A program made the translations under genes and the position numbers. From Raillietiella orientalis (taxonomy: Eukaryota): a stretch of 64,000 nucleotides of DNA. The DNA is taken from contig JAYWIR010000026.1 of assembly GCA_036172245.1 (NCBI GenBank), positions 682,001 through 746,000 of the forward strand, written 5' to 3'. How positions within the stretch are numbered: position 1 is the first letter of the stretch; every line of letters begins with the position of its first letter. Positions 1 to 64,000 of the stretch are shown in pieces. The notes beneath the pieces were generated by a model. That model searched no databases. It was not told where the DNA came from and saw only the letters and a program-made list of their open reading frames with translations.

Positions 1-258
1 ATAGGGAAGTGCCGACGAGATCAGCGGCACACGATGTCTCACCGCCAGCCGCATTTCCAGCAGCTCTTTGCTGCCTCCATGGAATCGTGAAGGGCCTGAA
101 GAGATGCCAGGGGAGGCCAAGACGACGGGGACGCCATCTTCCTTGCAGTCCTCTTTCCTCAGGATGGCAACGAGATGACCGCATCTGGGAGATCTGCTGC
201 AGGAACTTGCCGGCATCAGGGGACGCCCCAGAGCGCACAGTGACCCCTTCTCGATCCC

Positions 259-2340
259 ATTTTTTTGTACCTTTTTTTTTTATTTCCTTCTATTTCATGT
301 TTCCGCAGAATCCACCCCTCATGCAAGAGGAACCCTGTTGTGAGGAGCGGCCTACCAGCAGGGTGTGCAAAGGTGCTTGTTGCCAAGGAAACACGTGCCA
401 AAGCGGTGGCAGAACGTTCGCCTCAGACGAAACCCTCTTGGAGGCCACAGGAACGACGCTGCGAGAGAATAGCGCGAGAGGGGTGCCACCACCCTCTCCG
501 CCTTCGCGGCGCCGCGCTGTCCACGTGAAGTTTTTAGCCGATCTGCGCAACGGCCTCAGGGAGGATTTCATCTGAGGAGAACGCCCGGCCACCGCTTTCG
601 GACTTGTAACCTTGGCAACCAGCACCTTTGAGCACCCCGGTGTAGGGATGCGGCTCACAAAAGGAGGGTAGTGGTCATACGGTCCTCAAGGTTGTTCATT
701 AAGAAAGGGAGGGACGCGGAGGAACATTTCTGCAATGCCTTCGGCGCAACGCACTCTTCGCCCCTGGAGAACCCGCAACCGGATGCTCTCCTCGTCCAAT
801 ATTTCGCATCGCGTGGCACGGAGGCGCCCAGTGGAACATGGGCAGCGCCCCTGCAGCCACCTGAGGGGGAGGAGGCGCGAGTTCTCCGTCGTGAACCGCA
901 GCTCGGCATCTCCACGACGGGAAGCGCAGATGGTTAGGAGGCAAAAGGGAAGCATCCTTCCGGCCGGGGTCGAAAGTTTCTCCCAGTAGGACACGGGAAA
1001 CGTGAGAGGAGTGGACCAGAAGAGATGGTCCCCAGGAAAAGTCCGTCGAGGACGGTAGCACCTCTTCATCTCTGCCGAGGGGTTGCCGGGAAGGAGTCCA
1101 CCTCCCGGGGAACGAGTTATCCGGGAGGATCGGGGGTTGTTGCGACGCCAGCGAGCTGACCCGCGGTCCATCCGGTTACTTAGAGGTTTTCCGCCGCCCG
1201 AGTTCTCGCGGGAAGCTTCCCACGCCCAGCCTGTAGACAGGCGCCACGAGTCCCCAAAGCGGCAGGCACTGCTGCGGCGAAGGGCAGGTCAGCGTCGCCA
1301 GTTCACACGGACCTACCACCTCCGTGGTCATTCCGCCGTTCCGGTGGCATGGATAGAGCTTGGTGACGTCACACGTGGAATTGTTGATGCCAGCTTGCGT
1401 TCGAACCGTCTTCTTCCGCCAGGCTTGGGTGTTTGTGGGGCGGTAGGAGACCCACTGGTGTGTGCGCTCTTGCGTGGGTGGCCACTTGCCCGAGCTGGAA
1501 GCCTCAGAAAGCCAGGATCCGGAAGCAGGGTTGTCAGTCCATCTTCGTCTAGCCAGTCTACCCGCAATGGTCTGAGCTGTCCTCGTACTTCACATCCCAG
1601 ACTGAGCCATTTCATCACACCTAGATGATATCGACCGCAAGGGGCTCTTCGGGATGGCAGCCACATTTTGGCGGCAAGGCATCGCCCCTGTCGGAGACCA
1701 CGTGGTGACGGTCTCCGCGCGTGGCACCGGGCGTCGCGGGTTCGAATACTCAACAAGAATCGACGCCGAGAGATGGGGGATGCGTTGCAGGTTCGAGTCT
1801 CTCCCGCGAGATGATGCTGGTCAGCTTCTATTCGTTAGGGTGCAGCGCAGGTCGCGGTTTATCCTGGATACCCCGATGAGTGGCTGGGATTGGGAGTCGA
1901 CAAATCGACAGACGACATTCCGGGATCCTTCCAGGAATCAAGGAGGGGGAGTTCCTTCTCCAGTTGTGCAAAGGAGAGGACATCCTCTCCGTGGGGCGAC
2001 CTCCGTCTCGTACCATGGAGTTGGTGTGTCGCCACCTCTCCAGGGTGCAAAGAAGCGACCAACATCTTTAACAGGTGGCAGGGAATTGCCACTGAAGAGG
2101 CAGAAGGCGAGTCTGGAAAGGCAAGCATTTCCGGTAGGCCCTATGGGCGACATCCGGGTGTTGAGGCCGATGCAAAGATGACACTTCCTCCTTTCACGCA
2201 CGTTCCGATGTGAAGGAGGGTCGCCATCCAGAGGCGGCTGAGAGATAGAAGGGCTGCTGGCTGCCCGGACCGTCCCCCGCAGAGAAAACCGTTTCGAATT
2301 AAATCTCTTGACTCTGGTAGCGCGGTCGGCTCCTTGCACA
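259..2340 (-). mobile_element. Decayed non-LTR retroelement copy (L1/Tx1-like derivative, no RT visible)
   Basis: The block at ~1700-1950 (GGTTCGAAT...GATGAGTGGCTGGGATT...GGATCCTTCCAGGAATCAAGGAG) recurs at ~6640, ~18490-18700 and inverted at ~21880-22050 and ~22940-23200. Minus-strand AAGALP...GCG...EEC...KC at ~860-730 resembles the ORF2 C-terminal zinc-knuckle region. An A-rich tail with AATAAA lies on the minus strand at ~259-297. Boundaries approximate. Confidence 0.55.
332..669. repeat. Long imperfect inverted repeat (arms ~332-450 and ~548-669)
   Basis: GGGTGTGCAAAGGTGCTTGTTGCCAAGG...AAAGCGGTGGC...CCTCAGACGAAACCCTC on the left matches the reverse complement of GAGGATTTCATCTGAGG...GCCACCGCTTT...CCTTGGCAACCAGCACCTTTGAGCACCC. 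The opposite-strand ORFs 265-528 and 290-658 translate to similar peptides. Confidence 0.9.
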
Positions 2341-4799
2341 CCTCCTCTGAGGGCCGGTGCCCGAATGCAAGGAATTAGATTGGCTCAGTACCACGTTACA
2401 GAGGAAAGAGGCATCGCATTAGGTGTTGATTTTGGTGCCCTTTTCTATTATCATGTACATGCTGATGCTGGACTTTCAAAAGTTTCCATGAATCACCAAA
2501 GAGTGGCTTCTTTTTTTGACATTCCCCTTTTTCGTTGACATGAGCAGCAACTAGATTGCTTTGGGGACTTGGAAATTTGTGATGACACTCATACACTGAA
2601 CATTGGCGGAGAGCACTTGTACGTACAGTTGAACTTCGAAGCTCCTCGTGCCTTATCAGGTTGTTCGAGTTTACAAATCATCAGTGTGAAGCGAGCATAC
2701 AAAAAAAATGAGTTGAACCGAGTCGTAGCATAAATCAGAAAGCACTCGGCTAGATGATAACCTCTTATTTGACACTTGAAACAATGCATGATGAAAACAT
2801 ATGGGGAACGTTTATTTAGTTCATGTGGGATACTTGGAAGATTTTTACTGCGGTTGATTAGTCATTATTTTCTACAAGATATGATTGGTAATCAAAGTTG
2901 AAACGCTACAATAATCAAAAGTGTTACAGAAATTCATCTTGATGATGTGTTTTTCCAATATTTGAATCGCACATCTAACAAACCTAATATCCCAGCTTTT
3001 TCCTTTAGGATTCAATGTAGATGATGCTGTGATTTTTTTTTTTTTTTATTCAAGTGCTTTCGTTAATTGGAAACAATTTTTCTTTACGATTTTAGACTTC
3101 ATAGTTTATCATCTGAACAAAACCCAAAGATCAAGTCTTGACAAAGATTCTCCATCGTTCATAGTACGCTTTCAGATTTACATTGATAAGCAGAAGATCC
3201 CATAGTGAAATATGGTGACGATTAGGGCATCAGCAAATCCTTTTCCACGTTTACTGCATCTTGAGAAGACGAAAATTCATGATCCCACAGATCCCAATAA
3301 AAGTTGATTTTTGTTGTCCTCTAGTTATTAGTTTTATTATATACTTCAACCTCTTTTTCTTTGTGAGCAGTGAATGACAAGAAAAAAAGCACCTCACTTG
3401 TTAAGACAAAGAATATCCTCATAGAATAAACAATTTGAAGTTATCCATTTTCCGATTGAATGACCGAGTTTTGGAGGCTAAATTATTTTGTTTATGTGCA
3501 ACAGAATTGCTGGACTTGAAGGGCTCGAAAAATAAGCCTTAGTTTTCTTAATATTTATTTGATCTGCCCATAATTTTCACTTAATTTCAAAAGCTAGGTT
3601 GTTTGAACTCTCCATTACTCTCTCCTAAAACTTCCCTTTTGAGAAAACTAATACCTATTGAAGTGATTGTTAATCCGAGGAATTTATGTTACTTACAGGC
3701 AAAAGTGTTCTGGATGTGTCATGCAAATTTAATGATACCTTATTTAATGTACTGGTATCACTGTTCGCGATAAATGTACAGTGTTGGGAAGCGGGTGCGC
3801 ATCATTTTGGTGGGGATGGCAGCGAAAGGTGGGCGGAATAGGCCGAAAGGCACTCCAAAGCCAAAGTCAAAACAAGGAAGGCCGTTGTGAGAGTGCACAC
3901 ACACTTTTCGAGCATCACTGTCCCGGAAGTAATTATCATGTTCCTCCAAAAACTCGAAATTTCGCTCCCAAAAGTAAGCTTCATTTGACTCGGTTGTGTG
4001 GCCCGTACATGGAAGTTTTCATATGTTGGCATTTATAAGTATGGAATGCACACTTGCAATAATCGTGCCCAAAGGTAAAAAGGAAAAAAGAATCACAGCG
4101 TTAGTGATTATTATTTTTTGAGAACTTTCAAGTATTCGATGGGTTCCTTTGTTGTCTTTTCAAAGTAACTGTGTTTCGTACAACATGTATTGATTCTGTA
4201 TTTGTTCCAAGCTTTGCAGAATTGCGTGACAACCCCGCTGTATGTGTGAAAGATAACTGTGCAAAATATGAATTACAGGAACCACCGTACCACTCGAAGC
4301 AGAACTTTCTGTGTTTGTATGCCTAGGAGTCTCAATATTCCAGCGAATTTTAAGGAATTGCCACAGTAATAGTTAAAGTAACGATTATGAACAGTAACAC
4401 ATTTTCGTAAACAGTACAGTCTTATGGTTGATAAGGCAGTTATATATGGAAAAAAAATAATATCGTAGGCCGACTCTCAACGAATTAATCTAGAGCACGA
4501 ATGTGTTTCGGTACGAATACATCTTTCCAGATAAATATTAAACCATAAGAAATGGCAGTGTGTATGTGTTTGTTTGGGCGTATGTACCCACCAGGGTAAG
4601 CACATTTGAAACGAAAAATAATGTGCATGTCCACCGAACTTGTGTGACTTAGTTGCAAGCTCCTGAAGGCTGTTCAGATTTGCTGAGATAGGATCTCTTT
4701 CTAGATTTTAATTTCTTACATTCAACTATGAGCTCCAAGTGACGAATCACCTTTATTTTATCAACTGGAAATGATTAAAAACGATCGTTCCTAGCATTC

Positions 4800-5361
4800 A
4801 TGACAATGCCTACAGCTGTGTCTGAAACTGAAGAGCAGCAAAAACTAAGATTTCAAGTAGAGTTGGAATTTGTGCAGTGTTTAGCAAATCCACAGTACCT
4901 ATTATGTAAGCAAAGGAGAAATCAAATTTAAATCAAACTTACTGCTTTTTCATTACAAAATTCTGCATTTCATTTTTTTTTAATATACCATCAGTTCTAG
5001 CTCAAAGGGGATATTTTAAGGATCCTGCTTTCATAAATTACCTGAAATACTTGGAATATTGGAAAATGCATCCATATGTCAAGTACATCAAGTACGTATT
5101 GTGATTATTATTCAGAAGTTTGTATTCCTTGCACTTGTCTCCTCCAGGTATCCAATGTGCCTGTTTTTCTTAGAATTGCTTCAGTATGAGGCATTCAGAA
5201 ATGAGTTGATGAATAGTCAATGCACAAAGTTTATTGAGGATCAGATGCTTCTTCATTGGCAAATATACACACGAAAAAGGCTGAGGTTAATGATGCAGCA
5301 TCAGTCTCATCAACAAGAAGCAAATCAGGCAACCTCAAATTTAAATATGCTGAAAACATGA
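4800..5361 (+). CDS. MED31: Mediator of RNA polymerase II transcription subunit 31; exons 4800-4905, 4995-5091, 5148-5361
   Basis: Spliced translation [59 protein letters not shown]...YPMCLFFLELLQYEAFRNEL... carries the MED31/SOH1 signature [15 protein letters not shown]. Both introns are GT-AG with matching phases. Confidence 0.97.
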
Positions 5362-6629
5362 TCCCGACTTGTGTGCTGAAATTCACTTCATTTTACAAAC
5401 TAGGGATTGATTGTATTGTTTTGATAAATTGAATTGGCATAGATGCATGTGCATTATGGAAGCCCTTTGTTAGCAATGAAGAAAGTAGACATAGCTGGAC
5501 TCCTTGGAAGATAAAGTTTCACTTTGGTGCTTGTGAAAACGAGTTCACAGCATTTATGAGAGCAAGAGGTTCATGCATGAGTAAGTTTCCAAGTTGTTGA
5601 AAAAATTTTCTATCAGAAATTTGGTTGCAACGCAGAATGGGGCTTACAGCTCCTGCCTTTAATTGCATATCTGATGTGTTTTAAAAAGTTGCTAACTGTT
5701 GCAATGGATGGTAACCTCTGTCAGCTGATCATGGCTCTCAAAAAGGATTGATTTCTCATTTAAGATTGATGTTTGTTCAATTATTTGTGACAGTCAAATG
5801 AAACAACTGAGTTTGGTTGATTCAGATTTGTATCCCCCCCCCCCCCAGTGAAAGGAAGTCACAGGCGTTAAAGATGAAGCCAAACAATTGTCTATTCAAA
5901 TACTGAATCCTTGAGAATTTTGCAAACATCTTTGTGGGGGTGGCCCAGTGAAAAACAAGATAAAGTACAGCACAAGGCAAAGTTTGGAATTTGGTGGCAC
6001 AAGTAGTGCAACTTTCTGGTTCTGATCTCCAGTGATGAGTGCAGTGGTTTCCCCAGTGTCGGAAAAAGTGTTTTCGACTCTTGTGGGCAACGTGCCCCTT
6101 TTTTTGCAAACAGTGCGAATATCGTAACTGATGTTGTGTGCTGTTCAAATGGGAAAAGGAAGAATCTGATGCATGAGCATCAGGGGGAGGGAAAGCAAAT
6201 AAATGGGAAAAAAAAACACTTTTTACTTTGCATGTACATATTTATACTCACGAACTCTGTTTTGGATGCCTGCAAGATCATTGTGCTGGGATTGAAATAG
6301 TGCAGTGGTGTGCATGAGCCATTGTCAGTGAACTGGTAATTGCAGGCAAGTGGAACAAGTTCATGTTGGTACAGAAGGCGACTGATTTCTCTTTTTTTTT
6401 TTTCTCTCTAAGAACCAATGAAGGGGGAGACTATTTTTGAAAGCCAAGTGTCATTTATTTTCTATCTGCATGCCCATAGTTTTGAAAATGAAAGGAATTT
6501 TTTTTACACTGAAAGTGTTGCCTTCTTGGCATCAGACAAAATGGTCCTTTTGCACTGTTCGAGTTGCCCCCACAAGATAAGCCTGGTTGATCTATATTCA
6601 GGTGAGGCACTGGTAGCTGAAAGACCAGA

Positions 6630-8200
6630 TGCCCTCGATGAGTGGCTGGGATTAGAAGTTGACCTTCTGGGGTCCTTCTAGGAATCAAGGACCCCGGTTC
6701 CCCACCGGGTGCGAAAATGGAGCCGTTCTCTCCCCACCCACGCCTCTTGGGGGGGCCCTCCATCTCGCATGATGGATCTGCTTGATTGATACCTCTCCAG
6801 AGTGTGAAGAACAGTGCTGCTCCCTTCGCAAGCGTCCCTTCGGTGTTCTCTTCAGAGGGGGAAACATGGAGCGGATCCTTTCCAGCCTCCATTCAGACAA
6901 GAAACGAGAAGTGCCTTCCTCCTCCCAGGGTCCTCCCCGAAGAGAATAAGAAAGAGGTTCTCTTCGGAGGCAGCCAGGGTGAAGGCGTTCCTTCCCAAGC
7001 GTGAGAGGAACGGACTCCCTCCTCTGCAGCCCTTCCTGGAGATTGTCGCCGGAGAGGTGTTCAGCATCCGAGTCCCACGAACCTTTCTCGTCGCTCCCTG
7101 TGCAGTCGAAGATCGAATCACTTTCCAGCACCCGTTGTATTTTCGGGGAAGTCTCTTCGGCCCCTCGAAAGCCGTCAAACCGTAAACCGTGGTCGCTGAA
7201 GTTTTTCCGAGCCTCGTTCGTGCTAACCCGCGTGACTTCACATCAGCGCACCTCAGTGTTCTTGACCGTCACGTAAATGGTGTAGGTCCTCTAGAAATCT
7301 TTCAGAATGGGTGCGCCATCGTCTCTTCTGAATCTCAGTGGTTGAGCGAGTGAAGGTTTCTGGGAGCTGAGGAGAACAAACGTTAATTGCCCTTGGGATT
7401 TGGTTTGGTTCATTTGATAAACCGCAGAAATGTGCGCCATACTCAAGTGTCGCGGGAAGTCCGAGCTGGGGCAGTTGGAGCAAGCAGTCCATAAAAAAAC
7501 TTGACCCAGTCGTACGTCCTCCCGTGTCTTCTGTGTTCGCTCCATTTTGTAGGAATGACGCCAGCGACCCGTATCGCATATTTCCGGGTTTGGGAGGTCG
7601 CTCACGAACATTGTGTCCGTGTGGTTGTTTCTGGAAGACAAACGGGAACCAGACAGCCGGCCTGTGTTTCAGTCCATCTTCCCCGGTGCTCTCCATTCGA
7701 AAAACCCCGAAAGCCTGAGAATACTCTCTAGGTTGAAGGTTCTCAAAATCAGCGAGGTCTTCGCCTCCGGGAATGAAGGTTACGGGAGCACCTTTGCATG
7801 TGTAGCGATGGAGCTGTTTGCTCCAGCACTTCACACGAAGGGAACCGATGGATTTCGTTCCGTTTTGACAAACCCTTGTATGCTGCTAATGGTGGAATAT
7901 TCTGGCGCACAACTGTTAAACTCGAGAGATGCTTGAGAGGAAGAAAACTCGGCGGCGCATCCTCTCTTAGCTCTGATGGGAATGAATGCTGCAAGATTTC
8001 TTACCCGGCGGATTTTTCCGAGCTCCAAGACAGCGATGCGCACGAGCTTCATGGGAAAAGAACGTGACTCTTGCAAGTCACAAACTCTTGCAGATCAAGG
8101 GGGGGTGAAAGAGAGACGGACAGATACTCCGCAGTGCTCTGAATATTCTACCAAAGAGTATCTCATGGATGGCCTTCAAGGAAGAAGATCAGCAAGATAG
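6630..8200 (-). mobile_element. Decayed retroelement copy with ORF1(gag)-like remnant
   Basis: Homologous to the other copies at 6640-7030 (RESVPLTLG peptide shared with the 21664-22113 ORF). Minus ORF 7253-7834 contains YG...TTG...LPATLEYGAHF, reminiscent of the L1/Tx1 ORF1 region before the zinc knuckles. Boundaries approximate. Confidence 0.5.
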
Positions 8201-8847
8201 ATTCTATCTGTCCAGACGAATGGTGCGCGAACAGCTGGGTACCGACATCGAGCCAGGAATCAGGAATGGAAGCTGCTCGGATTAGAAGAATTGGGGCGCC
8301 TTTGAATTCAGGCTCACGCAATTGAAATGTCAGCATTTTATTGAACAGCTTCTTCTCACAGTTTTAAGCACTTGCCGGTCTTGACAAGGTTACCACCGAC
8401 TGATGTACGCAGCATAAGGAATTGTCAAGTGCAGCATTGGTACCCAGAAAAATAGGAACTTGCACGTGGCTTCGATCCATGGTCTTCTCTCGAAGGCACC
8501 TTCTCAGTCCTTCCTTCGAACGGGCGGTTTCCTCAGAGCTTTCATCTCTGCCGGTTTCCTAGCTAACGCGTCGGTCCGTGGAACGACTCTCGAAGCGTTC
8601 CGTTTACCAGCCGTGCTCTGCGGGGACACAGAAAGGAGGCATCATTGGCGACGGTTGCACACGACGGGGCACACATCAGAGAGCAAAACCCATTCTCGCC
8701 ACGAGGTGTCTCTTTTCATTACGCTCTCAAAGAGGAACGTGGAAAGTTGGGGTCTCGTTCTGTAACAGAATTGTGAGAACGCATTCCCCTTTCGATGGAA
8801 GCCATCCTTGCCTAATGACGCTGCGTGTACCAGACTCCAAGATTCCT

Positions 8848-8943
8848 ATATACATGTGCACACACACCACTTACACACACATATTACATATATATGTGTG
8901 TGTGTGCATGTACTTATGTATAATTCATGTTTCATGTATATAC
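8848..8943. repeat. Degenerate (CA)n/(TA)n/(TG)n microsatellite, self-complementary
   Basis: cacacacac...acacacacatattacatatatatgtgtgtgtgtgcatg. Confidence 0.7.
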
Positions 8944-10666
8944 AGTCGTACCTCGGTATTCGTCGGCAATTCCTTCCGACACACGTGACGAGTGCCGAAA
9001 CCGACGAGTACCGAACGAATTTTTCCTACAAGGAATAATGGAAATGCAGAAAAGTTCCTCGAAATTTTCACATTCTACTGTGCAAATTGTACACTGATGT
9101 GTTTATGTCGTAATACAAACATAAAAACGAAACAGACAGGCATAAAAAGCAATAATCAGATACAGTTTAATCACAGACTTCACACCTTTAGCAGCACTTG
9201 CTGCCTTAATGGCTTCCTTATGGCTTACCACTGTCCAGATCGTCTTTCCCGGAATTCGGCACTCGCGGGAAGGGGTCGGAAGACTCGCCGCTGAGAGTTT
9301 TAGCAACCCGGCGCGGGCTCCTGGAGTCGCTCCTCGGGAGCACACAGTCCCGGACTGTGGGGATGCCGTAGCGACCCACAGCAGCCATACGAGTCGGATT
9401 CATACCACCCTCCCTCAAACTCAGCTATGATCTCGTTTTCCACTCCCACTGCGGCTCTCCTTAATGGCCCTTTAGGTTTATTGCTATCCTTTCTAGGCTT
9501 CGTGGTATCATTTTTAACCATTTTAAGACCCACGGTCAACGCTTAAAATGCACAGAAAGTACCAAACAGAAAAGGAACGACTCGAGAGGCACCCTATAAG
9601 GAAGTGCTCGGCACTGTTCTTCAGCCACCGTGGGACGAAAGCGTTCACTCGTTTCATCTGAGTGGGTGGGGTGATGTCGAGTTCCGAGCATGCGCCGAGT
9701 GTCGCAACATTTTTTTTTTTTCCTCTCTTCAAAATGCGACGAGTACTGAGTTTGACGAGCTCCGACACCATCGAGTACCGAGTTACGACTGTACATATAT
9801 TGTGTAGCAGTGAAGTACACATACGTGCACCAAGTTCTCGTTTAGAGCAAGCGATGATTGCTTTCCAGAGGGTAACGATAGCTGTACATTACAAACAGAA
9901 AAAAGGCAAAAGACAAAAACGAACTTGGAAGCATCGCTCCGAATCTGCTGGTTCGTGTTCCAAAACTGTTGTTACAGATGCTGCGGATGAAGAACAAATT
10001 GTTACTAATTATTTGCGAATCGGCAAAAAATACAGATATAGTATTGAGATGTAGATCAGCAGGTATTTGGGATGTATTTGGGGCGCAAACGAAGAGGTAT
10101 CGGGGATGCATGTATGAGGATGCAAATCAAGAGGTACGGTACCATATTTGATGCTACTTGACATTTGTATGTCTTTTTTGCTTTTGTGACGAGGGCACCT
10201 CTTTGGCAGCAACAAAATGGAGAGAACAAGCGCTTTCATATCCCAACGGGAGAGCGCAGCTCAGGGAACTCGCGAGACAGACCCACCCTCCCAGCCCGGA
10301 ACCTTACCCGTTGGTCAGCTGGGTGACGCGAATCGGAGACCTCTCAGGAGCGAGGTCAAGGGTTGCTACGGTACAGGTGTAGTGCTGGGGCAGTGCAAAA
10401 TGAAAGCGGACTCTTCTAATGGGGAACAGGTGACCCCAGAACCGAGTTTGCCGCCCGGTTCCGGAATAGGTGCGGATCGAAGGAGAAAGAGTAACGAAAC
10501 GCTTGCACCCTCCTCCTCGCCACCGAGAGTTTTTTTTTTAAAAAAAAAAACAAAAAAAAACTTTTTTCAAGCTGGCGAGCAGCTTTTTTCAGACGGTCGC
10601 GCGTGGCCAGCGGGAGCGCGCGCAGCACACTCCGCCGGATAGCAGGCGAACAATCCCGCAGCTTAC

Positions 10667-12140
10667 CCGGTTGTGCCTCCAGACGGGATTCGCCCTGCTA
10701 GCAGCAGCACTAGCGGCAGCCTGGGATCCCGGGGGTCGCAGCCCGGGCAGGACGCCACCTCCATCCTCGCAGTGGCATCCCTTCCTCTGCCTTTCTCTCC
10801 CGACGACCCTTGAAACAGTCGCGCGCCGAGTGCCGCCGATCAGTCCCGGGGAGAGAGGGAAGCAGGGTCTCTCGCGGCGCGCGCGCGAAGGGGGGGAGGG
10901 AGCTCCGCTTACCCTAGATGACCTTTCTGCGTCCTCGGAGCCCTCCCGAGCGCGTCCAGGAGCAGCGACAGGCAGTCGTCTGTCTGGGTGCCAACGTCGC
11001 GGGACGGAATCTGAGAGCCGGAGGAGGCGGCGGCGGGCGTCCGACTTTCGTGGCGCGGGAGGGTTAGGATGCTGCACTGGACGCTGCGGGTTGCGCTGGG
11101 GCGTGTCTCGGGGGGCAGTCTCAGCTGCAGGATGTCGTCCTCCAGCTTCGCCACGCAGCCTCCGCACGGGCAAGGAGAGCGCCCTCCTGGAGGGGACCTG
11201 GACGCGTCTTCCTCTCTCTCCCGCGCCAGGGGGGCCGAGCGCTCTGGGTCGTCGCAGGAAGGCGAGCTGCAGCCTCCCTCGTCGGGCGACTCGTCCTCGG
11301 GTGCTCCCCACCGGGGAGGGCCGTGCTCCACGTTCTCCGGACGGAGCCCAGAGCGGGCCTTCCAGAAGGGGCGTCGTCTGCAGGCCCCGTTCCCGTCGTA
11401 GGCGCCTCCCTGCCGCCACCTGGAGCGCGGGGTCCTCGCTGGAGCGCGCGCGTGCCTGCCTTCTCTGGTCGCCCGTTCGGTTCCTCAGCAGACTCCTCTG
11501 GACCCAGTTGGGCACCGCCGCCGGCTGGGGGCAGCGGAGCGGACCGTTCTCCGGGCGCCGGAAGGCGCTGGCCCCCGGCGTTCCCGCTTCACCCCACTTG
11601 AGTCGCTTCTTCCTCCTCCTTTCCGCCTCCCGGTGCAGCCCGTCCTGGCAGAGCGGTGGCCACCGCTCACCCGGGCAGGGTCCGCCTGAAACGAAGCCTC
11701 GGGGCGAATGGTCGAGCGAAGGAGTACGCTCCCAAGAGGGATGGGTGGGAAGAGGCGGTGGGTCCCCGAAAGGAGGCAGGTCGGGTTTGCGGGAACCTCT
11801 GTGGCACCAGGAGTCGGCATCGCTCTGGTAACCCGAAGTCTCTCCGGACAAGCTCGGAGAGAACCGTAGCGGGTCCGTGCTCTTCAGCGACGGGAGCAGC
11901 TTTTCCTCGCACGCGCGGCACGACGGCGGCTGGAGCCCGCTCCCCTCGGTGCTCCTCGGTCCACCTTTCCCCCACGGGAACCACAGGCTGTCTATGTCTC
12001 CTGCCACAGAAGCAAAAAAAGACCGAAATTAGAAAACAAGGTCCTCGTGGCCCAGGGTCAGCCACCTTGTACTCGGTTCCACTGGACGCGCTTCCTTAGC
12101 AACAGCGCGCTTCCGTCCAAGTAGGTCATCAGAGGACGGC
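10667..12140 (-). CDS. Uncharacterised, probably disordered protein (partial model); candidate exons 12066-12140, from 12000 downward, an exon ending 10913, and 10667-10808
   Basis: GC3-rich frames bounded by plausible AG/GT sites with consistent phases. Peptides include SGETSGYQSDADSW and RSVQCS...RDVGTQTDD. A frame change near 11420-11490 is unresolved, and neither start nor stop is established. Confidence 0.4.
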
Positions 12141-12705
12141 CTATCCGGGGAGAAGGGAAAGGAAGCAAAAAAGAAGCATTTACTCGGGCAGATGCGAGCA
12201 AGCCACCCTGAAGCCGCTTCGTGCAGTCTTTCCGCTTCGCGACAAGGTCGATGCTCCCCAGCACACTAGGCGTCCTCTTTCCCTTAAGCGCTCATCGAGC
12301 CCGTCGCGCCACAGAACACTCGCTACTACGCGCGCGCATCCTGTGACACCAACCGGCGGTCGTCTCGACCGTGAACGCCGCAGTGCTGACGCATCCGCAA
12401 GCAAACCATGGCAACCCTGCTTCCCTCCCGTGCGCGAAACTCATCGCTTTCAGCAGTGCCGCACATCCGCTTCCTCCTCTCTTGTTTCTCTGCGTTTCGC
12501 GCGCGAATTCGCCCGTCCGCCGTCTCACGTAAGGAAGCCGAGGTGGCGCATCGCCCGGATGTGTATGTCACGGGGCAGCCGAGAGCGCGACCAGGGTGCC
12601 TCGTGGCTCCCGAAGTTTTCCTACGCGAATGCCCCAGGTGACGGGAACACCCGGCTAGACACTTCTTTCAAGCCATACGCTGGACGTAAGTACTCTTGGC
12701 ATACT

Positions 12706-13502
12706 CACGCCCTTCTACGTACATGCATGCACGTGCAACCTGTCTTCTTGAAAGTTCTAGAAGGGTTCCTGATTTAAATCAGGGAAAATGCGAGAGCAGG
12801 TCTTGCTTTCAGCCACGAACCGAACCTGACGTATTGGCCTCCAGAGCGAGAACCGGTTCTTCTCTCACGAAACTTTGGAACTCTTTCTTACACCACTGAG
12901 ACGACAAAGAATTCGGCTTGCCGACCGTCCTCAATGCAATCCTTACCGTTTGCGGAATCCTCCTCAGTTGCCAACCCCCCTCTCCCACCCCCCATCGTGG
13001 CGAGATCATTGTTGTGAATGAGAGTGCATTGTTGTGACTAAGGCCGGGAGAGTTCCGGGAGGCTAATCTTGGGGAGTTGCCTAGGAGACCGGCGAGTTCA
13101 TTGTTGTTCAACAAGGGAACCTGTCTGAGGCAGTTCTAGGCGAACGATGAATCTCGGGCAGTTGCCTAGGAGACCGGCTCAGATTCTAAAAATGGAATGC
13201 GGGGTTCCAGCGTCTTTGTGGTTGGTACATGTGAGCCATGGTTGTAACAAATCCATAAGATTTTCGTGCCGCCTTTCCGTTTTCGCGCTCGACGAAGCCG
13301 AAGTGCTGTCGTCGTGTTGTCCGTGGACACGTGTGTAAAATCTTGAAACCTTTTAAGAAAACCGAAACCGTGAGTTCTCCTGCTTTCGAGTTCCAGCCGG
13401 CGAAGAGTGGGTTTGGTGCCCCTGTCATTTCAAGGGCCGAAGAATGCAAAATGTACAATAAAGTGTTTATGCAAAAAGCTGGTGCATACGCTTTGAATCC
13501 GC
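12706..13502 (+). repeat. Left inverted-repeat arm
   Basis: ORFs 12696-12899, 13147-13338 and 13186-13743 are mirrored by 17165-17395, 16727-16918 and 16445-16879. The internal direct repeat GTTGCCTAGGAGACCGGC occurs at ~13076 and ~13161. Confidence 0.97.
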
Positions 13503-14349
13503 ATGTGCCGTGTTGCCAACTAATCGGAAGGGGAAAAAAAGCATTGTTTTGAAAATATGCGAGTGTTTGTACTTGTACAGAAATGCACATCCTTGATTCG
13601 AATATCGTGAAATACAGGAGGAGCGATTTTCCGAATTCTTTTGGGTGTTCTCGTGTATGCAGCCTGCCGACTGAGGTGCTCCAAACGAGACGAAGATGGC
13701 AATCGGCGACACAACTTAGGTTACAGGTGGGCCGATTTTTCACAGCTTGGTGCGGTCTTCCAAGAATTTCCTGCTCTTACCATCGGCTGCCCTTTACTGT
13801 TCTGTGCCGCCACGGACACACAAGAGCGTCCTTCCAACCCTCTCATTTCATTAATGATGCCTTTAACAGCCTCGTTTGAAGTCGGTGCTCAGCTGCTGAG
13901 AAATTGCCGGGATGAGCCCTCTAATGCATGTAATTAGCAGAACCAAACAAGTTGTTGATGATGCTCGAATAAAGGGGAATGAGAGCTGGAAGGTCATTTC
14001 CAGCTTGCTTAGTAAACGAAATGCAAACGGAGTCTTCAAAGACCCTGGCAGCTCAACGCTAAGCTCAAATTCGTAGTGACCAGAACTCTAAGATTGGAGA
14101 GTATTCGCGAGGCAAATACTCTCCAATTTCAAGACCAGATTCGAAAACTAACAACGTCGAATGTATGATTCTATTTTTTTCTCTCTCTCTCTTGGTTTTG
14201 CTTGGATTTGGATTTAGAATTTTAGCCACATTTTAAATTTTTCAGCGTATGGTTCCAGTGGGTTTCGCAATGGTTCGTTCTTCAGTTTTTAATGCTTCCA
14301 TACACACGAAAGATTATTTTTAACAGCTGTTTGTTAATTTCAAGAAAAA

Positions 14350-15330
14350 GAGCTATGCCCATAAATAATTTCTTGTGCTCAACAAGGTATTGGTCCATAT
14401 CCGTACATTGATAAAATGGCGACGAAAATGAAATGTTCTCTTTGTGCACTTTATCCAAAACCAACGCTTAGAGTTCTTGGTGCTGCAGCACCGCTTTTCT
14501 ACTTCATTAGGTCCGAACTGGATGAACCTCAGAAAGAATTTGTAAAGAAAGCATTTTCTCTTCCTCGTTCCAAGGTTGTTGCGAAGCTCCGAACCGCAAT
14601 TTCCGTGCTGGCTGTTTGGCATGAACTCATAGAAGCAGTTGGGAATCTGGTTCCACGAAGAATGTGCTCCATCCAGAAACCCGCTCGGCTTGGAAAATTT
14701 GTCGCGAATGTCCACTGTGAAGAATAAAAAATTCCGCAAAAGGATCGGCGAATCAATCGAACGTTTCACAAAAGTCTCGGTAGATGGCACTGTGCTGACA
14801 CTAGAAGGCAGACCGAAGCGTGTAAGAGTGGTTAAAGCCTCCAGGCTTCTTGGGTCTGAGATGAAAGGTCTGATGAGACGTGACCCTAAGTTCCGGTTAA
14901 GACCTCACTGTTATTCATCGCATCCCGATGATAAAGTCTGCAGTGCTCGACCACGCGGAGCTCGCAACGTGGAAAGAATTCACGCCGGTTACGATGTTGC
15001 GAAAGTAGAAGCACGCTGAAGAGCAAACAGCCATTCCGATAACTCGGTGTTTTCCGAATAAAAGAGTACGAGTGATACTGAATGCCCGTCTCCGATGGGT
15101 CTTGCGGTTCCACTTGAGCCCACGGGCTGCTGCTACCGAACAAAAGTCAGTCATTCCGTCTCATGAAATGTTGAAAGACAAAGCGAGTTCCTTGCATTCA
15201 TTCAGTGGGTCATCGAAGAAGATGCAGGGAAGACTCGTGGCGTGAATTAATCAGCAGATCCTCGGACACTGCGAAAGAGAGGTTCAAAGACCAGGCAGGA
15301 GGCCGCAACGTGGTGCGCAAATACGAGCTA
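14350..15330 (+). pseudogene. Disrupted coding-like segment at the centre of the inverted-repeat element, product unknown
   Basis: Overlapping ORFs 14416-14727 and 14639-15019 read like one protein broken by a stop or frameshift. No motif recognised. Confidence 0.3.
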
Positions 15331-16566
15331 TAAACTCGCCCATCGGGTGGAACGGAGGGAAGCAGACCATCGCAGCCTTGCACCGGAGAATAAGCTGGAG
15401 CAGGGATTCAGTTTAAGACTCAGTGAGCGACGTTGGATTGATTAATTGATGAAACCTTCTGCGTATAAGTGCAGGAGGCCAACAGCATTACTACAACGCC
15501 GATCTAATGGTACTTGAAGAAGTGCACTATAATTGCCATTCGATCATCTGAAGTCAGCAGTTCCAGATTCTGCTCTCGCCGGATCTGATTAAACTTCTGC
15601 GGCTTTCTGGCCAATGGGACGCTTGCAGATAGCGTGGAAGGACGTCATGTTGCTGACGTCCACAGTGGAATAGGGACCCTGATTTACGGAGACGCGTCCC
15701 CCTCCAGCGGGAGCGGCGAATCTAACGGAGCAGAGTCGCAGAGCGCGTGCGTTAATCCACGCAAAGGGATTTTTGATCCAGAAATGGGTGGTGACATCTC
15801 AGTCGGACCATTCCCGACGAATGGAATTTTTATCTGGTCGGGTGTTAAGATTGCAAAGCGTCGTAAAAAAAGAGACGAACGAAGAGAGAGCAACGAATTA
15901 TGAGTGATCGCCGTGATGCGAATTCATTTCTGCAAGACGCGATTTGGGAAGAAAAGAAGAAAAATACTTCCAAATTTCAACAAATTGATTTTTTCAAGAA
16001 ACCAGAGTGTCTTGCTGGAGAGAAGAGGGAGAGAGGGAGAGAGAGAAAGGGGGTTATTGTAAAACCAGTTTTTTGAGAGGGCTACAATTTCGACAAAGAT
16101 ACACTCAATTATTATTTCCAGTTGTAAAAATAATTACAGCCCTCCAAAAATCGCGACGAATCTCCACCTAAACTCTTAGATGTCTTTCGCAAAATTCGGT
16201 GCACTCAAATCCTGACTGTGTGCTTGGCACAGCTTAGAACGAGAAGTTGAAACAGGATTGTCGGGATCGATGGTTATCAGCATCCCGAAGGGCTGCTATC
16301 AAACCGCGTCTTTCTGGCAAGGCAGCTTACACGCAAACTGTGAAATTACGCAAATAGGTCCCATGTGGACCTGATGTACATTGTTCTTGCAGCTTCACGG
16401 AATAGGAACGTTGAACTGAGGTGATGGAAGGCGTTGCTATGTAATTGGATAAACCGGAGGCATTGCTACGTGTGACTTTCATAAGAACGTGGGGCGGTAT
16501 TTCCAAAGCAATATACTTTTTCCCCGATTCGTTCACGACCTGTGCGACTCGTCTGGAATCTCACAG

Positions 16567-17358
16567 GCGGATTCAAAGCATGAACACTTTTTGCATGAAC
16601 ACTTTATTGTACATTTTGCATTCTTCGGCCCTTGAAATGACAGGGGCACCAAACCCACTCTTCGCCGGCTGGAACTCGAAAGCAGGAGAACTCACGGTTT
16701 CGGTTTTCTTAAAAGGTTTCAAGATTTTACACACGTGTCCACGGACAACACGACGACAGCACTTCGGCTTCGTCGAGCGCGAAAACGGAAAGGCGGCACG
16801 AAAATCTTATGGATTTGTTACAACCATGGCTCACATGTACCAACCACAAAGACGCTGGAACCCCGCATTCCATTTTTAGAATCTGAGCCGGTCTCCTAGG
16901 CAACTGCCCGAGATTCATCGTTCGCCTAGAACTGCCTCAGACAGGTTCCCTTGTTGAACAACAATGAACTCGCCGGTCTCCTAGGCAACTCCCCAAGATT
17001 AGCCTCCCGGAACTCTCCCGGCCTTAGTCACAACAATGCACTCTCATTCACAACAATGATCTCGCCACGATGGGGGGGGGAGAGGGGGGTTGGCAACTGA
17101 GGAGGATTCCGCAAACGGTAAGGATTGCATTGAGGACGGTCGGCAAGCCGAATTCTTTGTCGTCTCAGTGGTGTAAGAAAGAGTTCCAAAGTTTCGTGAG
17201 AGAAGAACCGGTTCTCGCTCTGGAGGCCAATACGTCAGGTTCGGTTCGTGGCTGAAAGCAAGACCTGCTCTTGCATTTTCCCTGATTTAAATCAGGAACC
17301 CTTCTAGAACTTTCAAGAAGACAGGTTGCACGTGCATGCATGTACGTAGAAGGGCGTG
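16567..17358 (-). repeat. Right inverted-repeat arm
   Basis: Reverse complement of 12706-13502. Confidence 0.97.
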
Positions 17359-18419
17359 CGTGCTTGCGAATGTTAAGTGTATTTATGCGTAGCATGCTGC
17401 TTTAAAAAAATGCCTGAATCTGCTCTCATATCCCAAGTATTCTGATACCCTGTAAACACGAATTTGTTTTCGTTTCTAGACCATGAACTAGTGATCTAAC
17501 AGAGGGTGTGATCAAAGCTGGCTGGGCAGCAGCGATGTGCAAATAGAGAAACTACGAAAAAGACATACTTACAAAATTCAAATGCCTGATCTCTTAAAAC
17601 TAACAAGGTGCCATCTCTGTGAAACTACTTACTGTTCCACTGGATATAACATCGGGGAACTTGGCTCTCATGTTGCAAAGCGAAAGGTTATTCACCCATT
17701 CGGGACTGAAGGTTGCGTGACAAAGTACGTCTTGAGCATGCCTCCATGCCTGCTTCCTTCTCCATGAATCGAGCAATCCAATGAACATGGGTGACGTAAT
17801 GTATGTATTCACTTCATCAACAGATACTGTCCTCAAAAGCGCTCCACGAAACTGTCGCAAATTTGACGGAAAAATTTCAGACCCAACGGTGTACCATGGG
17901 GAAGAATATAGGATGATGATGCGTAACACAGGAAAGAACTGAAACCTTCCATAAAATTAATAAATTTGCAGTAAACGCTTCATGTCACGACAGGGATGAT
18001 TTTTTTTTTTTTTTGTAGAAGAAGAAAAGGATGCCTGACGATGTTGAGAATAGTTCCAGGTTGCGCGGTCAAATTTCCAGCCACGGATTTTATTTTGGAG
18101 GAGGATATTATGGGAGTGGTGCTTCGTGTAATAAAAGGATGGCATCCATTTATACGTTGCCCTCCGAAACTTCCAGCGCTTGAAGACGTCAGCCATTTCT
18201 CCCTGCACAGCTCTTGCATTCTGCTTCTTTCTTTCTTTTTTTTTTAATATAACTTGACTATAAATAGAACTCGGTGAAATATATCCATTCAGTTGGAAAT
18301 TATATCCCTCTTGGACCCCGCTGACATGGGAACGAACACCGAATAAAGATTGCGTACACGAAACGTACCGTTTCGACACGCAAGTACGAAGGGGCATTCG
18401 AACGCGAAGCATTTGGGAG

Positions 18420-19760
18420 GCGCCGTTCACCGTGCGGAATGCTGACGTTAGCGGTCGTGCATCTCCACGAGTGGTACGAAGAGTCGTGGGTTCGAATCCC
18501 GCCCGGGGAAGACTCGAATCCGAGAAATGGGGGAGGTGCGTCGTGGGTTTCAAGTTCCTCCCGCGGAATGATGCTGGACGGCTGGCCTATTCGAGTGCGG
18601 TGGCACTGGCGGAAGTTGAACTACAGCCGGATGCCCCGATGACTGGCCTAGATTGAAAGTCGACTTTCCGGGGTCCTTCCTGGAATCAAGGAGCCTTTCG
18701 GGATTCCCCTCCGGTTGTGAAAGAGGAGCCGTACCATTGAGCTGGTTGATACTTCCCCGAGTGTCAGAAGCGCGATGCTCCTTTCAGGGAGCGCCCTCCA
18801 GAGAAATCGGGAAGCATCCCTTCGAGGTTTTCATCAGAGGAGGAAACTAGGAGCGGGTCCTTTCCGGGTTCCCTCTGGAGACAACCAGGGTGGCAGTGAC
18901 CCTTCGGGGACCTCTCCGGACACAACCATGACAACGGTGACCTCTGGGATTCCCTCCAGAGACAACCAGGGTCACGGTGACCTCCGGGGTTCCGCTCCCA
19001 AGCATAAGAGGAGCGTACTCTTTCCACTGGGGCCTCCCTGGATTCATGGGGTGGTCCCTTCGGGGTTGCCACCATAACTTGAAGAGTCACACGCACCCTC
19101 GGGTGGCGTGGACACCGTCAAAGAGCTTCGGGAGAGCTCCCTGAGGAGCCAACGGTTCTTCAGCGAACCGACCCGTACACTATCCCTTCCTCCAGCAGTT
19201 TCCCGAGCGGGAGTTCCGGGTGCTGCCGTCCACTGAGGGAGCCTCGGTGTTCCTCTGGGCCCGCTGACCTTCTTTTCGTGATCCTGTGAACGAGGGAAGG
19301 GGCAGGGAAAATCGTGGATCTGAAAGCAGGAAGCCGAGTGGGAAGAGCGGGTCGCGTGACTGACCGCTGTTACCAGCCACCACTTGTAACCCAATGCAGA
19401 ACTGGGGGGAGGGGGGGCGTGAACGCGTGCCCCTCGTTTCGGGAGCAGTGACGGCGCGCGCGATCCTCCTATTTGTTGCGGAAGGAATGCAATCCACCTA
19501 CGCGCTGGATTTGGGGACACTCGTTCCCCACTAGCCGTGCACTTCACAGGGTTCGGGATTTTCGGGTTTACTCGGTTCGTATCGAAAGACGATCGAACGT
19601 CATAATCCAGTCGATATGTCTGCCTCGGTTCTTCGATGCAGACAGGAATTCCGGGAAAAATCCAAGTGACAAGGCAAAAAAAAACATTCTGGGACTGTCT
19701 CATTTTGAGGTCCCTAAACGCAGTGCAGAAGGGAAGGTCACGGCATCCCAATGAAGTCTT
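18420..19760 (-). mobile_element. Decayed retroelement copy (same family)
   Basis: 18485-18700 aligns by eye with 1733-1945. TGGATTCAT-GGGTGGTCCC at ~19040 recurs at ~49250 and inverted at ~21745. Internal ~39-bp tandem repeats at 18870-18990. Confidence 0.55.
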
Positions 19761-19959
19761 TCCAGTCCAATCTCGTTAAAAACAGGCTGCCCTTTGTTTT
19801 TATTTTTTTTCTATTTCGTTATTCTTTTTCACTGTTATTTTATTTTTATCATTATTCATTATCATTTTTTGGATTTTTTAGAAAAAGACGGATCATTTTC
19901 TTCGTAATTAACGGCGGAGGCACTCGCCTTCGTGCCTTCGTCATCATTAATGCATGTGA

Positions 19960-21050
19960 ATTCGTCGGCATGGAGATTCCCCAGGGATACGCAGTCCCCC
20001 ACCTCGGCGCTTCCTCCCGGAAAGGCGCGTTTCTTGGAACACTTTTCAGACCACTACTAGGGACCCCGTGCGGAGGCAGCGCATCGTTGCGATCGCGGCG
20101 CCCGTCTTCAGCCCGCTCTGAGTGAAGAAGCGCCGCAGCGAAGTCCAAAGCGACTCTCCTCCACAAGTCCTCCAGAACGCTGCATCCGGACAGGAAGTGC
20201 GGGGGCGACTTCATCGCCCCCCCACCTGGAGCAGTTCGGGGAGGCATTTCCCCCGGAACCGGGCGCCTGAGCTGGTTGCACTGGCATCTCCGGTGCAGAA
20301 ACAACGAAACATCATCTTGTTTCTAACTGAGCGGGAACAGGGAGGTGTCTGCCCACAGGGAAAGGACAGCGAGTACCTCGGAGGGCACACCAAGCAGGTC
20401 ACTCCACCGAAAAGTGGTCACTCCTCTGGAAACGAGAAGTGGCGCCGTCTACCAACCAACCCGCTCGTCTTGCAGCTGTCCAGCAGTTTCTCTCGATTCC
20501 TGCCGTTTTGCCGGAAGACTCCCACCCTGCCGGTTGGGCGCTGCCACTCCTGTTTGTCCTGTGGGCAGAGAGTGCTGCGGCAAGGGGCGTGACAGCTATA
20601 CGGGACCACTCGTCCAGTCTTGCAAGAGGTCTCCCAGCTGCTTCAATAGGAGTTTCCACAGAGGACGAAGTGCCTCTGGGGTGGTGACCCAGGACTCGAG
20701 TGCCTCTGCCCGCCAGGCGTTCCAGGTTTGGGTCCGGCAAGAGATCTACGAGCGAGCTTCCAGCAATGCGGAGAGATGCCTCAGAGGGAAGTCGAAACCA
20801 GTCATCCTCAGTCGGCAGCAGTGAAAGAAGTCCTTCACTTCCGTATCGCCCTAGGGCGTGGCGTGCAGGAGCGCACCACGAACTCCATAACTCCCCACAG
20901 AGTCTTCATCGACTTCCGTCTATTAAGACACTGCGGGAAATTCTGCACAAAGTCGCACTGACTTGCAGTCCGACTTTGTGGAAAGTCGGGATGTCACTGC
21001 CATCCCGTGAAGCCTCTGGAGTACGTGTTCCAGTCATTACCGAGAGGCAG
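19960..21050 (+). mobile_element. Decayed LINE ORF2 C-terminal remnant with terminal hairpin
   Basis: AGRLP...CPV...CCGKGRDSY...C in ORF 20345-20824 resembles a degraded zf-RVT region. Hairpin CACAAAGTCGCACTG-ACTTG-CAGTCCGACTTTGTG at 20946-20980. Confidence 0.4.
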
Positions 21051-21099
21051 CCTCCCAAACGAGGGATTCCTGAGGATAATCCACCGGACGCAAATTCTC

Positions 21100-23560
21100 C
21101 TGAGGAATGAAATTATCCGTCAAGTCCTCGTTCATACGAATCTGGAGGTTTCGGTGTTGGTGTATGCCACACGCTAGCCGCTCCTTGCTTTGTTCTTGCT
21201 TCTGTTTGCTTCGGATGTATCTGACGCTGGGCGTTTGCTGATCGTGGCAGATGCTCGGGAGATTGGGGATCCCGAACACGTGACGGTCGTGTGGGATCGT
21301 TGAAAAATGTTCACCCATACTTTTCCAACACCACCAAATGGAAAGCAAGGAGGCAGAAAGCATTCCAAAAGAAGAATGTGGGGGATACGGAGTGACGAAC
21401 AGCCCGCGGCATAGTTGACGCAGAGATCTTCCAGCGGCTTGTGTGTAACCACGGAAAGCGATTCCTGCTCGGGCAGACAAACAGAATGGAGGGAATGACG
21501 GAGCCTCCCCATTCGAAAGTGGGAAACGCTAGGGCGACTCCAGAGAGAGCCGCCCAAGCGTTCTCTCCAAAGGGAGGGAAACTTCGCTCCGGAAGCCCAC
21601 GCAAGGGAAGCCCTCGTGGGAGGTCGGACAAGCTAGCCGAAAGAGGGGCATGATCCACAGCTTTTGTTTGCCGTCTTTTTAACGGCCAGTAGCGACCTCA
21701 TGGGGAAATTCTTCAGGTTATATTATAAGGAGCGCCCGGGAGGGGACCACCCTATGAATCCAGGAAGGTCCCAGAGGAAGGAGTCCGTTCCTCTTACGCT
21801 TGGGAGGAGAACCCCGAAGATAAACGTCTCCCCCTGGTTGCCCCCGAAGAGAACCTACTCCTTTATCGTCGACTCTCCAATCCCGGCCACTCTCATCGGG
21901 AACATTCCATTTTTTTTACCAGCTTTTACTAACGCCTCATCCGAAGCCAGCATCGTCCGGAAGGAGAGGGAACTGGGAACTTACGGCGCACCCATTTCCC
22001 TGGCGTTGATCCTTCCTCGGGCGGGATTCGAACCCGCGACGCCTGGTTGCGCGCGAGCGGGGGGCCGTAGCCAGAACGACCGCCCACACGGGCAAGAGAC
22101 GACTGGAGACTAACTTGGAGCGAATAGTGACGACAGGCATCGGATGCACCTCTCGCGCCGCCCTGGAAACGTAGGGCTCCGCGCCGACCACAGCACCACA
22201 GGTCGAGCGCACGGTGTTCTCGAGAGGTCTAGAGGATCACGAAAGCAACACCGGGACGGTGGCGCCTACCCGGCTCCGCCCGGGACCAAGGCAACTCCAG
22301 CTCTTTGGGATGATAGAAATCTTTTGGGTTCTTCTTTTCCTTCTGTCTTCGCTGTTTTTTCCTTCCAGCATTTTTTTTTTTTTTGGTTCGCTGAGTAGCT
22401 CAAGAGCCGTCGCATGCCTTTCAGCGCACGTGGCTCTTTAACACTGTTCCATGCCACCCGCGGAGGGTGCGTGTAATTTCTTCAAGATAGGGACGGGGGG
22501 CTCGCCCTATAAATCCAGGAAGGACTCGGAGTCCGTTCCTCTCACGCCTGTTGTCTCCGAAGGGGAACCCCGGATCCGTTCCTCATTCTTTGCGGAGGGG
22601 ACTCCCGGGGGGAGGGGGTCCGCTCCATTTCATCTTCTCCGAAGGGAACCGGAAAAGATGCTCTAGCAGGAATTTCTTCTCCGGAGGGAATCCGCAAGAG
22701 AGAGAGAACTGAAAAGAACCCTGAAGGGACGCTTCCGAAATTCAGAGGAGGCGCTGCTTCCCGAAGGGATTGATCGCTCTCGCTTTCTTGCACTCTCTAG
22801 AGAGGTGGCTGCGCAACTGTTCCGTCAGCACGACTCGAAGGATCTCTTCCCTCCCCCGGAATGGAGGGACCCGCTCCTTAACATCTGGAGAGGTGTCTTT
22901 AAACGCACCTGCTCCTTCTGAACGAACCGGAGGGGGAACTCCTCAACTCCTAGATTCCTGGAAGGACCCGAAGGGACTCTTCCGAAATTCAGAAGGGGCG
23001 CTGCAGCTTCCCGCAGGGAATCGCTCTCGCTTGCTTCCTTGTGCACTCTGTGAAGAGGCGACGACTCGGAGGGTCCCCCCGCAACAGGGGGGGGTCCACT
23101 CCTTTGAACAACTGGAGAGGTGCCCGTGAGGGCTCTCCTGCTCCATCTTGAAACTCGGAGGGGGAACTCCCCACTCCTTTATTCCTGGAAGGACCCGAAG
23201 GTCAATTTCCCATTGTTCCGGTCTTCATCGGGGGCCTCCGGCTTAATCCACCGCCGGTGCCACGCCCGAATGTCTCGGCCAACCAGCGCCATTGCAGGAG
23301 AAACTCGGAACCCAACGACGCAGTGGCATCAGTTTCTGCCGGTGTATTCGAACTCGCGACGCATGGTGCCACGAGCGGAAGCCTAAACCACAAAGCCTCT
23401 GACGCGTGCCCATTCGAACGACGCCGAGTGCCACCACCCTTTCCGCCGCCGCGGGGCCTTCGCCACCGCCCTTCGGATCGCGGCGAAATGGAACCCACTT
23501 GCCACGTCACCTGAAGGTGATCGCCGGCATCCTGCAAAGGACGCAGAGGACCCCAGGATC
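21100..23560 (+). mobile_element. Two adjacent decayed copies of the same retroelement family
   Basis: GGAGTCCGTTCCTCT occurs at ~21780 and ~22528. GATTCCTGGAAGGACCCGAAGG-like blocks at ~22953 and ~23180 are the inverse of the 1920/6670/18670 block. A tRNA T-arm lies on the opposite strand at 22021-22037. Confidence 0.55.
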
Positions 23561-26500
23561 TCTTACCCTCCCCTCTCCTATTTTTTCCAGACTATCTTCT
23601 TCTTTTATTGATTTTCTTTTCCTTATCCCCCGACCCACTCCGTGATGCCGCGGACCTCGTCGGTGCTTCCCTGTGGATTCTCGAGTCGAGGGACGCAAAG
23701 ATCCACCGGCTCCTGTTTTCTCCCCCAGCGCACCCAAGGGATGAGTATGGTCCGGGTGCCGCAAACTCACAGGGAGAGGAAAAAAAAAGACTTGCGATTG
23801 GAGAACGCAAACAGGGAAGGAAACGACGACATCGTTACTACGTGGACGAACAGGTGGGGTCAGACGGAACTGCCGGAGGGCAAATCGATTCACGAAGGCG
23901 CAGAGGCGTTGCCTTGTATCCTCTCGTCTGCTGAGGTCTCGAGCACATCGAAGGGAGGTCACCCCGCATGGAAGCTGCCCTGATGACAACGGTTGCGAGG
24001 TGGTCTCCAAGAGGTCGGCAAAGAGATCGCCGGCATCCAGCGCCAGCTGTAGGAAGTAAGGAGCGGTTGGAACCGAAGATCCCTTGTCCCTACCCTCCCT
24101 TTTTTCTTTTAAATTATAAATCGTCCCCTTCCTCCTGTGACGCGTCTTGGCAGGAAGACTTTTTGCTTGATGCCAAAACTGCTGAGATTGAATGCAGCTC
24201 CCAACTTTGAAACCGGCGCTGCCGTCTTGGGAGTTGGACTGCTCACGAGTTGGAAACGACTGCTGAAGAATCACGAGCTTACAGCAGTTAACGAAAGGCG
24301 GAACGAAGGGCCGCAAGCGCGTGGATCGACGGGGTCGAAAGTACTCAACCGGCGCCAAATCCACAAAATTAAAAAAGGGTCCAGACGCGAACGAGTTTGA
24401 GCGCAGGTCCGTGACCTGTGCCCGATTCAGATACCTGCTGCCGTTCCTGCAACTGTCTGCCACGGCGGGAGACACGAAGCTTTCGGTCGGGCTCATGAAC
24501 CCGAAGCCACAAAGGTACTTCCTCACCTTATTCCCATTCGGTGTAACACGTCCGATGTTTCAATGGAGGTCTGGAATGTTCTTAAATTGTGCGATGTTAC
24601 GAAATGCACGTTTGCATGATGGTTGCAGTTTTCGGATCGCCGGCAGCCATGCCATGCTCAAACATAAGTTCAGTAAACACGAGAACGTTTCTTTTCCTTT
24701 TTTTTTTTTTTTTTTTGCCTGAAGGTCTTAGCGCAGAGATCAGGCATTCTCCCTCCTGTGGCGTACCAATACTCAACAAAACACGTCAACAGTATTTATG
24801 GAAAAGGCAACCTCCGCATAAAGCCTCCGGCAAGTTGTATGGAGTCCGATGACATTGAAAATGGCATTTTCCAGGAGAATTTGAGATCGGGAGCGTTTCT
24901 TCACGCGAGGATATTTTTTTCTCATCTCTCGTTCCCCACCAAGAACGAAAAGGTTCCAAATCAAACCATCGTCGATCATTGCTACCCCACGGATCAGTGG
25001 CGCCCTCTTCTTTGACGTATTTCATGTGTTTCCTGTCATGTTGATTGGATTCCATAAGAGGGATTTACTCCTACCAGTACCTTCCAAGGAGCTGCACTTG
25101 ATTTTCTGAAAAAGTAATAATCACAACCATGATAACAACCCTTACATTCAATAAAACGGTCTCGAAGTCTGCCACCACCATTTTATCATATCTTTCAGAC
25201 ATATTTTACCACACATGTGCACTTATCCGGAAACATTCCTTACCGCAGCTGAAAAACGTGTCATCATGTGAATTGGAATAAAGACCAAACAACTGGATCA
25301 TTAAACGCCAGTTTCACAGTGCCCACCTTTCCGTGAACTGCCCGTGGGACCAAGTGTCAAAACTACTTTCTGATGGCGAACCTTTGCGTAGGCTCCTCAA
25401 CTCAGGGCTCAAGGGATCTTCGAGAACCAAGTGACCCTTCTCTTCACCGTCACGAACAAGACCTCGGCCTACTCAACCGTGCTACTTACTAGTTAACACC
25501 GATCTACTACGTGCAGCGAATGGAAATGTGATCTCCTAATTAGATGAGAATGCTGTCCAGCAAAAACAAAAAAACAATCCACTTGATTCTCTGGGAGCGA
25601 ACTCAATAAAATCCGACTGGGGCAAAACAAAGGCACCTTCGTGCCACCATTGTCCAAACTCGTCCTCTTCAGAAAAAAAAAAAAGTTCTGAAATACTTAT
25701 GGAAAATTATTACCGTCCTAACTTCAATGCATTTTCCTTTTTAGTGGTCACCCTGTTAATTTTGCAGTTTTGCGAATCTTCAACCATCCACTCGCCCACA
25801 TTTAGGCACATGGCTCACCCCTCACTTCAGTTACAGTGCCAAAATTTGATGATGTGCCGACCGGGAACAAAACCAACGACTTTCGTCTGCTTCGAATCCG
25901 ACCGCAGGGAATCCCACTCCTATTTCAGCTGTTCACCCCATTTAAGACAGCGGCAGTGTTCCACAGAGCACGTGCATGTGTCTTTTCGAAAATTAAACCG
26001 AATGAGACTATTCAGACATTCCGCCATTTTGCATGCAAAGCTTGATTTCATTTTGCCAACTGCTACGAATTTCCACTTCTCAATCTGTCGTGGAGGAACA
26101 TGAAGAAATCATCAGAAACCTCTTTGTCACTCCCATACCTTGAAATGGGTTTCTTATTTAATCTGCAAGCAATCTTGCACCTTTCTCTTTCAATGTGTGC
26201 TTGTTAAACACAGATCATTAGGGTTTTCAAGAAACAAAATTACACATCAAAGGAAGGAATGCCGTTTCCTTTTCTAATTCCTAATACTCTAATTAATTAT
26301 ATCAGCATATACTAAAGAAGCATACCATCAATCAATCTGTGAACTGAAGTACTTAGAACCATTCAGTGTTGCACTTTAAGAGCAACAAGAACCTAAACTT
26401 GGGCTCCATCTGTGGGATCTTCATTTGAGAAAGTATCAGCTCCTAGCAAAGATGTGGCAGAAACAGAAATAAGAAAAACGGAAGCGGAAATCATTTTCAC

Positions 26501-26986
26501 TCAAAATATCAACGGAGGCATACGAATCATGATTTTGAAAACACTTCGATAATCCCAGTTCATCCTAAAGCAACTTCACAAGTATTAAGTCAAAATGCAT
26601 ATCCTGCCATTGACCCATCCAACTGCATAAACTAAAATGGAGTTCTTTCAGATGTCCACCACCAACTTATGCCTCAGAACGAACCAAAAGGACGATAAGG
26701 CAGAACCTGACAGTTATCACTTTAAGAGCATGACCTTGAACAACGCATAAAACTACAAACTTTAATGCAAAATTCATTCAGCATCGATGAGAACTCGAAG
26801 ATTCGTCTAATTTATAATTTTCATCCCCAATAAGTTTGCTGAATACTTATTAGGAATAAAAAAGTAGCACACGAATCACATGATGCACACTATTTATATG
26901 TTAATTAAACCTTTCGGATACTGCTATTATACGAAAAATCACAAACTTCGGGACAATTTTATGAACATTTCTTGGTCAGTGAGAAT

Positions 26987-30355
<3,369 letters not shown>

Positions 30356-30479
30356 TTTCTTTTTTTTTGTGTGGGGGGGAGGAAGGTAGGAAGGAAGGGG
30401 GGCTAACAGTTTTTTACGTTCCAAGAGAAAACCGCGGTACAAATAAATAAAGTGCCATACAGTTCACATTTTCATATCT

Positions 30480-30680
30480 TTCGTTCAAAGTAAGCATCCC
30501 TTTTGTCAAACGATACAGCATCAATCACTCGATTGCTTCCGCACGCTGCGCTCGCACATCACGGCGCGCGCGTTTCCTCCGGAGATAAGCGAAGGCATTC
30601 GCGAGCGCCCTTTCCCGCCTTACGCAATGTTCACAACTCATTGCACGCACTCCCGAAACACTTTACGTTTATTGCACAGA
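30480..30680 (-). promoter_or_regulatory. CpG-rich patch upstream of KAT5 (probable promoter)
   Basis: Local CG-rich island (gcgctcgc...cggcgcgcgcg...cgcgagcgcc) in otherwise AT-rich, CpG-poor DNA, 130-330 bp upstream of the KAT5 ATG. Confidence 0.5.
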
Positions 30681-33600
30681 TGACATAGATAAAGTTGCTA
30701 TCCACAGATAAAAATGCCCTATTAATAACAAATAACAGGTGTGTTGTATTATCAGGGACTGATATGATTTTGCGAATTAGTACAATTTCTAGTGTTTTCC
30801 CATTTCTGCGCAGAAACGTTTCTGAATGCATCTTCCCAGTGTTTTCTCCACAGGTTTACTCTAAAATGAATGACTACTTTAAGCTGTGTCATAATTCACC
30901 TGATCCCATTTTTTTTTTTCTCTATGTCACCTCACTTTTGCGATTCCCTAGCTTTACTTCAGCCACTGGTATATTTTCCCTCTTGTCTTTTAAGTTATAC
31001 CTTCTTCCTAAAATTTGCCTTTTTAAATGATTTTTGTACTCATCCCACAGTCATACATTTTATTATTTCTGGTGCATGGGATCAAGAAGCTGTTTTACTA
31101 AATTTCATTTTTCACTATTATTTCAACTACGCATCAGAAAATATTTGTAACTATCTGTGATTGCAGAAACATGATCATTTTCAATGGAGCATTTGTTTAT
31201 TTGAAGTGGCCAGCTTCAACCTCGAGAAATAATGTGCAAGAAAACTTCCAGTCTGAGTCTCGAAACTTAGTAGTATTTCGAGATAGGTGTGGAGTTCTAG
31301 AATTATAACACATATAATAACGGTTTCCTCGCAATGCCTTCAATATCCTCTCATAGATTGATATCTCATGCAGGGTTTGTTATCTTACAGAGAAATCAAT
31401 GACTTTTCTTTCCTTTGCATAGTAAGCATTTTGCTTAACGCCAATCATTCTTTCAAACTAAATAAATCTTGCTCGTCTTTACGGACACGTCATTTTGCTA
31501 GTTCCTTTAAATAGAAACCTCCATCTCAAATTCCTTTTTAAAACCTCTGCTTTCATTTTAAAGCCGTTGAAATATTCAGACGTCATCAGTTATCTTCCCC
31601 TAGGTGCACACTATCAATGAAGTACCTTACTCTCAATTGTGAAAGGGAAAAAAAACTCTGGCATTATTACAGCTTCCTAGATTATTCTAGTATTTTCATT
31701 TATACTGAAAACTAAATAATAAAAGTGACTCTCATCTTCTAAGTGATAAAAGCAAATGTTCATAAGATGTCCAGGAGATGAAATGATTCACTATTTCGAG
31801 TTTTTTTCTCAAGCTTCCATCCAAGGTATGTTCCCGGAAGCGTATCTCCGGAATCAGTTTGCCATGCAGCTAATTAATTCCTGTTGAGAAACTTTATTGA
31901 TACTCAAACGGCTTATATTAAGGAAAAGTTATGGTGTGGTTGCATTCTTCATGTAATCATCAAACATTTGGAACCACATTCCGTTTTCTCTCACCTCAAA
32001 ATTCAGTTGGGATTTAAGAATGGCATAATTCTAAGCTTTAAGCTCATCTTCCAGTATTCTGGAAAACATTGAAAATAATCTCATGAAAACTTTTCTTTTG
32101 AATACTACATCCCTTCCTGCATTGCCATAATAAAATAGATGAAATGAAATGCGCGAAAGCTGTTCTTAAACAATAATTCGATGAACATAGAAAAAGAGAA
32201 AATCATTTTTAGGGATCAGATATCAACACGGGAACGTTCCAATTAGTTAATGCTTTCGAAACAGCACTGTGGAGAATTGCACAGCTTTTTACATCCCTTA
32301 AGTTGCAACACCCTTCTAGTCCTAAATGCAACCCCTAAATCGCACCGAATAATCGTTTTGTCTTCTCTGGTGTAGGATACATTAATATTCAAGTAAATCA
32401 TTTGAATCACTTAGCATGCTTGAAGATTATTTTTTTTCTAATATATATTTCCCTCAAATGACAATTTTGATAGTTCATGGGTAGCTCGAATTGAAAAAGT
32501 ATGAAAAAATGAGAGAAAAATCATGAAATTCTTGAATCGTCTAAAAGGAATTTGAATAGACATTTACGAGTATTCTTACATACTTCCTTTTATCTTGAGC
32601 TTCTCTCTCGAGGACATGAACTTTCCGGTGAGAGACTGTGCTGCACAACATGATTAGAAAACATGGAAATTTTTACTTGCGTTAGCAAAACTTTTTGAAA
32701 TGGGTTTTCAATCATGCGATGTTTGCAGCATGCTGGTTTTCGTCTTGTTTTTCACAGTAAATGATGGGGGAGTGACAGTTCACGATTCCCACATTTTTCG
32801 AATCCCTCCTGAAGGCTCGCTAAGAGTTCTTCATTCTGGTCCCAGACCTAAGATGTGCCCTTGCTAAATGCCCACGCTATACTGGATCTGGGCTCCCGCC
32901 ATCCTCTTCATGGTTTCTGTTTGTGTTGAGAGATCCCAAGTTCTCTGGGTAGATCGTCCGTCAAAGTCCCACCGTTCTTAGGATCAGCATTGTTTCTCAT
33001 GTTTCTTGGTGGCACCACGATGAAAAGTTCTTGCATGCTCACCCTTTGTTACTTGCATTGATCTTGCTGAGCAAGGTATAGGAATTGATTTCTATTACTA
33101 GTTGCCAAGACAAGCGACGTTTTACCAAGTGGATTTGAATCATAATTCAAGGAAAAATTTTACATTGCTCCTTGTCATCGTTCTTTAACACACAAAGGTA
33201 TCACTACGATATCAATCCTGTATGATCCTATAGCAGAAGAAACGGACCAAATGAGGCTTTGCAAAGGAAAGGATTCCTCTGATTTGGAGATGCAGAATAT
33301 TGTGCAGAAATGAGTCTGAGATCATATCAGAATAAATAGAAAGATAGAATGTCTACAGGTGCGAAATGTGATACGTAGTGTCACAACCTAGAGCTGAACC
33401 CCAAATGAGAAATTCATAAATGCATTTCTATAAAGGCAGGACCAAATTAAGCTCTTACAAGAGCCTTAGATTTGAAATCCAGAACTATGCAAATGACAGA
33501 ACACATCTGCTACATTTCCAAAATTTTATTTATAAAAGCCTAAGAAATCTTCCGAAACTGGATATTTGTTTGAAGTTATGTTTAGGAATTATAATTGGAA

Positions 33601-34589
33601 AAATGTTATAATGGCACGAGGATCCACAACTTTCTACTAGTACATTGGTGTCAAGCTTGACCTAGTATTCTTTAATATATCTTTGACACTATTGTACTCT
33701 TGGCTATTAGAAATTCTCAACCAAAAGTTAATTTATCCTCTAAAGCTGTAAACTGATTGCATGCAATCCAAGGAGCTCATCAATCAGGAGAATTGACTCA
33801 GTTAAATATAAAGTGAAGTTCTAAAGTCTCTCCGCAAATTATTATCCCAAAGAAGAAAAGGTACTGGGAAATTTATGCAAATAAGATAAGTTACAAATCT
33901 CAGAAAGAAGTGTTGAATTGAGACAGAGCTATTCATAAAAAATTTGAATGCAGCTTAGCATTCTAATACTCATTGTGTTCATAAGAAAGCTTGAGAAACT
34001 GAGATTTTTTTTATTTAGTTATTTTTCGAGGTAATTCACAACATACTTATAAGTGAAGAATTTGTATATTTTGTTTTTTATTGAAAATCATTATAAAGAC
34101 GAATTTGATTTTACGAGTATAGTAATGTACTGAATAGAGAAAGAAGGGAAATAATCCGGCGGAATGATAACTCTCTGCTTGTCGATTGTACGTCGATACT
34201 GTAGAAAGAGGGAATTCTGAATCTCAAGGATCCATACTTTCTGTTTCATATCTCGCCATGTAAAATGTAAAGGAAAGCTTATATTATTTATAAGCTGGAG
34301 AAAGGAAACGCACTTTCTGTTTGTTTATGTTTTTCTGGTAGCAGGAATTTCCGGCTTATAGAAGAGCTGCTTTTTGTATTGAAATGCAGATAATGTTCTT
34401 TGTTAAGTTACCAGATCAGTTTGAAGGAAAATGCATGAAATTTTGCTAAAGTATCCGTGGAAGGAGCCACACCACTGACAATCTCTTCTCACAGACTCAT
34501 TCTAAGATATCATGCAATATTTTACGCTTTTGCATGAAACTATAGGCATTCCACGTTATAATATCCACGTGCATTTACTGAAACCAATT

Positions 34590-35155
34590 GGTTTGGTACT
34601 CCTTCGGGTACCCGCTCGCGTACCCCAAATTACAAAGCATTCGATTTTTCATTTTTCATCCTGTGTGAATTGGCTACGTGTCGTACGTGTTTTTGTGTAC
34701 TGAAATGGAGACGTGACCCACGAAAGTTTTTTGAAGTAGTTTTCCGTGTTTTTAATTGCCCGTTTAATCCTTGGTGAGGTCTGGTGTTCTCATTTAGCGC
34801 TCGATGCGCACAATCGGCATTTCCGGTTGCTTTATGCGCGACATGATGCACTTTGAAGTGTTTATGGCAGTTGCAGTTTGTGGCGTGCGTGGTCTCCGCT
34901 CGACTGACGCGGGATTATTTACCATTTGTGCTTGAAACGGAATTGAGTGGTAGCTGCGTCTTAGTCAAATTGCTTGAAGACTCCATAAACAGTGTAGCAT
35001 CAGACTTCAGCTTTTGCTAGTATGAATTGATTTTGTTTTAATGATTGCTGTGCTTTCGTATTGTGCGTGTGGTTAAAGATGGGTTTGGGTATGTCAGAAG
35101 TCGATCTGCTCGTCTTGAAAGCGTCGTGACCGAGGAGCTCTCGCTTGAAGAGGGA
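34590..35155 (+). promoter_or_regulatory. Probable PRP39 promoter and non-coding first exon (donor at 35156, acceptor at ~35584)
   Basis: CpG-rich patch followed by GGA|GTAAGG, with TTTTAAAG| just upstream of ATG 35612. Confidence 0.45.
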
Positions 35156-35611
35156 GTAAGGAATTCACATAATCGTCTTAATTGTAATTGTGGGTTCCAC
35201 CAAGTAATTCTTTTCAAGTAACCGTGCGTTTGGTTCATCAATCCTCGTTCGCTCTCCGGACAGTTCCTTGTGAATTTGTATAGTGTAATATGTGTTGATG
35301 CTTGAACGTGGGAGAGGAATCGATAGAGGGTGGTTGTACAAAATTTCGTTTAGTTTTTGTTTAAATTTTGTTGATTTAATAATACGTCACGCCATGTATG
35401 ATACCTGTGTGTAAATCACATGTGGTTTTTCCGTTCAACTACGACATGCTTCCGTAATGCCCAAAGTAAAAATGTGTTTTGACAGCATTGTAATGCTATG
35501 AATGTTACCAATTATATTCGTATTAGTAACCAGAAAATGCATTCATTGGGTTCTGCATATGATGATACACTTTTATTTTTAAAGGTTTACAGACCCTCTT
35601 TTTAATTCTCA

Positions 35612-38600
35612 ATGCCTAGAAGTTCACGTAGTAGAACAAGCACATCTCCAAGGAAAGGAACTAGGAAAAATCCTAGAAATCCTTCTCCGTGTGAGGATGA
35701 AAATCATGAATTAGAACCTTCGGAAAGTGGTCAAGTGGAACCTGTTTCTGACCAAGATAGTGAGTTTTTTGTTTATGCAATTACTATAAAGGGATAAAAT
35801 TATTATGTTCACTCATAAAAATAGTAGTAAGATGTTGATTCTTTTATTGACAGTGTTGCAAGGATGACTCATCCATATGACCAGGATCCTCACATAGAAA
35901 CTAATCCCAGGGATTAAAGTATTAGATTTGCCTTTGAGCAAAGTCTGTGTGGAAATGAGTGGTTGAAGAGATGGTTTTCCCACTTAGTTGCTGCTTCAGT
36001 TATTTGAATGAGTGAACCTAATAATTTTATTTCCAATTTGCTAGCACATTGAGACCAAGATAATTTCCTGCAAGACTTGAGAGATGGACTTGGAGACTCA
36101 ACTTGGAAAAACTTGGAAAATGTGGAAACCACTAACCTTAATTGCTAATATTGATGATACAATTGTAGGAAATAGCAACTGCACATCTGCATTGCCCAGA
36201 GCTTCCCGTAGTAAAACAAGTGCATCACCAAGAAAAGGTGTAAGAAAAAGTCCTAGGAATCCTTCTCCATGTGGTGAAGAAGAGAATCATGAAATTGATT
36301 CTTCAGAAGGTGGTCAGGTGCAAACTTCTGTTTCCGACCATGAAAGTAAGTTGCTATCTTTGCAGTGATTTCAGAGTGTAAACGTTATCAGGTTCTGTAG
36401 GCAATGAAGCCAATAGTTTTGCTTCTGATTTGCTGGCACAGGGAGATGGAGTCAAACATTTGGAAGACTTAGGCAAAAAGAAGAAAACTCCAGAACTGGA
36501 GAAAGCTTGGGAGCCTGTTCAAGAAGATTCGACTGATTTCACTGGTTGGACCTTTTTGCTTCAGTATGTCGATCAGGAGGTGAGCAGCATTATGCTGAAA
36601 TTTGGCAGTTTTTCTTTTTCTGTTTTTTATTCTTTTGCACAAAATTTTTCTTTTATTGTAGGATGATGTGGAATCAGCAGAAGAAGCTTATGATGCATTT
36701 TTAGCTCACTATCCTTACTGTTATGGGTATTGGAAAAAATTTGCTGATTACGAGAAGCGTCGTGGACTTCTGGATTCATGCGATAGAGTGAGTGTTACAT
36801 TGATTTACCTTTACCCATCACATGCCACCCCTTATTTCTGTCGCAAATGCGCATTAATTAGGATTCCAAAGTAGAGCTTTTGCAAGGTTAGGTTAGGCCT
36901 GAAAGTGAGTAAGCAAATGGAAGGTAAGCCTGCGTTTTCACCCAGTGTGCTTTAATCCAACGGGTGTTCTGTGTTCTTCCCATGCAGGCTGGGGGCATTA
37001 GGACCCCCCTGTCCAGGGTTATCAGCACCAGGTGCCAGCTGTGAAGGAGGGTAGTGTACCGGGTGTGCCCTCTGGACTAAGTTGTTCTTAGCATTCAATT
37101 GGCTGGTACTGATATACTGTATTTGTAGGTATTTGAACGTGGTTTGAAAGCAGTGCCCCTCAGTGTGGATTTATGGGTGCACTTTCTCAACTATTATATG
37201 AGTCGAGTAACAGGACAACCTGGAGCAGAAGACCACATACGCTATCAGTTTGAAAGAGCTATTGGCATCTGTGGCTTGGAATTTAGGCATGATATATCTT
37301 TTGGTGTAATTAGGTATATTGAAATGTTTTCAGATCCAGTAAACTGTGGGAATTTTACATTCGATGGGAGAATGAGTTCCATAACTTGCAGAATGTGATG
37401 TCTTTATATGACCGACTGCTTGCCATTCCTACTCAAGCTTACAACACACATTTTGAGAAGTATGTTTGTCATAGTTGATTGGTCCATACTGTGCATCCTT
37501 TTAGTTTTCAGCAGTTTGTGAATTCACATAGCCCCAAAGATATTTTGACACTAGAAGATTTTATTGCACTCCGTAAGGAATTAGGACACAAACCTACAGA
37601 TCCTAGCACAGCAGAAGAAACAAATGAACCAGAGTCTGAGGTGCCACCTGGCATGGAAAGTGAACAGAATGCTGTTGTGGTATGTGATTGGACCATCTTT
37701 TGTGATTGATTTCTTCCTGTTACATAGATCTCTGAAGAAGAGGTGAAGGCTATGAGAGATCGTATTATTGATTTGAGACGCAAAGTTCATCATGCCAATG
37801 AAATCGAAGTTAGCAAGCGCTGGAACTTCGAAGATGGAGTAAGTAGCATGTTTGTACATGTTTTTGGAGACTCTTTGTGCCCCTTTAGATTAAACGACCA
37901 TATTTTCATGTTAAACCTTTAGAAAAAGGACAGTTGAAGAACTGGCAAGACTACTTGGAATGGGAGATTATGCAGGGCCAAGAGCAGCGCATTTTAATTT
38001 TGTTCGAGCGTTGCCTCATTGCATGTGCTCTCTATGAAGACTTCTGGATGATGGTACTGCACAGAAGTAACTGCTGATTGCTAAACTGTTGTGTAGTATG
38101 TTAGGTACTTAGAAACACGTGGGCAAATGTATGCAGGATTGTTAGGGGACGTATTAGAACGAGCTTGTAAGATTCATCTTCCAAAAAAACCAAATATCCA
38201 TTTGAAATGGGCTGCTTATGAAGAAAGCAAAGGAAACCCTGCACGAGCAGCTGACATACTGCTGCGTTTAGAAAAAAATGTCCCTGGTTTGCTACAGGTC
38301 ATGTATCGACGTATCAATCTAGAACGCCGCAGGGGTAGACTCTTGGAGGCTGAGCTGCTGTATCAACGTTACTTAGATCAGCTTGCAGCTAGTGGAGAAA
38401 AGGAATACATGGCTGCCAATTTGGCCATTAAGTATTCACGGTTTTGTGCTAAAGTGAGTTGCACTATATTATAATAGTCAACTATATCATTGTTAAGGTC
38501 TTGGGAGATCGTGTTAAAGCATTAGCTGTGTTACAAGAGGCAATGGAGAGGGAAAAGGTAAAGAATCACAGAGTTGGAACAAGCTATCAAACAAGTCTTC

Positions 38601-39101
38601 TGTTTTTAGGACAATCCACGTTTGTTCATGCAGCTTATTGATTTGGGTATGCAACAGGATCCTCCAGATTTGCAAGCCATAAGTGCTGCTTTTGATCGTG
38701 CTTTGTCCAGTGATCTAGACATAGACCAAAAACTTATCTTTAGTCAGCGTCGCGTTGAGTTTCATGAAGATTTTGGTGTGGATGTAAACCATGTGCAGCA
38801 GGCTATGGATGAACACCATAGACTGATCAAAGAAGCGCGTCAGAGTAACCGTAAACGGTCTGCAGAAGGTGATGCGTGGACAGATGCTAAAAAGGCAAAG
38901 GCTAGTCGTAACAGCAATGGCACTGCAGCTACTGGTCAATGGACACAAGCTGGATATGCACAAATGGCTCAACAATATTATCCCTATTCTCAGAGTTATG
39001 GTAGCTACACTGCAGCAGACTATTCATCGTGGGGTTATAATCGCAATTACAGTGGTTATAATTATGGAACAGGACAGTGGGGATCGTACGGTTATTTCTA
39101 A
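35612..39101 (+). CDS. PRPF39: Pre-mRNA-processing factor 39 (HAT-repeat U1 snRNP protein); exons 35612-35759, 36169-36345, 36401-36579, 36662-36787, 37129-37286, 37334-37459, 37505-37679, 37728-37838, 37889-38053, 38097-38453, 38498-38557, 38610-39101
   Basis: [93 protein letters not shown] and a Tyr/Gly-rich tail are PRPF39 hallmarks. Phases are consistent. AATAAA at ~39362. Confidence 0.96.
36862..36929 (+). promoter_or_regulatory. Candidate poison exon with clustered 5' splice-site motifs inside a PRP39 intron
   Basis: Acceptor TTAATTAG| at 36861. Donor-like motifs GTTAGG (36887), GTTAGG (36892), GTGAGT (36905), GTAAGC (36909), GTAAGC (36924). In-frame TAG at 36889-36891. Confidence 0.6.
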
Positions 39102-42100
39102 GTGTGGACCGCATAAATGGATTGTATACTGAAATAACTCATACTTGTAAAGTTCATCCTTTTGAAATATATCTTAATTGGTAAACATCGTAGAAACTGC
39201 TATTACTTTTGCAGCTCCTCACCATATTTGTTCCATTGCTTCACCTAAATGTTGGATTACGGTCAAAAAAAAAAATTGCGAAATTTGAATTTTGATTTGT
39301 GTAGCACTGAAAAGCTGTTTATGTAAATACTAATGTTGCTTCAGTTTCTTTGTTACGTGAAAATAAACTTGACCATGAAATTTTAGCTGTGCGTGATTTC
39401 ATTTATGTGCACTCTTTCTGGGCGTGATGCGGATCGGTGCATATGGGGTGAAACGGAGTCATCGTCTCGTGTCAGCATAACGCGGTGTAACGAACGTGTG
39501 CAGCTGTGTCGAGGCGGGTCACATCAACACACATGACGGGGGGAGGCACACGAGTGCTCCACGCAGTATAGGTTTTTCGGGTTCCAAGAGCTGAAAGGTT
39601 CCTTGGCAGCTGTGAACCTCGTCGCCCTCGCAGTGACGGTGGCCATCGAAGACGGATTTCCTTTTTGCTCCGGGCACAATCGGATGGCTTCTTTGGGGAA
39701 TCCCGGGTTCGGTTTGCTCTTTGGTCACAAGCGAGTTCAAAGTGCAGCAAGGAGTGCGGCGGAGTGCACTCCTTGTTGCCCGAAGGTGCGACTCCCACGT
39801 CTCGCGGATTTTTGCTTATAGGCGTGCCTGCTCATGCGTACGGATGCCAGTCCAGTCCCCCCCCCTCCCCCTCCTTTTTTTTTTTTTTTTTTTTCTTCCC
39901 CCTCTGAATTACCTTTGTGGAAGCTGCCGGAGCAAGGAATCGATCCAGGAGACGATTCTGAAGTCCGATGAAACGCGCCTGATTCGAATCGTTTCCGTGT
40001 TCTCGACTCCCAGATGAAGGAGGAGGTGTGGAGTGACCGGACGACCAGAAGGAAAAGAGACGAAAGTGCTCGCGGGTCGCGCCGTGCAAAAGACCTCGGT
40101 GTTGACTTTCTGGACGAATGGCGCGGCGAGACCCAAGCGGACCGAACGTTTTTCCTCCGTAGCAGATCCTTCGAGAATGTCAATATCGGATGCCCCTTCG
40201 ATATGCTCACGGATGGAGATTTCGCTGCAGCTCATGGAAACGGATTCCATTTTTGATTTCGTCAATACTCTTCTTGGACATCACTCGCGTCCAAAGTTGA
40301 CTCAGAGGTTACCACTTGCTCTTCTGTTTCGAACAACGTGCATTTTTTAACTTCGTTTCCATAAGCGATGGTGCTTTAACCCTACAAGCAGCCTATTCAT
40401 CATGCTTGAACCGGAAGTCATCCTAAACTACATACTGCAATAATCCCCACGTGATTGTAAATTTGTTGCCACCATTCAGAATGCAGGCGATGATCCAGAA
40501 ACATTGTGAGAATATAAAACTAATATGAAACGAAACTCTGTGAGAATATAAAACTAGTCGACGGAACAATATTAGAAAATTAAAATGGAGCAATAGAAAC
40601 CGTAGAAGGATGAAACAGCAATAAGAAACGGAACCCAAACTAATTGCTTCAATACGTTTCCTCTGTGGAAAAAAAATAAGCTGTACTTTGAAAATGCAAG
40701 TTCTAAAATTACTTGAACGATAAAAAAAATTAAAAAACTTGCTTTCTTTTTTACTGCTTGTAAAAATGGATTCGAATACCATTTTTCTAAGGAAACGGAC
40801 TTCTCAACCTTTACATACGTTCCTATTTGAAGTAAAACAAAAAAAAAATCCAAACAGCTTCTTCACCTCCCTATTCTACGCGATTTTACAGCCCACTGCT
40901 TTTTCTTTCTAACAACAGGATAAAGTCAACAACTTTCAGATGTGATTTCAAGTTTGCCAATGTTTATTACGAAATCAATAATCGATTTAATTGAATAAGA
41001 AGTGCTTGATTTAATAGGAGAATTAGGTGTCTTACACGGATTTCAGTTTCTCAGTGTTCTGTGGTTACCATAATCAGTGAATGGCAGCCTGTTTTCCTAT
41101 TCCCTTGCCAGGGGAAATTTTATGAGCAGCGGACAAGATGAAAAAGATGCAAAAGTTTATTCCGCTCAGCATTAAGGATGTACAAATCTGCACTTCTGTT
41201 CAAATAGGATGATATTCTACAGTAAATTCCCTTCCAGTGTAAATTTTAAAAAATGGAAAGTTGTTTTCATAAGTATATGCCAAAACACGAAACGTCCGAT
41301 GCGAAATATCTTTTCGTATATTTCTTCCCAATTGTTTTTGCATCGAGATGTTTCTACTTTGTACACGGCACATCGAACACGGATGAAAAATTGCGTTTTC
41401 AGTTTTCGTTTTGAAATCCGTAGTGAAGTCTGAAGCTCTCTTCAAAATTGCTGATTCCAATCTTGAGTATTCTACAGACAATTCATGCTATGGCTGCATT
41501 TGCAAAACTGCTTGAAAAAAAAATTCAAATTCATTGATTTTCAACTCTGTACTTTATTACATAATCCATACCTATCAGGATTGCTATGCTTCTAAGAACC
41601 CCAAAGAGTTATTTAATTGCATTCATTGCTTCCTTTGCATTTTTGTCTCATGAATTTGTCTTTCGGTTTTTTCCTTACTTACGCCGCATAAATTAACCAT
41701 TTCATCTGCAGTCAGACAGCAAAAGTTACAAATTCGCTAGCAGCTGTGCTTTTTACTAATTCTTCTGCTGCTTCTTCCGTTTATAAGCATTCCTAATGTA
41801 GTAAGAATCTCAGCACCAAGTCACAGGAATGCTGCAATAATTCTGTTTCTGGCTTTCTATCCAAAGAGCCAAAACACCGTGGCTCGTATGCAGCACGGTA
41901 GGCCGTCATTCCAATTTGCCTAAAATCCTTTGCGGTACCGATATGCCGAAAGAGTGGACGGGCACTTTCTCATTTGAAGTTCCAGAAAAGAGGAGGAGAA
42001 AAGTGCTTTGCAAAAGGAGTAACTGCTCAAACATGCAAACAGATGCAGATGGATGCAAGCCCGGCAAAGAGGTAGCTTTCGACACATTTCTCCCAGGACT

Positions 42101-44215
42101 GCCGAATGCTCTTTGGTTTCCGTCGAAAACTCGGCTGAGCATTTCTCTCCGCTTGCCGATTCGTTTGCAAAACGCCATTCCCGTGAGCGGAATGTCTCAG
42201 AGAAACCGCTGGTGACGTGGGTGATGTATGCAACTCTATCGGTAAGCAATCAAAGAAAGATCCGAAGACAATCCGAAGAAAAATCCTCAAGTATCTTGAA
42301 ATGTAAATTGGTAGTAAGCGGTTTTTTATTTTTGAGTGCCTCTATTCGAGCTTGCTTTTCGTGATTATGATTATACAAGTTGCATACCACCTGTTCTTCA
42401 TAAACATAGGACATGGACAAAGCTTGGGCTTTGGCTTTTATATATGTCACCATAAAATATTTTCCAGTAATATTTTTCAACCACGGTTCTTCCGACAAAT
42501 TGTTTCGTTATAATTTTTTCCAGATAGAATGCTTCAGCTGCAACGACCCGTGTGTTCGGTCCAAGGAATCGGAAAGATTTTATAAAGAATGAAATAGATA
42601 TAGGAGAGGCAATAAATAGTTCCAGGCTTTAACAACTTTATATGCTTTCGTGGATACATTATGCTTCCCTCAGAAAAATGAAAGTAACGCTTTAGATTGC
42701 AACTAAGTTTATGGAGACAACATATGGATTTCGGGTAAATCAAACGTTTACTGGAGACGATCTCGACTTTAGAGACTTTATCGTACGCATAAGACAGTAA
42801 TCAATCATTCAAAAGGGATTCATCAAAGTCTGTGTTTTTTTTAAAACTTGTATTGTGAACAGTATCTAATGTTTTCTGAATATTACAGGAACACTGAAAG
42901 ATTTTTTCGTTGTTTATCTAAATAGAATTATAATTATATATGTTTCTGGAAAAAAAAATAGCAAGTTTTCATAAGGAAGAAGCTAAAGCTGAGACTGCTC
43001 GTATAGTTGAACGATCTGATAGTAAGTTTAGAGTTGATCGTAAGTTTTCCATCTGATCACTGAGTATTATTTGAAGGCGGAAATTTTTCTTCTTTTAAGG
43101 AATGTATATGAGTAGGCACAATAGGATAACATTCCTTGTTTCCAGATAGGTTTTCTCATTCTTTTAATGGAGGACCTCCTTGCATCCATTTGATAAATAT
43201 ACTTATTCCGTACGTTTTATTCGAAGATTATTTAATGCTATAATACCATGTTTACTGTTTCTCCAGGCCATATGGAATTTTATGAAGAAAACTTTATATC
43301 ATTTTATTTATTTTTACTTGAGATAAAGACAGGGATTTGATCACCTTACCTTCGACTGAGCTCTTTTAGTTATCCTTGTGGCTAATCTAAAGCTGTTGTG
43401 GTGACTAATTTTCATAAGAGGAATAATAATAACACGTAAAAGAATGCATCAATTTGGAAGAACCTAAATGCTTTAGACTACTTTTCGAAACTCATTTTCG
43501 TGTACATATGTCCGCATAGGAGATAGATAAGCCTGGTGCATGTTCATATCTGTTTTCTGAGGCAACAACAAGCCATAAGAAAAATCATGAAAACATGTAG
43601 ATTTTTGCCTTAATTACATGTAGTTCGAGTAATAGGGAGTACAATTTAAACGAGATACAAGTTTCCAAGAACAAATTGAGTTTATAATTAAAAAAAATAC
43701 ATATTTCTCATTTTTATGAGAAGGTACAACTCGTTCATGGTTACATGTGAAAAAAGAAAAATTCTGCGCTTATCTTTTTGATTTTCAACTCCAATTTAGA
43801 AGTATAAGAAATGGAACTAAATAGATTTTCTGTAGAAAGAAGTACCCTCTTTTGAGGATTGCAGGATGTGCATCGATACGCAGTCATGATCAGAAACAGT
43901 ATGAAAATAAATCGTGAAAGCCATGAAATACATATTTCACAGGAGTAAAACTCAAAATCAAAACCTAAATCATTAGAGACGCAATCCGACGAAATTTCTA
44001 CAAATCATTATTTAAACAGTTTAAAAATATCTGAAGTATCTAAAGTAGTTTGTAATACTGATAGGAAATGTTGCTTTCCGACGTGTAACGGGATGCCCAA
44101 GTGCTCTTTCACTTCTAAGCATGCTGTATTTATTGCTCAGTAGGGAGTTTGCAACACACATGCTACAGTAAAGGAATAAACGAAACTGTATCTCACAGTT
44201 ATTCATTTCGTTACA

Positions 44216-44475
44216 ATTAATTCTTTAAAAGTGCTATACAAAAGTGGTCGAGGAGGGTCAGTTGAGGTAAGGAACGTTCATCATCACCTTTTTGTAATTT
44301 AATTTTTTAGGGGTTACCACCAGGGATACCTTCTCAGACCCTCAAAGCAGATCCTACCTCGATAAAAGGGGATTTCATTTTAAGTGTTCCTGAGAAACCA
44401 CCTTGGACTTGTTCAGGCAGTTACTACGTCAAATGCCTTCCAAATATTCATGTGACAGTGAATTCAATCTCCTAG
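44216..44475 (+). CDS. Non-AUG upstream ORF (uCC-like, PPW motif) in the ODC leader; exons 44216-44266 and 44311-44475
   Basis: A 44-nt GT-AG intron (44267-44310) joins an open frame INSLKVLYKSGRGGSVE|GLPPGIPSQTLKADPTSIKGDFILSVPEKPPWTCSG...NSIS*. The ATT at 44216 has A at -3. There is no ATG between 44199 and the ODC ATG. Confidence 0.7.
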
Positions 44476-46215
44476 ATACCCCCGTGGATCCAGTCGCATT
44501 GATTCGGGAGATCATAAGCCGGAAGGTATTCTTAGAGTTGCTGACTTCTGTAAGCACATGGTCTCGTTTCATTGCATTTCTTCATGCCTGTAGTTAGTAT
44601 GCCTTGGGTTTTACATGTAGAATGAACATTCACGAGAGAGAAAAAAAAAAAACGAAATTGAAAGATAGAAGTAGCGTCAGAATATGCCAAGTTAAATTTT
44701 GCTAATGTTGATGTTTCATGCATACAGACCTAGTCTTTTTTGTTGTGATGTTGAAATTTCTTTATCAAACTTTTTATGACATAGGTTTATGAACAAGCAT
44801 TTTACATTGTGAATGTGGATGATATTGTTTTTAAACATTTGCAATGGAAATCTGTTTTGCCAAGAGTGGAACCTTTTTATGGTAGGTATTTTGTATTGAG
44901 TAAAATTACTAACTCTTATCATTAAGCTGTAAAATGCAATAATGTGGATTCAATTCTGAAGGCTCTGAATATCTTGGGTGTGAACTATGATTGTGCATCT
45001 AAGGTCTGTGCATTCTTGTGCATCCTTATGCTTAACTCTTGAAATATCCTGCATAGGGAGAAATTGAGCAACTACTTTCAATGGGAGTGAAACCGGATCG
45101 CATAATTTATGCTAATCCTTGCAAAACTGCTTCTTCCATCAGTTATGCTGCATCAGCAGGAATTGCACTCATGACATTTGATTGCGAAGAGGAATTGCAT
45201 AAGATTAAAAGATTACATGCTCATGCGAAGTATATATTTTACTTTTAGTTTTTCCGGACATAACTTAGTCAACAGTTTTTTGGATTAGATTGGTTCTTCG
45301 GATCCGTTGTGATGCAAAAAATTGTCGAGTTCAACTGGGATTAAAATTTGGAGCCGATCCTTCTCATGCATTTCATCTGTTATCAGTTGCCAAAGAGCTG
45401 AAGCTGAATGTTGTGGGTGTCAGTTTCCATGTGGGATCTGACTGTTTTGATATCACAGCCCACTCACAAGCCATTATCGCATCCCGTAAAGTGTTTGATC
45501 TAGCAAAGCAGCTGGGGTTTGTGTTTGATTTGCTGGACATCGGAGGTGGTTTTCCTGGAGTCGAAAACGGATCAGTTTCATTTTTAGAAGTACATTCTGA
45601 GTTGTTTTATGTTAAACTCTTGTTGTAGATTGCAGCTCGTATTAACAGCAGTCTTCAGCTTCATTTTCCAGAAAATGATATCCGAATCATAGCTGAACCT
45701 GGCCGCTATTATGTAACTTCTGCATTCACTCTTGCAACTACCATCATTGGCACCAAAAAGGTAAGTGACTTTGATGCAAGGTTGTGTTACTATTTGGACT
45801 TCAGACTGCTGATGGTAATATGTACTATATTGACGATGGTATATATGGAAGTTTCAACTGCTTATTATATGATTGTGGTCATGTGAAGCCCAATGTTCTA
45901 ACTTCAACAGACGAAGATGTATTTCTCAGTAGCGTTTGGGGACCAACATGCGATTCACTAGATGTCATCTGCCAGAATGTTATGTTACCTGAACTGTCAA
46001 TTGGCAGTTGGCTGTATTGGAATCACATGGGTGCTTACACTGTGGTTGCAGGATCTACTTTTAATGGCTTTCCTAAGCCAGGCCTTATTACTGTTGTATC
46101 CAATGACATATGGCATTTTATGCATGGATGTCCCAGAAGTCCTACTTGTCATGCTGCGAAAGTTTACTGCAATCAACATAATTCGAGGCAGTCCATTGCA
46201 GATGCAGTAGTGTAG
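44433..46215 (+). CDS. ODC1: Ornithine decarboxylase; exons 44433-44525, 44785-44881, 44927-45003, 45057-45229, 45289-45589, 45629-45760, 45805-46215
   Basis: PFYAVKCN (PLP lysine), DCASK, IIYANPCK, KFGA, FHVGS, LDIGGGFPG, AEPGRY, DGIYGSFNC, WGPTCDSLD (catalytic Cys), MGAYT. The catalytic residues are intact, so this is ODC rather than an antizyme inhibitor. AATAAA at 46222. Confidence 0.96.
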
Positions 46216-47899
46216 CTCTGCAATAAAGCTGCTTCACTTTACTTATTGACATTTCATTTTCGTTATTCAATGCAGTATGGAAATCTAGTTTGTGCATGCG
46301 CTGATTGTGCATTTGGAAGTCATGCTGATCGAGTCATCGAAGTCGTGGTTTGGGATTGGTCTTCATGTGCATGGTGTACGAGACCGTGTTGCTGTTATGT
46401 TTGTTTAAGGGTGTCCCGTTCGCACGGCCAACTGCCGCGGTGTATTTATGACCTGGGCCGATGATTCTATTTTAATGTCACCGTTGCCTGGTGCACATGC
46501 CGTTTCAGGAGGGGTTTTCAAGGTGATTTTGTCCCAAACATCAATTTCGGGAAAAAGTTCCAACTGGTAAGGGAAAGTGAAAGCTTTGGCGGAGTGAAAG
46601 CGTTTGGGAGGGGAGCGGGGATTTTTTTTTTTCCACATTTTTCTTGCATCGTAAACAAGTTTATGCGTTTCGTTGTGATCATTATGTGCCCAGGACCTCT
46701 TCCAGATCTCCGTTGCACCATACAAAGCGTTCATGTAATCGAGCAGCCCGCCGATGCCTTGCGGGCGCAAGAAGAAGCACCCTATTCAGCAGCTCAACGG
46801 GCAGTGGCAACAAATGAGCGGATTCCGCATCTATGTTAGCATTCGGCGTTTTCGGTTACGATCTCACGCGATCGTTGCACGAGGTGGCAGAAGAAAGCCC
46901 ATCTGTGCTCCTGGACCCGTGCCGTGCTGCCGGAGCATCCGTTCGTCCCGGTGCGTGGAAGGTGCGTGGGAATCCCCAAAGAGCACACAGCGAGGGAGTG
47001 AGTGGATGAGAGAGTGTGCTCCGAAGTGTCCCAACGGATGCTCGGGCAAAGTCCCTACAAACACCCTCCGTAACACAATACTCCGTAATTTCGAGCGGGG
47101 CGATGTCTGGCACTCGCTGGCACGTTAACGTTCTCGGCCTGGGCTAGTTGACGGTGCCAGTGCTGACCTCATTGCCCGTCCCGGCTTCCTTTTCCCGATT
47201 CTAAACCGTACTCTGCAAGCTTTATCAAGAAATGTGCCAACTCAGCTGCCATGGCTGCTGACATTGAATTCTCGAGATGTCACTTTCACCTTCGTTTCCC
47301 CATTTGCCACAAACAAATGCAGCCAGGAATTCCATTCACGCTGGTTATCTACTCACTGTTTAAACAGTTGTAAACAGCTCCCTTCCACGCTCTCAGGCTG
47401 AACTTTTGCTTCGTTTCTTAAGACCGAATTGTTCAGTGGGCGATTCAGCTCAATGCCTTTCAGGGTCAAACTTTTCTTCTCTTCAAAAGTTTTCCCACTT
47501 TTCGAACATTCTGGAAAATGAACTCTGGGTGGTCCTCCAATCTCTGATTGCTTCGCTGTACCAATTGAAAAAGAGAGAGAGCGAATCAAGTGTTCAGCAA
47601 CCAGCCTATGGAGAGTTAGGTGGGAGAGCTTGGCTGCTGCGTTTCACTCTTGTAAATTCTCACTGATTAACTTCCAGAAAGAGAAAAACTCTGGGATCTT
47701 TCCACTTCGTGGTACCCCATAGTGTCCTATCACCTGCCTCGTAATCCGTTCGACGCTCGTTTTTCTTTCTCCGCTTTCAAACCTGCTTGCGAGTTCCTTT
47801 ATCCTACGGAGGGAACTGTGAACTGGTCCACGGGATCAGGATTCGTAAAATCCCGTATAGCAGGGGGGAGTCCCCAAGCCGCAACACCACCAGGGCGTC

Positions 47900-50470
47900 C
47901 TCTGCATCCTTGTAAGGATGCCGGTAAGTTCCTGTTTTATGGTTTCCAGAGGAGACCATCTTGACGCTATCCTCGTGACGAGGACAGCAGAATAGATGGC
48001 GTCCCTGTCGTTCTGGCCTCCTCTGGCGTTGCTCCATGCGGCCACGGTCCCTCCGCTTGGCAGCAAAGTGTTGCTGGGGATGCTGTCGACATGAGGGCGT
48101 CGCGCAGGAAGAGGCGATTTAAAACGTCTCTGGCGCTGCCGCCGGGGGTTCCAAGGGTCGCGGCGAAGCGTCTTCAAAAGGGTCGGAGGGCAACACAGTC
48201 CACTAGGAGGTGTGGGAGGGATTCCCGCTCCCGGCACGTTGCACAATTTAGGTCCACACACACTCCGTTTCCAATGATGCCGGCGGATGTTGAACGGGAG
48301 AACCCAATGAGCAGTAGAAGCAGCGCTGCCTCCTGCCACTTTAAGGGGAAGGTGCGAGTGTTCATGAGCAAAGGGAGCCAATGCAGGTCTTCCTCCGGAA
48401 TACCTAGTAGCACGTACTAGCGTAAAAGTTCATGTGGTCGAGCAAGCGGGTTCGCAAGACGTCGGTTGTCTGGTTCTTCGTCCACTCGCCCAGTTTTTTT
48501 CTCCTTCAGAAGATTTCCACAGTAAGTTCCCATCTAGTCGCAAGGCTGCTGCCCATGTGCTTCCTAAGGGAGGGCAGCACGGCGGCGAGGGAGCTTCTGC
48601 TTGCCTACACACTCTCTTCACGGGATCTTCCAGGGTCTCCCGAAGCGTGCAGCTGTTGCGCGCGTGCAGGAAACGTCGCACCTGTTCCGCACTTACCTCC
48701 TGGATTCTCGCCTCGCCCATGTACGGACGGATTCCTGCAATTAGGCACTACCTTTTGCAGGGCGGCACGAGACCCATCGAACATTCTTTCTGGACAGTGT
48801 GGCCACTTGCCGCAAGTGCAGTCCGCGGTGGATGAGGCTGCGTGGACGGCGGGCAAGGAAGGACACGAGTCTCACGCAGCCGGTGGCTTGCTGGACGAGA
48901 AGGCGTTCAGGATGGAACCAGGATCGCCACTGGTCGAAATCGGAAACCCCCGGAGGTTCCGTCGAGTAACCGGGATCGGAAGTCGACCCTCCGGAGTCCT
49001 TCAGGATTTTCCTTTGGTTGCACAAATGAAGCCGTTACCAGGGAGCTGGTGGACCAACACCTCTCCGTCGCTGTTCCCTTCTTAAGCGATCCTTTCGAGA
49101 AAATTGGGAAGCGTCCCTTCGGGGTTTCCTTCAGAGGAGGAAACCAAAAGCGGATCCTTTCCGGGGGGTCCTTTCGTAGACATCCATGGAGAGGGTTCCC
49201 TTCGGGGTTTTCCTCCCAAGAGGAACAGACCCCTTCCTCCGTAGCTTTTCTGGATTCATAGGGTGGTCCCTGAGGGGTCACCCCTTGACTTGAGGAGTAA
49301 CACTCACCCTCGGACGGCGTGAGCAGTGTTAAAAATCTTGTTGAGCCCCCAAGGAGGGGCGAACAGTTCTTCAGCAGTCAACGAACCCCCAAAAATAAGA
49401 AAATTCGAAAAACCAAAAAAGGAGCTGGAAGAAAGCAGCGGGAAACAGAAGATCCCTGAAGTGTTGAAGTGTTGAACCCTGAAGAACCCATCCTCGCCTT
49501 CATGTGACAGGAGTTGGCGCTGCTGGCGGTGCACAGGGGAATCCCGTGCAAAGCGCGCCTCCACCACTGGACACGGGGGGGCAGAGTGGACGTTCCGTGC
49601 GGCAGATGAGGGAAGAAGGAGACCCTTCCGCATCTGCTGTTGGACTGTGCTGCCCTCCGACCCCTTTGGGATCGCATCCCGACAGCTATAGGTTCCCCAT
49701 CAGACGACCCCAGGGACATTTCCAAATATCTCTCCGTGCGTGCCTCTCCGCCGCGTCCCTCCAGCAGATCTCCGCTGTCCCGTTCACAGAACCACGACGG
49801 CATCGAACGCCAAAAGAAGAGGGCCCAAATGACAGAGACGCCAAGCACTGGGTGTGGATCTTCCTGGAGACCACGTCGAGATGGTCCCACCTGGGTGCCA
49901 TCCAGAACGAACCTGCCAACATACTGAACAGGATGCAGAGGACACCTGGCAGCGTACTGTGATCCCCTCCCTCCTCGCTTTGTGTGTTTATTTTTTTTTG
50001 TTTTTGTTTTCCCCATGCTGCAGAAGCGGACCTCGCCGGTCTGTGCACCGCTCTTCGGCAGGTTCACTACGCGCGGTAGAACCAACGGGCGCGCATCCTT
50101 CCGCGATCTGTCCGTGACAGCGCCGACGTCGGCGGTGCTCCGACGCGGCGCCCAACGGAAATGGCGATTGGCTCGCTGTGGCGGGTTCTCCGTCCAGGAG
50201 GTGTCCTCAACCAGTGGGTCTCCGGGATGAAAGCGCCTCGTTCCCCTCGTTTGATATGTGAAAGCCCAGGATAGGATGATCGTGAAAAAGAGGAAGGCAA
50301 GGTGGTGATCCAGTAGGCGGAGGTACTCCATAAGGTCGTTTGGTTTCCCCTGACGACTCCCGGCATCTTCGTCGTTCGCTTGGACATCTCTACTTATCGG
50401 CGACGTAACGACTGGGTCCAAGCCCCTGCTCCAAGTAGAAGGTGACCACGACTTCCTTCGATGTTCTTCC
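47900..50470 (-). mobile_element. Decayed L1/Tx1-like element: ORF1-like remnant, low-complexity spacer, ORF2 C-terminal CCHC finger; EN/RT not visible
   Basis: CATCRERESLPHLLVDCVALRPF (C-x2-C-x7-H-x4-C) at ~48245-48177. LASLSFGPSSFGVR...EICWRD...HARRD..KCP at ~49850-49705. 49080-49320 is homologous to 18770-19110. Confidence 0.65.
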
Positions 50471-51283
50471 ATCGGCGGACGTGGCTACGATGGACAAGGG
50501 GGTGGAGGGGTCCAGTACATGGCCCAAAGGCTTCATTCTCTGAGGGCTCCTTATTTTAAGCCATGGAGCCCTGGCCACACGAATGCATTTTCATCACTTC
50601 ACGTAATAAATGCCCCGGGGCATAACTGGGCGATAATCAGCGCCTTCATGAAAAGTATCTGTCGGCGGGCAATCTATACTCGCATGCAGCATCGAATCAT
50701 TATGGTCCGTCATCGCAGGTGGTCGTCGTCGTCCACGGTGCAACGCCAACCACCTGCGATGCGGAAGCTCCCGGCGAGGCTCTCGTACCTCAATCGTGGC
50801 CAGCAATGGCACCGAAAAATGAACCACAAAATTGTGGCAGCCCTGTTTTAAGTGGTCCACCCTCTAAACTGCACCTTCAGGAACGTCCTTAGCATACGAA
50901 ATATACAAAATTTTTTGTAAACTACATTTCGCACTGCATGCAATTTTTTCTGGCGTGGGAATGGTTCCTCCCGCTCCCTTAATGTGGAGTCCATCCTTCC
51001 CATTGCCAGCCCATCATCTAACGATAAACCCCCGCGTTACTTGCTTCCTTGAAATAACTGTGGCGAAATTCCCCGGTGTGGTCCGGACCGAACAGCCTGA
51101 ACATCCGCTCCGTCTACGAGGCGACGAGGCCGGCAGGCGCCTGCCAAACTCTCACGGTGTTTGGAGACCAGCGATTCATACCTTTCCTCTTCTCATGAGC
51201 TCTAAGAATACGGACCATCTCTTGCTGATGGCAAGAGACGATCGGCCCGAAAACTACCAGTAAGGATAACCTGTGTGTATTTC

Positions 51284-54200
51284 TCAGTTTTCTTTTAGTG
51301 AATATATCCAAGGATTCGATGAAACTATGTTCGTGAAGAACGTGTACGGGGAAAAACAGCTGGCATCCCAGGAACTCAAACCTACCAGATACAGTTTGCC
51401 CTTGGTTCCCCGGCAGACCAGAGGTTCTCCTTTCTGACACTGGATCGAGGTCGACATGACAGGGGGGCAAAACCCGCCAACTCACCCGACATCCTTCCCT
51501 GTTCAGCCTGGTGCAGAGCAGCTCTGGGTCCAGCTTGAAATCGGGTCCCAGGACCGACTGCTGCAATCCCTTCTGGCAAGTTTCGTGCGTGTCAAGGCTT
51601 ATTTTATCGAAACCAGATTCATTGTCTGCAAGAGTAGTTGTTGGTTTTTTTTCTTTTGGTTTCAAGTGCTCTTCGCTTTTAACATACTTCTGAAGACTCC
51701 TTCCTTCTTCCACACGTAACAGTTTGGTTCTCCCAGTTCATCCGGCTCGTCCATCAGGCAGAGAAAGGAGCGAGGCCAGGATCCGGCTATCCTGAGAATG
51801 GCGAGATCATTCCGACGATAATCGAGAGAAAATTTCGGGTGCTGGTGGATGATTTCCAATGGAAACAGCTGCTTCGTGGACGTCAAGACCTCCAGATGGT
51901 CGATGGAAGAGATTCCCCTGAAAGTTCCACAGTTTTCGTCAAGGCGACAACGGAATTTTTCCCGCCGGGTGATGAAAGCGTTACTGGGGGGATCTGATTA
52001 AATAGGCTCTGGCTAATAGCCGTGTTCCAGAATTAGTAGCCGAGCACGTCCGGAGCAACTGGTTGGATCTTCAACGATAGGGAGCGATATTCCGAACCGC
52101 AACGGAAGTTACAGTTGACTCTAACCACCGTGATGAAAAATACGAGCAGGTTCTTGTGGAAGTGAGAGTGGTCCACAAGAGGAGAGTAATCATTCGAAAA
52201 GTCACCAGGAAGAGAGAAACTGGGAGAAGGGAAACGTCCCAGGAATTCCCGAGGCTCCATAAGAATCACGTGCACTTCAGACCCGAAAGTGCCGAAGTGA
52301 AGTTGCCCTATCACACAGGGTTGCCTCCGCTCGGGGAAAGACTAAGGTATGAGGGACCGAAAAAAAAAAAAAAAAAAAAGGAGAGAGGTAGAAAACAGGA
52401 CGGGAAATGGAGCTGGTCTGTCTTTACCGATTTTCCTTCAGGCAGTGAGCGGCTGTGACCAGGTGCTTGCTCGAGATGAACGTCGCCTCGCAGAGGTAAG
52501 TCCTGTTGCGCAGCAGCACAGCCTGGGTGTCCCTCAGCTCGTTTTCCACGCCGTCTGAGCAACGGTGCTTCTCGAGGGGGCAGCACACTCCCAGGGTCCT
52601 GGAATTAACTTCGCAGGGCTGTCGCCGCGCCGCGCGCCGTCCTGGAACTCCGAATCTCTGTGACTCACCATGTGTAAGCCAGGGGAATTGCAGGTGAATT
52701 CCGGGACGCATCTGCTGGACTGATCGCAATTCCTGGGGAACAGGATGCCTCCGGAGCTGCTCCTGTTGTCCTCCGGGGAGTGGAAGAACGTCGCTGTGTT
52801 CATCAGCACGCTTGACAAGTCAACCGGAGGGCTTGTGCTGCTGGTGTCGGGAACGTGAGAAGATCCCGCGACTATCCCGACGGCGGTCGTCCTTTTGTAT
52901 TCCTCCTCGGACGCTCCATGAAACTGCAAGTCCTGGACGGCGGGGCCTGGCTTCTTTTCAAAGAAAGACAGGATTTGAGATCCTCGTTTGGGCAGCTCGC
53001 TGGCGTCCACCGCTATGGTTCGGTTCCCGTGCACAATTTTCACTTGAGCGCCGGTCCAGAACTCTTTCGAGAGGTTGTAGACCCCCTCCACGATTATCGT
53101 TCCGGAGGCGAGGCCTCCGGTCCCTCCTGGGTGGTCCTTGGAGGTCACCGGACGGAACATCAGCACGCTCCCGTTCGGGTATATCTCCCGCAGGTCTTTC
53201 AGCTGCGGGAGCGGTCCCTCGTTCGAGTAGTACAAGACGAAGAGCGCATCCTGCTGCTGCGCGCCTTCCTTGCTCACGAAGTCGAACGTGTAGCTGCTCG
53301 GCGTGTACTTCAGGAAACCCACCGCCATGACCGGAGGGGGGGGCGCGCCAAAGGTCGCATCCGCGGCAGCGACGGGCACCAGCATGAACTCCAGCTTCTT
53401 GGTGGGCTTCTTCGGAGCGGGGGTCCCGCTGAGATTCCCGAACCACTTGCCTTCCTGCGCGAGGAAGAAGCCCAGCAGGTCGGAGATCTGGTTGCCGACC
53501 AGCAGCTCTTCGATCTCGGCTCTCTGGACGGAGGCCAAGTGACCGCTCATGTAGGACGGAGCGGCCGAAGGAATCTCGTACTTCGCCGTGTGCGTCCAGT
53601 ATTGGGTCGCCCTCTGGGCGCCGCCCTGCTGGAAGAAATCGACCAGTATGGAGGGTATGTTCTGCAGGCCCGAGTGCTTCTGGAAGAAATCGACGAGGAT
53701 GGTGGGAGTCTGCTGGGGAACCAGGTTTCCCTGAACAAAGTCCATGGTTATGGGAGGAACTTCATAGATCGAGTATCCTGTCAGGTTTTGGATCTGGTGT
53801 AGCACGTCCATGGCTTCTTGGACGCTCGGCGAAATCTGGATCGGGGTCAGCTGCTGCCATGTGTAGCCGGAAGAGGAACCGGGCTGACTGTGCGCGGCCG
53901 CGGCGTCGCCGCCGCCACCTTGCAACGAACCAGAAGAGATTTCTTGGAGCGAAACCAACTTGGACAGAGTCCCCTGCTGGAACAACCAGACGTCCTCCAG
54001 CGAATGTCCGCTGAAGCCGCCGCCCGTGACGACGATGGAGCTTTCCGGCAGCTGGGACAAAAATTCAGATGCGTCTTTCCCTCTCAGGAAGTCATCTCGA
54101 AGCAGCACCAGGAGGGTGCCATTTGGGTACAGCCTCTCCAGATCGGAGCAGCTGCTTCTCGAGCCATCGGTGGCGTGCTGATAATGGACGCGCATGAGCG

Positions 54201-57200
54201 TCCCACTGTCCCAGCGGCTGTCCTCTTTGGCTATCTGCATCGAGTACCCTCCTCGTTCGTTGCAGGTCACGTAGATGACGGCTCCCAGGGCAGGTGCGAA
54301 CAAGGTGCTGGTCAAGGTGTAAGGAATTATCCAATATTTCACGCTTCTGGCTATAGTTTCCGTCAGAGGCTGCCTTTGGTTTTGGTAGCTGGCGACGGGC
54401 AGCTGGATGTGGATGCTGGTGACCTGAGGCTTGATCGTCCAAGCCGTAGAGATCGGAGGGGCCGCGCTGGCAGGCTGCCAGAGCGGCATCGGAGGCGGAG
54501 GGTGGCCGCCGCTCACGTTTGGCTTCCCGGAAAAGAGCGAAAGCCAGTACTGGTTTCCCAGCTCGCTCGTGTTGACGACCGACGCTGGAGAGTCCGCGCT
54601 CTGGCCGGAGACAGGATGCAGGGAAGCGGGGTGCTTCGCGCCGAAATTCGAGTCCCAAGGGGAGGGGTTCTGTTCCCAGTAGGAGAAGCTCACCCCTCCT
54701 TCCGCCTTCACCGAAGAGTTGTGTAACACGACGGAATGGTTCGAGGAAGAGCTTCCTCCGCCATGGGGAGGAGCCAGCGGGAAGAACTTCGCCCAGCTGG
54801 ATCCTGGCTGGGGGCGGGACGCGTCGCTGCTTCCCCAGGAGGCGAAAATGATATTCTGGTTCTTGAGGGTCTGAGATGTGCCTGTATCCCCGTCGGGGCT
54901 GCCGCTCTCCCCCTCTGCGCCGGACGACGGCTCCGTCGACGTCTGGGGCCCGCTTTCGCGCCCGGGGCCGTTCTGCTTGGTCCAGTGCTTGGCGAATGCC
55001 TCCCACTTGAGGTCGTTCTTCCGAGACGGCCAGGACGAAGCGGCCGTTGCGACAAGCGCCGACTGAAGGTCCAGCGGCTTCCCGTTCTCCAGGTAGAAAG
55101 ACAGGAACGGCACGTAGGATTTCCGGGATTGCGTGTCGAGAACAAGGACGATGCTGCTGTTCGCGAACGGCAGCGACTCTGACGGGGCGAAGTCCTTCAA
55201 CGAAGCGAAGGAGAGTTCCAGGAGCGTCCCGTTGGCCACATAGGATTCCAGCGGCGTTGGCTCCCTGCCGGCGCCGGGTCTTTCGCCGACGTAGTAGACG
55301 ATGGCCTTCGTGCCGTTGGTCACGGCGTCGCTGTTCTTCCTGATCTCGACCTGGTAACCGTCCTCGGAGCGCTTCAGATAAATCGCTATGGAAGGCATCG
55401 GCCAGTAGAGCTGACCCTGGCCCGCGCACGGGGTTAGCCAGTAGAAATAGCTGTTCTCGCTCTGAAGCAGCTCCAGATCCCTCTCGAAGGCGGTCGAGCG
55501 ACCCGCCCCTTCGGACGCCGCTAGCGTGAAGGAGTAGATGACGACCGGGAACTGGTCGGGCCCCTCACTGAAGGGAGAGGAGGACTGCCTGTCGACGTCC
55601 CAGCCGGGATAGGACGTCAGGGGAGCTTGCTGAGCCCCGCCGACGCCGGGGGACTCGTAGGAGCTCACGGTCGCTTCTCCCAGGGGCGTGGCTCCGAGAG
55701 CCTGCATGTAGAAGACACCGAACTTCTTCGGGTCCCCTCTGCCCGCGGTGATGAGGATGCTGCCAGGGACCGCCGCCGCTTCCAGTTCTTCCCTTGCTAC
55801 TTCCCGGTAGACGAAGAACTCGACGTCAAGCAGCTTGTCGACGATCGGGTAGTCTCGGCTCGCCTGGAACCCACGGGACAGCTGGAACACGTCCCCGTTC
55901 CTGATCTTTCCCGGCAGGCGGGGGATCATCAGGGTGAACCAGTCTTCCGCCTTGCCGACCAGCACGCTGATGACGCGCTGTCTCCGGTCGTCGCGGATCC
56001 TCTGGTAGTCGGGCGCGGGGCTCAGTAGGCCGACGATGGGCTGCTCCTTGGGAGACACGCCCGCGTGGGCGTCTCTCGAGCGGGGCCAGAAGTCGAAGAC
56101 GATGGAGAAATGGTCAAAGGCGCTATTCGAAGGTACCCCTGATTCGGGGGCGCAGTACGTTCTGGAAACCACCTCACGAGGCTCCTTCTGCTCCGAAGGA
56201 ACCTTTCGGAGCTGCCCCAAGTGGTAGGTCTTGTCCGAGAACACCACGAACATTTCCAGGAGGTTGCCGTCGCCGGCGGCATCGTCTTTCCCTCCCACCA
56301 CCAGTGTTCCGGACGCGAAGGGAGGCTTCCTGTCAAGGCCGCCCTGCCAGCTCGTCAGGCCTATCCCGCTTCGAACGTCAATGTCAGGCGACTGCGGTTC
56401 CTCCCTGTTGTACCGGAAGATGGTGCCCTCCGGATAGATGGTTTCCAAGCCGAAGGCGTTCTTCACCGCCAGAGGGGCGTCGCGCAAGTGGTGGACCATC
56501 ACGAACCCCTCTCCGCGCTCGTCGAGATCGTACTTGTTGAGGTGAACCCTGCACTTCCCGCTCTGGCAACGCACGTTCCAGGAACCCGACAGGAAGGCGG
56601 GACCGATTCGATCCAGGTTCGCGTCCTTCCCCTTCGGAGAGTAAAACGGCCAGCTCGCCTTCCTGTCGAGCGACCAGGAATCGTCCTTCCTCATCGGAGT
56701 CAACCAATAGAGGACTTTTCCCGTTTTTCCGTCGAGAGACCAGGAACCGCTGTGCGGGTCCATCTTCACCAGGCTTCTACGGAGCTGCTGCTCCGGAACC
56801 AGTTCGAAGCTGTCGGTCTTCCGCAAGGGCGCCCTCAGGGGCTGACACTTCCCCACCTCTTCCACCGCCTCGTACCTCTTGCTTTCGGAACGGTTCTTGG
56901 AGCTCCAGTCGAACTCCTCTCCGACGAGTTTCCTGCTGATCTTGCCGAGGAGCAGCGTTCCTTCGGGAACGACCAGGTGCATGTCCAGCTCGTAGTCCAG
57001 GGTCCCCGCGTCGGTTTGGGCTTCGGTGAGGATGAGCGTTCCCGACGAGAGCAGGGTGTTCCGAGGGACCGTGCGGTGCAGGGTGACCACGGTGCCGCTG
57101 CGCAGGTAGCGAGCGATGTTGCTCTGTGACGCGAACTCCAGCACTTCCTCCGATGGGTATAAGGCAAGCCTGCTGCCTTCCTCCCAGTGGTCGGTGGTGC

Positions 57201-57537
57201 GGATCAGGTGAACGGAGAAGCCGCTGTCCGCTCTTCTGATCAGGACGTGGCCGTCCAGGCGCGGCTGCCCCTCCGACGCTCTCTCGTCGATCGTAAACAG
57301 GTACTTCGTCTTTCCGGGAAACTTCTGCGAGGCGACAAAGTTGCCTGGGAGGGATGCGCTCGGGCGGAAGACGTAGTTGGCGTGCTCCCGCGCGGTGTCC
57401 TGCGACGACGAACTGTGGTGGTTTTGCAGCGAGGGAACCTGTTTTTCCAGCGAGAAAAGAACTTCCTGCCACGAGTGTTTTCCCGACGAGCGCCCTTGGC
57501 AGCACACGCTCTTTCCCGGTCCGGGACGTGGGCACAG
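51284..57537 (-). CDS. Giant clip-domain serine-protease homolog (non-catalytic, masquerade/CLIPA-like) with six N-terminal repeats; exons 52669-57537, 52428-52618, 51688-51917, 51486-51625, 51284-51439; 5' end unresolved
   Basis: The spliced product contains clip CDQSSRCVPEFTC...|PCEVNSRTLGVCCP, then a trypsin fold: YLCEATFISSKHLVTAAHC (His), HPKF...NDLAIL (Asp), CQKGEPLVC in place of GDSGGPLVC, LVGLSSW, FTNI...WI*. Intron phases match, and the 1759-codon ORF is strongly GC3-biased. Confidence 0.85.
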
Positions 57538-58074
57538 CTGGAATGGGAAATCAGGATGGAATGCAAACTGCCATCTGGCAAGGCTTGCTCGAGGCTTCGG
57601 CGAGGCGAAGAACGGAAGCGCCGCAAATCTCCCCGAGAGCACGGCTCTGTCCTTTCCCCAGCGATCCGTTGCCGCGCCCCCTCTCTCACCCTCCTTGGAG
57701 CCGAACGGCTGCCAATCTAGGACTGGGGGACCAGCCCTACTCAATCTGAGGCCCTCCAAGCTTCCGTATGCAGCCCCACATGCGTAGGAATCGGCCCTAC
57801 TGATTCTCACCAAGATGATGTATTAACCTGTTAAGCGGACAATTCTCACAATTTCAAGAAATGCCACCCGTGGGTGCATAATTAAAAAACTGTCGAAAAC
57901 GGATATACACGTCAAACGCAAAGCATATGTATCTATCAGCAAATGTCAATTTCAACGGAAAAAAAAAATATATTCATAAAAGGTTTCGTTATTGTAAAGA
58001 GAACTTCATATATGAGGAAAATGAGAAGAAAAAAAAACTCCTAAGGAATTGGTTATCTTATGCCCAGATAGGTC

Positions 58075-58386
58075 ATGAGAAAGTTCGAGAACGATGAGAG
58101 TCGCTGTCTCTTATTGAGGACAGTTCTGACCACTGTTCTGTGTTTTTGCCAGTGTGCGCCCGGAAGTTCCAAATGTGTACAGATCGCACCGGGCAAAAAA
58201 TTCCATTCCCAAACGATTCCTTCTGGAAGGCATACGTACCGCTTCCGAGGCAGTCTCCCTCTCCATGGCAACGAGGATCCATCGACACGAATGTCTTGTT
58301 CTAGAATATGTAGGAAAATCCCCATCTACGTTGGATACTTTCCCTGCAAGGGACTGCCAGGATATTGTTCTCAATATCAATATTGA
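58075..58386 (+). pseudogene. Possible secreted PAN/apple-like small protein or fragment
   Basis: Hydrophobic N-terminus (CLLLRTVLTTVLCFCQC) and SCSRICRKIPIYVGY...CSQY cysteine spacing. One expected Cys is missing and the downstream frame is broken. Confidence 0.25.
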
Positions 58387-59949
58387 GATGGGAGCATTTC
58401 ATTTCTGCCCTGTCGGATGCCAATTTCTCATCCTTGAAGAATGAATTCCAATACATTGCCTTGCATACAAATTAGTCCGTTTCACAGTTATGGACATTGG
58501 TTTCTTATCCAAAAATCGATCCAGATAAAACGAGCACTTCTTCCTTGATCTTCTGGGTGCAGCTGAATCGCTGACCAGGCTTTCCAGGAAAAACAAAAAG
58601 AAAATTTCGTTTCCATCTAACATAGGTCACTTTTTGCCAAAACTACTCGTTTGAAGCCTTACTCGAGGAAAATCATTACTTTCCTCTATTAGAGCTTCCA
58701 CCGTGTAAAAGGGGTATGTAAACAAACCCAGTATGTAAAAAAGAAGAATTTTTTGTTGGGTTGCCGTGCCTCACTTCAAAAACGTTTCGATAAAGTACAC
58801 AAATAAGTACACAAATAAATGAGGCTGTTTTCACTTTTTGCACTAAAATTTCGCATTTTGATAACAAGGAGTCATTTTTTCCCCCACACTGCATACATAT
58901 CCGTCAAACGCACCACAGCGGCGACTTTGTATACAAACGTACACATTCGTCAAACTCGCTTGACAGGTTAAGAATACCATGTAGCAATTGCAAATCTGAT
59001 ATATCCAAAACAGTCAAAAAGTCGCAGCATCAAACACTAATTTTTAAATAAACCCTTGGGTTTCGTCTATATTTTGAGTTGATTTTTTTACACGACTATG
59101 TTACAATATACAGAGTACCATGTACAGCCCGCGTATTATCGCAAACTGTACGCATGCGGTCCGAGAAGAAGGTCGAGCATGACCGGTTGGGACGGTGAGC
59201 CGCGAGCAAACGCCCCTGCCCTCAAGCGGAATCGCAAGACACTCGCGAAAGTTCACGGCAATTCCGAAAGAGAGCACGGTCATCCATCTATCCCCCGAAG
59301 AAATGCCTCGGTTCAGGGGGGGGAAACATGAAAATGCTGGGGAGGGGGAAAGAGAAGGGATCGCAGATTTCTTCCAGGAGAGCACTCAGCATCGTCTGAA
59401 GGATGCAAGAAACATCCTCCTTTTGTTGGCGGAGATGTGGCCATCTTGTCTCCTTCCTCATGCACCAGAAGATGCTGAGGAGCCAGGAAGAAATCCCTTC
59501 CCTTCCCCCCCTCTCAACATTTTTTTTCAACTGAACTTTTGTGTGTTTGCGTGTTATTCGTGTGTTTTTGTTTACCCCTTTTCCCCCACTCCTCCTGTGA
59601 GCACCTCACCGGGCAAGCAGCTCGAGAGAAGCAGCGTCCCCGAGGCATTTCACTTCGCAATGGCCATGTGAAGCCACTACCAAAAAACCCAATATTTTTT
59701 CTATTTTGAAAGACAGCTTTTTTTTTTTGTAACTATTTTTTTCACAATAAACTCCTCGGCGTGACCAAGCGGAATAAAGAATGCCTCAGAAATCCGGACA
59801 GCGCCGCCTGGGTTGCCAGACCGAGGCCGGCCGACTTGTGCCTTCGAACATTTAACACTTATGCAATGAAAGTTTAGCAGGTGGTTACCTAATTAGAGTG
59901 TTCGACCATTTTTTGAACCTATGTTCACCTTTTTGCGCAGGAGTGTTCG

Positions 59950-61400
59950 GTGCCTCAGGCTACCGATCTGGTCGGAATCGGAAAATTCGCTGCTGCAAAT
60001 TCCTCGATGAGGATCCCTCCCACTCCCTTCCCAGTTGGAAAAAACGCGCTCATATCTCAAGAGAAAATGCTGTTTGCTGCTCCTGGGGAAAGTCTGATGA
60101 GACATCCCAGAGCACAGAAGCAGACCAGGCGGTCCAGCTGCTGGGTTTCTGGAATATCTCGCCTGACCACCTGGAGTCGTCCACGTATTCTCACGTCGCC
60201 GGAATCCTTTCAGAGGCCCGCGAAAAAGCCAACCATCCGTCTTGCGCCGCCCCTGCCTCCTCGTTCTCATCCATTTATCCCTTTTGTTGTTTTACGGGAG
60301 AACGAATTCAGCGGCATCCGCAGAGTTCTTCTCCCAACTGAAGTGCAGCGCGTTTCTTCGAGCCATCCGGAAGCACGCCCCAAGAGTGAATGTGCCCAAA
60401 ATCCTCCAAAACAACGGCGACAACAGCAACGGAATTCTTCTGATTCGTCTCCGCTGGGCGTGGAACGAAAACGCCGCGTCCTTAGGTGCTGCTCCTGTGA
60501 ATCTTCAGCCGGAACTATGGAGACGAGTGAAGGCCGTGAAGGCTCGGTATCGTGTTTTGGTGGGCAGATCGGAAGAGGCACCGGGGGAACGAGATCTGCA
60601 TCACCGCGAGGCAAAAAAACTCAAGGTGCTCCGGATGCTTGGAAACGAAGCTGCCGCCGAAGTGACGTTCCGTTGCCCGGACGGGACCTTTCCCGGTTCG
60701 GGAACACGCCTTCTCCTCGCGCTGGACGGTGGACTTCTTCGGACGGAGCGCGGTGCGTCTTTTCTTCCGACCGATCATTGACGGGGGCGCACGCTGGAGC
60801 CCAGGTGGAGGCAGCAATCTCTTCTCACCCGGTCGCGCCGGGGAACAGACAGGAATCTCGAAGTGGGCAACACGAAGTCAAGCATGGCGGAAACCGCCCC
60901 GGAGGCGACGGTGCCGACTTCCGGCGATCGGAAGTCGTACGCTCCCTCTCCCCGTAGGAGGAGGAGGAGGAAACGCAACACACCCACGGAAAATAAGAAT
61001 CCTAGGCGATGCAGCAGAAAGATGATGGACTCTGTCCGCACTCTTGAGCAAACTCAACCCTCTCTCCAGCTGTTCCCCGCGCCCTGGTCCCTGGAGGAAC
61101 CAAAAAACGAAACAAAGGAAAGGGAAGATTCCTTTGGGCAGTGTCCGCCACCTGCAGCCACCTTTTCCAGCTGCGGAGACCTGCAAGCTCTTCTTGCACC
61201 TCGCTCACAGAGTTCAAGAGTTCAGCAGGGGAAACGCTCCAGGAACGCCGGGTTCGCGGGTCCCTTTGGCCACCACCTGAAGACCAGCAATGATCTCGAT
61301 GCACGTGCGATACGAGTGCCATCTACCCAGACGAGCCCGCGTCCGATCCGGGAACCCTCTGGAATCGTTTTGATCGTAAATCCCAGGTGAGTCCCACTTG
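59950..61400 (+). mobile_element. Possible decayed ORF1-like retroelement remnant
   Basis: VLRMLGNEAAAEVTFRCPDGTFPGSGTRLLL resembles the L..G.V..V.F...P...GTR segment of L1/Tx1 ORF1, in a GC-rich block. Confidence 0.3.
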
Positions 61401-61870
61401 CAGGTGATCCCTCAGACGCGCACGCTCTTGCGCATAGGGTGCCCACTACTCTTCGCTACTCTGAACTTCAAATCGCTGCGCTTCTTTTCTTTCTTTCTTT
61501 CCTTTTTGCGTGTGCGTTCTCTGAGGTGTTGCTGTCGCGTGCGTGTCTTTTTGCGCGTGCAATTCTCTGAACTGAAATTGCAAACTCGGATGACTCGTGG
61601 AACCCAAACATCCCGTGGGAAAGACAGGAGCTCCCGCAGAGAGGGGGGGCAGCAACGCTTCCCTATGGTTGCGCTTCGCCTCTCCGTTTCTCTATGGGAA
61701 CGTTGGCCCTCTCATCCACAGGGGGCGCCCGTCTCGACTGAAGCAACGCGCGTAACCTTGACGCCGCTGCTCTAATAATAGATCTACTCTGATAATAGAA
61801 CCACCTCCGGGCTGAAAAGAATCCGCGCGCAACAATGCGCTGTCGCGAGAAGGCGGAGCCACGCCACGCC

Positions 61871-62458
61871 CGCTTGAGCGACGCGCCATCACCCCACGCC
61901 AACCGACACGGGTGCAACGCCCCACGTGAGGGGTTTCCCCCCCCCCCCCTTCTGACCGCAGGGGGGTCGAAGTTCCGGAAAAGCAAGAGAGGTGACGGCA
62001 GCTCTGGAGCCAGGCCGCGTCCGCTTGAGCGACGCGCCATCACCCCGCGCCAACCGACACGGGTGCAACGCCCCACGTGAGGGGTTTCCCCCCCCCCCTT
62101 CTGACCGCAGGGGGGTCGAAGTTCCGGAAAAGCAAGAGAGGTGACGGCAGCTCTGGAGCCAGGCCGCGTCCGCTTGAGCGACGCGCCATCACCCCGCGCC
62201 AACCGACACGGGTGCAACGCCCCACGTGAGGGGTTTCCCCCCCCCCCTTCTGACCGCAGGGGGGTCGAAGTTCCGGAAAAGCAAGAGAGGTGACGGCAGC
62301 TCTGGAGCCAGGCCGCGTCCGCTTGAGCGACGCGCCATCACCCCGCGCCAACCGACACGGGTGCAACGCCCCACGTGAGGGGTTTCCCCCCCCCCCCTTC
62401 TGACCGCAGGGGGGTCAAAGTTCCGGAAAAGCAAGAGAGGTGACGGCAGCTCTGGAGC
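61871..62458. repeat. Tandem array of four ~149-151-bp GC-rich units
   Basis: CGCTTGAGCGACGCGCCATCACCCC starts at 61871, 62022, 62171 and 62320. Units are near-identical apart from poly-C length. Confidence 0.97.
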
Positions 62459-64000
62459 TCCGTCCGGGGGGAAGCACTCTTCTGCTCCTGACGTTCACTG
62501 CGGCGTTTGGACGCGCGTTCCGAAGGAACGGAGGCGGACGAACGGTGGGGACTCTTTGGGTGGTGCAGCGGCACGGGGGAGAGGGAAGGCTTGGGTGAGC
62601 ATCCTCTCCATCCGCGCCTGCCGGTCAGCTCCCCACCAGCGTTCCTCAACCGAAATCCGTGCTCGCGCGCGCTCCCACGAACATTTCTCTCATCGCCTCG
62701 CTCGGCTCGGAAAGCATCATCTGCGTACTTACAATGTACGACACTCTGTGTTTGATGCGTTCGTCGTCTGGGTCGGGGGTCTCCTTGAGGAATCCTTGCC
62801 AATCGCAGTCCTTCAGCGGTACGCAGACCATGCTTGCAGGACACGAAGAAAACCCCTGAGCGAACTGCAGGCCGTCCTCATGCAGGGTCCACACGTCCAG
62901 GCGCCTCAGATCTGGAAGTCAGAGATTCGCGATCCGATCGGACTGCGCCCACCCCGAAGGCGCTCTCGGTTTGACCGCAGCGGACGTCTTTTCCTTCCAG
63001 AAGCTTCCCGACATCGGCGGGGAGGTTCTGTCCTTGCGAGGGACGCGCCGGGCAAAAGCGACCGCGATCTCTGTCGTCTCTCCCTGTTGCGAGCGAAGGC
63101 GACCGAACCCTCGAGGAGAGTTCACGGGCAACAAATTTGTGTCCCTCTTGCACGATGTGGCAGCAGGGAATGGATTTGAATGACCCCCCCCCCCACACAC
63201 ACACACTTCCTTCCCCGTCGCTCAAGGTCGAGTTGGGTTCATGCTCGGCTCCAAAGACTGCGAAATCGACAAAAGCGACGACTGTGCACGCGGACGAAGC
63301 TCTTCGCAAAGTTCTTCACTCCTTTCCCTCCCACTGGACTCTGTCCTCCCGCTGACAGCCCAGTACGGTAGACCGCGGAAGCAATCCTCGTCTGACTGGC
63401 GCCGACCTCCCAGCGGCTTGGGTCAAAGAGCTGGGGGAACAAACAGATGGCGAGGAGTGCCTACGAGTCCGACCAGTGCGCTCAGAAGAACTCAGCTGCA
63501 GGGTGCGGCACCTGAAAGACGGACTGCTTTTCGCCGCAGAGCCGCGGGCGAGGCGTTTTGGGGTTGTGTGGGTGCCATGCCCATCGCGTGCGCTGACGTC
63601 ACACCGCGAAGTCAGGGATCCCAGTCGCCCATTCTGCGGGACTCTGCAGCATGATTTCCAACGAAGGGAGGTCGGGGAAGGAGAGGCGACTCTGTCAGAG
63701 GAGGAATTCGGGGCGAGCTGGTGCGGGATGCGTGTGGTGCGTGAGCCGGGAGCGGGATGACGAGCCAACCAGCTGAGGGTCCTCAGCGAAAGAAGTGCCG
63801 AAGTTCGCGGAAGCTCTCCTCTCCTGCTTCGTCCGCGGAAGTGGCTTCCAGCTGCTCGACTCCGACGGACTTTTTGACTCTTGAGGGAATTCGGTGCAGG
63901 GAGTTCATGGATTGCGCCCTCCGCACGCACACGTTTTTCTGGATCGGTAGGCAACGCGGCGCAAACGCAGTGGCGCCGTTCCCTCGAAGAGTGGCCGGCG

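Follow-up and report, generated by a model that had tools for sequence, protein, structure and literature searches.

The third intron of PRP39 in Raillietiella orientalis is, to judge from its sequence, probably an old built-in brake on this gene. It lies in a 64,000-nt stretch of contig JAYWIR010000026.1 (hereafter the window; all coordinates count from its first letter) and contains an internal acceptor, a candidate poison mini-exon that any of five stacked donor-like motifs could close, and a GC-rich island. The same intron is used for truncating isoforms in other invertebrates. In this species, regulated unproductive splicing likely takes place at intron 3. Taken as a whole, the reading that we lean towards is that of a conserved unproductive-splicing module with a cassette mini-exon, and by analogy with known systems we tentatively suggest that the intron may sense U1 or PRP39 activity.

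Intron 3 is the outlier among the PRP39 introns

The gene at this locus was identified as PRP39 by a Pfam search of its exons and by comparison with homologues. Both parts of the HAT-repeat architecture are present in the gene: HAT_PRP39_N (PF23240) is matched by exon 3 (E = 1e-14) and exon 4 (E = 1.4e-14), and HAT_PRP39_C (PF23241) by the gene's exons with E values of 3e-27 and 3e-19. The closest homologues are insect pre-mRNA-processing factor 39 proteins, with approximately 50% identity. The exons and intron of interest are as follows.

36662..36787, plus strand: PRP39 exon 3, 42 codons, ending on a complete codon; Pfam HAT_PRP39_N
36788..37128, plus strand: intron 3, 341 nt, phase 0, GTGAGT..TGTAG; the unit proposed as regulated
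37129..37286, plus strand: PRP39 exon 4; Pfam HAT_PRP39_N; contains TGA at 37134-36

At 341 nt, intron 3 stands against 43-82 nt for the nine remaining PRP39 introns (55, 82, 47, 45, 48, 50, 43, 44 and 52 nt), and the contrast with the downstream introns of 43-52 nt drawn in a preliminary description of this DNA holds in every coordinate and length. Spliced RNA contigs from one run, 95-97% alike, support the introns at 36580-36661 and 37680-37727, and one of them sets the 5' boundary of exon 3; contig coverage at PRP39 leaves out 36681-37586 and hence intron 3. Exons 3 and 4 are contiguous in all homologues, so intron 3 conceals no coding exon.

Intron 3 contains a candidate poison mini-exon

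The elements within the intron are listed below.

36794..36861, plus strand: AG-free stretch, 65% pyrimidine, ending in the internal acceptor AG at 36860-61
36862..36886, plus strand: candidate poison micro-exon in its shortest form, 25 nt, frameshifting
36862 to 36891, 36904, 36908 or 36923, plus strand: longer forms of the candidate micro-exon, predicted
36889..36891, plus strand: in-frame TAG, included by the four later donors and not by the shortest form
36887..36929, plus strand: five stacked 5' splice-site motifs, starting at 36887, 36892, 36905, 36909 and 36924
36887, plus strand: donor-like motif AAG/GTTAGG
36892, plus strand: donor-like motif TAG/GTTAGG
36905, plus strand: donor-like motif AAA/GTGAGT
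36909, plus strand: donor-like motif TGA/GTAAGC
36924, plus strand: donor-like motif AAG/GTAAGC
36938..37087, plus strand: GC-rich island downstream of the donors, a candidate binding platform
36964..36987, plus strand: second internal acceptor, strong, a pyrimidine tract followed by CAG/G; GTGTTCTGTGTTCTTCCCATGCAG/G ends at 36987

Between 36791 and 36860 AG is absent over 66 nt (approximately 0.014 expected from the AG frequency), and AGs are dense downstream. The AG at 36861 and the authentic donor at 36788 delimit a mini-intron of 74 nt, a normal size for PRP39. This acceptor is of moderate strength only (..GCGCATTAATTAG).

Translation confirmed the two coding consequences proposed in the preliminary description. 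Joining the acceptor at 36861 to the donor at 36887 produces a frameshifting exon of 25 nt, so that the TGA at 37134-36 of exon 4 is read, each of the four later donors takes in the TAG at 36889, and a premature stop results in all five predicted exon forms. By sequence, the 25-nt form also has the size of a poison microexon, being at most 27 nt and not a multiple of three. The second pyrimidine-rich acceptor, placed earlier near 36987 and ahead of a G-rich segment, was likewise found, and the stretch downstream of it has a GC content of 0.55-0.68. Paired with the donor at 36924 this acceptor would form a mini-intron of 64 nt; used with the authentic donor, it would add 141 nt containing an in-frame TGA (frame read by eye).

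The orthologous intron is long and carries mini-exons in other invertebrates

Of 63 metagenomic PRP39 loci, 27 have the same phase-0 intron. In all six insect-like loci tested, and likewise in loci L050 and L061, it exceeds every other measured intron in length. It has 957 nt against at most 163 nt for the other introns in L022, 937 against at most 187 in L023, 741 against at most 191 in L039, 801 against at most 557 in the ant locus L037, 1010 against at most 975 in L011, and 1368 against 686 in L001.

Four lophotrochozoan-like species share a near-identical mini-exon within this intron, consisting of a pyrimidine tract, an AG, a 14-nt exon (19 nt in L050) and a GTAAGG donor. Inspected by eye, two of the four are identical over approximately 42 nt, one has a single base changed, and one carries a 5-nt insertion; the flanking coding exons of these species are 84-90% alike, in contrast to approximately 30% for the upstream intron. 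The mini-exon shifts the frame and leads to a stop 3-11 codons into the following exon. At precisely this junction, a cDNA-like, intron-less contig (L026) has 87 inserted nt that include an in-frame TGA; there is another in-frame stop in L026, which could be a pseudogene or erroneous. In L022 and L023 a candidate conserved acceptor with an in-frame TGA has moderate support only. Seven termite-like loci are 95-97% alike, too similar for footprinting, and their low-variation stretches cannot be interpreted. In a cnidarian-like group the intron ends are conserved and no clear mini-exon was seen.

A blastn comparison among all orthologous introns gave no match to intron 3 of the window, and no hits in other lineages were obtained with an nhmmer profile built from the four-species island. 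Since the window's intron has no detectable similarity to the orthologous introns, homology of its candidate exon to the exons of other lineages is not established. A scan of genome contigs returned two irrelevant loci from bacterial MAGs.

Donor motifs show no general excess across the orthologous introns, with 67 observed and 62.2 expected on the sense strand and 40 observed and 43.0 expected on the antisense strand; an apparent sense bias proved to be compositional. Individual introns do contain such motifs: the ant intron has four spaced GTAAG motifs after an alternative acceptor, L022 has GTGAGTGAGTGAG, and the four-species group has a single GTAAGG. The unproductive-splicing reading of the preliminary description stands in part. 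The mini-exon, L026 and the dozens of truncated transcripts and RefSeq isoforms of other invertebrates strongly support the intron as a site of unproductive PRP39 splicing; the five-donor cluster is not conserved as such in the distant lineages compared, and the general donor-motif excess is lacking.

Many truncated PRP39 proteins end at this intron

Truncation at this intron is visible in public protein sets and in RefSeq isoforms. From 373 short N-terminal PRP39 proteins we took the best 120 for a census; the search was limited to proteins of fewer than 543 aa that include the exon before the intron 3 equivalent, which biases the census towards events at the nearest intron. In 62 of these 120 proteins the sequence runs on from the exon 3 equivalent into V-S or V-R tails, which correspond to GTRAGT, even though the intron upstream has been removed; the rest comprise 22 proteins with other tails, 26 with the normal continuation and 10 that are too short. 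The read-through was verified in an ant, where nine of nine residues are those encoded by the first 27 nt of the L036 intron, and in a termite relative, where eight of nine residues match the intron. Such tails may in part reflect slow splicing of the gene's longest intron.

The 22 proteins with other tails include RefSeq isoform X2 of the bee Nomia melanderi, whose tail matches nt 150-314 of the ant intron (55% over 56 aa, E = 8e-13). A strong acceptor lies at nt 145 of the ant intron, just ahead of this match, and the GTAAG-type donor-like motifs lie at 301, 375, 457 and 461.

The predominance of read-through over other tails in the census favours an alternative in which retention (detention) of the whole intron is regulated and no cassette exon is involved, the stacked donors being either U1 decoys, which stall the authentic donor or compete with it, or incidental. 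In the window, read-through into intron 3 reaches a stop after 28 codons, at the TAG at 36872-74 (ORF 36662-36874), and PMC3798272 refers to a proposed mutual inhibition of adjacent 5' splice sites when U1 occupies them simultaneously, which would suit a decoy role. The conserved internal acceptors and exons of other lineages argue against this alternative, as do the AG-free zone up to 36861 and the 74- and 64-nt mini-introns, which resemble true splice units, and we regard it as rather unlikely. Retention and cassette use can coexist.

The five-donor cluster is rare

Returning to the cassette mini-exon, the five donor-like hexamers of the preliminary description all lie where it had placed them. 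Against the consensus CAG/GTAAGT, the motif at 36924 matches at seven of nine positions and that at 36905 at six of nine, compared with five of nine for the authentic donor at 36788; the motif at 36905 is identical to the real donor of intron 9, AAA/GTGAGT. The two GTTAGG donors are weak, with T at +3, and derive from a short tandem repeat.

GTNAG occurs in the window at a density of 0.0023 per nt. On both strands of the window (128 kb of strand), the only locus with at least three GTNAG motifs in 45 nt is the present one, which has five, and the antisense strand of intron 3 has none. Among 5000 dinucleotide shuffles of intron 3 none produced a cluster of five, and 0.3% produced at least four. 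The cluster is real in its anatomy and statistically rare.

The arrangement could also be a product of chance: a few GT-AG-like motifs and a short tandem repeat in a somewhat longer intron, functionless in this species. Block-wise shuffling of the whole window is kinder to this idea, with five sites reached in three of 200 shuffled windows and at least four in 14.5%. The sites also form two interdependent pairs, two lying within the tandem GGTTAGGTTAGG and two overlapping in GTGAGTAAG, and intron 3 gives no RNA structure signal (its folding is no better than that of shuffles, z = +0.86). Some such clusters are expected by chance across a whole genome. The coincidence required would be large, the motifs standing on the sense strand, in the sole outlier intron of a U1-associated gene and right after the AG that closes the 66-nt AG-free zone; moreover, in many other species this same intron exceeds the others in length and is processed in alternative ways. 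We judge chance improbable.

A GC-rich island follows the candidate exon

The GC-rich island has a GC content of 0.55-0.58 in 60-nt windows and of 0.68 in one 40-nt window, compared with approximately 0.42 around it. A GC-rich island directly 3' of the candidate exon is found in the window, in the ant and in the lophotrochozoan-like four-species group; in L022 and L023 it lies upstream of the candidate exon instead.

Rfam searches gave no match within intron 3 or in loci L058 and L050. Two weak Rfam matches in the window (E = 0.58 and 0.92) lie outside intron 3, one of them, at 36580-36781, overlapping exon 3. No tRNA was found in the intron 3 region, and the ORFs of intron 3 belong to no Pfam family (best E = 0.17). 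An inserted element that left the extra length behind, or an unrelated intronic RNA gene in the GC-rich part, with the donors irrelevant in either case, would fit the contrast of this block with its surroundings and is highly improbable given these Rfam, tRNA and Pfam results, the lack of excess folding of the block relative to shuffles (z = +0.81), the lack of a second copy in the 64-kb window or of a look-alike in the index of the scan's other windows, and the similar GC islands in the orthologous intron of unrelated lineages.

Comparison with known regulatory exons

The precedents named in the preliminary description, exon 7a of U1-70K (PMC3798272) and the NMD exon of PRPF39 (PMC6582350, PMC13408128), are real. 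Human and mouse PRPF39 (De Bortoli 2019, PMC6582350; Schmok 2024, PMC11389820; Nat Commun 2026, PMC13408128) belong to the same gene family and have a stop-carrying alternative exon, as the candidate here would be. Self-regulation of the human gene relies on a poison exon that lies between exons 8 and 9: in a PRPF39 knockout this exon is skipped from a PRPF39 minigene, and overexpression reduces the endogenous mRNA (PMC13408128). PRPF39 itself promotes inclusion of the exon, as does a factor that binds in the intron downstream, and the truncated product is without the dimerising C-terminal domain. Human PRPF39 also binds GC-rich RNA and promotes the use of weak 5' splice sites (PMC9808567). 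Unlike the human exon, the candidate exon of 25-62 nt, with its five stacked donors, lies in the third coding intron, early in the N-terminal HAT domain (approximately position 68 of the 168 in its profile). Given this early position, the intron is probably not homologous to the human poison-exon intron.

A similar layout is known from exon 7a of U1-70K (SNRNP70; Rosel-Hillgartner 2013), where binding of U1 to a cluster of three cryptic 5' splice sites activates the 3' splice site upstream of them (PMC3798272). Here too, a long intron in the gene of a U1 snRNP-associated protein has an alternative 3' splice site followed closely by cryptic 5' splice sites, weaker before stronger, and the window has the U1-70K-type arrangement of such a 3' splice site with at least three sense-strand 5' splice-site motifs within approximately 100 nt. 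Use of exon 7a leads to a PTC and NMD, and the switch is conserved among vertebrates and depends on U1C. The gene is a different one, and its three clustered sites and one further downstream contrast with the five found here.

In C. elegans, prp-39 has a PTC-predicted microexon of 5 nt (bioRxiv 10.64898/2026.09.14.751627). This is likewise an invertebrate PRP39 with a very short non-annotated exon inside the TPR/HAT region, for which its authors suggest autoregulation of U1 components; unlike the case here, stacked donors are not described in the preprint's text. The U11-48K and U11/U12-65K genes carry a tandem U12-type 5' splice-site element (Verbeeren et al., as cited in PMC3798272). There, as proposed here, snRNP-bound tandem 5' splice-site motifs activate an upstream 3' splice site in the genes of that snRNP's own proteins, although these belong to the minor spliceosome and the motif is different and present in two copies.

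Proposed mechanism

We infer that these particular sites are used in R. orientalis, that their use depends on U1 and PRP39, and that NMD follows. In the proposed pathway, the productive mRNA would arise by joining the donor at 36788 to the acceptor at 37128 over 341 nt. Alternatively, the AG at 36861, 74 nt past the donor, would open a mini-exon of 25-62 nt that any of the five donors could close. Every mini-exon product, as well as plain retention, is predicted to end translation after the second HAT repeat, with mRNA decay or a truncated protein as the likely outcome. U1 snRNP may bind the stacked donors, aided by PRP39 on the GC-rich island just 3' of them, and this binding would define the mini-exon and activate the upstream acceptor. 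More active PRP39 or U1 would then yield more dead-end mRNA, a negative feedback.

A broader and more speculative proposal, which we think somewhat unlikely, is that the phase-0 intron before the 'VFERG..PLSVDLW' exon is an ancestral self-limiting switch of invertebrate PRP39, in which PRP39 on the GC island would steer U1 to weak or stacked donors, and which would predate the poison exon at mammalian exons 8/9 and be distinct from it.

Implications

Feedback through poison exons is already well known for splicing factors and was recently shown for human PRPF39. What is new is that a different, very old PRP39 intron appears to be the truncation site in insects, in annelid- or mollusc-like animals and in this arthropod; a full-text literature search found no paper describing this PRP39 intron as a truncation site. 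For annotators, truncated PRP39 models such as 'isoform X2/X4' are probably regulatory dead-end products. With the acceptor, mini-exon, stacked donors and GC island all contained in 341 nt, sensing of U1 and PRP39 lends itself to easy minigene tests. If the proposal is true, this compact-genome arthropod would hold the switch in a minimal 341-nt form (acceptor, micro-exon, five donors and GC island) and would serve as an exceptionally compact and easily handled model for a U1-activity sensor.

Gene model of PRP39 and its third intron

The + strand of the window encodes an orthologue of PRP39 (pre-mRNA-processing factor 39) at ~36084-39101. Individual exons match Pfam HAT_PRP39_N (E 1e-14 and 1.4e-14) and HAT_PRP39_C (E 3e-27 and 3e-19), and the top database homologues are insect pre-mRNA-processing factor 39 proteins with only ~50% identity, indicating that the protein collection contains no close relative. 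The gene model was derived from tblastn with two homologues, reading of the sequence, and two contigs from a single run, which are spliced (identifying the run as RNA), are 95-97% identical to the window, and confirm introns 36580-36661 and 37680-37727.

Exons of PRP39 in the gene model (window positions, strand)
E1, to 36345, +
E2, 36401-36579, +
E3, 36662-36787, +
E4, 37129-37286, +
E5, 37334-37459, +
E6, 37505-37679, +
E7, 37728-37838, +
E8, 37889-38053, +
E9, 38097-38453, +
E10, 38498-38557, +
E11, 38610-39101, +

The introns measure, in order, 55, 82, 341, 47, 45, 48, 50, 43, 44 and 52 nt, the third (36788-37128) being four to eight times as long as any other. Since exons 3 and 4 abut without a gap in all homologues compared, it holds no constitutive coding exon. 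The RNA contigs leave 36681-37586 uncovered, and use of the mini-exon described below is therefore a prediction for R. orientalis. Intron 4 (37287-37333, 47 nt) is apparently of the GC-AG type (TAG/GCATGA ... TTTTCAG/A, slashes marking predicted boundaries), this being the sole reading that keeps LEFR/SSKLW colinear with the homologues.

The first coding exon is tandemly duplicated (35612-35760 and 36190-36345, 77% identical, ~580 nt apart). The upstream copy carries its own ATG and a donor, A/GTGAGT, in phase 1 like that of the downstream copy, A/GTAAGT; the two are likely alternative first exons. Between them lies a 30-nt inverted repeat (35794-35823 and 36001-36030, 90% complementary).

Anatomy of the 341-nt intron

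The preliminary description had proposed a U1 snRNP autoregulatory sensor in this intron, and on re-reading of the sequence every one of its coordinates was correct. Downstream of the authentic donor (AGA/GTGAGT), 66 nt contain no AG (simple chance ~0.014), a stretch of 65% pyrimidine that leads to an internal acceptor-like AG at 36860-61 (TTAATTAG/G), beyond which AGs are dense. This succession is typical of an intron-to-exon transition. It is followed by five donor-like sites.

Donor-like sites in PRP39 intron 3
Site 1, 36887, +, GTTAGG
Site 2, 36892, +, GTTAGG
Site 3, 36905, +, AAA/GTGAGT, the same as the real intron 9 donor
Site 4, 36909, +, GTAAGC
Site 5, 36924, +, AAG/GTAAGC

Scored against the consensus CAG/GTAAGT, 36924 matches at 7/9 positions and 36905 at 6/9, compared with 5/9 for the authentic donor at 36788. 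Each of the five possible exons (25, 30, 43, 47 and 62 nt) leads to a premature stop on translation: with the 25-nt form the reading frame shifts so that TGA at 37134-36 is read, while the four longer forms include the in-frame TAG at 36889-91. Retention of the intron likewise leads to a stop, at TAG 36872-74 (ORF 36662-36874). A second, strong acceptor (pyrimidine tract and CAG/G) ends at 36987, and beyond it comes a block with a GC content of 0.55-0.68. Segments 36788-36861 (74 nt) and 36924-36987 (64 nt) match ordinary introns of the gene in size, so that the whole reads like mini-introns parted by non-coding exon-like pieces.

Arthropod telomeres are usually built of TTAGG units. Positions 36887-36898 (GGTTAGGTTAGG) comprise 2.4 copies of this unit, the source of two of the five donor-like sites; the likeness is probably coincidental.

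Rarity of the donor cluster

The window contains 134 copies of the donor-like motif GTNAG on its + strand and 164 on its - strand. Three or more within 45 nt are found at one place only on either strand, namely the intron cluster, with five; the antisense strand of the intron has 0. Dinucleotide-preserving shuffles of the intron reproduced the five-site cluster in 0/5000 cases and four or more sites in 0.3%. In block-wise shuffles of the whole window, counting both strands, five sites were reached in 3/200 and four or more in 14.5%, and the sites are not all independent, two lying in the GGTTAGGTTAGG tandem and two overlapping in GTGAGTAAG. The cluster is thus rare, yet not unique at genome scale. 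A chance origin is made unlikely by its setting: it lies on the sense strand, directly after an acceptor-like AG, and the intron that holds it is the only outlier in a gene whose protein is U1-associated. The anatomy of the intron and its rarity are direct observations.

Rfam, ARAGORN and Pfam (the last on intron ORFs) gave no match within the 341 nt, and neither the intron (z +0.86) nor the GC block (z +0.81) showed excess RNA folding relative to shuffles. No second copy of the intron sequence was found in the window, and no look-alike in the index of other windows.

The orthologous intron in other invertebrates

Scanning of metagenome contigs with a PRP39 homologue alignment yielded 63 loci. 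At exactly the same codon boundary, 27/63 have a GT-AG intron in phase 0 that measures 278-2247 nt; they represent 15 distinct sequences which, judged by their best protein matches, extend from cnidarian-like to insect-like. Most of the remaining loci are cDNA-like contigs without introns. Among the introns measured, on rough gene models, it is the longest in all insect-like loci tested and also in L050 and L061; in L060, L044 and L051 another intron is longer.

Length of the orthologous intron in metagenomic PRP39 loci, compared with other introns measured
L022, 957 nt, others <=163 nt
L023, 937 nt, others <=187 nt
L039, 741 nt, others <=191 nt
L037 (ant), 801 nt, others <=557 nt
L011, 1010 nt, others <=975 nt
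L001 (termite-like), 1368 nt, compared with 686 nt

No sequence similarity was found between the window intron and any orthologous intron. The donor cluster as such did not recur in the distant lineages compared: the five-fold stack was seen only in the window, and donor motifs are not enriched overall in the orthologous introns (sense, 67 observed vs 62.2 expected; antisense, 40 vs 43.0). The ant intron alone among them has a clear local excess (8 observed vs 2.8 expected), with four spaced GTAAG-type motifs at nt 301, 375, 457 and 461; in the L022 intron, three GTGAG motifs overlap. Immediately 3' of the candidate exon there is a GC-rich island in the window, in the ant and in a group of four lophotrochozoan-like species; in L022/L023 the island is ~200 nt upstream of a weaker candidate exon.

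These four distinct species share an island in an otherwise unalignable orthologous intron, consisting of a pyrimidine tract, AG, a mini-exon of 14 nt (19 nt in L050) and GTAAGG, with canonical splice sites.

Mini-exons in lophotrochozoan-like PRP39 loci
L050, intron nt 1039-1057, 19 nt
L052, intron nt 1375-1388, 14 nt
L058, intron nt 816-829, 14 nt
L061, intron nt 1069-1082, 14 nt

Compared by eye, two of the four islands are identical over ~42 nt, one differs by one base, and that of L050 has a 5-nt insertion, against a likeness of 84-90% in the flanking coding exons and ~30% in the upstream intron. The mini-exon shifts the frame, and translation then ends after 3-11 codons of the next exon. 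It is followed 3' by ~170 nt of conserved GC-rich sequence, in which no Rfam match was found.

Truncated products at the same intron

Proteins of <543 aa matching the two exons upstream of the intron were collected, and the best 120 of 373 were classified. Within these 120, 62 read from the exon-3 equivalent into V-S, V-R or V-C tails, which are translated GTRAGT and hence denote read-through into the intron; 22 have other tails, 26 continue normally (one of them misfiled and really a read-through) and 10 are too short, the 543-aa limit and the anchor on the neighbouring exon both favouring events at the intron 3 equivalent. In the subset that could be extended by at least 240 residues while staying below 543 aa (n=97 of the best 120), the counts are 46 read-through, 16 other, 25 normal and 10 too short. 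Read-through was verified twice, against the first 27 nt of the ant intron (9/9 residues) and a termite-like intron (8/9). Such tails can also reflect slow removal of PRP39's longest intron; the upstream intron is spliced out in nearly all of the 62 read-through proteins among the best 120 of 373.

The other tails include RefSeq isoforms, namely Papilio polytes X2, Nomia melanderi X2, Acyrthosiphon pisum X4 and Biomphalaria pfeifferi X2. The tail of the Nomia melanderi (bee) isoform maps to nt 150-314 of the ant intron (L036/L037; 55% over 56 residues, E 8e-13), starting just after a strong acceptor at nt 145. Contig L026, which is cDNA-like, full-length and free of introns, has an insert of 87 nt (nt 305-391) placed exactly at the conserved junction and containing an in-frame TGA, and a second in-frame stop, TAA, later at nt 1535. 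Two explanations fit this contig, a poison-exon transcript that contains an error and a processed pseudogene. The same PRP39 intron thus gives truncating isoforms in many invertebrates. Separately, a database protein named Rab-1A (P0084, Eumeta) joins the N-terminal part of PRP39 to Rab-like sequence and is probably a chimeric gene model.

Proposed mechanism and relation to known systems

In human cells, self-control of PRPF39 by a poison exon, situated between exons 8 and 9, is already known. A PRPF39 minigene loses this exon when PRPF39 is knocked out, and the endogenous mRNA falls on intron-less overexpression (PMC13408128). The exon is reported to be driven by TRNAU1AP bound in the downstream intron (PMC11389820), and the mouse/human exon is described as a weak NMD target (PMC6582350). 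Weak 5' splice sites are used less after PRPF39 knockdown, and the protein binds GC-rich RNA, with GC-rich, A-poor 6-mers located within 100-150 nt of sensitive sites (PMC9808567). In U1-70K, three clustered cryptic 5' splice sites together with U1 activate an upstream 3' splice site, leading to NMD (PMC3798272), and C. elegans prp-39 has a 5-nt microexon with a predicted premature stop (bioRxiv 10.64898/2026.09.14.751627). The window intron resembles U1-70K exon 7a in architecture.

From these published PRPF39, U1-70K and C. elegans prp-39 findings, we infer that in R. orientalis U1 snRNP would bind the stacked donors and define the mini-exon jointly with the AG at 36861, that PRP39 on the GC island may assist U1, and that PRP39/U1 activity would thereby limit productive PRP39 mRNA. 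The main rival is that the regulated outcome is retention of the whole intron, with the stacked donors acting as decoys; the retention and mini-exon readings are compatible and not exclusive. The sensor proposal is supported in part: the truncating isoforms at the same intron in other invertebrates strongly support its premise that the intron is a site of unproductive splicing, and the sensing of U1/PRP39 would be a further, predicted step.

Full-text searching of the literature brought up no account of a poison exon or a retained intron in an arthropod PRP39 gene. If true, the new elements would be a different, ancient PRP39 intron serving in self-control across invertebrates, and a minimal, stacked-donor version of it in a compact genome.

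What the first reader, a model, noticed from the sequence alone, without database searches (positions are those of the whole stretch)
44216..44475. Hidden AUU-initiated, spliced PPW uORF overlapping the ODC start: candidate polyamine sensor
Seen: the ODC leader has no ATG from 44199 to 44432, yet one frame stays open across a 44-nt intron (44267-44310). From ATT 44216 (acaATTa) it encodes 71 aa with PPG at codons 20-22 and Pro-Pro-Trp at codons 47-49 (44398-44406). It runs out of frame over the ODC ATG (44433) and stops at 44473-44475. The ORF track misses it. Established: ODC/AZIN1 homologs carry a near-cognate-initiated upstream conserved coding region whose PPW causes an eIF5A- and polyamine-dependent stall; ribosome queuing then boosts AUU initiation and represses the main ORF. 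From memory, the vertebrate AZIN1 PPW also sits at codons 47-49 after AUU, which should be verified. Inference: this is a functional uCC on a catalytically intact ODC. It differs from vertebrates in lacking the PS-stop ending and instead overlapping the main AUG, which would preclude reinitiation and give a tighter switch.
Basis: partly seen in the sequence, partly recalled or inferred. Interest (0 to 1): 0.9.

Follow-up and report, generated by a model that had tools for sequence, protein, structure and literature searches.

The report
Divergent polyamine-sensor uORF overlapping ODC start
The leader of this animal ornithine decarboxylase gene carries a much-altered copy of a known start-codon-less upstream reading frame that senses polyamines through a Pro-Pro-Trp stall, unusual because it has lost its own stop and runs over the enzyme's start codon.

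Summary
With a 44-nt GT-AG intron removed, ATT 44216 to TAG 44473-75 reads 71 codons, with PPW at codons 47-49. It overlaps the ODC ATG (44433) out of frame.

I fetched 80 ODC mRNA-like contigs. 37 carry the known animal uCC. 32 of them have an ATT with A at -3, PPW starting at codon 41-45, and a stop 48-237 nt before the main ATG. None of the 37 overlaps the main ATG.

The window's frame is a derived homologue of this element. It keeps the N-terminal block and the PE-PPW block. It lacks the central block of about 17 codons, and it has no stop after W-x-x-S.

Peptide similarity begins at ATA 44326, in exon 2, not at ATT 44216. The 22 residues before it score no better than shuffles. An in-frame ATT at family-like spacing arises by chance in 4.9% of local sequence. 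No RNA data could be obtained, so the start codon and the splice remain open.

Verdict: a new variant of a known kind. It probably still represses ODC when polyamines are high, but it could be a decaying relic.

The parts
44163..44432 (+). ATG-free stretch upstream of the ODC start; presumed 5' leader (includes the predicted intron)
   Evidence: last ATG at 44160, next at 44433. 25 of 20,230 local 270-nt windows are ATG-free; 0.5% of shuffles are.
44216..44218 (+). In frame with the PPW frame only if 44267-44310 is spliced out; PPW would then be codons 47-49.
   Evidence: Context and spacing are family-like, but no peptide similarity follows it, and the chance of such an ATT is 4.9%.
44231..44233 (+). 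GTG (context AAA GTG C), a second in-frame near-cognate codon in the putative exon 1. PPW would be codons 42-44.
   Evidence: Read. The model comparison gives z 0.90.
44267..44310 (+). Predicted 44-nt GT-AG intron (GAG|GTAAGG ... TTTAATTTTTTAG|G); unverified
   Evidence: The size matches five of the six ODC introns (39-59 nt). No RNA run could be listed.
44326..44328 (+). ATA (context GGG ATA C), positional homologue of the family's conserved AUU start. PPW is codons 25-27 from here.
   Evidence: Relative L072 also has ATA (gacATAc) at the corresponding Ile.
44326..44379 (+). N-terminal block of the uCC homologue (IPSQTLKADPTSIKGDFI), aligning with the family's IP....QGGF block
   Evidence: 0 of 2000 shuffles reach the mean score and 5 of 2000 the maximum. 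One search gives the MAFFT placement.
44380..44415 (+). C-terminal block (LSVPEKPPWTCS), aligning with the family's L-D-x-x-P-E-P-P-W-D-P-S. The family's central S-P-E-G-x-C-L-Y block is absent between the two blocks.
44398..44406 (+). Pro-Pro-Trp codons (CCA CCT TGG), the presumed polyamine/eIF5A-sensitive stall site, 27-35 nt upstream of the ODC ATG
   Evidence: The role of PPW comes from passages in PMC8705083, PMC11058473 and PMC11550727.
44416..44475 (+). 19-codon extension beyond the position of the family's stop, plus TAG 44473-75. It overlaps the ODC ORF by 43 nt in another frame.
   Evidence: None of the 37 animal-type relatives overlaps, and tails after W are 3-9 codons.
44433..46215 (+). 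ODC coding region, 427 aa. Coding exon parts: 44433-44525, 44785-44881, 44927-45003, 45057-45229, 45289-45589, 45629-45760, 45805-46215 (stop TAG 46213-15).
   Evidence: gene model; PF02784, PF00278; homologues; invariant residues kept

Best explanation

Shown:
- The leader is free of AUG.
- One frame encodes the family's N-terminal block, starting at ATA 44326, and its P-E-x-P-P-W block.
- About 17 central codons are missing.
- The stop that normally follows W-x-x-S is absent, so the frame runs 22 codons past W and ends 43 nt inside the ODC ORF.

Inferred mechanism, by homology with AZIN1:
1. Most scanning ribosomes pass the weak near-cognate start and make ODC.
2. The few that start upstream either read through over the ODC AUG, and are lost for ODC, or stall at PPW (44398-44406) when polyamines are high and eIF5A is impaired.
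3. The stalled ribosome sits about 15 nt short of the ODC AUG with its leading edge and blocks scanning.
4. The queue behind it raises initiation at the near-cognate codon, reinforcing repression.

Which codon starts it is unresolved. Candidates are AUA 44326, or AUU 44216 / GUG 44231 through the predicted intron.
For: Context: the frame lies directly before an ODC ORF that keeps 93 of 105 invariant columns and all 12 catalytic or cofactor positions checked.

Family picture from 80 fetched ODC mRNA-like contigs:
- 37 carry an animal-type PPW frame.
- 32 of them have ATT with A at -3 and the first P at codon 41-45.
- 30 of those 32 have no ATG between the ATT and the main ATG.

Window: PPW lies in an ATG-free leader.

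Similarity:
- The N-terminal block aligns to the relatives better than all 2000 shuffles by mean score.
- The ATA model gives z 3.83, 2 of 1000 shuffles as good.
- Local similarity of ATA..PPWTCS is reached by 9 of 1000 shuffles.
- MAFFT places the two blocks on the family's N- and C-terminal blocks.
- Ser at +3 after W is kept, as in the family's W-D-P-S.

Precedents among relatives: tails of 5, 8 and 9 codons; endings other than PS (DPC, DPE, DHH, TQC, ESS); ATA at the start position in L072; an AUG start in L016.

Mechanism: passages on the AZIN1 PPW stall and queuing.
Against: - A profile of 26 relatives scores the frame at only 5.1 bits. It ranks 7th of 2365 six-frame segments of the window, so a blind scan would not find it.
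- With Ile and PPW held fixed, 104 of 2000 shuffles score as well.
- Three family features are altered together: AUA instead of AUU at the homologous codon, a lost central block, and a lost stop. That is also what decay would look like.
- AUA is a weak near-cognate start (recalled, not checked here).
- Spacing from AUA to PPW is 25 codons, against 41-45 in 32 relatives and 47 in mouse AZIN1.
- No close relative exists in the data (best ODC identity 54%), so conservation of the frame, PPW and the overlap could not be tested.
- There is no evidence on the transcript, the splice or translation.
Confidence: 0.6

Rival explanations
1. The functional uORF starts at AUU 44216, is assembled by splicing out 44267-44310, and is 71 codons long with PPW at codons 47-49, the AZIN1 spacing.
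For: - The context ACA ATT A is family-like. All 32 relatives have A at -3, 4 read ACAATTC, and 4 have A at +4.
- The spacing of 47 equals mouse AZIN1 (passage) and lies just beyond the 41-45 of the relatives.
- The donor and acceptor are strong, and the 44-nt size matches the gene's other introns.
- The ATG-free run extends upstream to 44163.
- A first exon would give about 70-120 nt before ATA. The relatives have a median of about 90 nt before their ATT.
Against: - The 22 residues it adds show no similarity to the family (234 of 1000 shuffles; anchored test 264 of 2000).
- The whole-length model gives z 1.39, against 3.83 for ATA.
- The chance of such an ATT is 4.9%, and of any near-cognate codon 17.8%.
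- 7 of 32 relatives have an equally long open frame upstream of their true start.
- GTG 44231 fits the spacing equally well.
- There is no RNA evidence for the junction or the TSS.
Confidence: 0.3
2. A decaying relic. The lineage inherited a canonical uCC that has lost its AUU, its central block and its stop, and no longer regulates ODC. PPW and the open frame persist by chance or recent ancestry.
For: - Three family features are changed at once.
- In the arthropod-like part of the ODC tree the element is labile. The motif search and my reading of the three-frame translations show no PPW frame in L068, L070 and L073. L033 appears to have PPG where its sister L036 has PPW. Tails vary in L036, L050, L052 and L056.
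- The profile score is weak.
Against: - PPW and its P-E-x flank are intact.
- The leader is still free of ATG (about 0.5% by chance).
- From ATA to the stop, 49 codons stay open in AT-rich sequence. By my estimate from base composition, not a tool result, that has a chance of about 3-4%.
- Even without the family's stop, any translation of this frame necessarily removes ribosomes from the ODC AUG, and a PPW stall 27-35 nt before the AUG would still block scanning.
Confidence: 0.25
3. Pure coincidence. The PPW frame is unrelated to the uCC family and the leader is ordinary.
For: The profile HMM alone is not significant in the window-wide scan. The peptide search of 1.84 billion representatives gave only 4 weak hits to long unrelated proteins.
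Against: - PPW-coding 9-mers occur about once per 10-20 kb per strand here, yet one lies in the last 35 nt of an ATG-free leader of the very gene family that carries PPW uCCs.
- 37 of 80 fetched relatives carry one.
- The N-block similarity test is independent of PPW and gave 0 of 2000 shuffles.
Confidence: 0.05

Closest known systems
Animal uCC of ODC homologues, as in invertebrate ODC mRNAs (described in Ivanov, Loughran & Atkins 2008, not held here; summarised in PMC2811004, passages read)
   Same: - Position in the leader of an ODC mRNA.
- No AUG.
- An Ile-Pro start block, a K/Q-G-G/D-F block, and P-E-x-P-P-W with Ser three residues after W.
- Presumably the same polyamine logic.
   Different: - The homologous start codon is ATA, not ATT. 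G rather than A is at -3.
- About 17 central codons (the S-P-E-G-x-C-L-Y block) are missing.
- There is no stop after W-x-x-S. The tail is 22 codons, against 3-9 in 32 relatives.
- The frame overlaps the main ATG by 43 nt, whereas all 37 animal-type relatives end 48-237 nt upstream.
Vertebrate AZIN1 uCC (AUU start, PPW at amino acids 47-49, polyamine/eIF5A-dependent stall and ribosome queuing; Ivanov et al. 2018, not held; passages in bioRxiv 10.1101/710061, PMC11058473, PMC9082881, PMC8705083)
   Same: - A PPW stall motif in a non-AUG upstream frame of an ODC-family mRNA.
- If ATT 44216 and the splice are real, the AUU-to-PPW spacing is identical.
   Different: - The main ORF here is an apparently active ODC, not an antizyme inhibitor.
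- The ending is not PS-stop.
- The frame overlaps the main start, so reinitiation after the uORF cannot yield ODC.
- PMC9082881 gives the AUU as 'about 30 codons upstream' of PPW, which disagrees with the 47-49 of the other passage. I could not read the primary paper.
Overlapping uORFs of other polyamine-pathway mRNAs (vertebrate SSAT uORF2 and spermine synthase uORF; PMC2811004, passages)
   Same: An upstream frame that ends inside the main ORF, in another frame, on a polyamine-pathway mRNA. Ribosomes that translate it cannot use the main AUG.
   Different: Those are AUG-initiated. In the passages read they are not reported to carry PPW, and they are not related in sequence.

Membership tests
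Animal ODC/AZIN1 uCC | Lies in the 5' leader of an mRNA for an ODC homologue | tested here: met
   The frame ends 43 nt inside an ODC ORF. Pfam PF02784 and PF00278 hit exons, and 93 of 105 invariant columns are kept. That this stretch is transcribed as leader is inferred.
Animal ODC/AZIN1 uCC | No AUG in the frame or leader; initiation at a near-cognate codon, usually AUU with A at -3 | tested here: inconclusive
   No ATG in 44163-44432. The codon homologous to the family's ATT is ATA with G at -3. ATT 44216 has family-like context but depends on an unverified splice and shows no peptide homology. 32 of the 37 animal-type relatives have the ATT.
Animal ODC/AZIN1 uCC | Pro-Pro-Trp near the C-terminus, preceded by an acidic or Pro-Glu context | tested here: met
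   P-E-K-P-P-W at 44389-44406. Relatives have [AP]-E-P-P-W, and P-K-P-P-W in L020.
Animal ODC/AZIN1 uCC | Stop 3 codons after Trp, typically D-P-S-stop ('ends with proline-serine in six phyla', PMC2811004) | tested here: not met
   W is followed by 22 codons. Ser at +3 is kept, but GGC stands where the stop would be. Among the 32 relatives with the conserved ATT, 26 have a 3-codon tail, 4 have 5, one has 8 and one has 9. Several end in PC, PE, HH, QC or SS.
Animal ODC/AZIN1 uCC | Start-to-PPW spacing of about 41-47 codons | tested here: inconclusive
   25 from ATA 44326. 47 from ATT 44216 and 42 from GTG 44231 if spliced. Relatives are 41-45 and mouse AZIN1 is 47. Shorter open frames occur in L009 (31 codons) and L016 (AUG at 34).
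Animal ODC/AZIN1 uCC | Separate from the main ORF (ends upstream of the main AUG) | tested here: not met
   It overlaps the ODC ORF by 43 nt. All 37 animal-type relatives end 48-237 nt upstream. Among all 43 loci with any PPW frame, only L055 abuts or overlaps its ATG (by 4 nt). L055 sits in another clade, has a 51-nt leader, and its homology is unknown.
Animal ODC/AZIN1 uCC | Peptide similarity to other members beyond PPW | tested here: inconclusive
   Anchored N-block test: 0 of 2000 shuffles. Global ATA model: 2 of 1000. But the profile HMM gives 5.1 bits and rank 7 of 2365 in the window, and with Ile and PPW fixed 104 of 2000 shuffles score as well.
Animal ODC/AZIN1 uCC | Conservation of frame and motif in closely related species | not testable with these tools
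   The best ODC identity among the fetched loci is 54%, and 43-60% (mostly about 50-55%) among database proteins. No own genome is held.
Animal ODC/AZIN1 uCC | Polyamine- and eIF5A-dependent stall at PPW that represses the main ORF | not testable with these tools
   This needs ribosome profiling or reporters. No RNA run could be listed.

The most novel reading that the evidence does not exclude
The element is not a relic but a re-engineered switch. The lineage shortened the uCC by 16-20 codons (48-60 nt, about two ribosome footprints), which would keep a queued ribosome in register with the start codon. It also removed the stop, so every ribosome that enters the frame is carried over the ODC AUG, giving stall-plus-bypass control with no reinitiation. 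A weak AUA in exon 2 and stronger AUU/GUG codons in a spliced first exon may serve as a graded series of entry points. The second PPW, placed in the same frame directly after the stop (44479-44487, followed by a stop 4 codons later), could add a read-through-dependent block inside the ODC ORF.
Probability: 0.2. Interest if true: 0.65.

Novelty: new variant of a known kind. Interest (0 to 1): 0.42.

Why it matters
The uCC of ODC-family mRNAs is the best-understood case in which a small metabolite controls start-codon choice through a stalled ribosome and a queue.

A natural variant differs in three ways. It keeps PPW but has no nearby stop. Its start-to-stall distance is very different. It overlaps the main start codon. 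It therefore separates features that are always linked in the canonical element:
- Is termination close to PPW needed?
- Does the start have to lie a fixed number of ribosome lengths upstream?
- Does reinitiation contribute to basal ODC synthesis?

The comparative set assembled here gives a baseline against which such variants can be judged. It comprises 37 animal-type uCCs, 32 of them with ATT and A at -3, spacing 41-45 and a stop 48-237 nt upstream of the main ATG.

If the element is only a relic, it documents how this sensor decays in a lineage where it is evidently labile.

Tried and rejected
- RNA evidence: the look-up of sequencing runs on window:43500-46500, kind rna. No RNA holder was listed.
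- Own genome: none is held, so paralogues could not be sought.
- Earlier findings: three look-ups by place, words and sequence returned nothing.
- Peptide search of the exon-2 frame against 1.84 billion representatives: 4 hits at E 1e-4 to 6e-4, short stretches of long proteins, taken as noise.
- Blind profile scan of the window with an HMM built from 26 relatives: the leader frame ranks 7th of 2365 at 5.1 bits. The top hit (9547-9804, 8.7 bits, E 0.25) is not significant. No second, canonical uCC lies upstream in the window.
- RNA structure of 44311-44480: z 0.27, nothing special.
- Rfam on the whole window: no match.
- The sigma-70 promoter/terminator scan is irrelevant to a eukaryote and is ignored.
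- Considered and set aside as unsupported: a trans-splice acceptor at 44310, a -1 frameshift at the Trp codon into the ODC frame, and TAG reassignment. On the frameshift: the ODC frame is open from 44394, and the -1 codon after W is GAC = Asp, as in the family's P-P-W-D. It would raise ODC when polyamines are high, which is the wrong direction. On TAG reassignment: the ODC ORF itself ends at TAG 46213-15, with AATAAA 6 nt after it.
- Primary papers: Ivanov 2008 (PNAS) and Ivanov 2018 (Mol Cell) are not held under DOI, PMC id or PubMed id. Their content is used only through passages in other papers. Their supplements, which list uCCs by phylum, could bear on whether overlapping or arthropod variants are already recorded.
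- Literature searches for an overlapping or arthropod uCC variant (listings only) showed none.

Full report
OBSERVATION.
- ATT 44216-18 sits in the context acaATTa and opens a frame.
- With the 44-nt stretch 44267-44310 removed (GAG|GTAAGG ... TTTAATTTTTTAG|G), the frame runs 71 codons to TAG 44473-75.
- PPG is at codons 20-22 and PPW at codons 47-49 (44398-44406).
- The frame differs from the ODC frame and overlaps the ODC ATG (44433) by 43 nt.
- The last ATG upstream is at 44160, so 44163-44432 is free of ATG.
- Without splicing, the frame is closed by TAG 44308-10, five codons before ATA 44326.

THE GENE.
- An ODC gene model built from GT-AG junctions gives 427 aa in seven coding exon parts, 44433-46215. 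Its introns are 259, 45, 53, 59, 39 and 44 nt.
- Exons hit Pfam PF02784 and PF00278.
- The protein keeps 93 of 105 columns that are invariant in 12 animal ODCs. These include K69, D88, H198, G236-238, E275, R278, D331, C368, D369 and Y397 in P0002 numbering. That these positions are the catalytic and cofactor residues is recalled, not tested.
- The best database ODCs were 43-60% identical (mostly about 50-55%) over the C-terminal query.
- A FastTree of 98 rows was built from 76 of the 80 loci, 21 named proteins and the window. The four loci whose ODC is under 400 aa were left out.
- In that tree the window's ODC sits on a long branch beside an arthropod-like group, with SH-like support 94.
- The neighbouring Tip60/KAT5 exon is 82% identical to mite proteins and about 80% to other chelicerate and crustacean proteins.
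- The organism is therefore an arthropod-like animal with no close relative in the data.
- Other genes in the window are Tip60/KAT5 (- strand, about 27.2-28.5 kb) and PRP39 (+ strand, about 36.4-38.5 kb).
- No recognisable gene lies between 39 and 44 kb.

IS IT MORE THAN CHANCE?
- The ATG-free run is unusual. 25 of 20,230 270-nt windows in the AT-rich + strand are ATG-free, and 0.5% of mononucleotide shuffles are.
- PPW-coding 9-mers number 10 on the + strand of the whole window. Three lie in the AT-rich 20.5 kb, two of them at this locus.
- The upstream extension is not unusual. An in-frame, stop-free ATT with a purine at -3 at 41-47 codons before PPW arises in 4.9% of local sequence placed before the junction (1523 of 31,020). 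Any of seven near-cognate codons does so in 17.8%.

RELATIVES. One scan of metagenome contigs with an alignment of 12 animal ODCs returned 80 loci. Most are 1.5-3 kb mRNA-like contigs with 200-500 nt of leader.
- 43 loci have at least one PPW frame at or before the main ATG.
- 37 are of the animal type, with [AP]-E-P-P-W-[DE]-x-x or close variants.
- 32 of those have an in-frame ATT with the first Pro at codon 41-45. All 32 have A at -3. The commonest context is AAA ATT C (14 loci), and 4 have ACA ATT C.
- The tail after Trp is 3 codons in 26 of the 32, 5 in four, 8 in one and 9 in one.
- The stop lies 48-237 nt upstream of the main ATG in all 32.
- 30 of the 32 have no ATG between the ATT and the main ATG.
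- The other five animal-type loci lack the ATT. L002 is cut by the contig end. L017 starts at the contig end. L009 has a frame open for only 31 codons. L016 has an AUG at 34. L072 has ATA, as gacATAc, at the Ile that aligns with the family's start, 35 codons before the first Pro, and an ATC at 39.
- None of the 37 overlaps its main ATG.
- The only abutting case among the 43 is L055 (PPWNQ-stop, overlapping the ATG by 4 nt). It has a 51-nt leader, sits in another clade, and its relationship is unknown.
- On the ODC tree the canonical form covers mollusc-, nemertean-, amphioxus- and other lophotrochozoan-like branches.
- In the arthropod-like group it is labile. L019 is canonical. L036, L052, L050 and L056 have longer tails. 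L033 seems to have PPG. L068, L070 and L073 have none.

WHERE THE WINDOW'S FRAME FITS. A profile of 26 distinct relatives aligns the exon-2 peptide in two pieces. IPSQTLKAD-PTSIKGDF falls on profile positions 1-24. LSVPEKPPWT falls on positions 36-45.
- MAFFT places it the same way, with one long gap over the family's central S-P-E-G-x-C-L-Y block.
- The Ile of the first block is ATA 44326 (context GGG ATA C), followed by Pro-Ser-Gln, as in L008 and L010.

Tests of this placement:
- Alignments anchored at the start, against the first 30 residues of 26 relatives: the ATA peptide beats all 2000 shuffles by mean score, and 5 of 2000 reach its maximum. The ATT-exon-1 peptide does not stand out (264 and 577 of 2000).
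- Global alignment from start to PPW: ATA z 3.83 (2 of 1000), spliced ATT z 1.39 (88 of 1000), spliced GTG 44231 z 0.90 (170 of 1000).
- The 22 residues before ATA are no better than shuffles (234 of 1000).

Against over-reading:
- The profile score is only 5.1 bits and ranks 7th of 2365 six-frame segments of the window.
- With Ile and PPW held fixed, 104 of 2000 shuffles score as well.
- I chose the Ile after seeing the motif. There are four Ile candidates, so the shuffle counts should be read with a factor of about four.
- Homology therefore rests on position (the last 110 nt before an ODC AUG), PPW, the absence of ATG and the anchored similarity together. It does not rest on the profile alone.

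WHAT HAS CHANGED. Relative to the family:
1. The codon at the start position is ATA, with G at -3.
2. About 17 central codons are missing, so PPW is at codons 25-27 from ATA.
3. Trp is followed by Thr-Cys-Ser, with the family's Ser kept at +3. GGC then stands where the stop would be, and 19 more codons carry the frame to TAG 44473-75, inside the ODC ORF.

- a family-like context;
- a well-formed intron of the gene's usual size.

A first exon would also give a typical distance from the cap to the start. The relatives have a median of about 90 nt. But 7 of 32 relatives have 22 or more open codons upstream of their conserved ATT, so an open frame upstream of the start says little. The start codon is unresolved.

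MECHANISM (inferred). Passages in PMC2811004, PMC9082881, PMC11550727, PMC8705083 and PMC11058473 describe the AZIN1 system as follows.
- Most scanning ribosomes skip the AUU.
- At high polyamine levels eIF5A is impaired.
- The few ribosomes in the uCC then stall at PPW.
- Following ribosomes queue, and the queue promotes initiation at the AUU, which shuts off the main ORF.

Applied here, a ribosome stalled with PPW in its decoding centre would cover roughly 44389-44418. That estimate is an inference from an approximately 30-nt footprint. It places the ribosome just short of the ODC AUG, where it would block scanning.

The new element is that ribosomes which pass PPW are carried over the AUG and terminate 43 nt inside the ORF. 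Entry into the frame is therefore always lost for ODC, and reinitiation cannot rescue it.

The shortening by 16-20 codons (48-60 nt) is about two ribosome footprints. That would keep a queue in register with ATA. This is speculation.

ALTERNATIVES.
- A relic that no longer works remains a serious alternative (0.25). Three family features are changed at once, and the element is labile in this part of the tree.
- Against a relic: PPW is intact, the leader remains free of ATG, and the frame remains open.
- Coincidence is unlikely (0.05).

NOT OBTAINABLE.
- No RNA run could be listed.
- No genome is held.
- No close relatives were found.
- The two primary papers are not held, and their supplements may list arthropod or overlapping variants.
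- Four literature searches, seen as listings only, showed no report of an overlapping uCC variant.

VERDICT. This is a new variant of a known regulatory element. Its start codon, splice and function are open.

Noticed in passing
window 44476-44502 (+): Directly after the uORF stop TAG 44473-75, the same frame reads ATA CCC CCG TGG ATC CAG TCG CAT TGA (Ile-Pro-Pro-Trp-Ile-Gln-Ser-His-stop). This is a second PPW, 27 codons after the first, again with Ser at +3, and with a stop 4 codons after Trp. It lies inside the ODC ORF, over Thr-Pro-Val-Asp. Only 3 PPW-coding 9-mers occur in 20.5 kb of AT-rich + strand, and two are these. Coincidence or a read-through target; unexplained.
   Followed up: partly
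window 44391-44435 (+): The ODC frame is open upstream of the ATG back to TGA 44391-93 and holds an in-frame TTG at 44403, inside CCT TGG of the PPW. The -1 codon at the Trp is GAC (Asp), as in the family's P-P-W-D. An N-terminally extended ODC or a -1 shift is conceivable, but I found no support for either.
   Followed up: no
window 46222-46227 (+): AATAAA lies 6 nt after the ODC stop TAG 46213-15, suggesting a very short 3' UTR. The frame after the TAG stays open to 46464 but does not look like protein.
   Followed up: no
window 1-2000, 10000-12000, 20000-24000, 48000-64000: GC-rich blocks (0.52-0.63, with one dip to 0.44 at 58-60 kb) alternate with AT-rich gene-bearing sequence (0.34-0.41). 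They hold very long stop-free frames, for example 52534-57822 on the - strand (1762 codons), with no Pfam match. The nature of these blocks was not examined; they may be repeats or mobile elements.
   Followed up: partly
window 27246-28488 (-) and 36385-38474 (+): Exons of a Tip60/KAT5 histone acetyltransferase (MOZ_SAS, zf-MYST, Tudor-knot) and of a PRP39 splicing factor (HAT repeats).
   Followed up: partly
L018:1-271; L033:1-285; L072:192-342; L016:173-290: Variants of the uCC among the relatives. L018 (brachiopod-like ODC) has ...NFNAELEWEPS-stop, with Leu-Glu-Trp in place of Pro-Pro-Trp. L033 seems to have PPG where its sister L036 has PPW. L072 has ATA rather than ATT at the start position. 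L016 begins with AUG 34 codons before PPW.
   Followed up: partly
L048, L065, L075 leaders: A different, longer PPW frame (...ITALRN...SPPWLP-x-x-x-GLV-stop) lies several hundred nt upstream of the ODC ATG in three loci that group away from animals. It may be the fungal type of uCC mentioned in PMC2811004.
   Followed up: no

Follow-up and report, generated by a model that had tools for sequence, protein, structure and literature searches.

The window analysed here, a whole stretch of 64,000 nucleotides, carries on its minus strand a stop-free frame of 1762 codons (52534-57822). Within this frame we located a giant exon that encodes, in this order, the second half of one clip-type cysteine pattern (clip 1; Cys4 and Cys5-Cys6), six stretches R1 to R6, each of module size, together with the linkers between them, and the first half of another such pattern (clip 2; Cys1-Cys3). 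Both the frame and the six stretches lie where an earlier note on this DNA had placed them. The features are collected in Table 1, in which the residue numbers of R1-R6 refer to P0001, the translation of the stop-free frame.

Table 1. Exons, inferred introns and module copies of the clip-domain gene in the window
Feature	Position	Strand	Basis or remark
Candidate upstream exon, first half of clip 1 (Cys1-Cys3)	62733..62911	(-)	Acceptor ...TTCCAG, donor GTAAGT; 5' limit provisional
Inferred 5195-nt intron splitting clip 1	57538..62732	(-)	Phase-0 donor/acceptor compatibility
Giant exon	52669..57537	(-)	4869 nt, 1623 codons, all without a stop
Inferred 50-nt GT..AG intron inside clip 2	52619..52668	(-)	
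Exon with second half of clip 2 and start of protease-like domain, His motif TAAHC	52428..52618	(-)	
Protease-like exon, Asp motif NDLAIL	51688..51917	(-)	Trypsin match and splice sites
Protease-like exon, mid-domain	51486..51625	(-)	Sequence reading; two Cys where expected; phases fit
Last exon, CQKGEPLVC, C-terminal strand and stop codon	51284..51439	(-)	
Module copy R1	56929..57312	(-)	aa 171-298 of P0001
Module copy R2, two long insertions	56200..56721	(-)	aa 368-541 of P0001
R3, possible decayed copy, statistically not secured	55663..56115	(-)	aa 570-720 of P0001
Module copy R4	55048..55452	(-)	aa 791-925 of P0001
Module copy R5	53938..54345	(-)	aa 1160-1295 of P0001
Module copy R6	52990..53400	(-)	aa 1475-1611 of P0001

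The codon bias of the giant exon is of the coding type (GC3 0.79 vs GC2 0.47), and the other five frames across it contain 11-53 stops each. Since the first ~280 residues of P0001 include no Met, the giant exon needs an upstream partner. A chain of five exons with canonical GT..AG introns of 50, 510, 62 and 46 nt gives 1861 codons followed by a single terminal stop, and removal of the 50-nt intron switches the frame to one with Cys4, Cys5-Cys6 and the TAAHC motif. We infer all splice junctions of the gene from the sequence, the weakest being that between the giant exon and the candidate upstream exon across 5.2 kb; the inferred intron at this place contains a 149-bp tandem repeat (4.0 copies, 61855-62458). 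No start codon followed by a hydrophobic leader came up on the minus strand at 62860-64000, and upstream of the candidate exon (62912-64000) neither a start codon nor a signal peptide was found. As neither was found in the window, secretion of the product is assumed.

The module region is flanked by the two clip-type cysteine patterns, each of which is split by an intron. According to the criteria given in PMC1761132, a clip domain lies N-terminal to the protease domain and contains six Cys, of which Cys5 and Cys6 are neighbours; five residues separate Cys2 from Cys3, and the whole pattern, Cys1 to Cys6, spans 30-70 residues. Read through the inferred splices, both patterns agree with this description: clip 1 has spacings of 5, 5, 25 and 9 residues followed by CC (span 50) and is group-2-like, and clip 2 has spacings of 5, 5, 8 and 9 followed by CC (span 33) and is group-1-like. 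Because the introns split each clip, the Pfam scans were run on half domains. The upstream half-clip exon matched only two Pfam families, both of them clip models of SPH type, namely the PPAF-II-type clip (CLIP_1; E 0.03, 14.7 bits with a cut-off of 26, profile positions 5-26 of 52) and the Scarface clip (CLIP_SPH_Scar; E 0.05, 14.2 bits with a cut-off of 25), with both scores far under the cut-offs, and the other three half-clip pieces gave no Pfam clip match.

Downstream of clip 2, three exon pieces matched the Trypsin profile (PF00089) collinearly, at profile positions 13-46 (22.0 bits), 55-98 (17 bits) and 181-220 (19.5 bits); with the pieces scanned exon by exon, only the first of them passed the cut-off of 20.6 bits. 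The ORF of the mid-domain exon had no profile match in Pfam. The exon pieces also matched solved S1 proteases at corresponding chain positions, weakly at chain residues ~12-45 for the exon with the His motif, and with E 8.9e-4 for the last exon, which matched TMPRSS6. The His (TAAHC) and Asp (NDLAIL) motifs are kept, whereas the Ser motif GDSGGP is replaced: CQKGEPLVC stands in place of the expected CQGDSGGPLVC, two residues shorter and without Ser, which indicates that the catalytic Ser was lost. In PMC1761132, serine protease homologues (SPHs) are defined by the lack of at least one catalytic-triad residue from the TAAHC, DIAL and GDSGGP motifs. The gene has a Trypsin-family match and its catalytic Ser is missing, and judged by its sequence the product is an SPH of the S1 trypsin-fold type. 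The fusion of the giant exon to a clip-domain pseudoprotease, as proposed in the earlier note, is supported by a compatible exon chain which appears to tie the giant exon to protease-like exons lacking the catalytic Ser, with clip 2 running across the junction.

The module copies are very diverged, as indicated by the lack of any internal match when the frame was compared with itself by BLASTP; the present-day identity between copies is 15-32%, and Tandem Repeats Finder detected no DNA-level repeats in the giant exon. All of the opening, central and later motifs quoted earlier for the repeats were recovered in the six stretches, and the mutual alignment of the repeats had been set beforehand as a check. 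In pairwise Smith-Waterman comparisons among R1-R6, with 200 shuffles, the highest z values were obtained for R4-R5 (14.6), R5-R6 (7.9) and R1-R4 (6.2), and lower ones for R4-R6 (4.1), R1-R5 (3.8) and R1-R2 (3.4); the top pair of R3 was that with R4 (z 2.7), and four of its five pairs were at chance level. When each copy was scored by a profile built without that copy, R1, R2, R4, R5 and R6 reached 17.2, 12.4, 34.0, 36.9 and 13.1 bits, respectively, and in no case did any of 1000 shuffles score as well. The corresponding value for R3 was -0.6 bits, a score reached by 48 of 1000 shuffles, while against a profile including R2 it obtained 5.9 bits, reached by 1 of 1000. In hhalign, with a profile of the four core copies as reference, R2 aligned across 111 columns (E 1.2e-4) and R3 only in the central motif (24-26 columns, E 0.0046-0.041); two linkers used as controls gave E values of 0.71 and 0.2. 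The start-to-start distances among copies 1-4 are 197, 202 and 221 residues, so that the position of R3 fits a decayed copy. Thus, the repeats align significantly with each other for five of the six copies claimed earlier, all five beyond chance in the leave-one-out test, whereas R3 is marginal and is best described as a possible decayed copy. No further module copy came up when all six reading frames of the window (64 kb) and the two long linkers were examined. A module extension of ~40 residues at the N-terminus was also tried, but the alignment was unconvincing.

The description of the module as nearly Cys-free was right, with 0, 2, 0, 1, 2 and 0 Cys in R1 to R6. The linkers, described as Ser/Pro/Gly-rich, are so only in part, since Ser, Thr, Pro and Gly together make up a fraction of 0.28-0.43 of the linker residues vs 0.28 in the modules, which would correspond to a moderate enrichment. 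Two AlphaFold2 runs on alignments of the internal repeats gave models made mostly of strands, in agreement with the proposed beta-rich nature of the module; however, both were of low confidence (pLDDT 55.6 and pTM 0.46 in the first, pLDDT 50.0 and pTM 0.48 in the second), so that the strand-rich reading is weak. Neither model is usable, and the matches returned by fold searches with the first of them were weak and generic and carry no meaning.

The module was called unrecognised in the earlier note, and it had no Pfam match in our scans either: the whole frame returned no family at E<=1, and the scan of each copy alone at E<=10 returned a single family, DUF3006, with E 0.072 and in one of the six copies. 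It may be that the module belongs to a known kind of beta-sandwich, for instance an Ig/FN3-like or carbohydrate-binding domain, and has merely diverged past sequence recognition, a reading we consider possible though doubtful. The fold matches neither support nor weaken it, because models with pLDDT of 55.6 and 50.0 are too poor, and against it speak the lack of a significant Pfam match in any copy and a best PDB sequence-profile match with E of only 0.17. The latter match was to IL-33 and was taken as chance. A likeness of the central motif to the start of CBM39, the beta-glucan-recognition N-terminal domain, was also considered and was dropped, as there was no such Pfam match.

Wider searches for relatives gave nothing. 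With phmmer, residues 560-1640 (a query that lies downstream of R1 and R2, which fall in residues 1-559) had no match at E<=0.001 among all 1.84 billion representatives. In a word-indexed protein search, none of 7999 scored candidates for residues 170-1620 reached E<=0.001, and in word-indexed searches against longer proteins the five-copy profile had no match at E<=0.1 and none of the 14 candidates for the Asp-motif exon reached E<=0.001; as evidence for absence of relatives, the word-indexed searches are weak. No orthology to masquerade was detected, the threshold of E<=0.001 not being reached by residues 170-1620, residues 560-1640 or the Asp-motif exon, and ESM Atlas returned no usable match for R5 or for residues 96-1718. 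The lack of a relative for the S1-like exon in the word-indexed search suggests that the whole gene is very diverged, which would also fit a fast-decaying or young gene.

One could ask whether the gene is decaying or was never functional, so that a GC-rich stretch would owe its open frame to chance or to a recent loss of function and the 46- and 50-nt "introns" would in fact be frameshifts. In arthropods, intron lengths of 46 and 50 nt come close to the lower size limit, and the missing start codon and signal peptide, together with the failure of the protein searches to find relatives, would agree with this explanation. The GC-rich DNA also yields long open stretches of a spurious kind in other frames (490 and 328 codons). 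However, the exon is free of stops over 1623 codons, whereas no other frame is open for more than 490, the GC excess at third positions is strong, and both putative frameshifts coincide exactly with GT..AG pairs that have the right length; once these are excised, the Cys pattern of the clip and the frame that matches Trypsin are recovered. Moreover, the copies are still alike at the protein level although the repeats at the DNA level are gone. We thus regard decay as quite unlikely.

The lack of relatives among the proteins searched could also be explained if the giant exon were a foreign or mobile-element coding sequence that became an exon within the linker of an otherwise ordinary SPH with two clips, and the modules do lie exactly between the two clips, where other SPHs, as described in PMC1761132, have just low-complexity linkers. 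Yet neither a transposase, integrase or capsid match nor any other Pfam match was present in the 1762 residues, no other copy came up in any of the six reading frames of the window, and, as the clip halves and the modules share one exon, there is no insertion boundary. Such an origin is highly improbable in our opinion. The locus is probably one intact arthropod gene, which encodes clip 1, ~1600 residues with the modules, clip 2 and an S1 domain without the catalytic Ser, and as far as the sequence tells, the ~130-residue module is real and lineage-restricted.

In arthropods, clip-domain SPHs act as regulators of melanisation and of Toll-type cascades, and their targeting to surfaces is understood only in part. 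We propose that the gene encodes a large clip-domain SPH of extracellular type, in which old internal duplications would have given rise to five secure and one doubtful module copies in the inter-clip region of ~1600 residues, with linkers between them that show a moderate excess of Ser, Thr, Pro and Gly. By analogy with other arthropod SPHs, its product would act non-catalytically: the clip and S1-like parts could dock with cascade proteases or prophenoloxidase, while the string of modules may bind multivalently to the microbial wall, the matrix, the cuticle or another such surface, or else serve as a spacer from it. The ligand- or microbe-binding role that the earlier note suggested for the modules is hypothetical. 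In a bolder version, which we consider speculative and unlikely, the module would be a new extracellular domain family, maybe with a fold not yet in PDB, that originated and multiplied in the linker between the clips of an immune-type SPH within a single arthropod lineage and turned a cascade cofactor into a multivalent surface-recognition protein. An SPH that bears its own string of otherwise unknown modules could serve as a natural experiment on the gain of recognition parts by such cofactors, and the module would add a new domain family for ligand-binding tests. Arthropod genomes commonly contain extracellular repeats that evolve fast and are restricted to one lineage; for this reason, and because neither relatives nor a usable structure model were obtained, the value of the module is limited for now.

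Among crustaceans, the immune SPHs suitable for comparison are PmMasSPH1/2 of Penaeus monodon, Pl-MasI and PlSPH1/2 of crayfish, and Sp-SPH of mud crab. As described in PMC4372372 and PMC3665817, they consist of a clip and an SP-like domain without catalysis, with microbial wall binding and support of prophenoloxidase; the assistance of crustacean SPHs in prophenoloxidase activation and their binding to microbial wall components are outlined in PMC4372372. PmMasSPH1 has a clip and glycine-rich regions and PmMasSPH2 a single clip, but the module found here is absent from both. A likeness in layout is seen with masquerade of Drosophila and with cSPH39 and cSPH41 of the honey bee, which PMC1761132 describes as multi-clip SPHs with long non-clip stretches between the clips (four clips in cSPH39, five clips and low-complexity spacers in cSPH41). 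The masquerade-type SPHs share with the gene studied here a C-terminal non-catalytic S1 domain, more than one clip and long inter-clip stretches (PMC1761132), although no sequence relationship of masquerade, cSPH39 or cSPH41 to this gene was detected. They differ from it in that we found two clips, with a spacer of ~1600 residues that holds five to six foldable-looking copies of the module and is not just low-complexity sequence, in contrast to the low-complexity spacers described in PMC1761132. The earlier note had spoken of a new architecture. The string of modules does appear to be new, but multi-clip SPHs with long stretches between the clips were already described in PMC1761132, and the novelty is better put as a string of modules that seems to have been placed between two clips of the multi-clip SPH architecture, as a variant thereof.

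The minus-strand frame at 57822-52534, translated as P0001, runs for 1762 codons with zero stops and includes the predicted giant exon (see table). In the region of this exon the five remaining frames carry 11-53 stops each, with a longest open run of 490 codons, and the GC content at codon positions 1, 2 and 3 of the exon is 0.58, 0.47 and 0.79. Because of the stops in the other five frames and the GC excess of third over second positions, we conclude that the frame is coding DNA rather than a chance opening in GC-rich sequence. Alternative open frames over the exon (54092-55564, minus strand, in another frame; 56143-57129 and 52816-53802, plus strand; 490 and 328 codons) are an expected side-product of GC-rich coding DNA with a GC3 of 0.79, and not genes.

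In-frame translation recovered all six stretches that the earlier note had described as repeats, together with their motifs (R1-R6, numbered in the order of translation). The copies are strongly diverged, with 15-31% identity to R4 in a multiple alignment; BLASTP of the frame against itself returned the identity match only, with no internal repeat, and Tandem Repeats Finder detected no array in the exon. The significance of the copies was assessed by Smith-Waterman comparison against shuffles (200 for each pair), by leave-one-out profile HMMs with the left-out copy shuffled 1000 times as the null, and by hhalign. The pairwise z-scores were 14.6 for R4-R5, 7.9 for R5-R6, 6.2 for R1-R4, 4.1 for R4-R6, 3.8 for R1-R5 and 3.4 for R1-R2; R2 scored 2.7 against R5 and 2.3 against R6. 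In the leave-one-out test R1, R2, R4, R5 and R6 obtained 17.2, 12.4, 34.0, 36.9 and 13.1 bits, a score equalled by none of the 1000 shuffles in any case, and the hhalign alignment of the four-copy core profile with R2 covered 111 columns at E 1.2e-4 and a probability of 55%, while two long linkers used as controls gave alignments of 5-17 columns at E 0.71 and 0.2. On the basis of the three tests, these five copies are therefore real.

The sixth proposed copy did not hold up equally well. R3 reached a top z of 2.7, with four of its five pairs at or below 0.2, and -0.6 bits in the leave-one-out test (48/1000 shuffles equal), rising to 5.9 bits (1/1000) once R2 joined the profile; its hhalign alignment was confined to the central motif (24-26 columns; E 0.0046-0.041). 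Two points speak for R3: the starts of copies 1-4 are spaced by 197, 202 and 221 residues, and its strands are collinear in one alignment. R3 is thus at best a decayed copy. Scans of the rest of the frame and of all six frames of the 64-kb window yielded no additional copy.

R1-R6 contain 0, 2, 0, 1, 2 and 0 cysteines. In R4, R5 and R6 the central motif reads Asn-Gly-Thr/Ser, and its Asn (Asn 864, 1234 and 1550 of P0001; 55231-55233, 54121-54123 and 53173-53175) belongs to an N-x-S/T sequon; this could reflect conservation of a glycan site, or no more than a turn. The corresponding position is not Asn in R1 (Ser-Gly-Thr) or R2 (Glu-Gly-Thr). The description of the linkers as Ser/Pro/Gly-rich applies to some of them and not to the rest, the S+T+P+G fraction being 0.28-0.43 in linkers versus 0.28 in modules. 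The R5-R6 linker also carries a short local duplication (53629-53700; residues 1375-1398), in which two copies of the hydrophobic heptapeptide ILVDFFQ, spaced by 17 residues, have similar surroundings.

Searches of Pfam and PDB sequences, phmmer, word-indexed protein searches and Atlas look-ups assigned the module to no known family. With the whole frame as query, Pfam returned zero families at E <= 1, and with the six copies taken singly at E <= 10 only DUF3006, in one copy (E 0.072). The profile of the copies found nothing below E 0.17 among PDB sequences, an exhaustive phmmer search with residues 560-1640 (R3-R6) against 1.84 billion representative proteins gave 0 matches at E <= 0.001, and neither the word-indexed searches nor Atlas yielded a relative. 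That the module is a known fold in disguise is possible, if rather unlikely; this alternative overlaps our main reading as to the architecture.

Exons and introns of the predicted gene model
Feature	Coordinates	Strand	Details
Candidate upstream half-clip exon	62911-62733	minus	donor GTAAGT; phase-compatible; ~5.2 kb upstream of giant exon
Giant exon	57537-52669	minus	1623 codons; predicted exon part of the 1762-codon frame
Short intron in clip 2	52668-52619	minus	50 nt; GT..AG; predicted from sequence
Short intron	51626-51687	minus	62 nt; GT..AG; predicted from sequence
Short intron	51440-51485	minus	46 nt; GT..AG; predicted from sequence

The giant exon is preceded by a strong acceptor (…TTCCCATTCCAG) at 57538 and starts with Cys, nine residues and Cys-Cys, completing a clip pattern that would begin with Cys-x5-Cys-x5-Cys in the candidate upstream exon. 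At its 3ʹ end a second Cys-x5-Cys-x5-Cys is followed by a GTGAGT donor, and beyond the 50-nt intron the frame shifts to Cys-x9-Cys-Cys and TAAHC within one exon. According to PMC1761132, a clip has six cysteines within a span of 30-70 residues; Cys5 directly precedes Cys6, and exactly five residues separate Cys2 from Cys3. Both patterns, joined over the predicted splices, show this arrangement. In clip 1 (group-2-like) the span is 50 residues and 25 residues lie between Cys3 and Cys4; in clip 2 (group-1-like) the corresponding values are 33 and 8. The sole Pfam matches in the 5ʹ region, CLIP_1 (PPAF-2 type, E 0.03) and CLIP_SPH_Scar (E 0.05), fall in the half-clip exon and are sub-threshold. 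The predicted 5.2-kb intron splitting clip 1 contains a 149-bp unit repeated 4.0 times with 98% match (61855-62458), which in translation produces long spurious minus-strand open frames. P0001 has no Met across its first ~280 residues, and a search for a start codon followed by a hydrophobic leader between 62912 and 64000, upstream of the half-clip exon, was negative; on its 5ʹ side the gene may extend past the edge of the window.

Three more exons follow downstream, preceded by introns of 510, 62 and 46 nt. The lower size limit of arthropod introns is near the 46-62 nt range, and if the short introns are real, this genome would employ introns close to it. Alternatively, the gene could be decaying, with the 46- and 50-nt "introns" really being frameshifts; every junction is GT..AG, every phase is compatible and the chain predicted from the giant exon on has 1861 codons and one terminal stop, and we consider decay improbable. 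The best sequence-level argument for a single transcription unit is that clip 2 would straddle the junction between the giant exon and the protease exon. Exonised foreign coding sequence as the origin of the giant exon appears very improbable.

Three segments of these exons match the Pfam Trypsin profile in collinear order, covering profile positions 13-46 (22.0 bits), 55-98 (17 bits) and 181-220 (19.5 bits), and they also match S1 proteases of solved structure at equivalent places in the chain. The His motif TAAHC and the Asp motif NDLAIL are both kept, and the interval between the Cys pair normally framing GDSGGP is two residues shorter and lacks Ser; for this reason the predicted protein is a serine protease homologue (SPH) by the criterion given in PMC1761132.

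We regard as probable the gene and its architecture, in which two clip-type patterns flank a series of repeated modules and a non-catalytic S1 domain comes after the second pattern. PMC4372372 describes crustacean and insect SPHs as non-catalytic cofactors of prophenoloxidase-activating proteases, and some of these SPHs as binders of peptidoglycan, LPS, beta-glucan or whole microbes. By analogy, the array might tentatively be seen as a binding array: an inter-clip spacer turned module array would offer multivalent attachment or reach, and the clip and S1-like parts would engage the cascade. The observation is real and clean, but for now it carries less weight than the earlier note gave it. A limited literature search found no description of an inter-clip module array, which does not establish its absence from print. 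Multi-clip SPHs as a kind of protein are already known, and PMC1761132 lists some with long non-clip spacers, among them masquerade/cSPH41 (five clips) and cSPH39 (four). The long inter-clip spacer is common to them and the protein described here, whereas here the spacer carries a module array and two clips were found.
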